In this document: positions 1 to 47,920 of the stretch, in pieces
Layout: every line of letters begins with the position of its first letter
Position numbering within the stretch: the stretch's first letter is position 1
From: a virus
Lineage: Duplodnaviria; Caudoviricetes
DNA length: 47,920 bases
IMG/VR virus record: IMGVR_UViG_3300038974_000756
Coordinates: 1 to 47,920 of that record
Strand: one strand, 5' to 3'
Notes under the pieces: generated by a model
Seen by the model: only the letters and a program-made list of their open reading frames with translations
The model's database searches: none
Told to the model about the DNA's origin: nothing
Made by a program: the position numbers and the translations under genes

Positions 1-13
1 GGTAGACAACACA

Positions 14-904
14 TTGCTACGTTCATATCCTCTTCGTATTACTACATTCACTAAGATGTCTGATGAAAATAATCCGCAAGTAATACGCACACTAGAAATA
101 GGGCTTATCAGCGATTGGTTCTACGCACAAGAACGAAGAACGGTTGCATATAAGGGAAGTGTTTCGGCTATTGCCTCAGAAGTACTGCGAGGAGATTCCT
201 TCTTTACAGGAGGAAGAAAAACATTCATTGAAGGTAGCTCTGATGAGGCATTCGCACGATACAGAAGTGGGGATACTCAAGCGGATTTTCTATCTACAAT
301 AATGAAGTATGGTGTGCATGAAAACTCCCCACTCTTTACATATATGGATCATAATAGTAACGTGTATGTTAAATCGTGGAGTAGCATGCAAACAAGTAAG
401 CTTCCGTATATTCTTTCACCGTTAAAGGAACCTGTAGGCTCAACTGTATATGCAGAAGATGGAGTACTTCTTCTTCCGATGTATGGATATAACTTCTATT
501 CGCGAGGTACACGCTTATCCTCTCAGCGTTCCTACTCCTTCGACACCGCACATGTTCCATATAACCCTCCTAAGCAAATACATATTGATTCTATCGAATC
601 CGAATCCGCTATGGTGCGTAAAAAATCCCCTCCTGGAGATGGTGAGAATTATCACTGGTGGATCAATCCTCAGGACGCGGTAGGTCTTGCGCTCCACGAT
701 GCTATTGAATACGATCTACAGTTGTTTCAGCTGGTAACTATTGTAGACAGCGTAGCAGCGCGAGGTGTTAATATCGGTAATTCGCTCACTGTAGCTTTTC
801 CTCAAGCTGATAGTAAGGAAACTGGAGAGTATGTAATTCGTAAAATTGAAGAAATTTGGACGAAAGATGGTGTCTTCAGCGAACTATATTTGAGCAAATT
901 CTAA
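14..904 (+). CDS. Putative baseplate hub / late-control D-like protein (probably 5'-truncated by window)
   Basis: 296-aa ORF; C-terminal GEYVIRKIEEIWTKDGVFSELYLSK resembles hub (gp27/gpD-like) C-termini; lies upstream of a spike-like gene. Confidence 0.5.
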   Translation: MLRSYPLRITTFTKMSDENNPQVIRTLEIGLISDWFYAQERRTVAYKGSVSAIASEVLRGDSFFTGGRKTFIEGSSDEAFARYRSGDTQADFLSTIMKYGVHENSPLFTYMDHNSNVYVKSWSSMQTSKLPYILSPLKEPVGSTVYAEDGVLLLPMYGYNFYSRGTRLSSQRSYSFDTAHVPYNPPKQIHIDSIESESAMVRKKSPPGDGENYHWWINPQDAVGLALHDAIEYDLQLFQLVTIVDSVAARGVNIGNSLTVAFPQADSKETGEYVIRKIEEIWTKDGVFSELYLSKF

Positions 905-919
905 TCTCTACTAATTTTA

Positions 920-1549
920 ATGATGAAGTATTCTATTTATCTCGCTCGCATAGAAGGTGCAGCGACAGCTGAAGACTCTCGCGTACAAGTTCGTGTTCTC
1001 CCTGATATGGAGGATTTGGAACAAAACGTCCTCCCTCTTTGGCCTCATTTTTTCAGGAATGAAGCAATTACAGGTAAACCCGGAGCGCTCGTCTGGGTAC
1101 TCTCTAATGAAGAGTATACTACGGGCTACATATTAGGATATGCTAATTTCTTTTCCTGGAGAGATGAGTATGAAAACGCGTCTATTCCATCTAACCTATT
1201 TGATGTTCTTGACGACGCTAATATAAACCTGCAAGGTAAAATATTAAATTATTCTGACATTCAAGTTACGTTCTGGAACGAGAATACTCTGCATTTTATC
1301 GAGAGATCAACTGGAGCATCAATAATAGCATACCGTAGTGGAACTATATATACAATCAGTCCTGGACTTGTCGATGTTGCCGTGGGAAGTAGTATATTTC
1401 GCATTACCCCTGAAGAGATTGTACTGAGCGCTCCAACTGTACGCGTAGAAGGGGAAATAAAGCTCGGTACTAACCCGCAAGGAAAAGTATTTGTAAGCGG
1501 TGGTTCTGGGGGAGCTAATTCTGTTCCATCGAAGGATGTGTGGGCATGA
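920..1549 (+). CDS. Putative baseplate spike (gp5/gpV-like OB-fold) protein
   Basis: N-terminal DSRVQVRVLP...PGALVWV...GYILG pattern typical of gp5/gpV N-domains; beta-rich C-terminus. Confidence 0.55.
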   Translation: MMKYSIYLARIEGAATAEDSRVQVRVLPDMEDLEQNVLPLWPHFFRNEAITGKPGALVWVLSNEEYTTGYILGYANFFSWRDEYENASIPSNLFDVLDDANINLQGKILNYSDIQVTFWNENTLHFIERSTGASIIAYRSGTIYTISPGLVDVAVGSSIFRITPEEIVLSAPTVRVEGEIKLGTNPQGKVFVSGGSGGANSVPSKDVWA

Positions 1550-4500
1550 TTACTATAGTTGAAGACACAAAAAATTTAACTCAAGCATTAACAATAACTG
1601 AAGATGATGGTACGATATCAGAATTAGAAGCAGTAGGCTCTGCATTAAAATCTCTTGGAGCATCGTCTGTTAACTTATTTCGCTCTTTCCAAACTCCTTC
1701 AGATGTAAGTAGCGTAGGTGCTGCTGTTGGACAAGCTGCTGCGGATTTCATTGATGATAGCCTGCAGGGTATCTATGACAAACTTAAGCAAACGCGTAAG
1801 GTTAAACTAAAAACATTATTGAACTTATCCGGAGGAGCGTTTGCACGTACTCCTGATGAAACACTGCAAGTTATTGCGGAACGCCTTACCGGGCTTGTAA
1901 CAGACTTTGCTCAAAATATGGGCAATAGTATTATGAACGATCCAGAGGTAAAAGCATCTATCTACGCCTTAGAGGAAGTGCAAGCTATTGCTCAAGTTGC
2001 TTCCGATATATTAACTCTCTACTATGCAGTTAAGGATCTTGCGGATGAACTAGAACCAGCTTTTCCTATACTGGAAATAATCTCTAATGCAGCGTCTATT
2101 TGGGCAACTGGTGGAGGAGTAGTTCCAGAAATGAGCTCACGAGCTGCTCAGATGGCCATGCAGGAGCTAAAGAAGCTTGTTCCTCTTCTCTTATACCCGT
2201 TGAAAGAGCAAATTCTCAATAGTGAAGTACAAGTGCCTGTTCTTCTTCTTGGAGGCTTGCAACGATTACAAACAGCAGAGGCTCAACAGCGCTGGGCAGA
2301 AACTCAAGAGGGAGTAGAGACATGGTTGAATGTTCACCAATCCCAGTATCAAGCTGTTGTGCAGGATCTTACATGGACGCGCACATACGACGCTGCAACT
2401 GCTGCAGCTGAAGCAAATGTAATTAGTCCATATGTTCGCGCTAGTGTTAGCAGAACAAAAGCAGGCCGTGATTTACAAAGACGTGAAGAACAAGGAGAGA
2501 ATGCTTGGAAAGAATTTACTTCCGCATCCGCGTTCTCTGATTCTATTCCACGTGCTTTAGAATTCGATCAAGAGGAGATTATTAGTCTTTCAAGAGAGCT
2601 CGTGCAAGCCCAGGATTCGTCTACAGCGTTCTATGTAGATAGACAGATGCATCGTCTTGTACTAGAAGAGTTAAAGGCTGATGGAGCTCTTATTGATATT
2701 GAAAAAAGAACATACGACGAAAAGGGTACTAAAAATGCTCCGCGTGGGGATCGTGCTGCCTTTAAAGAAGTAAACAGAAGAATTACAACATATCATAATG
2801 TATTGCAGGTGCTTACAGGAGAAATACGCGCTAATATTACTGAGGATATTCCTGTTGTTGACTTTTACCGTAAGAATCAAACAAGCTTACGATATGTATA
2901 CAATACGCTGAGTTCTGGAGCCCCTGATTTTACTACAATATCCTCTATTACAGATGAAGGATATCTTTCACCGACTGCCCCAACATCTACAGAACTTCTT
3001 TCTGAAGAAACCCCATTCTTTATTAACTTCGCTCTATCCCAATACGATCCAAAAATTCACTTTTATAATACGCGTGCGCGCTTCCCTAAGATTCCAGATA
3101 TACAGGTAGATTACGCACGCGCCGGTGATGAGGGGTATGTACTGCGAGCATCTGGTCTTTTGAATGGATTATTTACTTCCCCCGCTACATATGCTGATAA
3201 CGGAGAAGACATAGAAACATGGCAGTGGGGTCTGCAGGAAGGTGAAGATGCTATCGATTATCAAGATCTCGCTGCTCAATATGGAGTATCAATACCCCTT
3301 GGAGTAAAGTATACTCCCACTCATCTTATTGGGGGCAGCAGCGAACGTACTATAGTACCACGACCGCTTGCATACACCCCTTCAAATCCTACACTCGATT
3401 ATGATTCGTTAGGAAATCCATATCCAGGGCTAGCAACAAAGCATTATGAAAATCTGGTAGATGCTGTAGAAAATCAAATGATTACTGCTCATCAGCTAGA
3501 TGCTACTACATGGGCGTCCTTGGGTGGGTTTCTCGAAGATGTGGTAACAATTCACGATAAGCGACAACGTACTATTGTAGGAAGGAAAAAGAAAGTTTCC
3601 TGGAAGTGGTCCGGGGTGGGTGGAATAGTATCTGTTACCCCTTTACGTACATATACTCCTATATATGGAATGGTTTCGGATGCAGCATACGGAGAAAAGT
3701 TAGACTATTTCGTAGGAGATGAAGATAGACTTAATCCGACTATCTGGAGTGGCAAAATATCTGGAAGTAATCTTTCGTTAAATATCGATCAAGATTCTGA
3801 TGACATCGCTGTCAACGCCAAATTTATACCCTCACGACGACGTTTGTGGGGATGGTTGTGGAGTACGCAGCATACATCTCAAACCACGGCTTGGATAGAT
3901 CATCCATCACGAGTATTTAATGTGCAGCTTAATGGGTTGAGCAGGCTTCCAGCTGCATCAGGAAATGTAGTAATCGAGAAAATAGAATGTATTATGCCTC
4001 AGGAGGTTATTCGAAAGAATTCATTATCTGTAGGACTTCTTGGAGAAGGAGGAAGCAAGCAAGCACGATTACTTATTCCTACAGAACATACTGCTACACT
4101 TTCCACCTCGCAGTTTCCTTCATTTCCTAATAAGATGTACTTGCTATCTACTACAGCGCTTGGTTTTGAAGTTACAGCTCCTCGTTCTCTTTGTACGTTC
4201 TATAATGAAAACTATATATTCTCTATGGAAGTACAGGCAGTAGATTATGTTCCTTCACCCGCTGAGTGCGATAATTTTTATATTACATATAATGGTACCA
4301 CATATGCATACGAAGAAGGAGTGCATGATTCATCATTAAAACCAGAACTGCATGTAGTTGGTTCTTCTTGCTATATATATACGCTTCGACCTAAAGAGAT
4401 AACATACGCTGCTACGTCTCTTAATATGAAGCCTGCAAAATACCCGCGTGAGTTCCTATCGCTTACTCATGTACTAGGACAAGAGGTATTTAGTAACCTG

Positions 4501-6621
4501 AAAGAAGATGTAGAAAGAATGCGCGGTATGGATATTGCTGTCGGACTTCCCGCTATCTCTGCAGAGGATTTGTTTAAGAACTATAAAAGAAATAATTCAA
4601 GCAACTCGCTACGTGCTCTAGATCTTATGTCTGGGCGCTCAGGAGCAAATAAGGATTACCTTAAAAGTGTGCTAAGGGGAGTGTTAAAGGATATTCCTAT
4701 TATTACTACTGCTCCCGTAGAGGTGATAAACGATGAGGGTGTTGAGGAAATAAGAGAAGTACCTGATGTGACTCTCGAACAAATGCCAGCACTGCTTAAA
4801 CCATTAATTGAAACTGCTAATGATTTTGATTTGTTAAACAAATACACTCCTGATATTGATATATCGACTTTTGTATCACGTATTCAAAGTAAAGAGTTCC
4901 ATCAATTATATGAAGAGATTGATTCATTAATGACGAAAATAGACTCAGGAGGAGATTTATATAACATCTGTTTAAATCTCGACGCTAAATTAGGTAATGC
5001 TGCGGATCCGTGGCTTTCTGTAGGGGATGATCCTACTGATCATATTGCCCCTGGAGACTTAGAACGAATAGCCGAGTTCATAAAGACATCGCTAGAAGGA
5101 GACGAAGCAACAGATGTTCCAGTACGCTTTATTGCCGGGCAAACAGCTCCGCAAGGATCGCCGAGTAGCCTCTATTACCAACGATATCTATTCCTTAATA
5201 ATAGAATGCATTGGACGAGCGGGCATCTCGCACAAGCAGCTCAGCGCATGATAAACTGGCAGGACGCAGAAGGAGCACTCTCTTTAGGAAATAATAGACT
5301 AGAGGCCTACGAGGATTACATTAGCACTGCTCCTGTACTAGACATGCCACTTCTAGAATACTTTGTTGAGGAACGTGATTCAGAAGGAACTGTTATTCGT
5401 GAAGGTAAGTTTTATAATAAGGAAATATTACAAGCTGTTGAGGAATCTATTAATGATAAGTGTTTACTTGCTTGTATCCCTTGCCCTGTTGCTGATAGCT
5501 GCCCCTTCTTCAGTAGAGACAAAGTAATACGTGAATTTATCCCCGCCGCTGATAGCGTAGAGTTATGGTTAAAGGATAATCAATTAAACCTCCTTGTATA
5601 TGAGCAGGATGGAGAAAAAGAATATCTTGATATTAAGACAGCAGAAGGAAAGCTTCTTGATATCAATAGGTACAAGGATCGTCAAAAAACATATGTAGAA
5701 ATCGTACGTAACCCAGCTACAGATATATCATTAGCAGATGTTCGTAACGCTATAGCAAAGCGAATACCTAACTACTGTACTGGCGGGGATACCTATGCTG
5801 ATGAGCTGGGATGGCTACAAGGCGGACGATACGGATCACTGAAGAAGTCCATCGCGCATCCTGATGATCCAAAAAGCCATCGGTATTTATATGATGCAAT
5901 ATTTGTACGTGATGAGGATACAGAATTTATATATACAAATTCTACCAATTACTATCCTGTACGTATAGAAGCTATAGAAGGAACAATGCATAATGCATAT
6001 GAAGAGCCTACTGTATATGAGGGACGTGTGCGTATAAAAATTCCATCTTCGCTACGTATATTCGAAGGTGTAAGCGCTGATTCAGATATATACCTTGTTT
6101 CGGATGATACACAAGATGCAGGAGGTAAACCTATCTCCCCCATTATCTATATTAATACATTAGGTAACCTTCAAGTATCATTCGATCTTACTGAGGATAA
6201 CCCTCCTGCTACTGAAAGCACAGGAATGGATGATGTTGTAGAAGACCCTTCTCCTGAGGATATAGCTCAGTGGCATGCAAATACATACAAGTGGCTATCA
6301 GAGGGGTATGATCAATGGTGGATGTCGAAGGTACGAAAGAAATCTCCAGATAGCACAAATAAGAATATTACATTAGAAGGAAGGAAGCGCATTCCTGATG
6401 TGGTGGATCCTCTTGTTACCGAAACTCCCGATATTGAGAGTGTAGTAAATGGTAAGCCGTTTGTAAACACATATGTTAATTTTTTACGAAAGGTACGTAT
6501 TCGTCTCAGCTGCTTCCAGTGGGTAAAGGGAGCAGGAGAAGATGCTGAAATAATAGAGATTAAAAAGCAAACACTTACTAACATGAAGACGAATGTACGC
6601 CTTGTAGTAATAAAAAAATAA
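1540..6621 (+). CDS. Large (1693 aa) putative virion/baseplate protein
   Basis: Long ORF overlapping the spike gene stop; no catalytic motif recognised. Confidence 0.5.
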   Translation: MGMITIVEDTKNLTQALTITEDDGTISELEAVGSALKSLGASSVNLFRSFQTPSDVSSVGAAVGQAAADFIDDSLQGIYDKLKQTRKVKLKTLLNLSGGAFARTPDETLQVIAERLTGLVTDFAQNMGNSIMNDPEVKASIYALEEVQAIAQVASDILTLYYAVKDLADELEPAFPILEIISNAASIWATGGGVVPEMSSRAAQMAMQELKKLVPLLLYPLKEQILNSEVQVPVLLLGGLQRLQTAEAQQRWAETQEGVETWLNVHQSQYQAVVQDLTWTRTYDAATAAAEANVISPYVRASVSRTKAGRDLQRREEQGENAWKEFTSASAFSDSIPRALEFDQEEIISLSRELVQAQDSSTAFYVDRQMHRLVLEELKADGALIDIEKRTYDEKGTKNAPRGDRAAFKEVNRRITTYHNVLQVLTGEIRANITEDIPVVDFYRKNQTSLRYVYNTLSSGAPDFTTISSITDEGYLSPTAPTSTELLSEETPFFINFALSQYDPKIHFYNTRARFPKIPDIQVDYARAGDEGYVLRASGLLNGLFTSPATYADNGEDIETWQWGLQEGEDAIDYQDLAAQYGVSIPLGVKYTPTHLIGGSSERTIVPRPLAYTPSNPTLDYDSLGNPYPGLATKHYENLVDAVENQMITAHQLDATTWASLGGFLEDVVTIHDKRQRTIVGRKKKVSWKWSGVGGIVSVTPLRTYTPIYGMVSDAAYGEKLDYFVGDEDRLNPTIWSGKISGSNLSLNIDQDSDDIAVNAKFIPSRRRLWGWLWSTQHTSQTTAWIDHPSRVFNVQLNGLSRLPAASGNVVIEKIECIMPQEVIRKNSLSVGLLGEGGSKQARLLIPTEHTATLSTSQFPSFPNKMYLLSTTALGFEVTAPRSLCTFYNENYIFSMEVQAVDYVPSPAECDNFYITYNGTTYAYEEGVHDSSLKPELHVVGSSCYIYTLRPKEITYAATSLNMKPAKYPREFLSLTHVLGQEVFSNLKEDVERMRGMDIAVGLPAISAEDLFKNYKRNNSSNSLRALDLMSGRSGANKDYLKSVLRGVLKDIPIITTAPVEVINDEGVEEIREVPDVTLEQMPALLKPLIETANDFDLLNKYTPDIDISTFVSRIQSKEFHQLYEEIDSLMTKIDSGGDLYNICLNLDAKLGNAADPWLSVGDDPTDHIAPGDLERIAEFIKTSLEGDEATDVPVRFIAGQTAPQGSPSSLYYQRYLFLNNRMHWTSGHLAQAAQRMINWQDAEGALSLGNNRLEAYEDYISTAPVLDMPLLEYFVEERDSEGTVIREGKFYNKEILQAVEESINDKCLLACIPCPVADSCPFFSRDKVIREFIPAADSVELWLKDNQLNLLVYEQDGEKEYLDIKTAEGKLLDINRYKDRQKTYVEIVRNPATDISLADVRNAIAKRIPNYCTGGDTYADELGWLQGGRYGSLKKSIAHPDDPKSHRYLYDAIFVRDEDTEFIYTNSTNYYPVRIEAIEGTMHNAYEEPTVYEGRVRIKIPSSLRIFEGVSADSDIYLVSDDTQDAGGKPISPIIYINTLGNLQVSFDLTEDNPPATESTGMDDVVEDPSPEDIAQWHANTYKWLSEGYDQWWMSKVRKKSPDSTNKNITLEGRKRIPDVVDPLVTETPDIESVVNGKPFVNTYVNFLRKVRIRLSCFQWVKGAGEDAEIIEIKKQTLTNMKTNVRLVVIKK

Positions 6622-6640
6622 GCCTGCAACAAGCAGGCTT
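6620..6640. terminator. Bidirectional hairpin between convergent genes
   Basis: AAGCCTGC-AACAA-GCAGGCTT inverted repeat. Confidence 0.65.
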
Positions 6641-6646
6641 ACTCAC

Positions 6647-7699
6647 TTAATCCATTTCTTCCGGAGGACGAATATCGTCCTCTTCTTCATGTACCTCTTC
6701 ATGTTCTTCGTCTAGCACAGTTTCCTTGCAAAGCATTTCATTTATTTGTCTTTTGACTTGCTCAAATAATAGCGGTTGCTCTTTTAAGAATGTAAGAACT
6801 CCTTCACGTCCCTGAACCTTCATTCCCCATTCTTCATTAGAGAACCAAGCACCCCCTTGTTTAACAATACCAAGATCAACAACGAATTGCATATACTCAT
6901 CTTCACTGTTGAATCCATTCTCAAAGGAAAGCTTAAGCTCAGATTCGCGAAACGGTACTCCTATTTTATTCTTTTTATTTTTTACTGCACAAACAATTCC
7001 TGTGATAAGCCCTTTATTTTTGATATAATCAATGCGTGTAATACGCCCTCGCCAACTGCTATAGTATTTTACTGCATATCCCCCAGGGGTGGTGGTTGTG
7101 GGACCCCACATAGCCCCAACATTCGCTCTCTCCTGATTTATGAGAATCAAAGATGTTTCATACTTTGCTAGATACGGATTAATGAACTTAAGCCCATTAC
7201 TGAATACCTTAGCTGCTGACCCAAAGTTAGCTTTAAAGGCATCATTCATCTGATCAATAGACGGAGTAGCCGCAATACTATCTATAATAACAAGCCCTAC
7301 AGGAAGTTGCTCCATAATCTCTTTCAACAGCTGAAATCCAGTCTCTCCATTCTCAGGACGCAATAAAATGAAGTCGTCTTGATCGGTGGAGAGCCCTAGC
7401 TTATTAGCAAACGCTTCATCAAAGGAGTATTCAAAGTCCATATATACCACAATAGGACGGTCGTTCTTCTTTTGTATCTCCCCTCCAATATACGTAGCAA
7501 GTGTAGATTTACCTGAGCTCTCTGGTCCGAAGAACTCATAAATTCTTCCCTTACCAAAGCCCCCTCCAAATATGAAATTCAGAGATGGGGATTCCAAAAA
7601 TACTCGCGGGATTGTTCCTACCACTTTTACATCTGTTACTGCTTCTTTGAATGCACCTTTTAGTTTGCCTAAAACAGATGCTACTGATTTATTTGCCAC
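6647..7699 (-). CDS. recA: RecA/UvsX-family recombinase
   Basis: GRIYEFFGPESSGKSTLA Walker A, VIIDSIAA Walker B, LINQER, TTPGG, KNK and GAWF motifs. Confidence 0.95.
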   Translation of the reverse strand: MANKSVASVLGKLKGAFKEAVTDVKVVGTIPRVFLESPSLNFIFGGGFGKGRIYEFFGPESSGKSTLATYIGGEIQKKNDRPIVVYMDFEYSFDEAFANKLGLSTDQDDFILLRPENGETGFQLLKEIMEQLPVGLVIIDSIAATPSIDQMNDAFKANFGSAAKVFSNGLKFINPYLAKYETSLILINQERANVGAMWGPTTTTPGGYAVKYYSSWRGRITRIDYIKNKGLITGIVCAVKNKKNKIGVPFRESELKLSFENGFNSEDEYMQFVVDLGIVKQGGAWFSNEEWGMKVQGREGVLTFLKEQPLLFEQVKRQINEMLCKETVLDEEHEEVHEEEDDIRPPEEMD

Positions 7700-8159
7700 T
7701 GCTTCCGAATCCTCCTTCTCCTCTTTCTGTTTCGCTTAATTCTTGCACTTCCTCTAGCATAACATGTATACGAGGAATGAAGAATATTTGTGCTATGCGA
7801 TCTCCCTTATTAATATAATGCCCGCGATTAACTCTGTTGTACAAAGGAACGAGAATTTCACCCCGGTAGTCTGGATCAATAACAGACACTCCCGTTGCTA
7901 CTACAACTCCTTTGGTACCTAATCCCGATCGTGATGCTATGATTCCTGTTAAGTAAGGAGGTATCTCTAAATGAATACCCGTGTGAATAATACGTGTGTC
8001 CTCTGGTCCTATAAGAGCACCCTCTATTGAAACTAAATCCCAGGCTGCTGCCTCCTCCGACCCCTTAACGAGTTTTGCTTCAGGATGCATCTTAATAAAT
8101 TTTACACTGCCCCCAACAATATGCGGCGTATTTAATTCAAATATGTGTTCGTCACTCAA
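7689..8159 (-). CDS. dut: Trimeric dUTPase
   Basis: AAAWDL, SRSGLG, VIDPDYRGEI, GDRIAQ, RGEGGFGSSG motifs. Confidence 0.95.
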   Translation of the reverse strand: MSDEHIFELNTPHIVGGSVKFIKMHPEAKLVKGSEEAAAWDLVSIEGALIGPEDTRIIHTGIHLEIPPYLTGIIASRSGLGTKGVVVATGVSVIDPDYRGEILVPLYNRVNRGHYINKGDRIAQIFFIPRIHVMLEEVQELSETERGEGGFGSSGK

Positions 8160-8896
8160 TATCTATACTCCCTTGTGTCTGGTGATCTCTCCGGAATGCT
8201 CTTATGAGCATTAAATAACTCTGATACATATATATGAAAGTCCTGTATAGGGACTGCTTTTAATAAATCTACAAATCGTCCGTAGTCAAATGCTTCTTCC
8301 TTATTGTAATACATAGCAATAGATTTAATCGCCCCAAGCGTACTGGGGCTCCAAGCTACTATACTCTTAGTTTTTTCACGAAAATGTTGCACAGCTAGGA
8401 ACATACACCCTGCAAGTGGTTCTTTAATATTATCTAGCTTTGCATGAAAGTTTTTACGCGAGAAATTTTGCGTGTTACAGGTAGCATTTAGTTCATTATA
8501 GAACGCTTTAGACTTCTCTTTTTGCCTGTATTCCTTCTCGGCTTCTTCATCAAGTATTCTTGCTATTGCATCAAAGTTTAATGCTACGCGGCGTGAAGCA
8601 GGCATACCTACTTTCGTTACTGTAACTAATCCTTTTGCTTGTAGCTCACGTAATACTCTCTTCTGTTTAAATTCTGAAAGATTCATAGTCTTGTAAAGGA
8701 AAGCAACAGGAAGTGGAAAGCTATCCAACTCATCAACACTGTGATGAGAAATCATATATTTATAAATGCTAATAAGTTCGCAGAGAATAATAGCAAGTGT
8801 TCCATCTCCAGCGAAATAGCGTAGCACACGTTTATTTACGATAGTGAATGCATCTGTTGCAAGCACCCCAATTACAAGAGATCTATTATCTATCAT
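8156..8896 (-). CDS. Putative replication initiator / winged-HTH DNA-binding protein
   Basis: LSEFKQKRVLRELQAKGLVTVTKVGMPASRRVALNF resembles phage initiator N-terminal wHTH; inside replication module. Confidence 0.5.
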   Translation of the reverse strand: MIDNRSLVIGVLATDAFTIVNKRVLRYFAGDGTLAIILCELISIYKYMISHHSVDELDSFPLPVAFLYKTMNLSEFKQKRVLRELQAKGLVTVTKVGMPASRRVALNFDAIARILDEEAEKEYRQKEKSKAFYNELNATCNTQNFSRKNFHAKLDNIKEPLAGCMFLAVQHFREKTKSIVAWSPSTLGAIKSIAMYYNKEEAFDYGRFVDLLKAVPIQDFHIYVSELFNAHKSIPERSPDTREYRY

Positions 8897-9189
8897 TGTA
8901 ATAAATACTCCCCCAATACAATCATAGCTTCATCGTGCGTCTTTGATTTTTTCATTTTGGCAAGTACCCGCATAGCTGATCGAGATTCCTTACCTACTTC
9001 AAACAACCCACGCTGTTTGAATGTTCTCTCGGTTATTTGTATTGCTTCATCCCGTGAAAGCGTACGATAATTTTCTTCGCGTAATTCATTTTCAAACAGA
9101 ATAAGAATAGCTTTTTTAACAGGATTTAAATCCCATTCCAGCGCTTCTTTTCGTTCATTCTCAAAGTACTCCTTACCTACTGTTTTCAT
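8893..9189 (-). CDS. Hypothetical protein
   Basis: 98-aa ORF coupled by 4-nt overlaps to both neighbours. Confidence 0.6.
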   Translation of the reverse strand: MKTVGKEYFENERKEALEWDLNPVKKAILILFENELREENYRTLSRDEAIQITERTFKQRGLFEVGKESRSAMRVLAKMKKSKTHDEAMIVLGEYLLQ

Positions 9190-10295
9190 GTTACTCTCCG
9201 TACTGGTCGTGTTGGTGGTTTATTACTATGCTTAATATAAAACATAGCTAGAGAAGCTATGATATCAGCGCGTCGTACATATGGTTTTTGTAATGCAGGA
9301 TAATTGGTAATAAGCTCGAAAAGAGAATCCACATATGGATTCGCTGCTAGCTGCTTAGTGCTGTGCAAAAACATCTCATTTTTTATATAGCCTGTTTGCT
9401 TAAAAATCATAACATCCGCCAATACTGCAGTCATATAGTTGTACAGCTCAGCTGGATCAGCTTTATAAATAGATTCCCAAAGTCCTTCATCCTTCGATAG
9501 TGAGAGTACTCCACGCAATATATTATATGTAGCAACTTCATCAACTGTTGAAAAGGCATCCTGCAACGCTGCAATTGTGTAATACTCACCTACTAGAGCT
9601 GCTTCTAGGTATTGTAATGCTGAGCGTAACGACCCCTTGCTAGCGGAGGCAATGAACGAAAGCCCTTCTGTCTTAAATGTAGCAGGAATAGACTCATCAT
9701 TCCAATACCCTTTCCTTTCCATAATAGCCTTCAATGCAAGCATTGTTTCTTTCACAGAAAAGGGTTTGAAATTAAACACTTGACATCGTGATTGAATTGC
9801 TGGAGGAGCTCCCCCTTGTTTCATGGAGAGGAGTATAAAGTGCACATCATCCTGTGGGTGCTCAAGAATCTTAAGTAGAGCATTAATAGCTGCTGAACTA
9901 AGTTGATCGGATTCCTCTATAATAAAAACACGCTTAGGATCATACATAGGACGTACTTTGATAACAGATGTAAATTCAATTACTGAATCCTTCTGCCCTA
10001 TTTGAGAGCCGTCCAAACGCATCGTATCGCGATCAAAGCGCTCCTCTATAATAGATTTACATGATGCGCATACTCCACACGGATTGCCTCTTTTATCAGT
10101 ATGCTGACATTGCAGGCTCATAGCTATAATTTGAGCAACTGTTGTCTTGCCCGTTCCATACATTCCTTGCATAAGCATAGCCTTAGGCCAGGTGCGTGTC
10201 TCCGCACGCTTAATTAGATCCTTTTTTATACGCTCCTGCCCGAGAATATCATCGAATGTGTATGGACGTAGTTGTATAGAAAATTGTTCCATCAT
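9186..10295 (-). CDS. dnaX: DNA polymerase III gamma/tau-like clamp loader subunit
   Basis: RPYTFDDILGQ, GMYGTGKTT, CGVCASC zinc site, IIEESDQLS, ALLKILEHP, IQSRCQ, GSLRSAL. Confidence 0.9.
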   Translation of the reverse strand: MMEQFSIQLRPYTFDDILGQERIKKDLIKRAETRTWPKAMLMQGMYGTGKTTVAQIIAMSLQCQHTDKRGNPCGVCASCKSIIEERFDRDTMRLDGSQIGQKDSVIEFTSVIKVRPMYDPKRVFIIEESDQLSSAAINALLKILEHPQDDVHFILLSMKQGGAPPAIQSRCQVFNFKPFSVKETMLALKAIMERKGYWNDESIPATFKTEGLSFIASASKGSLRSALQYLEAALVGEYYTIAALQDAFSTVDEVATYNILRGVLSLSKDEGLWESIYKADPAELYNYMTAVLADVMIFKQTGYIKNEMFLHSTKQLAANPYVDSLFELITNYPALQKPYVRRADIIASLAMFYIKHSNKPPTRPVRRVT

Positions 10296-10350
10296 TCCTC
10301 CACATGATCAATATACACACAACATACAGAAAGTTTACGATAAAAAGCTC

Positions 10351-10437
10351 CTAGTACTGAACGCTCTAGTGCTGAACAAAGTTCAGGTATATATAATAAT
10401 ATCATTATATAAAAATATAGTAATAAATAATACTAAG
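10351..10437. repeat. Short direct/inverted repeats plus AT-rich tract (candidate origin or divergent promoter)
   Basis: CTAGTACTGAAC (10351) and CTAGTGCTGAAC (10366), inverted GTTCAG (10381), then about 50 nt almost purely A/T; between divergent operons. Confidence 0.4.
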
Positions 10438-10510
10438 CTGTGAATTCTTTAAATTATAGGAAATGAGCTTGCATATTGAGAATAACTAATTATGTAAGGA
10501 GATAACAAGA

Positions 10511-10987
10511 ATGTCTAATATCGTCTATAATGAATTTATATATCAATTTATGTTGCAACAACTCAACGTACAAACAGCGGTACTGCGTGTAGCATTATTT
10601 TCGAGTGGCTATACACCAAATCCTGATGATCTTACATACAGCGCAATCTCTGCGTTTGAAATTACCGGTAATAACTACACTGCTGGTGGGAAGGTACTAG
10701 ATAACGTATCACTAGAAAAAGATACAAGTAATGATATTATTAAGATGCATGCTGATTTGATTACATGGGAAAGCTCTACTATCACTGCTCAGTATGCTGT
10801 AATTTATGAAGAAGCAACAGGCACATTGCTCGCTTGCTTTGACTTTGAAACTCAAAAAACATCGTTAAATGGAAATTTTTCTATAGAATGGCCAGCTGAA
10901 GGTATTATACAGATTGGCGGTCAATCTTCTACGTTCGGATGCGATCCCTATTATTTTACATTAACAAGTACTCCTGTTGAGGAATAA
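10511..10987 (+). CDS. Putative phage structural protein
   Basis: LRVALFSSGYTP..EITGNNYTAGGKVL..ITAQYAVIY..NGNFSIEW pattern common in phage tail/head accessory proteins; preceded by ACTAAT motif and AAGGAG. Confidence 0.6.
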   Translation: MSNIVYNEFIYQFMLQQLNVQTAVLRVALFSSGYTPNPDDLTYSAISAFEITGNNYTAGGKVLDNVSLEKDTSNDIIKMHADLITWESSTITAQYAVIYEEATGTLLACFDFETQKTSLNGNFSIEWPAEGIIQIGGQSSTFGCDPYYFTLTSTPVEE

Positions 10988-10990
10988 TAC

Positions 10991-11776
10991 ATGGATGTTA
11001 CAGTAGCACTACAAACAGCATATATCTATCTATCTCCTCCTGCTCCAATTGTGCATGAGGGACTGAGTATATCTGTGGCTACTACTCCTGCAGCAATAGC
11101 CTTTCATACTACCGCTCCAAATATTCATCAAGAATGGTATGAGTATGTTACAGTAGAACAACCAGCGCACATATCAATTGCTGCACGTCCAGCTCATGTA
11201 GAGATATATTCCTTGCGTATCCCGCGTACGGAGCGTCGACTACAACACTCTTCATGGCAAGCACGCCTAGGGGCTAAGCTCGATCCTATTAAACGCAAGA
11301 TATTAGATAACCAAATTCTACTCACATCGCATCCAACAGATATGCTGCGTATTCGCACAAAACGTGATGAGAGAACTCATGATGTTTTATCGCGCACAAT
11401 TATTTCCAGCGAGGTGCTTCCTGTTGTTCTCCCTATAATGAAAGATGTACCGCTACGTCGATTACAACATGAAGATGGGTTAACCACATTGAGCATGTCA
11501 GTAATGGAGCATCAGGAAAAGAATCCCTTTGAAGCATTCTGCCCGTTAGCGGGTATGCTCGAACGCGATGATCTGTTATTTAGAATTTTAAAAGACCCAT
11601 ATACAGACAGCCCATATTTTATGGTGTTGCAGGTAAAGGATGAGCTCGGTACGCTAGCATATTCATCACTGCTATATGTTAAATACAAATTGAGTTTTTA
11701 TGATGAGCCTCTTCCTGGAAGTGTGCTTGATACGTTAGCAGAATTCGCTGCAAAGCGCGAGGAATTAACATGGTAA
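10991..11776 (+). CDS. Hypothetical (probably virion) protein
   Basis: 261-aa ORF 3 nt after previous stop. Confidence 0.55.
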   Translation: MDVTVALQTAYIYLSPPAPIVHEGLSISVATTPAAIAFHTTAPNIHQEWYEYVTVEQPAHISIAARPAHVEIYSLRIPRTERRLQHSSWQARLGAKLDPIKRKILDNQILLTSHPTDMLRIRTKRDERTHDVLSRTIISSEVLPVVLPIMKDVPLRRLQHEDGLTTLSMSVMEHQEKNPFEAFCPLAGMLERDDLLFRILKDPYTDSPYFMVLQVKDELGTLAYSSLLYVKYKLSFYDEPLPGSVLDTLAEFAAKREELTW

Positions 11777-11884
11777 ATACAAAAGAATTATATACATTTT
11801 TTGAAGAAATGACTTCACAGGGAATCTCCGGATTTGCTCCTGAACATGTAATTGACGTAGTGGATATTAATAAACCTGAGGAAG

Positions 11885-13000
11885 ATGATAATGATGATTG
11901 AGAATAATTTTATTTATATAGTGTTATCTACAGCACTGATAGGTACTCTACTTATTGTTTTTTGGATGAGAAATCGTAAATTTAAGAAACGCATGGGTAA
12001 TCTATATTATATAATTCCATTAATTATTATTATGGTGATTTCTGGTATTCTTATTCAAGAAACTATTTGGCAAGTAGAGATCATACAAAAACACTATACA
12101 GAAGTGAGGCAGACATTATTAGAACGTAAATGGAATACTGTAGCAGACCAGCTAGATACATTACAAGAGGAAAATTTTGTACTAGTTGAGCAGTTGTCCC
12201 AGGAAGTAATTAATGAATTAAAGCAGTATGATGCGCAGACTCTCGATGAACAATTAGCAATCGTTGGTTATACTGACACAGTTATTCAGCAGGCAGTGGA
12301 TAATGCAATCATCGGAGTATTCTTCAGAGATATTGTACGTGAGACAAATGATCCCTTTGCACTTATTATTGGGTGGGGAGAGGAAGATTCATTTATATTC
12401 TCTAATTTCTCTCAATCCTGTGCAGTTGATACGCTTACATACAGCCTTAAACAAGAATATAATACGATTCAAGGTATAACAGGCAGTGATGAATTAGCAC
12501 AACACACTCTTCAAAAAATTGTAGGACTGGATGTAGGTTCTCCTAGTGAATCATATTTATTTTTACAAGTGGAGCCTAGAGAAGAGGGACCAGTAGCTGC
12601 TGTTACGTTAAGTAAGCTTAAGGATTTGTTTTTTGCTTATAAAGGAGATATAGAGCGCACATTTGAAGGACTTGAATTTTTAGCCCCATACTATATTTAT
12701 CGCGATGGATCTATTAGTGGAGCCCCCCGGTTAGAAAATCGCACGAAGACAGATGCGCGTATCATTGGAATGATATCCTCATTTGGATATCTTAGTGTTT
12801 TGGAACACGATATCTCCTTTCAAGCAGCATTAAATTATCATGATGAATTGTTGCGGGCAAATAGAGAGAAGTATGCCGCCGAAGAGCAAAACACACTTAT
12901 TATAAGCCTTCTTATTATGGGCATAATATACGTTCTTCTTATCTTGTTTTGGTTGTTTATGCACATGAATGTGGAGGATGCTTCAAACTCCTCCCAGTAA
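11885..13000 (+). CDS. Membrane protein with large extracytoplasmic domain
   Basis: Two N-terminal and one C-terminal hydrophobic segments. Confidence 0.6.
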   Translation: MIMMIENNFIYIVLSTALIGTLLIVFWMRNRKFKKRMGNLYYIIPLIIIMVISGILIQETIWQVEIIQKHYTEVRQTLLERKWNTVADQLDTLQEENFVLVEQLSQEVINELKQYDAQTLDEQLAIVGYTDTVIQQAVDNAIIGVFFRDIVRETNDPFALIIGWGEEDSFIFSNFSQSCAVDTLTYSLKQEYNTIQGITGSDELAQHTLQKIVGLDVGSPSESYLFLQVEPREEGPVAAVTLSKLKDLFFAYKGDIERTFEGLEFLAPYYIYRDGSISGAPRLENRTKTDARIIGMISSFGYLSVLEHDISFQAALNYHDELLRANREKYAAEEQNTLIISLLIMGIIYVLLILFWLFMHMNVEDASNSSQ

Positions 13001-13014
13001 GAGAGGCTTCAATA

Positions 13015-13410
13015 ATGGAATTTTTAAAAGAGTTGTATGGGGATGATGTGTTCAACTCTATACTACTTGCAATTTTTGAGTTCTTCTCATACTTACTTGC
13101 AGGGTTGCTGGGAAGTTCCACAAGAGAAATCTTCATAGAAAAAAAGAAAAAATTGTCTCGTATAATAGGCTCCTCACTCATAACGGCAAGCATTCTCTTT
13201 GCCACATCATCTTACATGCAAACTAAGATACCAAATATGAGAGCTATATTCGGTATAGGTGCTTTTCTTGGATTTTATATTCCTAACTTTATGTCTGCAA
13301 TATCTTCAGGGCGAATTATAAAATACGTAATTCGATTCTTTTCTAAAAAATTGTATGATATCATAAAAGATGCAGAAGAAGAAGAAAATAGTTTCAACAA
13401 ATCCTCGTAA
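13015..13410 (+). CDS. Holin-like membrane protein
   Basis: About 3 TM segments and charged C-terminus; start moved to ATG 13015 after GAGG. Confidence 0.45.
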   Translation: MEFLKELYGDDVFNSILLAIFEFFSYLLAGLLGSSTREIFIEKKKKLSRIIGSSLITASILFATSSYMQTKIPNMRAIFGIGAFLGFYIPNFMSAISSGRIIKYVIRFFSKKLYDIIKDAEEEENSFNKSS

Positions 13411-13427
13411 AAGGTTATATTATCTAC

Positions 13428-13982
13428 ATGAGTGATTTACCTGTACGCAGACCAAAACATGTAGCAGAAGAGGTTATTGATAACTACTCCCCGGAAGCTG
13501 AACAGCGCCTACTTACGTTCGTAGAACAGCAAGTAGAGAAGATGAAGGGATATGCTAAGTTCAATTCAGCTGATGGACAGCCAGGTTTCTTTGAGCTTAA
13601 CCGTGCTCTATCGGAACACCAGATAGTGTGGCTAGGATTAGTTACGCTAAATGCACTAGCCAAAGTAGAGCTAGCAAAGGCTAAAGAACAATTCGAGGAT
13701 TGGTTTGCTTCAAAGTATATAGAAAAGCGCGATGAATTAAACCCACGTTCCCTAGCTTCCACTAAATGGTACTCAACGAAGGAAATTGAGATGCATATAC
13801 GTGTTGCTTACCGCGAGGATTACCATACATATGAACGGAATCTTACATACGCGGAGCAGAAAGTCGCACATATTAGACGTCTCATGGAAGGATGGCAGAG
13901 TCAGCAATTTACGTTATCGCGATTGTCGAAGAATGTAGAAGCTGAGTATGGAAGTGGTCAACTAGACAATCAAGTCTTTTGA
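13428..13982 (+). CDS. UvsY-like recombination mediator (helical)
   Basis: Coiled-coil protein with LTYAEQKVAHIRRLMEGWQSQQFTLSRL resembling the UvsY C-terminus; RecA present. Confidence 0.4.
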   Translation: MSDLPVRRPKHVAEEVIDNYSPEAEQRLLTFVEQQVEKMKGYAKFNSADGQPGFFELNRALSEHQIVWLGLVTLNALAKVELAKAKEQFEDWFASKYIEKRDELNPRSLASTKWYSTKEIEMHIRVAYREDYHTYERNLTYAEQKVAHIRRLMEGWQSQQFTLSRLSKNVEAEYGSGQLDNQVF

Positions 13983-14009
13983 CACTAATTAATTAAGGAG
14001 ATCAAAATT

Positions 14010-14327
14010 ATGGGCGAAGAATTTTTAAATAATTTATGGCAGTTACTAGCAGGTTCGGGGGGCGCATCAGTTGTTGTCGCCACTGTGATGGGGTATATCA
14101 AATCGGTTTGGAAACCTGAGCCCAAACAGAAGTATTGGCTAGCCGCAGTACCGTTGTCTATCGCCGCAGCAGGCGTAGTTCTCTGGTACCTCCAATACTG
14201 GAATCTTATAGTATTTATTGCTGCCTCTGCGGTTATCGCCCTGGCTGAGTTGCTTGAGAACAACAAAGCATGGCCATATATTAAACAGGCCTTCTTTGTC
14301 TTGGTGCAACGCCTCGGCAAGAAATAG
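14010..14327 (+). CDS. Small membrane protein (holin-like)
   Basis: Hydrophobic 105-aa ORF with ACTAAT motif and AAGGAG upstream, terminator downstream. Confidence 0.55.
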   Translation: MGEEFLNNLWQLLAGSGGASVVVATVMGYIKSVWKPEPKQKYWLAAVPLSIAAAGVVLWYLQYWNLIVFIAASAVIALAELLENNKAWPYIKQAFFVLVQRLGKK

Positions 14328-14351
14328 ATCCTCCTTGTCCTTCTTACCCTT

Positions 14352-14385
14352 TCCCAGGAAGTAATATTCCTGGGATTTTTTTTTT
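14352..14385 (+). terminator. Rho-independent terminator
   Basis: TCCCAGGAA-GTAATA-TTCCTGGGA followed by T-run. Confidence 0.85.
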
Positions 14386-14576
14386 ACTTTTTGAATTCTT
14401 CTATTATATTGTATGTATGAATACAAAACTAGAAAAGCAGTTTAGCGACGCAGTACGAAAAGCTCGAAAAGAAAATGAGCACAAGCTTCCTATAATGATG
14501 CATTATGCAATGATGGAAATTGTACGCGAAGCATACGAAGCTGGGGTTCTAGAAGGAATGCAATGGGGAAGCAAAC

Positions 14577-15110
14577 ATGAGTAAGTATATACAACTCATT
14601 GAGAGCGAAGTAAAATGGTTCTTCGATCATGTAATGCCTCCTCTTACAGACACAGAGTGTTATTTCCTTTCACTGTCTGCACGCAACAAATACCTCTCGG
14701 CAGAAGAGCGGGAAGAATTACAGCTTGGTAGAACAGAGATGTTCGAAAAGCGTCTTGTGAGAAAGAAGGAATGGAGTAGATTTATCCGCACCTTGAGAAA
14801 GATGGAGTGTGATGAACGTGGATATACTACTAAGAACAACTCTCCTATTCCTAGCAAAGCTCTTGTATGCTACATTAATATCAACCCTTCTGATACATTA
14901 AAAGCACTCTCAGCCTTTCAGTCATTAATAAACGAGTACCAAGTCGAAATTGCATCTATTGCTTTTGGTGGTGGAAAGAAAGATAATCTTGCAAATCGTC
15001 TCAATAAAATTGATAACAATCTCATGACATGCTATCAGCAAGCTACAGGAACACGACATTGGATTGATTTTGATTTTGATGATGATGGAAAGAAAATTTG
15101 TGAAGTGTGA
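14577..15110 (+). CDS. Hypothetical phage protein (possibly C-terminally truncated)
   Basis: 177-aa ORF; ends shortly after WIDFDFD. Confidence 0.6.
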   Translation: MSKYIQLIESEVKWFFDHVMPPLTDTECYFLSLSARNKYLSAEEREELQLGRTEMFEKRLVRKKEWSRFIRTLRKMECDERGYTTKNNSPIPSKALVCYININPSDTLKALSAFQSLINEYQVEIASIAFGGGKKDNLANRLNKIDNNLMTCYQQATGTRHWIDFDFDDDGKKICEV

Positions 15111-15200
15111 ACATGAGATGGATGAAGCAACAATGAAGTTTGTTGAAGGAAAGGGACTTATTGGCCTAGTGACCACCGCACTAGAAGGAGAAAAAAGAAC

Positions 15201-15503
15201 ATGAAATTCAGAAAGAAACCTGTAATTATTGAAGCAGTTCAGCTGCAATGTGAGGAGCAGAGACCAGATGTCACCCCTGAATATTGGCCATTTAAAGAAA
15301 CCCCTGACTGGCTCACCCAAGCTATGGATGAAGGAATCTTATATCCAAAATATTCTTACGAGTCAGACTTCTTCTACATGGAAGTGAGTACCCTAGAAGG
15401 CAAGATGCTTGTCTCTCCTGGTGATTGGATTATTAGAGGAGTTAACGGCGAATTGTACCCCTGCAAACCCGATATTTTTGAGAAAACATATGAGCCAGCG
15501 TAA
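15201..15503 (+). CDS. Conserved phage protein (MKFRKKPV family)
   Basis: MKFRKKPVIIEAVQ...TLEG...GDWIIRGVNGELYPCKPDIFEKTYE signature. Confidence 0.85.
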   Translation: MKFRKKPVIIEAVQLQCEEQRPDVTPEYWPFKETPDWLTQAMDEGILYPKYSYESDFFYMEVSTLEGKMLVSPGDWIIRGVNGELYPCKPDIFEKTYEPA

Positions 15504-15697
15504 TACATTATTTTCTGAAGAATCAACAGCAATCCCTGATATGTTTACTATAGAGTTCTCAACAGAAGAAATAGAAATGAAACCTACCGATCTTCAAGGA
15601 AAGACGATAGATATTGATTTTAAAGAAATAGACACTGAAGTATACGATACGCTTGCTCAGTGGATAGCATTGCAGAGGAGAAGAAATGAAGAAGAGA

Positions 15698-16141
15698 ATG
15701 TATGATTCAACATACGATACAAGAAAACATATAAATAGAGTAGGGTTATATCTCGCTATCTTTCAAGGATTTCTTAGTGACAGAGCAGATCTTCATGATG
15801 CGAGTAAATTACTTCCCCCTGAAAAGGAAACATTTGATAGGGTTACCCCTCTTCTTAAAGAGCTCACGTACGGGAGTGACGAATATAGAGAAACATTAGC
15901 TAGCATGTATGATGCTTTAGAACACCATTACGCAAATAATCGTCACCATCCAGAGCATTTTCCTAATGGAATTAATGGAATGAATCTAATAGACCTCGTA
16001 GAGATGGTATGTGATTGGAAGGCAGCTAGTGAGCGACACGCCGACGGGGACATTTACAAGTCGCTTGAAATCAATAAAAAGCGTTTTGAGATGAGTGATC
16101 AATTATACCAAATACTTAAAAACACAGTAAATATGTTGTAA
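15698..16141 (+). CDS. DUF5662-like HD-fold phage protein
   Basis: HDASKL...HHYANNRHHPEHF...EMVCDWKAA signature. Confidence 0.75.
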   Translation: MYDSTYDTRKHINRVGLYLAIFQGFLSDRADLHDASKLLPPEKETFDRVTPLLKELTYGSDEYRETLASMYDALEHHYANNRHHPEHFPNGINGMNLIDLVEMVCDWKAASERHADGDIYKSLEINKKRFEMSDQLYQILKNTVNML

Positions 16142-16756
16142 CTCTTTCTTATATTGTACATGAGGGAGATTTACAATGAGAATACTGGCATTAGTAATTG
16201 GCTTATTAAACATAGGCAGTGGCGCTTTTCAATTGGTTACCGGTATAAACCACCTACTTGCTCAAAGCCCATGGTAGTCTATTGCGATAAGTTTTTGTAT
16301 TGCTTTAATCAATGCTTTCGCTGCTATGGTATGTATTAGCACGTTTTTGGAGATATAATATGGGCAAACCAATCAAACAATGGGACTGGGTGAGATTTGC
16401 TGGTACACTATGGAGAGTATGTTTTATTAGGAACGATTGGGTTACGTTGTGTAATGAACACCAAAAGAAAAATCATATTCACATTGATCAACTAACACGA
16501 GATCCTCTGTCGGATGTGAAGTTTTCGGACCCCTACCCATACGAATGAAGGATTTGACTATGACATACAACGAAGCCCTGACTGTTAAGTTTTTACGAAA
16601 GATAGGTTGCACTTGGAGAAAGATTGCTGAGTGGGGACAGTCTATAGGACTTACAGAAGGATGTACCCAACAAGAAGGGCGTCAGCTGTGCGAGCAGGCA
16701 ATGAATGTGCTAGACGAAGATATAGAAGTGTTTGAAGGCAGCAATAAGGAAGTAAA

Positions 16757-17266
16757 ATGATCTTAAATTATTGGGGATTAGTGAGAGCCAAAAGAATAGA
16801 TACTGAAGAGTGGATTGAAGGAACATACTATAGACGTGTAGGTAGTTCTTCTTATAGAAGTGAAAAGGCAATTTTAACACAGGAAGTCATCACACATTTA
16901 GTTATTACAAAAAATTTCTCAAGAAATGATTCCACATCACCTGAAAGCTTCCTTGAAGTTATTCCTGAAACAATCTGTCCCTATATTGGAAGAAATGATA
17001 GGAATGATAATAAGATCTTTGTGCACGATGTCATAAAACCTAATACTTATGGAGGAGAGTACTTTGAAGTTCTCCCTTATGAAAAGAAGAATACTCTTTC
17101 TTGGAATTTGGGACATATCTTCAACACATGGGAAGGAAGAGAAGTTGTGATTATTGGAAATACTATTGATGATCCTACTATCATGGAACGATGCCCTGAT
17201 CTTGAAGAACGTTTGCGAAGGTTCTATAAAGCTGTTGCCCTGAAGGAGAAAGAAGATGGAAAGTAG
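16757..17266 (+). CDS. YopX-family protein
   Basis: RAKRIDTEEWIEG...VIPETICPYIGRNDRNDNKIF..D...VIIGNTID. Confidence 0.7.
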   Translation: MILNYWGLVRAKRIDTEEWIEGTYYRRVGSSSYRSEKAILTQEVITHLVITKNFSRNDSTSPESFLEVIPETICPYIGRNDRNDNKIFVHDVIKPNTYGGEYFEVLPYEKKNTLSWNLGHIFNTWEGREVVIIGNTIDDPTIMERCPDLEERLRRFYKAVALKEKEDGK

Positions 17267-17281
17267 TAACAATAAGGAGGA

Positions 17282-17728
17282 TTGAAGATGAAAAAAGAAG
17301 AGATGATTGAACAATTAAAGAAGGTTACCAATAAACTAAAAGACATTGATGGTCATTCGTATTTTAGTCAATTCTTCCCTATTCATTATGAATATGGCTT
17401 AGTCTATAGTAGAAATAAAAAAGAAGCTATCAAAAAATTAGAAGAAAGAAATGTTGAGTTGGTGAATAAGCTGCGTTCATCCTTTACAGAAATGGATAGA
17501 TTGAATTCAGAAATTGTTTATCTGCGTAATCTTATTTCTTCCGCTTCAAGGGAAATCAATGAAATAATAAAAAACTCTGAAGAGAAAAGAACTGTTTATA
17601 CTCTTGAGACAAAGAATGGAACTGAGTTGAGAATCAACCTCCCTGAGCTTGTTGCCTCAAACTTGGAAGAGTATGAATTGATCAAAACATCTGAAGAAGT
17701 GTATAGGTTTGAAAAAGTAACAGAGTGA
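17282..17728 (+). CDS. Hypothetical coiled-coil protein
   Basis: 148-aa ORF with AGGAGG RBS. Confidence 0.55.
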   Translation: MKMKKEEMIEQLKKVTNKLKDIDGHSYFSQFFPIHYEYGLVYSRNKKEAIKKLEERNVELVNKLRSSFTEMDRLNSEIVYLRNLISSASREINEIIKNSEEKRTVYTLETKNGTELRINLPELVASNLEEYELIKTSEEVYRFEKVTE

Positions 17729-18438
17729 AAAGGTTTATTGTTGGAGATATACACGGGGCATACAAAGCTCTGCGCGATGTATTACAAAAAGCAAACTTTA
17801 ATGAGCAAGAAGATACTCTTTATGCTGTAGGTGATTATGTTGATGGATGGCCTGAGTCTGCTGAAGTAATTCGTTATCTTAAAGGTCTTCCTCATTTTAA
17901 TGGTGTACTAGGCAATCACGACGATTGGGCCGCTAACTGGCTTGCTGATCATCGAGCAGAACGCATATGGACAAGTCAGGGTGGTCAAGCTACTATTAGT
18001 TCATACATGAGTATTACTGAGGAAGAAAAAAGAGAACACTCTATATTTCTCAGGCTACTCCCTACTTTCATACAAGAAGATGATTTGTTTATTTGTCATG
18101 GAGGTACTTTATCTCTAGAATATTTACGCGATATGCCTAACTATGCTGTAGAACCGCGGGACCTGCTGTGGGATAGACTGTTATTTATGGATATTGTTCG
18201 AGCACAACGAAACAGTACCCCTATAGACATTCGCCCTTTCTCCCATGTATTTGTAGGACATACCACCACGTCGCAGATACAGCCAGATCTTACTCCTTTT
18301 CATTATCAGGGGTTTTGGAACATTGACCAAGGTGCCGGGTGGGAGGGAAAGCTTACTGTAGTAGATATTGATACGAATGAATGGTGGCAGTCGGAGTTGT
18401 CATCTTCGTACTATCCAAACGTAAAGGAGAGAGGCTGA
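17725..18438 (+). CDS. Calcineurin-like metallophosphoesterase (phage Ser/Thr phosphatase type)
   Basis: GDIHG, GDYVD, GNHD, HGG, GHT motifs. Confidence 0.9.
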   Translation: MKRFIVGDIHGAYKALRDVLQKANFNEQEDTLYAVGDYVDGWPESAEVIRYLKGLPHFNGVLGNHDDWAANWLADHRAERIWTSQGGQATISSYMSITEEEKREHSIFLRLLPTFIQEDDLFICHGGTLSLEYLRDMPNYAVEPRDLLWDRLLFMDIVRAQRNSTPIDIRPFSHVFVGHTTTSQIQPDLTPFHYQGFWNIDQGAGWEGKLTVVDIDTNEWWQSELSSSYYPNVKERG

Positions 18439-18629
18439 TGTGGCGTGAAGATGATTTTTACGATGCAGTGATTTCGTGCATTATGTTTACAGGTGGGCTT
18501 GTACTTGCTATAATAAACCCTTGTGGGTTTAACACAACCGCACGATATGTTCTTGTAGGGGTATTCTCCCTTCTCAGTATTGTAGCTACTATACAATTAA
18601 TTAAGGAATTCTTTGTCAACAAGTAGATT

Positions 18630-18652
18630 CTTCTTATATTATATATGTAAGG
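18630..18652 (+). promoter_or_regulatory. Recurrent early/middle promoter motif TTCTTATATTATA(N)TGTAAGGA (representative copy)
   Basis: Near-identical copies upstream of genes at about 16146, 18630, 21692, 23124, 27799, 28083, 35223, 37598, 40921, 44354, 46965. Confidence 0.7.
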
Positions 18653-18662
18653 AGACAAGGGA

Positions 18663-19067
18663 ATGGCAGACAGAAACATAGTTAAGGTATTGTATGTTAA
18701 CGATTCGGAAGTAGGAAAGAGATTGTTGTTCGGACGCGAGATTCCTAAAACAACCGAAGATTTTACCGAAGGGTATGTTGAAGCAGCTTGCTTTTATCTT
18801 CGTGGTTCCTTCAAGCCTTTTGAGCTTGCCGAAGATATATTCCGGCAAATGCAGGGAATGTTCATGTCGGATACAATGCTCGGCCATATGAAGAATATGT
18901 TCGACAAGCATGTAGGCATGACGCATACATCGATGTCTGTAGGAGACATGATTGTGATTGAGAAGGAAGACAACGATGGAAACAACAAAGAGCGTATTGC
19001 ACTTCTTTGCGCCAACGTTGGCTTCGTCGATATGACCAAAGAATATGAGGCAGCAATAGCTGCCTAG
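18663..19067 (+). CDS. Hypothetical phage protein (HTSMSVGD motif)
   Basis: THTSMSVGDMIVI motif common in phage early proteins; promoter and RBS upstream. Confidence 0.65.
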   Translation: MADRNIVKVLYVNDSEVGKRLLFGREIPKTTEDFTEGYVEAACFYLRGSFKPFELAEDIFRQMQGMFMSDTMLGHMKNMFDKHVGMTHTSMSVGDMIVIEKEDNDGNNKERIALLCANVGFVDMTKEYEAAIAA

Positions 19068-19076
19068 GAGGGAAAC

Positions 19077-19475
19077 ATGAATTTATATGCATACGCAATG
19101 GGCACATTAAATGGGGTGCATGATTACATAGAGAAGCATTATGGAGACGTGCCACGATATCGCGGAGCACTTTTCATGAAAATGCTGGAACCAAGTGAAG
19201 AGGCTACTTCCCCTCAAGACATCTTGTTTAACTCCTTCTGTGGAAAAGATGTGATTTTTATCCATACGCGCTGCGGAGATTGTGGAATGGGGTATGATGA
19301 TGAGGATAGCAATTATGTAGCCTGCGGTGGAGCAGCGTGGGAGAAGAATCTCGGCGATCGATTTATCACGCACTTCACCGATGAATTTGATCCTACATAC
19401 TGTGATCATTATGTTGCAGCAGTACCAGGAAAAGATTATGATGAACTGCTCGCATTCTTTCAAGAAGAAGGGTAA
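19077..19475 (+). CDS. Hypothetical protein
   Basis: 132-aa ORF with GGAGG RBS; IHTRCG motif. Confidence 0.6.
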   Translation: MNLYAYAMGTLNGVHDYIEKHYGDVPRYRGALFMKMLEPSEEATSPQDILFNSFCGKDVIFIHTRCGDCGMGYDDEDSNYVACGGAAWEKNLGDRFITHFTDEFDPTYCDHYVAAVPGKDYDELLAFFQEEG

Positions 19476-19665
19476 TAGGAAAACATCACAGCTTAACCTT
19501 TGCTGCCATATTAATTATATATGGCAGCAATATATTTAATCAAAAACAAACTTAATGGAAAAGTCTACGTTGGGCAAACAACCAACGTAAGGGTGCGCAA
19601 AAACAGACATTTTAACGATTTACGAAAGGGTAAGCACAGAAACATTCATCTTCAAAGAGCGTTCA

Positions 19666-21193
19666 GTGAACTACTCTTCAGCTAAAGACTGAAGAGCTTC
19701 TTTTCGAAGCATCACTACTTTGATTTTCTACTTCACAGGATACTCCACTTAACATACCATTAAAGTATGCAGCTTCCATATCCTCCATAGACATAACTTC
19801 GGTACGTTCCATACCTAGAACAGAATTTATCTCTTCTATTAGAAGATTGATTGCGTTGTCTCTAAGATTTTTTCCTGCATTCTGATCTCTGATAATCTCG
19901 ATACCACAACTAGGGCAAATCCACTTTCTGTCCTTAAGAGTGAGCTTGGAATTAACATATCCGCAGTGGTTACAAGTCTTTGAACTCGGATAGAATCTGT
20001 CAGATTTTACTATGATGCAATTATTAAATTGAGATTTCCAAATCAATTTCTGAGTGAAGGTATACCACGACGTATCAACATAATTTTTAGCATTATGCGA
20101 AAATTTCATCATACCCTGCAAGTTTAAGCCCTCTATTCCAATTACATCATAAGTTCTGACTAATCTTAGAGTTTCTTTTTCTATGTAATCCTTCCTAGAA
20201 TCAGAAATGTGCTTCTCAAACCGTGCAAGCTTGACTCTCGCTTTTTCACGGTTGTTACTACCTTTCTGCTTTCTAACAAGGTTTCTTTGTAATTTTGCTA
20301 GTTTCTTGCTATTTAATTGTTTATATGGTTTATAATTAGGAGCGGTGTTATTATTACTGTCAACATACAAGGAATTAGGGCTGAAATCAAGACCTGTAGA
20401 ATTGGATAGTCTAATACTTTGTTTCAAATCTTGTTCTCTCTCAAAGAGGATAGAACAGTAGTACTCTCCGCAAGCATTTCTCGAAACGGTCATATTAAGG
20501 GGGGTTGCTTCCATGAACCACTCTATCCATTTTGATTTTAAGGAAGAATTTGCTATCCTGAACTTAGTATCTCTGAGCTTCGGAATGAAGATTGTCCTTG
20601 AGTCAAAGTCTACCAAATCCTTTTCCCTTATCATGCATAGAGTAAAGGAATCTTTATGAGATTTTTTGGACTTAAACTTAGGATATCCTACTTTTTTACC
20701 TTTTCTTTGTTTTTTGAGAGATTTAAAAAAGTTAGAGTATGCTTGCTCACAGTTTCTCTGCGACTGTATTAGAGCTTCTGCTATAGTACCCTCATTTAGC
20801 CAAGGATACTTCTTTTCTCTTAGCTCTTTGGGCAAGGTTCTCTTGAATTTAGGTTTGCTGGGGCTATCTTTGTAGGTATTGTAATAATTTATATGTTCTG
20901 ATAATCTCTCATTATAGACAACACGGCAGCATCCAAAAGTTTTATAAAGGATCATCTTCTGCTCTTCAGAAGGATATAGCCTTACTTTTAATGCTTTGTG
21001 TATCTTGCGACTAACTGTATCAGACATCGTAATTAAGACCTCTATTCTTAATTCTTTGTTTAGGGATATTCTAGAAGTACCAATTCTAGAGTATCCTGTT
21101 TTTCTATTATAATAAGTAGAAGAATTTAAAAAGGATTAAAAAGCAATTCATCCTTGAAACTGAAGATTTCAAGGTTTTCTTGCTTTTCTTCTT
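19666..21193 (-). mobile_element. Non-autonomous IS200/IS605-family (IS1341-like, tnpB-only) element
   Basis: Inserted 3' of TTTAT (minus strand, 21198-21194) without target duplication; left hairpin CCTTGAAA-TCTTCAG-TTTCAAGG; right hairpin CTCTTCAG-TCTTTAG-CTGAAGAG ending GTTCAC; no tnpA. Confidence 0.9.
19678..21027 (-). CDS. tnpB: RNA-guided endonuclease TnpB
   Basis: ALKVRLYPSEEQ..FGCCRVVYN HTH, GLDF RuvC-I, IGIEGL RuvC-II, PSSKTCNHCG..WICPSCG zinc finger, RDQNAGKNL RuvC-III. Confidence 0.95.
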   Translation of the reverse strand: MSDTVSRKIHKALKVRLYPSEEQKMILYKTFGCCRVVYNERLSEHINYYNTYKDSPSKPKFKRTLPKELREKKYPWLNEGTIAEALIQSQRNCEQAYSNFFKSLKKQRKGKKVGYPKFKSKKSHKDSFTLCMIREKDLVDFDSRTIFIPKLRDTKFRIANSSLKSKWIEWFMEATPLNMTVSRNACGEYYCSILFEREQDLKQSIRLSNSTGLDFSPNSLYVDSNNNTAPNYKPYKQLNSKKLAKLQRNLVRKQKGSNNREKARVKLARFEKHISDSRKDYIEKETLRLVRTYDVIGIEGLNLQGMMKFSHNAKNYVDTSWYTFTQKLIWKSQFNNCIIVKSDRFYPSSKTCNHCGYVNSKLTLKDRKWICPSCGIEIIRDQNAGKNLRDNAINLLIEEINSVLGMERTEVMSMEDMEAAYFNGMLSGVSCEVENQSSDASKRSSSVFS

Positions 21194-21733
21194 ATAAATA
21201 TGGAGAAGACGCTTTTGAATTTCAAATACTAGAAAATGAGGTACCTGAAAATAAGCTAAATGAATTAGAGAATAGTTATATGGAGACTACTCAGTGCAGA
21301 AAAAGAGACTTTGGCTATAATATTGAGCCGGGTTTTTCTGCAGGAAGAAGATCTGAGGAAACAAAACAGAAAATAAGTAAATCAAAGAAAGGTAAGTTAT
21401 CAGGACTTAATTCCCATACAAAGGAAGCTAATGACAAGCGTAGCAAATCCCTTCTAGGAAAAAAGAAGAATATCAAAATTAGTAAGGAGGAACAAAGCGC
21501 CATAGCTCGAGCCAACGCGTTGAAGGGCGTTGCAAAACGACGCGAAAATTCTGAATACTGGAGCGAATATTTTCGAGCTAAAACCAAGGCTTGGTGGGCT
21601 AATGCAACAAAGGAAGAAAAAGAAAGACGTTGTCTTCAGATGAAAGAAGGATGGAAGAATAAGAAGAATTAATTTTAATTCTTTATAAAGTTTCTTATAT
21701 TATATGTGTAAGCAATAACAAGGAGGTGCATAA

Positions 21734-22699
21734 ATGCACAACGTAGAAACAATGTTTTCGGCAAACGGTATTACCCCCTGGCACGGTCTCGGAGAAGTCA
21801 TTCAAGAGGCACCAACATCTCACGATGCTCTGGTTATCGCAGGACTTGACTGGAAGGTTAATAAGCTTCCGCTCGTCGCTCAGACAGACAGCGAGGTTCT
21901 TCCCGTCGATGATTTCTTCGCCAATGTTCGCTCCTCAGATAACAAGGTTCTTGGAGTAGTAGGCGATCGCTATAAGATTGTTCAGAACGAAGATGCTTTC
22001 GCTTTCACTGATCATCTCATTCACAACGACTTCGGAGTCGAGGTCAAATATGAAACTGCAGGTTCACTTGCTGGAGGAAAGCGCGTATGGTTGCTCGCTC
22101 GCCTTCCGATGCGCTCTATCATGGGTGATGACATCGTTCCATATGTAGTGTTTGTCAATAGTCATGATGGAAAGGGTTCTGTTCGCGTTGCTATGACTCC
22201 TACGCGTGTAGTATGCCAAAACACTCTCACTCTTGGGCTTCAGCAAGCAACTCGTACGTGGTCAACCACACACGCTGGTAATCTGGAAGGAAAGCTTGCA
22301 GAGGCTCAGCATACGCTTCAGCTGGCAACTACGTACATGGATGCTCTGGAAGGGGAAGCTGAACGTCTGCAGCAAGTGAAAATCACCGACCGACAGTTTG
22401 AGGAAATGCTTGCTGAAATGTTCCCGTATAACCCGTTTGCTACTGGTGACACCAAGAATCGCCGCAATAGCGATGCACGTCAATTGATTGAAGACATCTA
22501 TCGTGAGAAGCAGGATCTGAAGGCTTTCCGCGGCACCGCTTGGGGCGTGTATAATGCAATTGCTGACTATACTTCTCACTTGGAGCCTGCAAAGAAAGTT
22601 AGCAGCTTTAATCGCTTCCGTGAGAGACGCTTTGCGGGATTTATTGATGGAAGTAATGAGCTTTCATTCGCTGAAAACTACTTGAGGAAGCTAGCATAA
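21734..22699 (+). CDS. DUF932 / TIGR03299-type phage-plasmid protein
   Basis: PWHGLG, AGLDWKV, YKIVQN, ETAGSLAGGKRVW, NSHDG, RVVCQNT, GTAWGVYNA. Confidence 0.9.
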   Translation: MHNVETMFSANGITPWHGLGEVIQEAPTSHDALVIAGLDWKVNKLPLVAQTDSEVLPVDDFFANVRSSDNKVLGVVGDRYKIVQNEDAFAFTDHLIHNDFGVEVKYETAGSLAGGKRVWLLARLPMRSIMGDDIVPYVVFVNSHDGKGSVRVAMTPTRVVCQNTLTLGLQQATRTWSTTHAGNLEGKLAEAQHTLQLATTYMDALEGEAERLQQVKITDRQFEEMLAEMFPYNPFATGDTKNRRNSDARQLIEDIYREKQDLKAFRGTAWGVYNAIADYTSHLEPAKKVSSFNRFRERRFAGFIDGSNELSFAENYLRKLA

Positions 22700-22705
22700 C
22701 AATAG

Positions 22706-22732
22706 ATTGAGGGGGGGATACCCCCCCTCAAT
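22706..22732 (+). terminator. Strong hairpin/terminator
   Basis: ATTGAGGGGGGG-ATA-CCCCCCCTCAAT. Confidence 0.65.
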
Positions 22733-23152
22733 TACTAGTTAATCAAAGAGGAACACATAATGAAATTTCTTGTAGCAGTAATACCATTTGATGTTTATGA
22801 TGACGTATTGTTGTATGACACAGTAGAAGCAGCTAATGAAGGAGAAGTAATGCTTAGATAAGCAAAAAATGGTTTATGGGGGAAGTGGAGTTTCTCGACA
22901 ACGTATCTTGTAGGAAATAAACATGAGTACACGATTTACTAAAGAGTATCGAATTGAAACTGAATTGATGGGGAAGAGAAAAGCTTTTCCTCACAAAGAA
23001 ATGCATCGCCTGTATGACCTACGCAAGGGAGGTCAGCAGGGAGCCACAGTTTATGACGAAGCTCTCCTAGAAAAAATACTATATGCAGATGATTTGGCTG
23101 GTGATATAGATTAATCGATACTTTTCTTATATTATATGTCTAGGAGTAGAAA

Positions 23153-23311
23153 ATGCAATTACACGGAAAGTACGACGACGCAATAGTTCATACAAATGAC
23201 ATTGAGCAAGAAGCAATATCCCAGATCATCAACATGCTTAATCATCCAATATCCGCGGGAAAAAGAGTGAGAATTATGCCTGATGTACATGCTGGAGAGA
23301 GTTGCATCTAA
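23153..23311 (+). pseudogene. rtcB: Orphaned N-terminal fragment of RtcB (52 aa)
   Basis: MQLHGKYDDAIVHTNDIEQEAISQIINMLNHPISAGKRVRIMPDVHAGESCI-stop; own promoter motif and AGGAG; absent from ORF track because it is under 60 aa. Confidence 0.85.
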
Positions 23312-23327
23312 TTAACACTAATTAGAT

Positions 23328-24178
23328 ATGAAAAACTATAAGCGACTGTACGAAGATATTATTAGTAATGCAAAAAAAAAGAAGAAGAAATGGGTATGAG
23401 ATCCAGGAAGACTGGTGCCTACTATGAAAGACACCATATTTTACCTAGATCATTGTTTCCTGAGCACGCTAAAGACAAGGACAATATGGTGTTGTTAACA
23501 GCTGCCGAGCACTTTCGATGTCACGAATATTTAATACATATATACCCAGGCCCTCAAATGAGGTACGCTCTGCATGCTTTTATTTCAAGACCTAATGGCG
23601 ATTATAAGATTACAGAAGAGCGATACGAAGAAATAAAGAAAGATTTTTCAAAAAGGATGAGCAAAAGACTTTTAGGTAAACCCCGATCAAAAGAAATTAC
23701 AAAGAAGATGTTAGCAACAAAAAGAAGAAATGGAACTCTAAGTACATCTTCGAGGCCTGAAGTGAGGGCTAAGATATCAGCCAGCCTGAAAGGGAGAACT
23801 AGTCCTTTTAAGGGGGTGAAAAAACCCGGCTGGAGTAGTAGTACAACGTGGGTAAAAGGAAACACGCCTTGGAATAAAGGGAAATCATGTGAGGTATTAG
23901 CCAAGAAAGGAAAAAGAAACCCAATGTATGGTAAGCATTGGTACACAGATGGTAAAAATAATATATGTGATTATGAGTGTCCAGAGGGGTATCACCCGGG
24001 AGTGACTAGGAATATAAATAAGGAAAAGGAGGAGAAGAGGAGGCAAAAAATCTCGAAATCTTCCAAAGGAAGACACTGGTTTAACAACGGGGTAAAAAAT
24101 AAATTCTGCGCCGAATGCCCTGAAGGTTATGTGCCTGGTTTTTTAACCCCCCGCATATATAACAAAAAGGAAATGTAA
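23328..24178 (+). CDS. HNH homing endonuclease with NUMOD-type repeats; frameshift in A9 run at 23372-23380
   Basis: MKNYKRLYEDIISNAKK in one frame, continuing in -1 frame as EEEMGMRSRKTGAYYERHHILPRSL..NMVLLTAAEHFRCH; PWNKGK, NPMYGK, WFNNG repeats. Confidence 0.8.
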
Positions 24179-24181
24179 ATC

Positions 24182-25384
24182 ATGAATTACGTGAAAATAG
24201 AAGGCAAATATAATATCATAAAAGTGTATGCAACAGAAATTGAAAAAGGGGCTATAAAAGACCTTTCTACTATAGCAAATTCTAGCTCCTTTGAAAACTC
24301 AAAGGTCAGAATAATGCCCGATGTACATCAAGGTGTTATAGCCCCTATAGGTTTTACCTCCACTTTAACAGACAAAGTCGTTCCAGCAATTGTTGGCGTA
24401 GATATCGGATGCGGTGTTTTGTCGTTGCACGTAGATGACGAAGTTGATCTCCAAGCACTTGATGATTATGCTCGTGAACATATACCAACAGGGCATGATA
24501 TTCATCAAGAACCTCAAAGAGCCTATGAGGAATTGCGCCAGAACATTGAAAAAACATGCAAGCGTACAGGGCAGGATCCTAATTATGTGCTGCGTTCGCT
24601 AGGCACCCTTGGTGGGGGAAACCACTTTATTGAATGTGGGAAAAGCGAAAAAAGTGGGTATTGGATTACTGTGCATACAGGTTCACGAAACTTCGGTTTA
24701 AGAATAGCTAAATACCACCAATCAGTTGCTGAGAAAGAGGCTAACAAAGTCTCTGTAGAATCTATCAAGCAAGCATATATGGACGAACTTGGACCTTCTG
24801 GAGTATTTGATGGCGAAGAGCTTGGTCGTCGTATTCGCAACAAGGAAAAAGTAGCTCGTGGATTAGAGTATCTCACCGGCGATAGCTTGCAAGACTACGT
24901 TACAGATATGAAGGTAGCACAAGCGTATGCCTCGTTAAACAGGCGGAATATATTGATGAGCATTATTGATCACTTCGGATTTACAGTAACGAATGCGATC
25001 GAATCGGTGCATAACTACATCGATTTCCGCTATGGTATTATTCGCAAAGGAGCTATTTCCGCCCAAGAAGGAGAGCGTGTTGTTATTCCTCTGAACATGC
25101 GGGATGGACTTATTATCGGAGTAGGAAAAGGTAATGAAGAATGGAATTACTCGGCTCCTCACGGAGCTGGAAGAAAGATGTCTCGCTCGTCTGCTAAGAT
25201 GTCCCTTTCGTTAGATGATTTCCAAGAGCAGATGAAGGGGATTGTATCATCGTCAGTTTGTGCATCAACGTTGGATGAGGCTCCGGGGGCGTACAAAGAT
25301 GCGGATGAAATTTTAGGCTATCTAAAAGACACTGTGGATATTGTAGAGCGAGTAATGCCCCTTTGGAACTTCAAAGCGGTGTAG
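24182..25384 (+). CDS. rtcB: RNA ligase RtcB
   Basis: MPDVH, VGVDIGCG, GTLGGGNHFIE, VHTGSR, HNY, RKGA, SAPHGAGR, DEAPGAYK. Confidence 0.95.
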   Translation: MNYVKIEGKYNIIKVYATEIEKGAIKDLSTIANSSSFENSKVRIMPDVHQGVIAPIGFTSTLTDKVVPAIVGVDIGCGVLSLHVDDEVDLQALDDYAREHIPTGHDIHQEPQRAYEELRQNIEKTCKRTGQDPNYVLRSLGTLGGGNHFIECGKSEKSGYWITVHTGSRNFGLRIAKYHQSVAEKEANKVSVESIKQAYMDELGPSGVFDGEELGRRIRNKEKVARGLEYLTGDSLQDYVTDMKVAQAYASLNRRNILMSIIDHFGFTVTNAIESVHNYIDFRYGIIRKGAISAQEGERVVIPLNMRDGLIIGVGKGNEEWNYSAPHGAGRKMSRSSAKMSLSLDDFQEQMKGIVSSSVCASTLDEAPGAYKDADEILGYLKDTVDIVERVMPLWNFKAV

Positions 25385-25393
25385 GAGAAGAAT

Positions 25394-25705
25394 ATGCATT
25401 GGTTATTGGAAGAGGGGGCTTGGGGGCGTTGGAGAGATGGTATAGACATGCAGGAGACGTGCGGAGCTTGTCCGGAGCAATACGATGTGTATGTAGAAGG
25501 AGAAGAGATCGCTTATATTCGTCTTCGTCATGGCTACTTATCTGTGCGCGTACCTGACCCAGCTGGAGAAGAAATTTTTGGGAAGTGCTTTGGTGGTGAT
25601 AAAGGATGTTTTACCTCTGAAGAGCGGGACTTCTATCTTCCTCTTATTCAATGCGCACTGTTTAATTATTATAGAAAGATAGCTGCAGAGATGCTGCAGC
25701 ACTAA
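25394..25705 (+). CDS. Conserved hypothetical phage protein
   Basis: TCGACPEQYDV...YIRLRHG motif. Confidence 0.65.
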   Translation: MHWLLEEGAWGRWRDGIDMQETCGACPEQYDVYVEGEEIAYIRLRHGYLSVRVPDPAGEEIFGKCFGGDKGCFTSEERDFYLPLIQCALFNYYRKIAAEMLQH

Positions 25706-26071
25706 TTATGGTAAGGAGAATAGTATAATGGACATAGTTAATCAGTTAGCAGATACGATTTCATCGTACGGGTTTATTGATCTTGAGGGGCTTGAAAGAG
25801 TGCGCGAGCATATGAGCACTCCGCCTGCTACATTCTACGGTGCAATACTCCGAGGTATTGCGGATGGAACTATGGAGGTACTATACGGGTCTGATTTTGA
25901 TCAAGATGCCATCGACAATGGGGAGGTTGATGAGGACGAAGTATATATCTCAGTATTGTAGTTCGGAGAAAATATAGTATAGTAAGGAGGATGTAGAGTG
26001 ATCGAACGTAGATTTGAATGATCAACAACTATAGTCCTCCCATGATGCGTAAACATTATAGGAGGTTTAGC

Positions 26072-26629
26072 ATGAAAAGGATTTTGATTTTGGTGATGTC
26101 GTTGGTTTTGCTAGGCGGCATGGTGTTTGCGGCAGCAGAATCTGCCCAAGTGATTATTACTACATCAGTAGGTGAGACTACTGCAAACAGTGGTATTAGG
26201 GTGGTGGAGTCTTATACAGGAATCACTACTACAGAGTTTGATACTGCGTTCTTTTCTGCTAGTAGTGTTCTCCCACTAGCTACTGTGGTAGACACTTCAA
26301 CAACAGCCACTGCTGGTGGATTTGTGGTAATGGTAAGACGACCTACAAGCACTACAGTTACAGTTTCTGTTAGTGGGACACCTATGGCACTTGTTGGTGG
26401 GACAGGGATAGTACCTACTATTCCGTATATGATTTCAGCAACAGAGGATGCTGTCTCTGTTGATTATATTTCTAGTGGCACAGCTCTCATAACAAGCTAT
26501 GAGGCTAATACTGTTGTTGATGGTATTCTTAGAGACGCAAAAGCTTTTACCTACAATATTCCGGTGTCAGCATCTGCCCCTTTAGGAACCTACTCAGCTA
26601 CGGTTACATTCACCATTACAGTGGGTTGA
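26072..26629 (+). CDS. Secreted beta-rich (WxL/fimbrial-like) protein with signal peptide
   Basis: MKRILILVMSLVLLGGMVFA signal peptide; C-terminal GTYSATVTFTITV; AGGAGG before ATG 26072. Confidence 0.65.
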   Translation: MKRILILVMSLVLLGGMVFAAAESAQVIITTSVGETTANSGIRVVESYTGITTTEFDTAFFSASSVLPLATVVDTSTTATAGGFVVMVRRPTSTTVTVSVSGTPMALVGGTGIVPTIPYMISATEDAVSVDYISSGTALITSYEANTVVDGILRDAKAFTYNIPVSASAPLGTYSATVTFTITVG

Positions 26630-26657
26630 CACTGTGGTTGACGATTGAATGATTGGT

Positions 26658-26689
26658 AAGCCAGCTATTTCGGTAGCTGGCTTTTCTTT
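26658..26689 (+). terminator. Rho-independent terminator
   Basis: AAGCCAGCTAT-TTCG-GTAGCTGGCTT then T-rich tail. Confidence 0.85.
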
Positions 26690-26977
26690 GTACTAACTCT
26701 TTACGAGAAAAACAATCGTAACAGCTACCGGGAGGATTTCATATCCCTCAGATATAGGCATGAGAAGGAAATTTTTTAATTTTTTGTCGTTTTAAAAAAG
26801 TTCCACTAATATAAACAGCATGAAAAAGTATATATCGTTTACAGCATTAGACCCACAAGAACCCTCAACATTGTCCAACAAACAAGTATGGCCCGCTTAT
26901 ACTGTCAATAGTGATGCGAAACAGGATGGCTTAATTTCGGAGGGGGAGAACTAACCGCTCCCAACAACCCGGAAGAA

Positions 26978-27005
26978 AGCCTCCTAGCAACTAGGAGGTT
27001 TTTTT
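26978..27005 (+). terminator. Rho-independent terminator
   Basis: AGCCTCCTAG-CAA-CTAGGAGGTT then T-run. Confidence 0.75.
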
Positions 27006-27227
27006 AATGGAGAAATTCTTTGAAGATTTGCAGGAGATGGGGTGGGAAAAAACAAGTGATAATACATATGAGTTTCAAAACCATCGTGTGCGAACACTTA
27101 AAACAGTATACCGCCTAGAGAAACTCGATAAGCAAGGTAATTGGATTGTCGTGGCTAATGCTAAGCCTGAAGCAGCGGTTTGTGTTAATGGGAGAATGAG
27201 AGGATTTGTTGGCAAAACTAAATAAGT

Positions 27228-27773
27228 ATGCCAGAGTTTTGCAAAGGTTACCGACGGGATACTGGGTACGTGAAAAAAGCGCAAAAGCATACACGTAAGA
27301 AAAGCGAACAACCAAAGCGTGTAGGAAAGCCAAACTTTGGTTCAGGACGAGGAAAATGCGGATGGTATAAGGGAATTTCTTGCGATTCTAGTTGGGAGTT
27401 AGCATACGTTATTTGGGCAATAGACCAAGGAATCCCCATACGCCGTAGCGAACGTGTTTTTGAATATACTAAGAAGACAGGGGAGCTAGGACATTATTAT
27501 CCGGATTTCGAAGTAGAAGGAAACTTAGTAGAAGTAAAGGGTCCAAGAGATCCGCACTGGAGAGAAAAGAAAGCGTGCGTTGATGAACCCTTAGAGGTTA
27601 TTGATAAACGCAAAATTAAGTTCTACATTACCTATGTGAAGGATACGTATCATGTAGAAAAAGTAGAAGACATGTATGAGAAAGGATATTGCTTAGCCTG
27701 CGGAATCCCGCTATCACCAAGCAATAAAAGCGGATATTGTAGGCAGCATTCTTGGAAGGGAAGAAAAAAATAA
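27228..27773 (+). CDS. Free-standing PD-(D/E)XK (TnsA-N-like) endonuclease
   Basis: DSSWELAY...YYPDF...LVEVKG; C-terminal CxxC..C..H. Confidence 0.75.
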   Translation: MPEFCKGYRRDTGYVKKAQKHTRKKSEQPKRVGKPNFGSGRGKCGWYKGISCDSSWELAYVIWAIDQGIPIRRSERVFEYTKKTGELGHYYPDFEVEGNLVEVKGPRDPHWREKKACVDEPLEVIDKRKIKFYITYVKDTYHVEKVEDMYEKGYCLACGIPLSPSNKSGYCRQHSWKGRKK

Positions 27774-27974
27774 AAAGTTTTTTAAAAAAGAATATTCTTC
27801 TTATATTATAATTGTAAGGAGGTTGCCTACGACGGTTGCAGAGTTAATTAAATTGTTAGAAGCAATTGAGAATAAAGAAGCTGAAGTAACGTGCTCAGAT
27901 GGCATCTATAGATGGTCAGCGGAAGGAGTCACGTACAAGGAAATTGGGGAAGGAATTGTAGAGATAGGTTGATA

Positions 27975-28047
27975 GGGGCATATACGGTATTTCGACGGAT
28001 TGAAGAAGGCTTCGATCCACACCTGGGTTCGACTCCCAGATGCTCCA
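27975..28047 (+). ncRNA. tmRNA tRNA-like domain only (mini-tmRNA)
   Basis: GGGGCAT/ATGCTCC-A acceptor with G3.U70, tmRNA-type D-loop ACGGTATTTCGAC, 9-bp P2-like helix capped by AAGG, T-arm CTGGG-TTCGACT-CCCAG. Confidence 0.8.
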
Positions 28048-28206
28048 AAAAGTATTTTTTGTTTTTAACTTTGTCGGTTTTATTCTTATATTACTGACAC
28101 GATATTTGACAGTATAGCGCAGGAAAGAGATCAATAGACAGTCTGTCCCCCACTGTGGGAGATGGTGACAAGCAAGAAGAGAGTGCTAGATACGAAGATT
28201 TCAAAA

Positions 28207-28269
28207 GTGAGTAGGGCCCAGCGGCAACAAACGTAGGTTTGTATAACGTTCAATTCGTTACTACTCACA
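28207..28269 (+). ncRNA. Anticodon-less tRNA-like RNA
   Basis: GTGAGTAG/CTACTCAC closing stem, ACAAAC-GTAG-GTTTGT hairpin, T-arm TAACG-TTCAATT-CGTTA. Confidence 0.6.
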
Positions 28270-28276
28270 AACAATC

Positions 28277-28654
28277 TTTGAGGCCGCTTATATAGCGATA
28301 GGCTACAACGCGTAAGAGCGTGACTTTATCTCGTTCAGAGTAATGAGGTCGGGAATATGGTAGTAGAATACTAGTTCTACCTTCTAGTGGATTGTACCGC
28401 AACGTGCACGGCAAGTCGTCCTATAAAGGAGTAAGTGGTGTTAGTACATATAATATTCGTGATGATACAGACAACTTCTCTGATACGGCAACGCTGCATT
28501 AATTAATTCACTGGCGAAAAGCGCAATTAACACTGACAAAGAAACGAAGGGTATGGCGCCTAGTCCCTTCATAGCCTAGGTCATTTATAAGACTGCTGAA
28601 TAGTGAGCATTCTGTTACGTACGTCGTACTGACGGCTCTACTCACTGCCTCAAA
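28277..28654 (+). ncRNA. Large structured ncRNA candidate (GOLLD/ROOL-like)
   Basis: About 375 nt without an ORF, closed by TTTGAGGC/GCCTCAAA, many internal hairpins, adjacent to tRNA genes. Confidence 0.45.
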
Positions 28655-28664
28655 TTTTCTTTTT

Positions 28665-28757
28665 GGAAGGTTGGCTGAGTCTGGATAAAAAGCGCGCCGC
28701 TTGAAACGGTGAGTTCGGGTAGCCCCCGGGCCGTGGGTTCGAATCCTACACCTTCCG
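28665..28757 (+). tRNA. tRNA-Ser(TGA)
   Basis: GGAAGGT/ACCTTCC-G; CGCCG-CTTGAAA-CGGTG; long variable arm; TTCGAAT T-loop. Confidence 0.95.
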
Positions 28758-29100
28758 TACAGGTTTTTATCACTTTCTTCCCAACCAAAGAAAGCGAGGT
28801 TAGATAGTTGATTCCATAAACACTGCCCAGTCATATCCAGGACCAACGATATGCGTATGAGTGATACGTCAAATCCCACTCCGGTCCATGGTGGCGCCAC
28901 CTGCTACGTTCTGTAGCTGAGACCGTTATTTTTATGAATCAACGGTAAGCTTATTCCTTACCTTCCTCTTCCCGTAGAGGAAAAAGCGGGGGTCTAGAGA
29001 GATCTTCCAGAAGAAACCTCCCAGTAGTGAGCTGCGTCAACATCACTCGTAATACGGTGACGAAAGATCCGTCGGCCTTGCGCGCGCAGGGCTGTTATTT

Positions 29101-29174
29101 GGGCCATTAGCTCAGTTGGTAGAGCGCCTGTTTTGCAAGCAGGATGTCGTGGGTTCGACCCCCACATGTGTCCA
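29101..29174 (+). tRNA. tRNA-Ala(TGC) with 1-nt acceptor bulge
   Basis: CCTGT-TTTGCAA-GCAGG; G3.U; acceptor GGGCCAT/ATG(T)GTCC. Confidence 0.85.
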
Positions 29175-29312
29175 CAAGGTTCTGCTGGGATGGTAGAACC
29201 GAAATCCATGACGTCTAAAGCGCTTTCGTGCATGGTGTGCTTTCTGGTCGCTGCAGGAACCAGCGCTTGCTGAGCGTGATCAGCCGGGGGTGATGCATCG
29301 CCCCTATTATTT

Positions 29313-29396
29313 GCCAGTGTCGCATAGAGGACGAGTGCGACGGTCCTGTAAACCGTACCTGAAAGGGCATCGTAGGTTCGAATCCTACCACTGGCT
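29313..29396 (+). tRNA. tRNA-Thr(TGT)-like with C33 and long variable arm (could be scored as Tyr)
   Basis: GCCAGTG/CACTGGC-T; ACGGT-CCTGTAA-ACCGT; CCT-GAAA-GGG variable arm. Confidence 0.75.
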
Positions 29397-29400
29397 TTTT

Positions 29401-29539
29401 GTACTAGTGACTCCGCAAGAACTAGACCATTCTTGCAAGTAGCTTCTGACTAAGTGTTCTGCAGAACGCCTTTGGAGCATCTTGCTACCAAGGGTGAGCC
29501 TTGGATAGCGAGAAAGGGTTCGATTCCCTAGCTAGTACA
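29401..29539 (+). ncRNA. Oversized tRNA-like RNA (139 nt)
   Basis: GTACTAG/CTAGTAC-A acceptor, AGGG-TTCGATT-CCCT T-arm, three enlarged arms, no anticodon loop. Confidence 0.6.
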
Positions 29540-29545
29540 TCTTTC

Positions 29546-29626
29546 GGGGCCATCAGATGGTTCTCACAATAGCGAAAGCCTACAACGGACCGCTGTTGTT
29601 TCTGGGTTCGATTCCCAGTGGTTCCA
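29546..29626 (+). ncRNA. Second tmRNA-TLD-like RNA
   Basis: GGGGCCA/TGGTTCC-A (G3.U), unpaired D region ending GGTTCTC, ACAATAGCG/CGCTGTTGT helix, CTGGG-TTCGATT-CCCAG T-arm. Confidence 0.6.
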
Positions 29627-29743
29627 ATGAGACACAAACAACCACCTGAGCAGTGGGATGGAAACTCATAATTGCATCTACTCAACAGAAATAAAACTGC
29701 GATGCTGAAAGATGGGTGACAGCTTGGAGAGACAGGCAAACTG

Positions 29744-29814
29744 CGGAAAGTGAGAAAATGGTATTCTGCGGCGTTTGGGGCGCTGTCGTGTAGGTTCGAT
29801 TCCTACCTTTCCGA
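29744..29814 (+). tRNA. tRNA-Pro(TGG)
   Basis: CGGAAAG/CTTTCCG-A; CGGCG-TTTGGGG-CGCTG. Confidence 0.9.
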
Positions 29815-30123
29815 AGAATTAGGTACGTGGTAGCTCTGTTTCTGGTGAAACATACGGCAAACGGCTTTTGAATGCACTCTCGCCTCCCGGCAGATCGCGA
29901 CTGCAACAGCTTTTAGCTGGGGAAAGATACGTGAGCCACGAAGCTGTCTAACTCGAGCACGGGCAGTAGAAAACCTAGTTTGGAAGCGAGGCTGCAGACG
30001 TCATAGCAGCAAAGCGGGGTGTCCCAGTAGGCGGGTTAACGCGGGTTCGAATCCCGACTCCTTGCAAAGGTGGTGAGATGCCATCCTCCTAGTCGTAGGA
30101 CGCTTCCTTTATTTTGTAATCAT

Positions 30124-30195
30124 CGCAGAGAGATGGACAAGCGACATAAGTGTCTCATAAGCACTTTGTACCCGAGGCAGTATCGGGCTCTGCTA
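30124..30195 (+). tRNA. tRNA-Met(CAT), initiator-like 1:72 mismatch, non-canonical T-loop
   Basis: CGCAGAG/CTCTGCT-A; AGTGT-CTCATAA-GCACT; CCCGA-GGCAGTA-TCGGG. Confidence 0.75.
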
Positions 30196-30317
30196 GAATG
30201 TTAAGCATCTCGGCTCTTTTGTGTAGGTTAGCTACCCACAGAGCTGTCCTGGATGCTTGCCGACAGTAAGTCCTGTCTAAGAGATGACGTCCTCCGACAG
30301 CAGGCAAACGGTTTTGA

Positions 30318-30439
30318 AAGATGCACACAGCAAATTAAACACCTCTGGGAGGTAGAGACAGAGGTTCGATTCCTCTAGGCGGTAGCAATGTTCGCATTGT
30401 CGACTTGGTGTAGTGGTAGCACGCTTATAAATGCATCTT
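30318..30439 (+). ncRNA. YrlA-like RNA 1 (ACAGCAA stem + permuted tRNA mimic)
   Basis: AAGATGCA/TGCATCTT closing stem, CACAGCAA, T-arm AGAGG-TTCGATT-CCTCT, then UUCG-capped acceptor-like helix, then D-arm GTGT-AGTGGTA-GCAC. Confidence 0.75.
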
Positions 30440-30519
30440 GTTTTATTTGTCTTTGGCCTATGAACTATCGTTCGTGGGTTTGGGGTTGCCATCGAACCAG
30501 CCTATGCAAATCGGCGGGT

Positions 30520-30621
30520 GGGATTGTGGTCGAGAGGTTTATGACTGACGCAAGCTAAGGCGGGGTGTGGTGCCTGCGACCAATACACCAAGCCACGCAG
30601 GTTCGAATCCTGCCTTCTCTA
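30520..30621 (+). pseudogene. Degenerate type II tRNA (Ser-GCT-like)
   Basis: D-arm GTC-GAGAGGTTTAT-GAC and T-arm GCAGG-TTCGAAT-CCTGC, but poorly paired acceptor and anticodon arms. Confidence 0.45.
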
Positions 30622-30804
30622 AAGGGTGTACATTGGCAGCAAAAGGTAAGCAATGTATGTCGAAACGGAAGAGAGAAAGCTTTCGCCCAGCTTAATTTGT
30701 GGAGGTTGCAAGATGGAGTATTTTGCTGCTTTTACGCTGAGCGGAGTATTACTCGCAGTAGTAATCACGTGGCTGCGATGTAAACTCGACTAGGAGGAAG
30801 GAAA

Positions 30805-31419
30805 ATGTATATTATCGATAGGAATAGAGATTTCTATGATCATTTTTCTCACATATACGGTGTAGACAAAAACATCGTATTCGATCGACGTGGTTCAGAG
30901 ATATTAACCGATAGCAGACTGGCTTGGATAGCAGGTCACCCGTATGCGCGTCGAGATACATATTTCATACTGCTGGAAGCTGGTAACACGCAATATGTTA
31001 TGCGCGTAGCGGATATTCAGGAGGGTGCTTACTGCGATTTCAAATCGTTTACATTATCTCTGGAGAGGACATTCGCAGAGAATAGAAACTTCTTTGGTTC
31101 TCCGTTGAGTATTCACAGAGTAGACGGTAGGAGAGCATGGGCTGCGGAGTATCGTAAGCTTTTGCGGAAAAATTATATTCCTCAGTCTATTGAAGAGGTC
31201 ATTAGATTGGTAGAGAAGGATCATACGAGTGTATATCTTCCTATTCTCAAGAATACGTCGCTTACTAAGTTTCTTGATCCGTTTGAGCTGTGGAAGGCAA
31301 TCAACACGTATATATCCTCTCTTGGTAATGATAAAGATGTAAGCCTTCACATGAGTGAGGAAGACAAAGCTGCTATACACGGCTTTGATAGGCACTCGTT
31401 TAGGCATCCTACTAAATAG
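30805..31419 (+). CDS. Conserved hypothetical phage protein
   Basis: MYIIDRNRDFYD...HGFDRHSFRHP; AGGAGG RBS. Confidence 0.7.
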   Translation: MYIIDRNRDFYDHFSHIYGVDKNIVFDRRGSEILTDSRLAWIAGHPYARRDTYFILLEAGNTQYVMRVADIQEGAYCDFKSFTLSLERTFAENRNFFGSPLSIHRVDGRRAWAAEYRKLLRKNYIPQSIEEVIRLVEKDHTSVYLPILKNTSLTKFLDPFELWKAINTYISSLGNDKDVSLHMSEEDKAAIHGFDRHSFRHPTK

Positions 31420-31421
31420 CT

Positions 31422-31889
31422 ATGGAACAACAAGTATACATGGATTTAGCAGAGTACGTTGCAGGTGGGAAGCCTCTAGAGATATCACAGGAGCTTATCT
31501 CGCTAGTGAAGAAGTATGGAGCATTTCGTAGATACTCCTATTTGTACCGTATATGGTTATCTGTAGATGCCGACAAGGTGCTGCAACATGCACAAGCTGG
31601 GAGATCGTTTGCTGTACAAAGAACTCATGCATGCACTAAAAGCTGGAAGGCTATTAAAGAAATGTATGAGGAAGAGGGCTACGAAGGATATCCCGTACTT
31701 GTTACGAAATATACTGATATCGTAGGCTTTGATCCAATGGAAGTGTTACGTAATGGTATACAGCTTGCTAGCAGTGAGGCCTCCTTTGTAAAGCGGGCTA
31801 TCATGATGCATGAGTTTCAGAAAGAAATATGTACAGTACAGCCCATTACTAAAATTCGCAAAGAAGACATTTATACAGTATTAAATTAA
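31422..31889 (+). CDS. Hypothetical protein
   Basis: 155-aa ORF 2 nt after previous stop. Confidence 0.6.
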   Translation: MEQQVYMDLAEYVAGGKPLEISQELISLVKKYGAFRRYSYLYRIWLSVDADKVLQHAQAGRSFAVQRTHACTKSWKAIKEMYEEEGYEGYPVLVTKYTDIVGFDPMEVLRNGIQLASSEASFVKRAIMMHEFQKEICTVQPITKIRKEDIYTVLN

Positions 31890-31894
31890 TAAGA

Positions 31895-32015
31895 AAGACA
31901 TCAACAGCAAATTAACACGGTGAAAAACGGCGCATGCAGGTTCAAATCCTGTCACTTCCTAACCCGAAGTGTGGTTTAATTGGGAAAACAGCTGTTCGTA
32001 TAAGAATGGTGTCTT
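31895..32015 (+). ncRNA. YrlA-like RNA 2 (ACAGCAA stem + permuted tRNA mimic)
   Basis: AAGACATC/GGTGTCTT stem, AACAGCAA, T-arm GCAGG-TTCAAAT-CCTGT, acceptor-like CACTTC-CTAACCC-GAAGTG, TG, D-arm GTTT-AATTGGGA-AAAC. Confidence 0.8.
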
Positions 32016-32023
32016 GTGGTTTT

Positions 32024-32098
32024 GGACTAGTAGTGCAATTGGCCAACACACCTCCCCTTCAAGGACGGAGATTGCGGGATCGTACCCCGCCTAGTCTA
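32024..32098 (+). tRNA. tRNA-Glu(TTC), C33, bulged anticodon stem
   Basis: GGACTAG/CTAGTCT-A; CCTCC-CCTTCAA-GGA(C)GG. Confidence 0.75.
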
Positions 32099-32101
32099 TT
32101 T

Positions 32102-32183
32102 ACAGCAGCAGCTCAATAGCCTGATCAGCTATGGGTGTCCAGGCGGTATCCTAGGAAATGAGGTTCGATTCCTTTGCTGCTGT
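32102..32183 (+). ncRNA. Atypical tRNA-like RNA
   Basis: ACAGCAGC/GCTGCTGT stem, extended D-like arm ATAGC/GCTAT, GAGG-TTCGATT-CCTT T-arm, no canonical anticodon loop. Confidence 0.55.
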
Positions 32184-32191
32184 TTATTTTT

Positions 32192-32264
32192 GGTTCCATA
32201 GTTTATTTGGTTAAAACACAAGATTGTCGATCTTGAGTGCGGGATTCGAACTCCCGTGGAACCG
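32192..32264 (+). tRNA. tRNA-Asp(GTC)
   Basis: GGTTCCA/TGGAACC-G; CAAGA-TTGTCGA-TCTTG. Confidence 0.9.
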
Positions 32265-32322
32265 CTTCTATTTTGTATGGTTGGCCGGGTCGGGTCGATG
32301 ACGATAGCCTTACAAATTATTT

Positions 32323-32394
32323 TGCCCAGTAGTTCAGCAGCGGAACGTGTGACTGTTAATCACAATGTCGGAGGGGCAGCACCTCCCTGGGCAG
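32323..32394 (+). tRNA. tRNA-Asn(GTT), non-canonical T-loop
   Basis: TGCCCAG/CTGGGCA-G; TGTGA-CTGTTAA-TCACA; GGAGG-GGCAGCA-CCTCC. Confidence 0.85.
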
Positions 32395-32445
32395 TTAAAC
32401 TCACGCTTTTCACAGACCACTGCTCGCCCTTTGTACATATTAAAT

Positions 32446-33201
32446 ATGAAGTGTAAGCATTGTGGAAAAGATATGAGACCTTGCAACTTAGTCAAGCACG
32501 AGAAAGTCTGCAAAAACAGAAGAAAAGAGGCAACTACCTCCTCGCTCAAGTTTGAACAAGTAGATAATAAATTTAAATGCCCTGTATGTGGAAGTCTGCG
32601 TTCTAAGCAAGGCATAAAAAATCACTATTGGAGATCTCACACAGAAGAAGGGAGAGAATTTGTGATGGCGCAGGCTATGAAACGCAAGCCCTCTAATCAA
32701 TACATAAAAGCAGCGGAGCTTAGCCTTCCTCCTCCTCGCTTGACAGAGTCTGCACGTAAAAAGATTTCTCTTCAAAATAAAAAAAGAACTCGCGAATGGC
32801 GTATTGAGAATGGTAAAAAAGTATCCGCAACAATTCATGAAAAAGTAGCTAGAGGAGAATGGCATACTTCCCTGGCCAAGAGAATGCACTATTCTTACAA
32901 TGGTGTGGATCTTCATGGAAAATGGGAACTTGCTTACGCGATGTTCCTAGATCGAAAAGAAATAACCTGGAAAAGATGTAAGGATAGGTTTGCCTACGAG
33001 TTCGAAGGAAAATCAAGATTTTACACGCCAGATTTTTACCTACCCAAAACAAAGGAATATGTAGAAATCAAGGGATATAAAACAAAAAAAGATGAAGCCA
33101 AGTGGTCACAATTTCCTCATACTCTGCTGGTGTTAAGAGGAAGAGAGCTAAAGCTGTTGCTAGCTGAATTTGAAGATTTAAATAGCATGGTCAAGCTTTA
33201 A
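32446..33201 (+). CDS. Zinc-finger PD-(D/E)XK endonuclease (homing-type)
   Basis: CKHCGK and CPVCG..H...H zinc fingers; HGKWELAY...YTPDFYL...YVEIKGY. Confidence 0.8.
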   Translation: MKCKHCGKDMRPCNLVKHEKVCKNRRKEATTSSLKFEQVDNKFKCPVCGSLRSKQGIKNHYWRSHTEEGREFVMAQAMKRKPSNQYIKAAELSLPPPRLTESARKKISLQNKKRTREWRIENGKKVSATIHEKVARGEWHTSLAKRMHYSYNGVDLHGKWELAYAMFLDRKEITWKRCKDRFAYEFEGKSRFYTPDFYLPKTKEYVEIKGYKTKKDEAKWSQFPHTLLVLRGRELKLLLAEFEDLNSMVKL

Positions 33202-33236
33202 GAAACGAATATAGAAAAGTTTTAAAACATAAAAAC

Positions 33237-33321
33237 GGGGAATGATCCTTGCGGGCGACTGTAAATCGCTTGACCTATATATGCAAGGTGGTGTCAGGTG
33301 ATTCGATTCCTCCATTCCCCA
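33237..33321 (+). tRNA. tRNA-Tyr(GTA), D-arm-less with long variable region
   Basis: GGGGAAT/ATTCCCC-A; GGCGA-CTGTAAA-TCGCT; only about 10 nt between acceptor and anticodon arm. Confidence 0.7.
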
Positions 33322-33329
33322 TAATACTT

Positions 33330-33401
33330 TGCGGGTTAGGCTAATTGGCAAACCATCTGCCTCTGGAGCAGATATTCTTCGTTCAAGTCGAAGCCCCGTA
33401 G
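33330..33401 (+). tRNA. tRNA-Gln(CTG)
   Basis: TCTGC-CTCTGGA-GCAGA; CTTCG-TTCAAGT-CGAAG. Confidence 0.85.
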
Positions 33402-33403
33402 TT

Positions 33404-33423
33404 AAGACATCGTTAGGTGTCTT
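33404..33423 (+). repeat. Stem-only copy of the YrlA-like RNA 2 closing helix
   Basis: AAGACATC-GTTA-GGTGTCTT; arms identical to 31895-31902 and 32008-32015. Confidence 0.55.
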
Positions 33424-33426
33424 CTT

Positions 33427-33497
33427 TGGCTTGTGGTGTAATGGTAGCACGAAAGTCTTTGGCACTTTATGCGGGAGTTCAAATCTCTCCAAGCCAG
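33427..33497 (+). tRNA. tRNA-Gln(TTG)
   Basis: TGGCTTG/CAAGCCA-G; AAAGT-CTTTGGC-ACTTT. Confidence 0.9.
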
Positions 33498-33507
33498 TCG
33501 TTATATT

Positions 33508-33578
33508 GGGTCTGTGGTGTAATGGTATCATAAGAAGCTCCAAACTCTTTGATCCCTGCTCGATCCGGGGTGGACCTG
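33508..33578 (+). tRNA. tRNA-Trp(CCA)
   Basis: GGGTCTG/TGGACCT-G; loop CTCCAAA. Confidence 0.8.
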
Positions 33579-33599
33579 TTCTTAAAAAGGAGACTTAAT

Positions 33600-33959
33600 A
33601 TGAGAGAGTTGACAGAAGAGGATAGGAAAAACATTGAAGAACTTATCACAAACAAAACTGTGGGCTGCGAGTTTCTTGTCACGCCTCTCAAATGGCCCCA
33701 GAGGTTAGTTATAACCGATGATCTGTTTAACGCCGAGAAAGAACATATTCTCATAGAGAGAGGGCAACGGCCGGCTATAGACCCCTATCATAGTGAAGAA
33801 GATGTTAAGCGTCTTGCTGGACCATATGTGGCTGTAGGGAACGTTTCCCCAAAAGACTTTTCTATCCTGGCTTTGGTTATGGCGCGAAAAAAGAGCTATA
33901 TCTTCGACTCTCGTGAAGGAGCATTTCAATGGATTATGAGTCCATTTAAGGAGAATTAA
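33600..33959 (+). CDS. Hypothetical protein
   Basis: AGGAG before ATG 33600. Confidence 0.6.
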   Translation: MRELTEEDRKNIEELITNKTVGCEFLVTPLKWPQRLVITDDLFNAEKEHILIERGQRPAIDPYHSEEDVKRLAGPYVAVGNVSPKDFSILALVMARKKSYIFDSREGAFQWIMSPFKEN

Positions 33960-33960
33960 T

Positions 33961-34170
33961 ATGCAAGAAATTGATGCAAGTAAATCAAGTAACATTGAAA
34001 AGATTTCGTATGATGGAGAACACATGAAAGTGTACTTCCGCAGTGGAGGAGTATATCAATATGAAGGCGTAGATGGTGATTTGTTTGGTAGATTCGCTGA
34101 TGCTGATTCATTTGGTAAGTTCTTCTTGCAAGAAATAAAAGGAAAGTTTCCTTTTAAACGATTGACATAA
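33961..34170 (+). CDS. KTSC domain protein
   Basis: SSNIEKISYD..VYFRSGGVYQYEGV....ADSFGKFF..IKG. Confidence 0.9.
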   Translation: MQEIDASKSSNIEKISYDGEHMKVYFRSGGVYQYEGVDGDLFGRFADADSFGKFFLQEIKGKFPFKRLT

Positions 34171-34174
34171 TTTT

Positions 34175-34245
34175 GGGCCGTTGGGAGAAAAGTTATCTAG
34201 TGGGCTCTTACCCCACCTAAGCAAGGGCAGTACTTGCACGGCTCT
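34175..34245 (+). tRNA. tRNA-Lys(CTT), non-canonical T-loop
   Basis: GGGCCGT/ACGGCTC-T; GTGGG-CTCTTAC-CCCAC; GCAAG-GGCAGTA-CTTGC. Confidence 0.85.
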
Positions 34246-34251
34246 CTTTTT

Positions 34252-34322
34252 GGACGGTTAGGAAAGAAGTTATCCATTGGGCTTTTAACCCAACGAGCTG
34301 GGGGCAGTACCCAGACCGTTCA
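34252..34322 (+). tRNA. tRNA-Lys(TTT), non-canonical T-loop
   Basis: GGACGGT/ACCGTTC-A; TTGGG-CTTTTAA-CCCAA; CTGGG-GGCAGTA-CCCAG. Confidence 0.85.
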
Positions 34323-34518
34323 TCTTTTTGGGAGTGAACCCAGCCGGTTGCAGGGACCAAGCTGATAACTTGGTATAGAATGGTGGTGGCTTTGATAGTG
34401 TCACATACTACGACAATAATGGAGTGAAGGATAGCACAGGAACCTTTATCACCTACCAAGGGCTGTTTGAAGTTGGCGAACGTGAGAACGGTGAGCCGTG
34501 CGGTGTGAAGGAGGAAGT

Positions 34519-34773
34519 ATGACTGAGATGATGAAGAGGTATGAGACGAAAGTTAAGGAATATATAAAAAAAGTAGTAGAAGATGACAGTTGCGGAATAT
34601 TCTGTCCGCCTACTGATGCACAGACAGGATTGAATGTATTAATTAATCACTTTCTTGGTGAGGATTGGTATGTAGTTAGTCCGGTGTCTCCAAAGCAGGT
34701 AAACACAGAAGCAATCTTAGAAATATTATATCGGTATCCAAAACCCAGAATTAGAAAGTGGTTTAAAAAATAG
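34519..34773 (+). CDS. Conserved small phage protein inside the tRNA-Ile insertion
   Basis: GIFCPPTDAQ...FLGEDWYVVSP..QVNTEA motif; GGAGG RBS. Confidence 0.65.
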   Translation: MTEMMKRYETKVKEYIKKVVEDDSCGIFCPPTDAQTGLNVLINHFLGEDWYVVSPVSPKQVNTEAILEILYRYPKPRIRKWFKK

Positions 34774-34961
34774 GAGAGGGCATGAAAAATCAGACACTAG
34801 AGCAGGTTCGGCAGAAATGCCTCAAGGCTTTCCAGATGGAACAAAGCCAAGTGGAAAGCCTTCTTGTGGAGGATCTATAAATACAGGATTTCGATGTATG
34901 AAATGTGGAAAACAATATCATCCTAAATCAAATAATAGCTCAGTAACAAAGGTAGATTAAA

Positions 34962-35159
34962 ATGAAATGCACATGGAAGAATTGTGAAAATGAAGGCATT
35001 GAAGACCAGGTAGGAAAAGATGGAAAAGTATGGGCTTGTCTCTGTGAAAAGCATAAAGAAGAATTTGATTCTGCCTTTAAAGAAGCAAATGCAAAAACAA
35101 TTTTAAGAGCCTGGGTTCTTGCCAATGGTGGTGCTGATGAACTCATGAAAAAAAGCTAG
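34962..35159 (+). CDS. Small zinc-binding hypothetical protein inside the insertion
   Basis: CTWKNC...CEKH. Confidence 0.5.
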   Translation: MKCTWKNCENEGIEDQVGKDGKVWACLCEKHKEEFDSAFKEANAKTILRAWVLANGGADELMKKS

Positions 35160-35257
35160 AAAATATGAAAGAGTCTATAATGTTCGACTCATTACACTCC
35201 TATTTGCCCTTTACACTTTTTTTGTTATATTATATGTGTAAGGAGAATTACCCGATT

Positions 35258-35590
35258 ATGATGTATAAAAAAGTTTTTTCTAGAGAAGAGATCGCCGGAT
35301 ACGAAAATCACTACAATCGCTGGCCAAAAGACATGAAAGAAATAACCCTCGACGAGTATTTTGCTCGCAAGAGTTTGTATTCCTGGCAATACGTTGATAG
35401 CAAACAACCCACAGAAAAGTTTGAAGGGATTTCATATTCTACTGCTCACCTCGAATTCGGAGAATGGTACGGAGAGGTATTTGGGAGCATCGCCGCTGAA
35501 ACACGAGAAGGAGAATGGAAGTTTTTTAAATTTGGAGATAGTTCAAAATTGGACAATTGGAGAATAGCTACTTTTGGTAAAGACGGTTGA
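35258..35590 (+). CDS. Hypothetical protein
   Basis: Promoter motif and AAGGAG upstream of ATG 35258. Confidence 0.55.
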   Translation: MMYKKVFSREEIAGYENHYNRWPKDMKEITLDEYFARKSLYSWQYVDSKQPTEKFEGISYSTAHLEFGEWYGEVFGSIAAETREGEWKFFKFGDSSKLDNWRIATFGKDG

Positions 35591-35598
35591 TATTTCTT

Positions 35599-35671
35599 GG
35601 TGGAATTGGCAGAGAAGTTATGCGCCAGACTGTGGATCTGGTTTAGATCGGGGCAGTACCGATATTTCACC
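35599..35671 (+). tRNA. tRNA-His(GTG) with encoded G-1, non-canonical T-loop
   Basis: G-GTGGAAT/ATTTCAC-C; CCAGA-CTGTGGA-TCTGG; ATCGG-GGCAGTA-CCGAT. Confidence 0.85.
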
Positions 35672-35688
35672 CTTTAAGAAGGTTTAAA

Positions 35689-36057
35689 ATGGAAAGGGAA
35701 TCTATTGCTGATGCGTATGAAAATACCGCTCATGTAACTCCAGGGACCACACAATTCGTAAAGTTTTCAAGCGGGGATGTTTGGAGAATTGCTGAAAACA
35801 AAAAGGATCTAGTAGTAATGGATGTGCTCGAGGAAAAAGAGAGCCTTACGTTTGATCTTGTGTTTTGGAAGCCCAAGGGAGAAAGCACCAACAGAATAAG
35901 CCTTTCTCCTGCAGATGGTGTTCTTCGCTTCGCTAGCGGTGCTGCGTGGAAAATCACAGAGACAGAAAATTCATACGATGTCTCTGAAATCACTCACGAG
36001 GATGTAGAGGGTAAAACGCAGATAGTGTTAAAGCCTCTGTTTAGTAAACAAAAATAG
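35689..36057 (+). CDS. Hypothetical protein with internal duplication
   Basis: KFSSGDVWRIAE / RFASGAAWKITE repeat. Confidence 0.6.
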   Translation: MERESIADAYENTAHVTPGTTQFVKFSSGDVWRIAENKKDLVVMDVLEEKESLTFDLVFWKPKGESTNRISLSPADGVLRFASGAAWKITETENSYDVSEITHEDVEGKTQIVLKPLFSKQK

Positions 36058-36090
36058 AAACTACGCTCGGTTAACTCAATTGGAAGTCAC

Positions 36091-36166
36091 CCAGCTGTTG
36101 CCTAGCGGCGAAGGCACCTCTTTTACACGGAGGCAATCACCGGAGGTTCGAGTCCTCCCAGCTGGA
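36091..36166 (+). tRNA. tRNA-Val(TAC)
   Basis: CCAGCTG/CAGCTGG-A; CCTCT-TTTACAC-GGAGG. Confidence 0.85.
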
Positions 36167-36219
36167 TATAACTCAGTTTAAGAGCAGCTGCCTCTATAGA
36201 GGTAGCTTACTAATTAATT

Positions 36220-36900
36220 ATGAGAAAACCACGAACTCGATATCGCAAAGAATGCCCCAAATGTGGTGACAGCATAGGAGCAGAGGGATTTAATAGACAC
36301 GTTAAATCTTGTGACGGCATTCCTAAAGCTAAAAAAGTTAAAGCTCTTCCTGGTCGGCCGGGACATAGACCGGGAAATAAAGTATTAAAGGCAAGGCGCT
36401 TAGGGCTACCAGAGCCTATTATGTCAGAGGAGACAAGAGCTAAAATAGGAGCAAGTAGTCGGGGTAGAAGGCATACCCTGGAATCTCGTCAAAAAATTTC
36501 TCTGGCTAGGGCCACACAAATAGAAGAAATGGGGGGAGACCGGGGAGGATTTCGGCAAGTTAAAAATTATCCTGTACTCAACAATCTTGGAGAGCTTTAC
36601 ATATGCAAAGGTATGTGGGAACGAGATGTGGCTGAGTGGCTAAATAATCAGGGTATTATATGGGTCCGAAAAATATACATCTCTTATATGCTTGATAGCG
36701 GTCCTAAAACATATATTCCTGATTTTTATATACCAGCAAAAAACCTCTATATAGAAGTAAAGGGCTATTTTGGGGATTATGACAAAAGAAAAATGAAGGC
36801 TGTGGTGGATCAATCAGGTATACATCTTAGCTATATTTTTCAAGAACAAATTAATGCTATTCGTAAAGGAAACTTTGATTTTGAAAGCCTATGCAAGTAG
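36220..36900 (+). CDS. NUMOD3-containing PD-(D/E)XK endonuclease (homing-type)
   Basis: CPKCG, SEETRAKIG..GRRHTLESRQKIS, KGMWERDVA, YIPDFYI...YIEVKGY; ACTAAT motif upstream. Confidence 0.8.
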   Translation: MRKPRTRYRKECPKCGDSIGAEGFNRHVKSCDGIPKAKKVKALPGRPGHRPGNKVLKARRLGLPEPIMSEETRAKIGASSRGRRHTLESRQKISLARATQIEEMGGDRGGFRQVKNYPVLNNLGELYICKGMWERDVAEWLNNQGIIWVRKIYISYMLDSGPKTYIPDFYIPAKNLYIEVKGYFGDYDKRKMKAVVDQSGIHLSYIFQEQINAIRKGNFDFESLCK

Positions 36901-36931
36901 GTTATCCGATGCGCTTTGGTAAAAAAGTAAT

Positions 36932-37004
36932 GGAAAGGTACATCAGTTGGTAGATGGGCACACTGAAAATGTGATGGGCGGCAGTTCGATTCTGCCCCTT
37001 TCCA
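36932..37004 (+). tRNA. tRNA-Phe(GAA)
   Basis: GGAAAGG/CCTTTCC-A; CACA-CTGAAAA-TGTG. Confidence 0.9.
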
Positions 37005-37227
37005 TAAGGAGGAAGCATTTGCGAAGTATGACAATTCAGATGATCTTCTAGACACCGTGAGACCTGCCCTTAGAGAGCAAGTAATCGAAGTGATTAAAGC
37101 AGCGGAGAAGGCTATGAATGGTGAGCCTATCGACCTTCCTGAGCTGGTTATTAATAGAATCCCTCAAGAGGCTATTGATAATTACTGGGAGGATGTGCTA
37201 AAGAAGCGCAGCATATAGTACAATCTT

Positions 37228-37298
37228 GCTGACTTAGTATAGTGGTAGTACGAGTTCCTAGTACGGACTAGGCACTAGTTCAATTCTAGTAGTTGGCT
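37228..37298 (+). tRNA. tRNA-Thr(AGT), A34
   Basis: GCTGACT/AGTTGGC-T; AGTTC-CTAGTAC-GGACT. Confidence 0.8.
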
Positions 37299-37311
37299 TA
37301 GGGAGGCATCA

Positions 37312-37593
37312 ATGAGTAGAAGCATAAAGAAATTTCCTGCAATAACCGACTGGTCAAAACACGAGACAAGAAAGCGTAAACGACGTGCCAGCAAAAAAGT
37401 ACGGCGTGCTGAGGACTTTGCTCTTGATGGCGGAAAATACAAACACGTTTTTTGCTCGTACGATATCTTCGATATTAAACAAGTGGAATTTGATTATAAA
37501 AAGACATTACGATGTAATCCTCGCTGGGATGAAGATGAAATCGATCCTCGCTTTTCTTTAGAGAAAAGTATGAGAAGGTGGAAACGGAAGTAG
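37312..37593 (+). CDS. Small basic conserved phage protein (MSRS family)
   Basis: MSRSIKKFP...KRRASKKVRR...YKHVFCSYDIFD; GGAGG RBS. Confidence 0.7.
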   Translation: MSRSIKKFPAITDWSKHETRKRKRRASKKVRRAEDFALDGGKYKHVFCSYDIFDIKQVEFDYKKTLRCNPRWDEDEIDPRFSLEKSMRRWKRK

Positions 37594-37615
37594 GGTTTTC
37601 TTATATTATAGGTAC

Positions 37616-37694
37616 GGCGCAGTATCACCCCCGCCTTCTAAGCGGTCGTCAATCGTGTAGTTGGAGTACGCTGGTTCGAATCCAGCCTGCGTCA
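37616..37694 (+). tRNA. tRNA-Arg(TCT), D-arm-less with long variable region
   Basis: GGCGCAG/CTGCGTC-A; CCGC-CTTCTAA-GCGG; GCTGG-TTCGAAT-CCAGC. Confidence 0.7.
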
Positions 37695-37700
37695 AGTAAA

Positions 37701-37773
37701 CAGCAGGTAACCAAGTGGTTAAGGTGGCTCTCTGCAAAGGAGTTTTTCGTGGGTTCGAATCCCTCCCTGTTGT
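37701..37773 (+). tRNA. tRNA-Cys(GCA)
   Basis: CAGCAGG/CCTGTTG-T (U73); GCTCT-CTGCAAA-GGAGT. Confidence 0.85.
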
Positions 37774-37944
37774 CTTATACTTAACAACGTGGATGCAACC
37801 GGCAAGTTGATAAAGCGTTGGGAAGCATCGTCCAGTGTTGCCGCACAAAAGCACGCTCTATTTGACATGGAGAAGAGGGGGTTTGGGCGTCCTGTCGCTT
37901 CGGTTGTAACCGACGAAGTGTAGTAGTGCTTCCGAGTTTTTTAT

Positions 37945-38020
37945 GCTCCGGAACTCAAGCTGGTTGCAAGGGCCTGCCTTATAAGCAGAGTTTAGGAAAG
38001 TTCGATTCTTTCACGGAGTA
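37945..38020 (+). tRNA. tRNA-Ile(TAT)
   Basis: GCTCCG/CGGAGT-A; CTGC-CTTATAA-GCAG; GAAAG-TTCGATT-CTTTC. Confidence 0.8.
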
Positions 38021-38164
38021 AATAATTAGTAATAGGGGCAACCTTCATAATATCAACGATAAAAAGTATCCTGCGTATAGCAGGATATCTTGCAGCCCTA
38101 TTAAATTTTACTGCAGGAATGGTTATATTAGTTGTAGCAGAAGTATTAGGGGTTATTGAGGAAA

Positions 38165-38581
38165 ATGTATAAGCTAACTACAGACAGAATAACAGAAGAA
38201 AACATTACCGCATTAAAGGACAACGAGGTGTTCGTTTTTGGCTCCAACGAGTCAGGACGTCACGGACTAGGAGCCGCAAAAACTGCTTTAAAGTGGGGAG
38301 CACAATATGGAGCAGCAGAGGGGTTGCAAGGACAGACCTATGCTATCCCCACCGTTGATAAATGGGTGAAGAACAAGCTCTCCCTTTCGGAAATAGCAGC
38401 TTATGTAGACTCCTTTTTGCAGTACGCCACACAACACAGCGAAAAGAATTTTCTCGTAACAGCAATAGGGACAGGACTGGCTGGATGGACAGTGCAGGAC
38501 ATAGCTCCTTTGTTTGAAGAAGCTATAATGATCGATAATGTTGCCCTGCCACAAAGCTTCTGGGATATTTTGCTAGCATAG
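38165..38581 (+). CDS. Macrodomain-like phage protein (VFVFGSN family)
   Basis: NEVFVFGSNESGRHGLGAA...GQTYAIPT...VTAIGTGLAG. Confidence 0.7.
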   Translation: MYKLTTDRITEENITALKDNEVFVFGSNESGRHGLGAAKTALKWGAQYGAAEGLQGQTYAIPTVDKWVKNKLSLSEIAAYVDSFLQYATQHSEKNFLVTAIGTGLAGWTVQDIAPLFEEAIMIDNVALPQSFWDILLA

Positions 38582-38643
38582 CTCAATGGTAGAGCAGCTG
38601 TTTCGTAAGCAGCCGGTTGTAGATTCGATTTCTACTGCTAGCT
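38572..38643 (+). tRNA. tRNA-Thr(CGT)
   Basis: GCTAGCA/TGCTAGC-T; GCTGT-TTCGTAA-GCAGC; overlaps upstream stop codon. Confidence 0.9.
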
Positions 38644-38649
38644 TATCTT

Positions 38650-38732
38650 GCTTCGGTGGTGGAATGGTATACACATCTGGTTTAAGCCCAGATGCCTGGA
38701 AGGGATTGAGAGTTCGAGTCTCTCCCGAAGCA
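38650..38732 (+). tRNA. tRNA-Leu(TAA)
   Basis: GCTTCGG/CCGAAGC-A; TCTGG-TTTAAGC-CCAGA; long variable arm. Confidence 0.95.
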
Positions 38733-38738
38733 AATATC

Positions 38739-38824
38739 GCTGCTGTGGCGTAATATAGGTAGACGCGCTGCTTTGAGGGGGCAGTGGCCATAGTGTCGTG
38801 GTGGTTCGAATCCACTCAGCAGCA
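38739..38824 (+). tRNA. tRNA-Leu(GAG)
   Basis: GCTGCTG/CAGCAGC-A; CTGCT-TTGAGGG-GGCAG; long variable arm. Confidence 0.9.
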
Positions 38825-38850
38825 AACACGCTTAGGTGTTGGAATTGGGT

Positions 38851-38903
38851 GGTCGAACCCCCCGAAAAAGGTGAACTAATTAGCTTAAGGGGAGGGTTCG
38901 ACT
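38851..38903 (+). promoter_or_regulatory. RBS-sequestering hairpin with internal ACTAAT late-promoter-like motif
   Basis: GGTCGAACCCCCC pairs with GGGGAGGGTTCGACT, covering the GGAGG of the endonuclease; ACTAAT at 38875. Confidence 0.65.
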
Positions 38904-38905
38904 CT

Positions 38906-39640
38906 ATGATATGTAAAGCTTGTGGAAAAGAATTTTTTGAGGATTGGAGAAGGGATAAGGGAACAAAAAGAAAGCAGCCAATACCCACATACTGCTCCAG
39001 GGCCTGTGCAAATAAAAGAGTGTTTTCTAAAGAGACTTACGAAAAGAGATCCAGGAGTTGCATAGAAGCTGCCGAGAAAAAGGCGGCGATAGAGGGACGT
39101 ACACTTAAAAGATATCAGAAAAAAAGAAAAAGAGAGAAATTTATTGATAGGAAGGTAATTTGTGCAATTTGTAAAAAAACCTTTGAGATTCCAAAAGGGA
39201 AACATAAAAGAGCAACTTGTAGCCCTGCTTGTCTGTCAGCTCTTTTATCCAAAAAATCCCGTGAAGGGCAAAGTACAAGAAGGCACTCAAGAAAAGATTT
39301 TAACTACAAAGGAGTAATTTTAAATTCTTCCTATGAGAAAAAAGTTGCTGAAGAATTGGACGAGAACAGAATCAAATGGACTCGACCACATCCCCTGGTG
39401 TGGGAAGATGCCGAAGGCGTAACCCATCGCTATTATCCCGATTTTTATCTTCCTGATTTTAATGTTTTTCTCGATCCTAAAAATGATTATCTTATTAATG
39501 GCATCAACTCTTGGTTTGGCATATCTGACAAAGAAAAAATTCAAATAGTCGAAAAACGGAATGGTGTTAAAATATTAATTCTTTCAAAGGAAAATCTTCT
39601 TTGGGAAAAGATTCAAAAAGTCATAAATGAGGCTCTGTAA
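38906..39640 (+). CDS. Zinc-finger PD-(D/E)XK endonuclease (homing-type)
   Basis: CKACGK..YCSRAC, CAICKK..TCSPAC; NSSYEKKVA...YYPDFYL...FLDPKN. Confidence 0.8.
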   Translation: MICKACGKEFFEDWRRDKGTKRKQPIPTYCSRACANKRVFSKETYEKRSRSCIEAAEKKAAIEGRTLKRYQKKRKREKFIDRKVICAICKKTFEIPKGKHKRATCSPACLSALLSKKSREGQSTRRHSRKDFNYKGVILNSSYEKKVAEELDENRIKWTRPHPLVWEDAEGVTHRYYPDFYLPDFNVFLDPKNDYLINGINSWFGISDKEKIQIVEKRNGVKILILSKENLLWEKIQKVINEAL

Positions 39641-39705
39641 TCCAATCTGGTAGAGATAGGCGCCCTAGAAGCGTTAAAGTGTCGGTTCGAATCCGACCAG
39701 AGCTA
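39631..39705 (+). tRNA. tRNA-Leu(TAG), short variable arm, C33
   Basis: GGCTCTG/CAGAGCT-A; GGCGC-CCTAGAA-GCGTT. Confidence 0.8.
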
Positions 39706-39712
39706 TAACAAC

Positions 39713-39787
39713 GCTCCTCTAGACCAATTGGTAGTAGTCAACAGTCCCAAACACTGTGTAGTCTGAGTTCAAATCTCAGGGGGAGTA
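39713..39787 (+). tRNA. tRNA-Leu(CAA), short variable arm, C33
   Basis: GCTCCTC/GGGGAGT-A; ACAGT-CCCAAAC-ACTGT. Confidence 0.75.
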
Positions 39788-39791
39788 TATC

Positions 39792-39863
39792 GACTCTATA
39801 GTCCAACGGATAGGGCACATCCCTCCTAAGGATGCAATGCAAGTTCGATTCTTGTTAGGGTCA
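39792..39863 (+). tRNA. tRNA-Arg(CCT)
   Basis: GACTCTA/TAGGGTC-A; CATCC-CTCCTAA-GGATG. Confidence 0.9.
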
Positions 39864-39865
39864 AC

Positions 39866-39937
39866 GGTCTCTTAGTTCAATGGATAGAACATAACCCTGC
39901 GGAGGTTAAAATACTAGTTCGACTCTAGTAGAGGCTA
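39866..39937 (+). tRNA. tRNA-Arg(GCG)
   Basis: GGTCTCT/AGAGGCT-A; TAACC-CTGCGGA-GGTTA. Confidence 0.9.
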
Positions 39938-39955
39938 ACTATATGGAGGAGTAAT

Positions 39956-40360
39956 ATGGAACAAGTGAAGCAGGTTATAATTATCAGACGCGATTTGAAG
40001 ATGAGACGTGGGAAAGAGATTGCTCAAGGAGCTCATGCTTCGATGAAAGTTATTTTCGATAGGCTGGAATATAAAAAAGACATAGACAATGGTAACACTG
40101 CTGTGTATCAGCTTAATGTATCCCAGGCAATAAGCTCTTGGATAGATGGAATATTCACCAAAGTAGTTGTGTATGTCAACTCCTTAGAAGAGCTTGAAGA
40201 GCTTGCCGCAGCAGCGGAAAAAGCAGGCATTCCCCATGCAGTAATTACTGATGTAGGTAATACAGAATTCCACGGAGTGCCTACTAAAACAGCGTTAGCT
40301 ATCGGACCTGACGATGCCGATATTATAGATGAAATCACTAGCCACTTGCCTTTGTATTAA
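39956..40360 (+). CDS. pth2: Peptidyl-tRNA hydrolase, Pth2 type
   Basis: KQVIIIRRDLKMRRGKEIAQGAHAS...KVVV...TDVGNTEF..TALAIGP...ITSHLPLY. Confidence 0.92.
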   Translation: MEQVKQVIIIRRDLKMRRGKEIAQGAHASMKVIFDRLEYKKDIDNGNTAVYQLNVSQAISSWIDGIFTKVVVYVNSLEELEELAAAAEKAGIPHAVITDVGNTEFHGVPTKTALAIGPDDADIIDEITSHLPLY

Positions 40361-40476
40361 ATGAGGAGAGAAACATGTCACGAGAACGGTACATTATAGC
40401 CTATCAAACGGATAGCAATTGAAATAAGCCACTTGCCGGGTGGAATCACAGAAAGTATTATGAATGCAAATTCTAC

Positions 40477-40854
40477 ATGGGCAAGCACCGAGAGAACACA
40501 TATCCAAACGGGCATATGGGGCTTATTTTCCAGGACAAGGGTGCGCGATATATCATACGTGTTAACACAGCTGTTCAGCGCATAGCGTATGAATACAATA
40601 TTTTTACGTATGATTCTTTTTGGAATCATTTTGTAGGGCTTGTGGAAGAGATGTCTCTTGTTCCTGTCGGGGTTAATGACATTGCCACTTCATATGCTCC
40701 TACAGTAGAAGCACTATCATGTATTATTGCTGACTACAATCTCGAGAAGGATTATAAAATAGACTGTAATTACTTGTACGACGAAGAGCATATCATAGAC
40801 AAAAAGAAATTTGTAGAATTTCTTGATGCGTGGATACAAGAACCTATAGTGTAA
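40477..40854 (+). CDS. Hypothetical protein
   Basis: 125-aa ORF; stop overlaps next tRNA. Confidence 0.5.
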   Translation: MGKHRENTYPNGHMGLIFQDKGARYIIRVNTAVQRIAYEYNIFTYDSFWNHFVGLVEEMSLVPVGVNDIATSYAPTVEALSCIIADYNLEKDYKIDCNYLYDEEHIIDKKKFVEFLDAWIQEPIV

Positions 40855-40911
40855 TGGAAAGCACACAAGTCTTCGAAACTTGTAGTAAACGTTCAAGTCG
40901 TTTTAGGTTCA
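40840..40911 (+). tRNA. tRNA-Arg(TCG)
   Basis: GAACCTA/TAGGTTC-A; CAAGT-CTTCGAA-ACTTG. Confidence 0.9.
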
Positions 40912-41403
40912 CTTCTAGTTTCCTTATATTATATATGTAAGGAGAACTAGTATGGAAGAGATTTTATCCAAGAAGCAGAGAGAAGTATTGGAGCAACGAA
41001 CCCAGAAGATTTTCAGTAATCATCGCAGCGAGGGAATCACACCCGAAGATGCATTAATTCGTGCTCTTGAAACTCTTGAGGGGTATATTGAGGATCTTTC
41101 AGAAGGGGAATACAATGATATCATATCCACCATCTTTTGAGTCAAGCAATCTCTGTCCGTTTTGTGATAGCTTGAGCATTCTTCCTACGTACGAACGCTC
41201 GCAAGATGGAAACGCTCGCTATCGTGTAGTAGGGGATAACCTCTTTGTCGATTTCTTTCGCGACGATACAAGCATGGGGACAGCTACGTTTAAAATCAAT
41301 TTTTGCCCAGTGTGTGGTAAGGCGTTTGAGCATAGAATCGAAGAAGAGAAGCCCATTGAGATAAAGGTTAAGAAGAAATACGAAGACGAGTGGTAAAATA
41401 TAG

Positions 41404-41487
41404 GGAATGAGCAATTGGCAAGGAGTCAAGTTGGTTTGCTAAACCAAACGTGTGTAACAGCATTGGGGTCGGAACCCAGCCATTCCG
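41404..41487 (+). tRNA. tRNA-Ser(GCT), atypical D/T loops
   Basis: GGAATG/CATTCC-G; TTGGT-TTGCTAA-ACCAA; long variable arm. Confidence 0.7.
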
Positions 41488-41593
41488 TTTAGGCTGTGTA
41501 TACAGGAAAGTCTCGACAGGGTGTTCCTCTCTGGGTCGAGGTTGAAAAAAAAAGCAGCGGGTACTCGGCTACCTTGACAAGAGGTAATCACAT

Positions 41594-41664
41594 GGCTGGG
41601 TGGTGTAATGGCAACACAGGTCTCTCATAAGGACCGATCGAAAGTTCAATTCTTTCCCCCGCCA
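41594..41664 (+). tRNA. tRNA-Met/Ile2(CAT)
   Basis: GGCTGGG/CCCCGCC-A; GGTCT-CTCATAA-GGACC. Confidence 0.85.
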
Positions 41665-41680
41665 ACGTTATACTACTAGG

Positions 41681-41920
41681 ATGAAAAAGAAGTACATCAT
41701 ACAAGCATTGGCAGAAAAGTATGTAGTAGCTTATGCAGAATGGAGACCAGGACAAGCGGTGTTCAATGCAGCGTATGCCCTATTTCCTAATGAAGCTAAC
41801 GCTTTGAGAGGCTCTGATGTTGACCCTTTTTACCTAGATGATCGTATTGATGCATTTCTCAATTCATTTGAGGAGGATATTTTATATGAAGATTTTCAGG
41901 TTAAAAAGAGCTATCTTTAG
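41681..41920 (+). CDS. Conserved small phage protein
   Basis: WRPGQAVFN...DVDPFYLD motif. Confidence 0.65.
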   Translation: MKKKYIIQALAEKYVVAYAEWRPGQAVFNAAYALFPNEANALRGSDVDPFYLDDRIDAFLNSFEEDILYEDFQVKKSYL

Positions 41921-42326
41921 AAAGCTACACGGATATCAGGAGCGAGATGGTAAGGTATACTTGCGATTTCGACGTTCTTTGGAATGGAGGTTTAAGCCTG
42001 TTACTTCAAAACCTTCAGGAAAGGAGTATACAAAGCAAGCACTCTACCGCTGGAGAGCAGAGAATGAAAAGGCTCTGCGACATAATGGAAACGTATTCGG
42101 TAAATGGATTACTCGTGTGCTAAAATACACAGCGCCGCGACCATTAGAAGAAGGAGAATTATTTGCTTGTCAAGGAGTTCTTCTTCATAGGGATAATAAT
42201 GCATACTTGTCTACGTACATCGATTCATGGTCATTTTTGGATTACTCCCCAGAGGCTGATGATACTCTCTCTCTTACAGAGGTAAAGATCGAACGATGGT
42301 TTGAAAAAGATAGAAATTTTTCTTAA
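41886..42326 (+). CDS. Hypothetical protein
   Basis: GAGGAGG upstream of ATG 41886. Confidence 0.55.
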   Translation: MKIFRLKRAIFRKLHGYQERDGKVYLRFRRSLEWRFKPVTSKPSGKEYTKQALYRWRAENEKALRHNGNVFGKWITRVLKYTAPRPLEEGELFACQGVLLHRDNNAYLSTYIDSWSFLDYSPEADDTLSLTEVKIERWFEKDRNFS

Positions 42327-42359
42327 ACTTTTATTCAGCAGGGCTTATACTAATAGTGA

Positions 42360-42795
42360 AAGACACAACCAGCAATATATTAAACAGTATGAAAAATTGT
42401 AAAAAGCGTGTCTTAATTATTTAGATTTTTTACAGAAAGATGCTTACAGCAACATAAAACGAATACACTTTTAATGTATAATTGTTTACAGCATCTTGAA
42501 TATGATTTTTGATAGAGGAGAGATGCATACAGCAACTTAACCATAGATTTAAAAAGCGACGCTGCTGGAAACAGCAGAAAGACGTTGCTAAACTCTGGAC
42601 GAGGATAATCTCTACCGCATGAAGAGGGTTGATCTTCTTGCATCTCGATTTTCTATCAAAAAGTATTGATTTTTGAAAAGTACATAAAAAAGTATTGAAA
42701 GACGCATTAACGCGTCTTGAAACAAATTAACTTTAGATGGGCACACACAGCAATCTAACAAAAACTATCAATAGATGAAAGTAAAAATTGTGCCT
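42360..42795 (+). ncRNA. Tandem array of Y-RNA-like CAGCAA elements upstream of DUF2828
   Basis: 42360-42414 AAGACAC..CCAGCAA..GTGTCTT; 42437-42497 AAGATGC..ACAGCAA..GCATCTT; 42520-42646 GAGATGCA..ACAGCAA..TGCATCTC; 42699-42718 stem only; 42739-42795 GGGCACA..ACAGCAA..TGTGCCT. Confidence 0.8.
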
Positions 42796-42806
42796 AGGAG
42801 GTTTAA

Positions 42807-44297
42807 ATGAACACATTTATCAATTCGCTCAACGAAGCGGCGTCTCGCGTTCGTACGGAGAATGGTGCGGCAACGTTTTCAACAACTCTCTCACCACTTG
42901 TTGACCTCTTTTCCCTCGGTGGAGCATATCGAACACGCTCTGAGAATGAAGCAAAGCGGTTGTTTGCCCTTGCTTTCGATGAAGATCGTGAGCTGGCAAC
43001 AAAGTGCTTGTTCTATATTCGTGACGTACGAGGCGGACAGGGAGAGCGTAAGTTCTTTCGCACCAACCTTACTACGCTGTTTGACAACATCACAGACGAG
43101 CAGATTGCAAAGCTTTCCCTTCTTGTGGCTGAGTATGGTCGTTGGGATGACTTGCTTACTGTCTACGATCGGTACGCTGCAGTACGTGCTGTGGTCAAGA
43201 CTCAGTTTATTACTGACTTGAAGGAATACAAAGCGACAGCTGGTTCTATTTCGCTGCTTGCAAAGTGGATGCCCTCCATCAACACATCGAGCAAGGAGAC
43301 TGTTGCTCTTGCTAAGAGAATTGCAAAGGACCTTGGACTGTCCCACAAAGAATACCGACAGACTCTTGCTCAATTGAGAAAGCATATCGATGTTGTTGAG
43401 AAGAAAATGTCTTCTGGCAACTGGGAAGCAATTGATCTCGAGGCGCTGCCTTCTCAGGCACGTATGAAGTATAAGACTGCTTTGTACAAGCACCTTCCTG
43501 ATAAGATGGCTGCTCACATTGCTGCTGTGGAAAAGGGAGAGGAGAAGGTAAACACTGCTACGCTGTACCCATACCAGATTGTAGAGAATCTGCAGCCTTG
43601 GGCTAGCAGGTATTGGACGGCCAACTCTGTTACAGAGAAGGACAAGAGATTCTACGAGACGTTGTGGAACAACCTTCCTAACTATGTTGAGGAAAATCAG
43701 AAGGCTATTGTTGTAGCTGATGTATCTGGTTCTATGAGTGGAACTCCTATCTCCGTGGCATTGTCTTTGGCATTGTATTTCGCAGAGAGAAACGTAGGAC
43801 CATTCAAGAACAAGTTCATCACCTTCTCACGGCAACCAAAGTTGCAGAGCATTCCTTCTACAGGAACACTGTACGATAGGCTTGCTTCGATGGTTACGGA
43901 TGACTGGAACATGAGCACAGATATTGATAAGGTATTCGATCTTATTCTTGACGCGGCGAAAAATCCAAACGTTAAGAAAGAGGATGTACCTACAACAATC
44001 TTCATTGTCAGTGACATGGAATTTGATTCTTGTGCTAACCCACAGCAAACAAACTTCGAGCGTGCGAAGGAGCGCTTTGAAGATGTCGGGCTTACCCTTC
44101 CTCAGATCGTCTTCTGGAATGTAAGTGCTCGTAACGACTCCCTTCCAGTACGACAACATGAGAGCGGTGTGTCGCTGGTATCGGGTTGCTCACCATCGGT
44201 TTTCAGCTACGCTGTCGCCGGCACCACTCCTCGTGAGTTTATGCTTCAAGTACTAAACTCTGAGAGATATGCTCCCGTTGGAGAGGCTCTTAAGTAA
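42807..44297 (+). CDS. DUF2828 family TROVE/Ro60-like protein with vWA domain
   Basis: TENGA, FYIRDVRGGQGER, EYGRWDDL, SLLAKWMPS, TLYPYQIV, VVADVSGSM MIDAS, VSDMEFD, IVFWNV, LVSG. Confidence 0.9.
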   Translation: MNTFINSLNEAASRVRTENGAATFSTTLSPLVDLFSLGGAYRTRSENEAKRLFALAFDEDRELATKCLFYIRDVRGGQGERKFFRTNLTTLFDNITDEQIAKLSLLVAEYGRWDDLLTVYDRYAAVRAVVKTQFITDLKEYKATAGSISLLAKWMPSINTSSKETVALAKRIAKDLGLSHKEYRQTLAQLRKHIDVVEKKMSSGNWEAIDLEALPSQARMKYKTALYKHLPDKMAAHIAAVEKGEEKVNTATLYPYQIVENLQPWASRYWTANSVTEKDKRFYETLWNNLPNYVEENQKAIVVADVSGSMSGTPISVALSLALYFAERNVGPFKNKFITFSRQPKLQSIPSTGTLYDRLASMVTDDWNMSTDIDKVFDLILDAAKNPNVKKEDVPTTIFIVSDMEFDSCANPQQTNFERAKERFEDVGLTLPQIVFWNVSARNDSLPVRQHESGVSLVSGCSPSVFSYAVAGTTPREFMLQVLNSERYAPVGEALK

Positions 44298-44302
44298 ATT
44301 TT

Positions 44303-44330
44303 ATAGGTCAGAGAAATCTGACCTATTTTT
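44303..44330 (+). terminator. Rho-independent terminator
   Basis: ATAGGTCAGA-GAAA-TCTGACCTAT then T-run. Confidence 0.85.
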
Positions 44331-44381
44331 ATGTAAACAGAACAGCTCTCTGGTTTATATTATATAGGCAAGGAGTATGGT

Positions 44382-44708
44382 ATGGGTGAAAAGGTATATA
44401 GGAAAGTAGGTAGTAGATATAAAGAAATTGGGGAAACATTTGAAGGCTTTCCTGCTGATGGGGTGTGGCTCGTTACGAATGGTAAGCGTAATCGAGAATG
44501 TATAACGCATCTGTCTGATCTCCCTACTATTCCTGTATTGGCTACGTCATTCCGTCTCTCTATGAAGAACGCGGTATTGCAGGCTATTAATAGAAAGCTA
44601 GATGAAAAAGATCATTATGTATCCTTAAACGATATTGCTATTATTGCTTGCGACGCTGTAGCTGAAATATTAGAGAGAAATAAGGAGGGGGTATGGCATA
44701 TCATGTAG
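44382..44708 (+). CDS. Hypothetical phage protein
   Basis: VYRKVGSRYK..GVWLV motif; promoter and RBS upstream. Confidence 0.65.
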   Translation: MGEKVYRKVGSRYKEIGETFEGFPADGVWLVTNGKRNRECITHLSDLPTIPVLATSFRLSMKNAVLQAINRKLDEKDHYVSLNDIAIIACDAVAEILERNKEGVWHIM

Positions 44709-44864
44709 AAAAAAGAATCCCATACTACGCAGGAGAAGTCATCACTTTGTATTGGGACGGGGAACACTTTACTACATCGTGGAGGGCGCGACTCCTCTTT
44801 GAATCCAAAAAAGAAGCTCAACGTGTTGCTAAGGGAATCGAACAAGCACAGGCGGTAGAAGATC

Positions 44865-45137
44865 GTGAAGCATAAAACAGCACGCATACTACGCTTTCTT
44901 ACTCCTCATAGAAAGCGATTTATTCCACTAGGACCGTATTGTTATGATCTTATTAAAAATAAAGAAGGGGAGAGTTTGTATTCTCCTCCTAAGCGAAAGG
45001 TATGCCCATACTACATACGCGGGGTGCACGGGGAAACGCGCTGCTCATATTGCGATGATGGAGCCAATGCCCTTCTTGATGATATGGTGAAGATATGTGG
45101 TGAGTGGGAGAGTTATGATCTCGAGGAGGAAATATAG
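44865..45137 (+). CDS. Cys-rich hypothetical protein
   Basis: IPLGPYCY...CPYY...C...LLDDMVKICG. Confidence 0.6.
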   Translation: MKHKTARILRFLTPHRKRFIPLGPYCYDLIKNKEGESLYSPPKRKVCPYYIRGVHGETRCSYCDDGANALLDDMVKICGEWESYDLEEEI

Positions 45138-45263
45138 CTCTAGCAGCTCTTATAGAGATTGTCATAGCCCTTGTGTTTCTTATTGGATTGGTTATACTTA
45201 TGGTTATTGATCACTGAAGATGCCAAGCATATGTAGAATATCTTATTGAAAAGAGGAATAAGC

Positions 45264-45668
45264 ATGACTAGAAAAGTGATGTTCGATAAACTTATCCGCG
45301 ACAAGATGCCACCTCTTATTGAAGAGGTTAACTACATACATCGTGTTCCAGAAGACGAGTTAGTTTCCTATGCAGTTAAAAAGCTTGTTGAAGAATCCGA
45401 GGAAGTAAAAATAGCTGCGTTGCAATATATCCTAGGGAATTACACACGAGACAGGGTCATAGACGAGTTGGGTGATGTACTGGAAGTAGTTGACTTTCTG
45501 ATGCAGAAACTAAATATACGTAACGAAGAAGTGCTCTTGGCAAAAGAGGATAAAAAGAAGAGATTAGGAGGCTTCGATGAAGGCCTGATTCTCTCTTTTA
45601 TGGAAATATGGGACGGGGAGCTCGAAGAGGAGAATGTAGATGACTACATATGTAACACTGATTGTTGA
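45264..45668 (+). CDS. MazG / PRA-PH-like nucleotide pyrophosphohydrolase
   Basis: KLIRDKMP...KKLVEESEEV...DELGDVLEV...KKKRLGGF. Confidence 0.85.
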   Translation: MTRKVMFDKLIRDKMPPLIEEVNYIHRVPEDELVSYAVKKLVEESEEVKIAALQYILGNYTRDRVIDELGDVLEVVDFLMQKLNIRNEEVLLAKEDKKKRLGGFDEGLILSFMEIWDGELEEENVDDYICNTDC

Positions 45669-46314
45669 TGAATCAGGATCGATGGGAAGTATTCGAGAAT
45701 CAGCCATTTCTATGTGCAATGCCCAACTAAAAGCATTACGTGTGGCAAATGAGAGAACTGGGGGAGAGACACGTGTTACTCTCATATCTTTCAATGAGAA
45801 GCATAAGGTATTATTTGAAGATATCTCTGTTGAAGAAATTCCCTTGCTTCAAGACCATGACTACCTTCCTAAAGGGGGAACAGCCATGTACGATGCTATT
45901 GCATATGGGGTAGAGAGGCAACTCACATCTCATAAGCTACAGGAAGATGATGCTGTTCTATTCTTGATTATTACTGATGGAGAGGAGAATAGTTCCGAGA
46001 GGCACAAAGGAAATAATGGTCTTCACTACATAAGGGGACTTCTCGATGCTGTGCAATTTACTAATCAATGGACTGTCACATTTATGGGTACAGAGGATGC
46101 TCTTGAGGAACGAGAAAGCCTCAATATAGGTCTCGGAAATAGTTATATGTGGACTGCAAGTAATGTTCCTTCTGTATTGAATGCCAGTGTAAGCTCTATA
46201 AACAGCTATTATAATAGCAGAGCAGTAGGGGAAACGTCAACAACCTCATTCTTTGTAGACCCTAAAACTACCGATGAAGTCCTGCACGACGCGTACGGGC
46301 AACCAGCACCATAA
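45640..46314 (+). CDS. vWA domain protein
   Basis: IVDESGSM, GGTAMYDAI, IITDGEENSS. Confidence 0.9.
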   Translation: MTTYVTLIVDESGSMGSIRESAISMCNAQLKALRVANERTGGETRVTLISFNEKHKVLFEDISVEEIPLLQDHDYLPKGGTAMYDAIAYGVERQLTSHKLQEDDAVLFLIITDGEENSSERHKGNNGLHYIRGLLDAVQFTNQWTVTFMGTEDALEERESLNIGLGNSYMWTASNVPSVLNASVSSINSYYNSRAVGETSTTSFFVDPKTTDEVLHDAYGQPAP

Positions 46315-46835
46315 TGGATTTATTGCCCTCCACGTCTGTTACTGCCCTCGTAGAGGGCTTACGTTGTCTCCCTCTTACATATCCCGATACATATTACCCG
46401 CAGGTAACGTTTATTCAAGTAGTGCATACAGCTCTTGATTGTTTCTTCCTAGAAAAATACTATGTAGAAGTAATTCCTATGAAGGAAGAAATCGTCTTTG
46501 ATCGTGCATTTACCCCTGTATGCATTAATAAAGAGCGTAACAATGAAGTACAGTCGTTTGATATGGAAGGAAATCTATTACATACATATCAACGGCTTCC
46601 TTATAATCCGCTTGTGCTTCGTGAACTCCCCTCTGGAGATGAATATTATCCGGGATTTTGGACTACTCGAGATTTATATGTAGATAGAATACGCAGATTT
46701 TGGATGAAGCATAACCCTAAGGGATTGTTTTGTTACAGCATAAAGCATGATGGGAGATATAGCTTCTATCCCATTATAAAAAAACCGTTGCCTGCATATG
46801 TAGATCAAACAGGGTTTCATAAGATGGACGACTAG
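46314..46835 (+). CDS. Hypothetical protein
   Basis: 173-aa ORF coupled by TAATG overlap. Confidence 0.55.
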   Translation: MDLLPSTSVTALVEGLRCLPLTYPDTYYPQVTFIQVVHTALDCFFLEKYYVEVIPMKEEIVFDRAFTPVCINKERNNEVQSFDMEGNLLHTYQRLPYNPLVLRELPSGDEYYPGFWTTRDLYVDRIRRFWMKHNPKGLFCYSIKHDGRYSFYPIIKKPLPAYVDQTGFHKMDD

Positions 46836-47115
46836 TTGTATAGTATTTTTTACCAACTGGATTGGGAATGGACGAGAATTTCTGACTCACGGAGCCCCCA
46901 AGTAAAAAACGCTGTATACAGTCCTGTAAACCCAGCAGAGTATTTTGGAACTGAAGAATAATATTCTTATATCATATACAACAGGGGCTAACAATGTACG
47001 AGATCAAAAAAGAAGGTAGCTGGTTTGTTATTTATCGCAATGGTCAGTGGATTGATATGGTTAGATCGCTTGCTGCGGCTAAACGTCTTGTAAAACAGTA
47101 TCAAGGAAAATAACA

Positions 47116-47601
47116 ATGAATTGCCCAACATGCAAACAAGAAATGAGAATAACCGGAGTTACCTACGATTACCCGTTCATCGATGTAGGGGAGGGGGAAG
47201 TATCCCAGCCACGCGAGCATGTATTTTTTAATTGCGATTCTTGTCAAGAAGCATATGTCTCTTATGCAGGAGAGAAAGTTCAGAAATTACGTGCCCCAAG
47301 GAAAACGAAGGAACAGCGCGAGTTAGAAGCAAAGAAGGAAGCACAAAAAGCAAAGATGCGCGCTATGTATGAGGAGCGTCAGAAAGAAAAGGCCGCTGCC
47401 AAGGAAAAGGAACGCAAGGAATTGCTTGCTCTTATCAATAAGAATGTTGAAGAAACCGAATCTGTTCGTGTAACAGGACCCTCTGCTCCTAAGAAAGAGA
47501 AGCAAGCTAAGAAAAAGGGTAAACTTACTGACGAGGAGAAGAAAGCGCGTTCACGTGAATATTGCCGTCAACGGTACTTACGATTAAAAGCGCAAAAGTA
47601 A
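47116..47601 (+). CDS. Zinc-ribbon, basic coiled-coil protein
   Basis: CPTC...CDSC; Lys/Arg-rich C-terminus. Confidence 0.6.
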   Translation: MNCPTCKQEMRITGVTYDYPFIDVGEGEVSQPREHVFFNCDSCQEAYVSYAGEKVQKLRAPRKTKEQRELEAKKEAQKAKMRAMYEERQKEKAAAKEKERKELLALINKNVEETESVRVTGPSAPKKEKQAKKKGKLTDEEKKARSREYCRQRYLRLKAQK

Positions 47602-47607
47602 TGTATA

Positions 47608-47636
47608 GGACCTTCAAGTCTGAAGGTCTTTTTTTT
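47608..47636 (+). terminator. Rho-independent terminator
   Basis: GGACCTTCA-AGTC-TGAAGGTCT then T-run. Confidence 0.85.
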
Positions 47637-47662
47637 ATACTAATAGCACATAAGGAGTATCT

Positions 47663-47920
47663 ATGAAAGACATAGCACCGAAGCAGGATTTTGTTCTCAT
47701 CGAGGTTGTAGAGAAAGGTAAAGATGATGGTATGACCAAAACTAAAAGTGGTTTGTATCTGCTAGGAAAAGAGGCCGCTAAAACCACAGCTGGGTTTGGG
47801 CATAGCACACATAAGTTTGTCGTACGTGGAGTGGGTCCTGAAGTGAAGGATATCAAAGTTGATGCCTTGGTTCTCTTTTCCGACCACTACGCTAACTCAA
47901 TTAAAGATGATGATGATAGA
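47663..47920 (+). CDS. groES: GroES-like co-chaperonin (runs off window end)
   Basis: MKDIAPKQDFVLIEVV...TKTKSGLYL...VVRGVGPEVKDIKVDALVLFSDH; ACTAAT and AAGGAG upstream; not in ORF track. Confidence 0.75.
   Translation, partial: MKDIAPKQDFVLIEVVEKGKDDGMTKTKSGLYLLGKEAAKTTAGFGHSTHKFVVRGVGPEVKDIKVDALVLFSDHYANSIKDDDDR

What the first reader, a model, noticed from the sequence alone, without database searches (positions are those of the whole stretch)
27975..28047. 73-nt tmRNA consisting only of the tRNA-like domain
Seen: tmRNA-type 5' end GGGGCAT-ATACGGTATTTCGAC, G3.U70 and A73 alanine determinants and a canonical T-arm, but the P2-like helix GGATTGAAG/CTTCGATCC is closed by a 4-nt loop where the pseudoknots and tag ORF normally lie. 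Established: tmRNAs lacking the mRNA-like domain are known from some protist mitochondria, and the TLD binds SmpB and is alanylated. Inference: it could rescue stalled ribosomes without proteolytic tagging (peptidyl-RNA then cleaved by the phage Pth2) or sequester host SmpB.
Basis: partly seen in the sequence, partly recalled or inferred. Interest (0 to 1): 0.85.

Follow-up and report, generated by a model that had tools for sequence, protein, structure and literature searches.

The report
Phage tag-less mini-tmRNA, with diverged twin
This phage DNA holds a 73-base gene that is only the tRNA-like end of the bacterial ribosome-rescue RNA (tmRNA), with no tag message, plus a diverged second copy nearby; the type is known from one phage, is widespread in viral sequences, and likely lets the phage blunt the host's tagging of stalled proteins for destruction.

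Summary
Window 27975-28047 is a tmRNA tRNA-like domain (G3·U70, A73, stemless D-loop, T-arm) whose P2 helix is capped by a 4-nt loop. Contigs from two other studies span it without gaps, so it is not an assembly collapse. It belongs to the CDS-less class published for mycobacteriophage DS6A. That class is large: about 460 viral stretches by one strict pattern, an undercount. With those positions left free, G3·U70 is kept in 94 of 95 relatives and the SmpB contacts G19 and A334 in 77 of 83 each. New here is a second paralogue at 29546-29626 that keeps alanine identity but has lost G19 and A334. Best reading (0.5): an alanine-charged, SmpB-bound competitor of host tmRNA that enters stalled ribosomes without tagging. 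Expression and activity are untested. This scan has noted the class on other genomes before.

The parts
27975..28047 (+). TLD-only (tag-less) tmRNA, copy 1: acceptor stem G3·U70/A73, D-loop with U17 C18 G19 A20 (E. coli numbering), 9-bp P2 capped by a 4-nt loop, linker keeping A334, T-arm; no CCA encoded; no inner hairpin
   Evidence: 30.5 bits RF00023; 35.2 bits on family model R1
29546..29626 (+). Second TLD-only paralogue (81 nt): G3·U70/A73 and the family's inner A-rich loop plus hairpin kept; G19 and A334 equivalents lost, so predicted not to bind SmpB normally
   Evidence: RF00023 E 0.0016; z -2.48; 45.9 bits on R1; 50% identical to copy 1
27823..27972 (+). 49-codon ORF (TTG start, preceded by AAGGAGG) whose stop codon ends 2 nt before copy 1; probably co-transcribed; no family match
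   Evidence: sequence; no Pfam or PHROG hit
27781..27809 (+). Promoter-like site upstream of the ORF and copy 1 (9 of 12 consensus bases; weak)
   Evidence: 9 sites found against 6.2 +/- 2.7 in shuffles, so not above chance
28664..41666 (+). Context: phage tRNA array that copy 1 precedes and copy 2 lies within
   Evidence: 22 tRNA genes by ARAGORN
39956..40360 (+). Context: peptidyl-tRNA hydrolase Pth2; possible but not dedicated partner
   Evidence: PF01981 E 1.8e-30; co-occurrence low
24182..25384 (+). Context: RtcB RNA ligase
   Evidence: PF01139 E 1.7e-57

Best explanation
It is a phage gene for a tmRNA that has only the tRNA-like domain, and its RNA likely acts as an alanine-charged, SmpB-bound competitor of the host tmRNA that would enter stalled ribosomes and take over the nascent chain without adding a degradation tag. 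Shown: the anatomy, the absence of any tag frame, membership of a large conserved class, and conservation of alanine and SmpB determinants. Inferred: host enzymes trim it and add CCA, host AlaRS charges it, and host SmpB and EF-Tu deliver it; after peptidyl transfer there is no message to resume on, so release falls to other factors (host Pth after drop-off, ArfA/ArfB-type factors, here possibly the phage Pth2). The inferred net effect is less SsrA tagging during infection.
For: Alanine identity: with the acceptor left free in the pattern, 94 of 95 unique relatives have G3·U70 and 95 of 95 have A73, while pairs 4-6 vary. SmpB contacts: with D-loop and linker left free, G19 in 77 of 83, A334 in 77 of 83, U17 in 70 of 83; these are the contacts named in PMC8363625 (passages), and copy 1 keeps all three. 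P2 is under structural selection: 415 of 445 anchored cells pair against 33-40% when slid. SmpB in 0 of 50 carriers and not in this contig, so the partner would be the host's. DS6A's RNA scores 58.9 bits on the same model and has the same CAC linker variant. A DS6A-like RNA inhibits endogenous tmRNA in E. coli (Mao 2009, as cited in PMC4131195 and PMC11915505; original not held). A TLD fragment plus SmpB makes polyalanine without mRNA in vitro (cited in PMC3929946), so a bare TLD can reach the peptidyl transferase centre. A prophage-driven switch from tmRNA to ArfA rescue is documented (PMC10107115, abstract only).
Against: No expression, charging or binding data for this RNA. Copy 1 is a weak family member: 35.2 bits, near the bottom of 101 matches, linker ACAC in 0 of 89 relatives, and no inner hairpin, which 63 of 89 have. 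The published inhibition did not need charging (PMC4131195), so ribosome entry is my inference from conservation. Three large phage records carry a full-length tmRNA as well as a mini form (G004; G054 and W01), which is awkward for a pure inhibitor. At least one phage depends on trans-translation for growth (PMC2862035). The contig is about 26% complete and the host is unknown.
Confidence: 0.5

Rival explanations
1. Off-ribosome decoy: the RNA only soaks up SmpB, or serves as bait for host defence nucleases or tmRNA-recognising proteins, and never accepts a peptide.
For: A DS6A-like molecule inhibits whether or not chargeable (PMC4131195). CoCoNuT systems have SmpB-like domains predicted to bind tmRNA (PMC11090510 passages). 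The contig holds RtcB and several other odd tRNA-like elements.
Against: A sponge need not keep G3·U70, yet 94 of 95 relatives do. Charging could still matter for stability or EF-Tu binding, so this is not decisive.
Confidence: 0.2
2. One reading: productive tag-free ribosome rescue, with the phage Pth2 as the dedicated releasing enzyme.
For: Pth2 is in the contig. CDS-less tmRNAs persist with SmpB in mitochondria and plastids (PMC11915505). Lambda-immP22 growth needs rescue more than the degron (PMC2862035). Jumbo phage W01 has Pth2, two short forms and a full tmRNA.
Against: Pth2 in 2 of 50 and Pth in 0 of 50 carriers, Pth2 in 1 of 26 that are at least 90% complete; 1 of 17 Pth2 phage records carries a TLD-only RNA. 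A tmRNA with a stop at the resume codon gives plating efficiency 1.3e-5 (PMC2862035). Host Pth could substitute, so tag-free rescue itself is not excluded.
Confidence: 0.15
3. Template-free alanine tailing: repeated rounds add a short alanine tail that itself acts as a degradation signal, making this the end point of tag shortening rather than an anti-tag device.
For: TLD plus SmpB makes polyalanine without mRNA (PMC3929946). Natural 2-residue Ala-Ala tags exist (PMC11915505). Alanine tails are added in Bacillus RQC (abstract start of PMC8373112 in listing).
Against: Only in vitro support; no obvious termination step; published in vivo effect is inhibition of tmRNA.
Confidence: 0.08
4. Acceptor half of a split tmRNA whose coding piece is a separate RNA, for example the RNA at about 28290-28580.
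For: An unassigned structured region downstream is covered by deep RNA contigs of related sequence (depth 235 and 46 in run X19). About 74% of the genome is unseen.
Against: P2 is closed by its own 9-bp stem. No duplex with 26600-34500 beats shuffles (25, 19 and 17 of 30 shuffles as good). No permuted-tmRNA match. No convincing tag frame there. The downstream RNA matched none of the fetched loci.
Confidence: 0.04
5. Decayed relic of a full tmRNA, an integration-site remnant or an assembly collapse.
For: Copy 1 departs from the family consensus at the linker; tmRNA genes are common integration sites.
Against: Gap-free in contigs of two other studies. Discrete size class: about 460 stretches at gap 20-50 against 21 at gap 51-81. 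Integrase in 5 of 50 records, none in this contig, nearest 3.3 kb from a mini gene.
Confidence: 0.03

Closest known systems
CDS-less ('TLD only') tmRNA of Mycobacterium phage DS6A (JN698994.1:28478-28557; PMC4131195, PMC11915505)
   Same: Standard gene order, G3·U70/A73 acceptor, stemless D-loop with CGAC, short closed P2, CAC linker, no tag; both score on model R1 (58.9 and 35.2 bits).
   Different: Copy 1 lacks the inner A-rich loop and hairpin that DS6A and most relatives have; it sits at the head of a large tRNA array; a second, diverged paralogue lies 1.5 kb away.
Standard one-piece tmRNA (SsrA, Rfam RF00023)
   Same: Acceptor stem, D-loop, P2a, connector and T-arm.
   Different: No pseudoknots, resume codon, tag frame or stop codon; 73 nt against about 350; 30.5 bits, below the gathering score of 47.
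CDS-less organellar tmRNAs (mitochondrial RF02544; ~65-bp Mallomonadaceae plastid genes, PMC11915505)
   Same: No tag frame; size close to the plastid form.
   Different: Phage-encoded and would act beside an intact host tmRNA rather than replace it; most mitochondrial genes are permuted.
Laboratory TLD construct of T. thermophilus tmRNA (5' 25 and 3' 34 residues joined by a UUCG loop; PDB 2CZJ, as described in PMC3929946)
   Same: Same design: TLD with P2 capped by a tetraloop.
   Different: Natural gene with a 9-bp P2 and AAGG loop.

Membership tests
Standard tmRNA (RF00023) | tRNA-like domain with G3·U70, A73, T-arm and stemless D-loop | tested here: met
Standard tmRNA (RF00023) | mRNA-like domain with tag frame and pseudoknots between the P2 strands | tested here: not met
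   4-nt loop only; 30.5 bits, under gathering score 47
Permuted two-piece tmRNA (RF04321) | acceptor piece before coding piece, joined by an intervening sequence | tested here: not met
   standard order; no RF04321 match in the contig
Mitochondrial tmRNA (RF02544) | match to the family model | tested here: inconclusive
   no match, but no control genome matched either
DS6A-type CDS-less phage tmRNA | little more than the TLD, no tag frame, in a phage genome | tested here: met
   (virus record)
DS6A-type CDS-less phage tmRNA | SmpB-contact bases U17, C18, G19, A334 (PMC8363625) | tested here: met
   copy 1 keeps all four; position 15 is U as in most of the family and G333 is C as in DS6A; copy 2 lacks U17, C18, G19 and A334
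Majority (~79-nt) subfamily of phage mini-tmRNAs | inner purine loop plus short hairpin inside P2 | tested here: not met
   absent from copy 1, present in copy 2 and in 63 of 89 relatives; copy 1 is not filed in this subfamily
DS6A-type CDS-less phage tmRNA | expressed, alanylated, binds SmpB, inhibits host tagging | not testable with these tools
   needs bench work; the RNA runs available were contigs only
Canonical tRNA-Ala | D-stem and 7-nt anticodon loop | tested here: not met
   not called by ARAGORN or RF00005; a separate tRNA-Ala(UGC) lies at 29101-29173

The most novel reading that the evidence does not exclude
The phage encodes a two-RNA toolkit of tag-less tmRNA mimics with divided labour. 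Copy 1 uses host SmpB to put untemplated alanine on stalled chains, while copy 2 keeps alanine charging but has swapped SmpB for another partner, defining an SmpB-independent subclass (look-alikes in L531 and in jumbo phage W01).
Probability: 0.15. Interest if true: 0.85.

Novelty: new member of a known kind. Interest (0 to 1): 0.52.

Why it matters
The papers I found treat the phage TLD-only tmRNA as a single case (DS6A). Here it is a conserved class of hundreds of viral genes, also present in Nostoc and Poribacteria assemblies, that ARAGORN misses. If they act as inferred, phages routinely tamper with bacterial ribosome rescue using an RNA. They also offer a simple way to test a standing question, what a tmRNA without a message does, which is open for mitochondria and plastids too. 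This phage supplies a natural pair that separates the SmpB contacts from the inner hairpin.

Tried and rejected
Expression: the three RNA runs laid (two samples) had no contig over 27859-28160 or 29520-29670. These are assembled contigs and a 73-nt RNA is easily lost, so this says nothing either way. Close relatives with a shared gene neighbourhood were not found: searches with four neighbouring proteins gave only 42-45% identity loci or none, so the test 'relatives carry a full tmRNA here' rests on near-identical strains. BLASTN of the 73 nt against phage records gave only partial T-arm-type matches. Relaxed ARAGORN tmRNA calls were many (20 and 124) and incoherent, and were treated as noise. 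The partner-RNA idea failed the duplex null, and the downstream RNA had no match in phage records or true homologue from a motif scan. The same pattern in bacterial genomes returned many evident chance matches in GC-rich DNA, so I give no count from it. The RF02544 search was uninformative. Mao et al. 2009 is not held and is cited only through later papers. The host was not identified.

Full report
Observation. CCA is not encoded. It folds this way at z -3.98, and the describing pattern had 0 hits in 300 resamples of the window. It is the best RF00023 match in the contig, at 30.5 bits against a gathering score of 47; ARAGORN and two Rfam scans did not list it. Contigs from two other studies span it without gaps. 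One differing letter in each of those contigs was not shown in the table, so I claim no indel, not identity.

Context. The window is a virus record of 47,920 bases, estimated 26% complete. It holds 22 ARAGORN tRNA genes from 28664 onward, RtcB, Pth2, RecA and dUTPase. A 49-codon ORF ends 2 nt before the RNA. No SmpB, permuted tmRNA, full tmRNA or tyrosine integrase was found in the contig. Runs that hold the DNA and were laid include bioreactor and landfill metagenomes. The host is unknown.

The class. A pattern for TLD-only RNAs returned 120 viral loci, with about 460 estimated in the collection; 119 of 120 matches have full acceptor and T stems although the pattern fixes only part of them. 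The next size window (gap 51-81) held 21 matches, 15 with full stems, so the short form is a discrete class. A second scan left the acceptor free: of 120 matches, 25 were duplicates, and of 95 unique ones 94 have G3·U70 and 95 have A73. A third scan left the D-loop and linker free: of 120 matches 18 were duplicates and 19 lacked a 7-bp acceptor; only 32 of the remaining 83 had TCGAC, so 460 is an undercount. I gave 97 of those 120 loci to the model; among 83 unique rows G19 is kept in 77, A334 in 77 and U17 in 70. In 89 representatives the first five P2 pairs form in 415 of 445 cells against 33-40% when slid. The model-fitted alignment agrees (97% paired, 0 of 500 shuffles) but leans towards the structure. 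The window RNA is at most 62% identical to any of 121 relatives. Similar genes occur in Nostoc and Poribacteria assemblies.

A second copy. The family model found 29546-29626 at 45.9 bits, above the finding itself at 35.2. The two are 50% alike. Copy 1 keeps the SmpB-contact bases and lacks the inner hairpin found in 63 of 89 relatives. Copy 2 has the hairpin and alanine identity but carries C at G19 and U at A334; G19 to C is reported to prevent SmpB binding (PMC8363625, passages). Only 1 of 83 relatives lacks both bases (L531), and the 75-nt copy in jumbo phage W01 looks similar. Two copies were seen in 2 of 50 carrier contigs. Copy 2 could also be decaying; in the landfill strain it has one change, in a loop, which is too little to decide.

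Partners. In 50 of the 52 carrier contigs of 30 kb or more that I had (the two shortest dropped), Pth2 was found in 2, Pth in 0, SmpB in 0 and a full-length tmRNA in 1. In 49 of them a tyrosine integrase was found in 5, none adjacent. Conversely, of 17 Pth2-bearing phage records chosen from 33 hits to avoid duplicates and near-duplicates, one carries TLD-only RNAs; the other matches were tRNAs. I had no matched control set, so a weak enrichment cannot be excluded, but Pth2 is not an obligate partner. Two more large phages carry a full tmRNA beside a short form. No pairing partner for either copy beat shuffles.

Mechanism. Shown: anatomy, class, conservation. Inferred: host processing, charging and SmpB binding, entry into stalled ribosomes, and alanine transfer without a tag. 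Support from print: a DS6A-like RNA inhibits tmRNA in E. coli, charged or not (Mao 2009, seen only as cited in PMC4131195, passages, and PMC11915505, parts 1 and 3 of 5 plus passages); TLD plus SmpB makes polyalanine without mRNA (PMC3929946, passages); a tmRNA that cannot resume translation fails the lambda-immP22 test (PMC2862035, passages). I put the competitor that enters ribosomes at 0.5, the off-ribosome decoy at 0.2, rescue with Pth2 at 0.15, alanine tailing at 0.08, a split tmRNA at 0.04 and relic or artefact at 0.03. Against the favoured reading: no expression data, copy 1 is a low-scoring member, charging was dispensable in the published test, and some phages keep a full tmRNA too.

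Relation to known things. It works like, and by the published description belongs with, the CDS-less tmRNA of DS6A, which sits at JN698994.1:28478-28557, is unannotated in that record and scores 58.9 bits on the model. It is not a standard or permuted tmRNA, nor a tRNA-Ala. Six literature searches showed no paper describing the class as widespread; the library lacks most subscription journals, and I did not open supplements, where the tmRNA database of PMC11915505 may list more short phage entries. Other papers seen as passages only: PMC3989591, PMC3968760, PMC1168896, PMC11090510, PMC11662646, PMC12656738 and bioRxiv 10.64898/2026.10.08.757657; PMC10107115 as abstract. E. coli numbering of the connector and the roles of RNase P and the CCA-adding enzyme are partly recalled.

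Earlier notes of this scan describe the same class on other genomes (323 findings share the words, 8 shown). None was found for this genome, for the downstream RNA or for a paralogue pair. They are unchecked and are not counted as support.

Verdict. Real; a new member of a known but barely described kind; interest 0.52. The paired, complementary paralogues are the part most worth following.

Noticed in passing
window 28278-28655 (+): Unassigned structured non-coding region closed by a terminal helix, with an inner ~280-nt part (28287-28577) covered by RNA-run contigs, at depth 235 and 46 for related sequences in one run against mostly under 35 nearby. No Rfam, phage-record or motif match. Whole-region fold z only -1.71.
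   Followed up: partly
window 28207-28268 (+): A 62-nt tRNA-like element with acceptor-like stem, short arm and T-arm but no anticodon arm and no alanine identity; z -4.68.
   Followed up: partly
window 29401-29538 (+): A multi-arm RNA closed by an 8-bp stem and ending in a T-arm; z -4.89; no family match.
   Followed up: partly
window 30041, 30360, 30597, 31936, 32159 (+; T-arm starts): Further T-arm-bearing elements not called as tRNAs at default settings; two share an ACAGCAAATTAA motif upstream.
   Followed up: no
window 42807-44297 (+): 496-aa DUF2828/DUF7788/VWA protein, PHROG 850 'RNA-binding protein'; a likeness to Ro/TROVE proteins is recalled, not tested. With RtcB it may form an RNA repair set.
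   Followed up: no
W01 (LR756511.1) 2250-2383, 247450-247524, 341278-341632: One jumbo phage carries a 134-nt intermediate form, a 75-nt form lacking the SmpB-contact bases and a full tmRNA, plus Pth2.
   Followed up: partly
L368-L388: Fifteen intermediate tag-less forms of about 92-123 nt with full stems, several with an AAAGCCC or AAGGCCC motif in a longer arm.
   Followed up: no
L534 (G040:C1:33102-33178): A second mini copy whose T-loop reads GGCAGUA instead of UUCRANY.
   Followed up: no
L246-L364 (genome contigs): Conserved 81-nt copies in many Nostocales and 82-85-nt copies in Poribacteria assemblies.
   Followed up: no
window 19678-21027 (-): IS605-type TnpB/Cas12f-like gene within the phage contig.
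   Followed up: no
window 29313-29396 (+): tRNA called Thr(UGU) with a long variable arm and an 8-nt anticodon loop, resembling a tRNA-Tyr frame.
   Followed up: no
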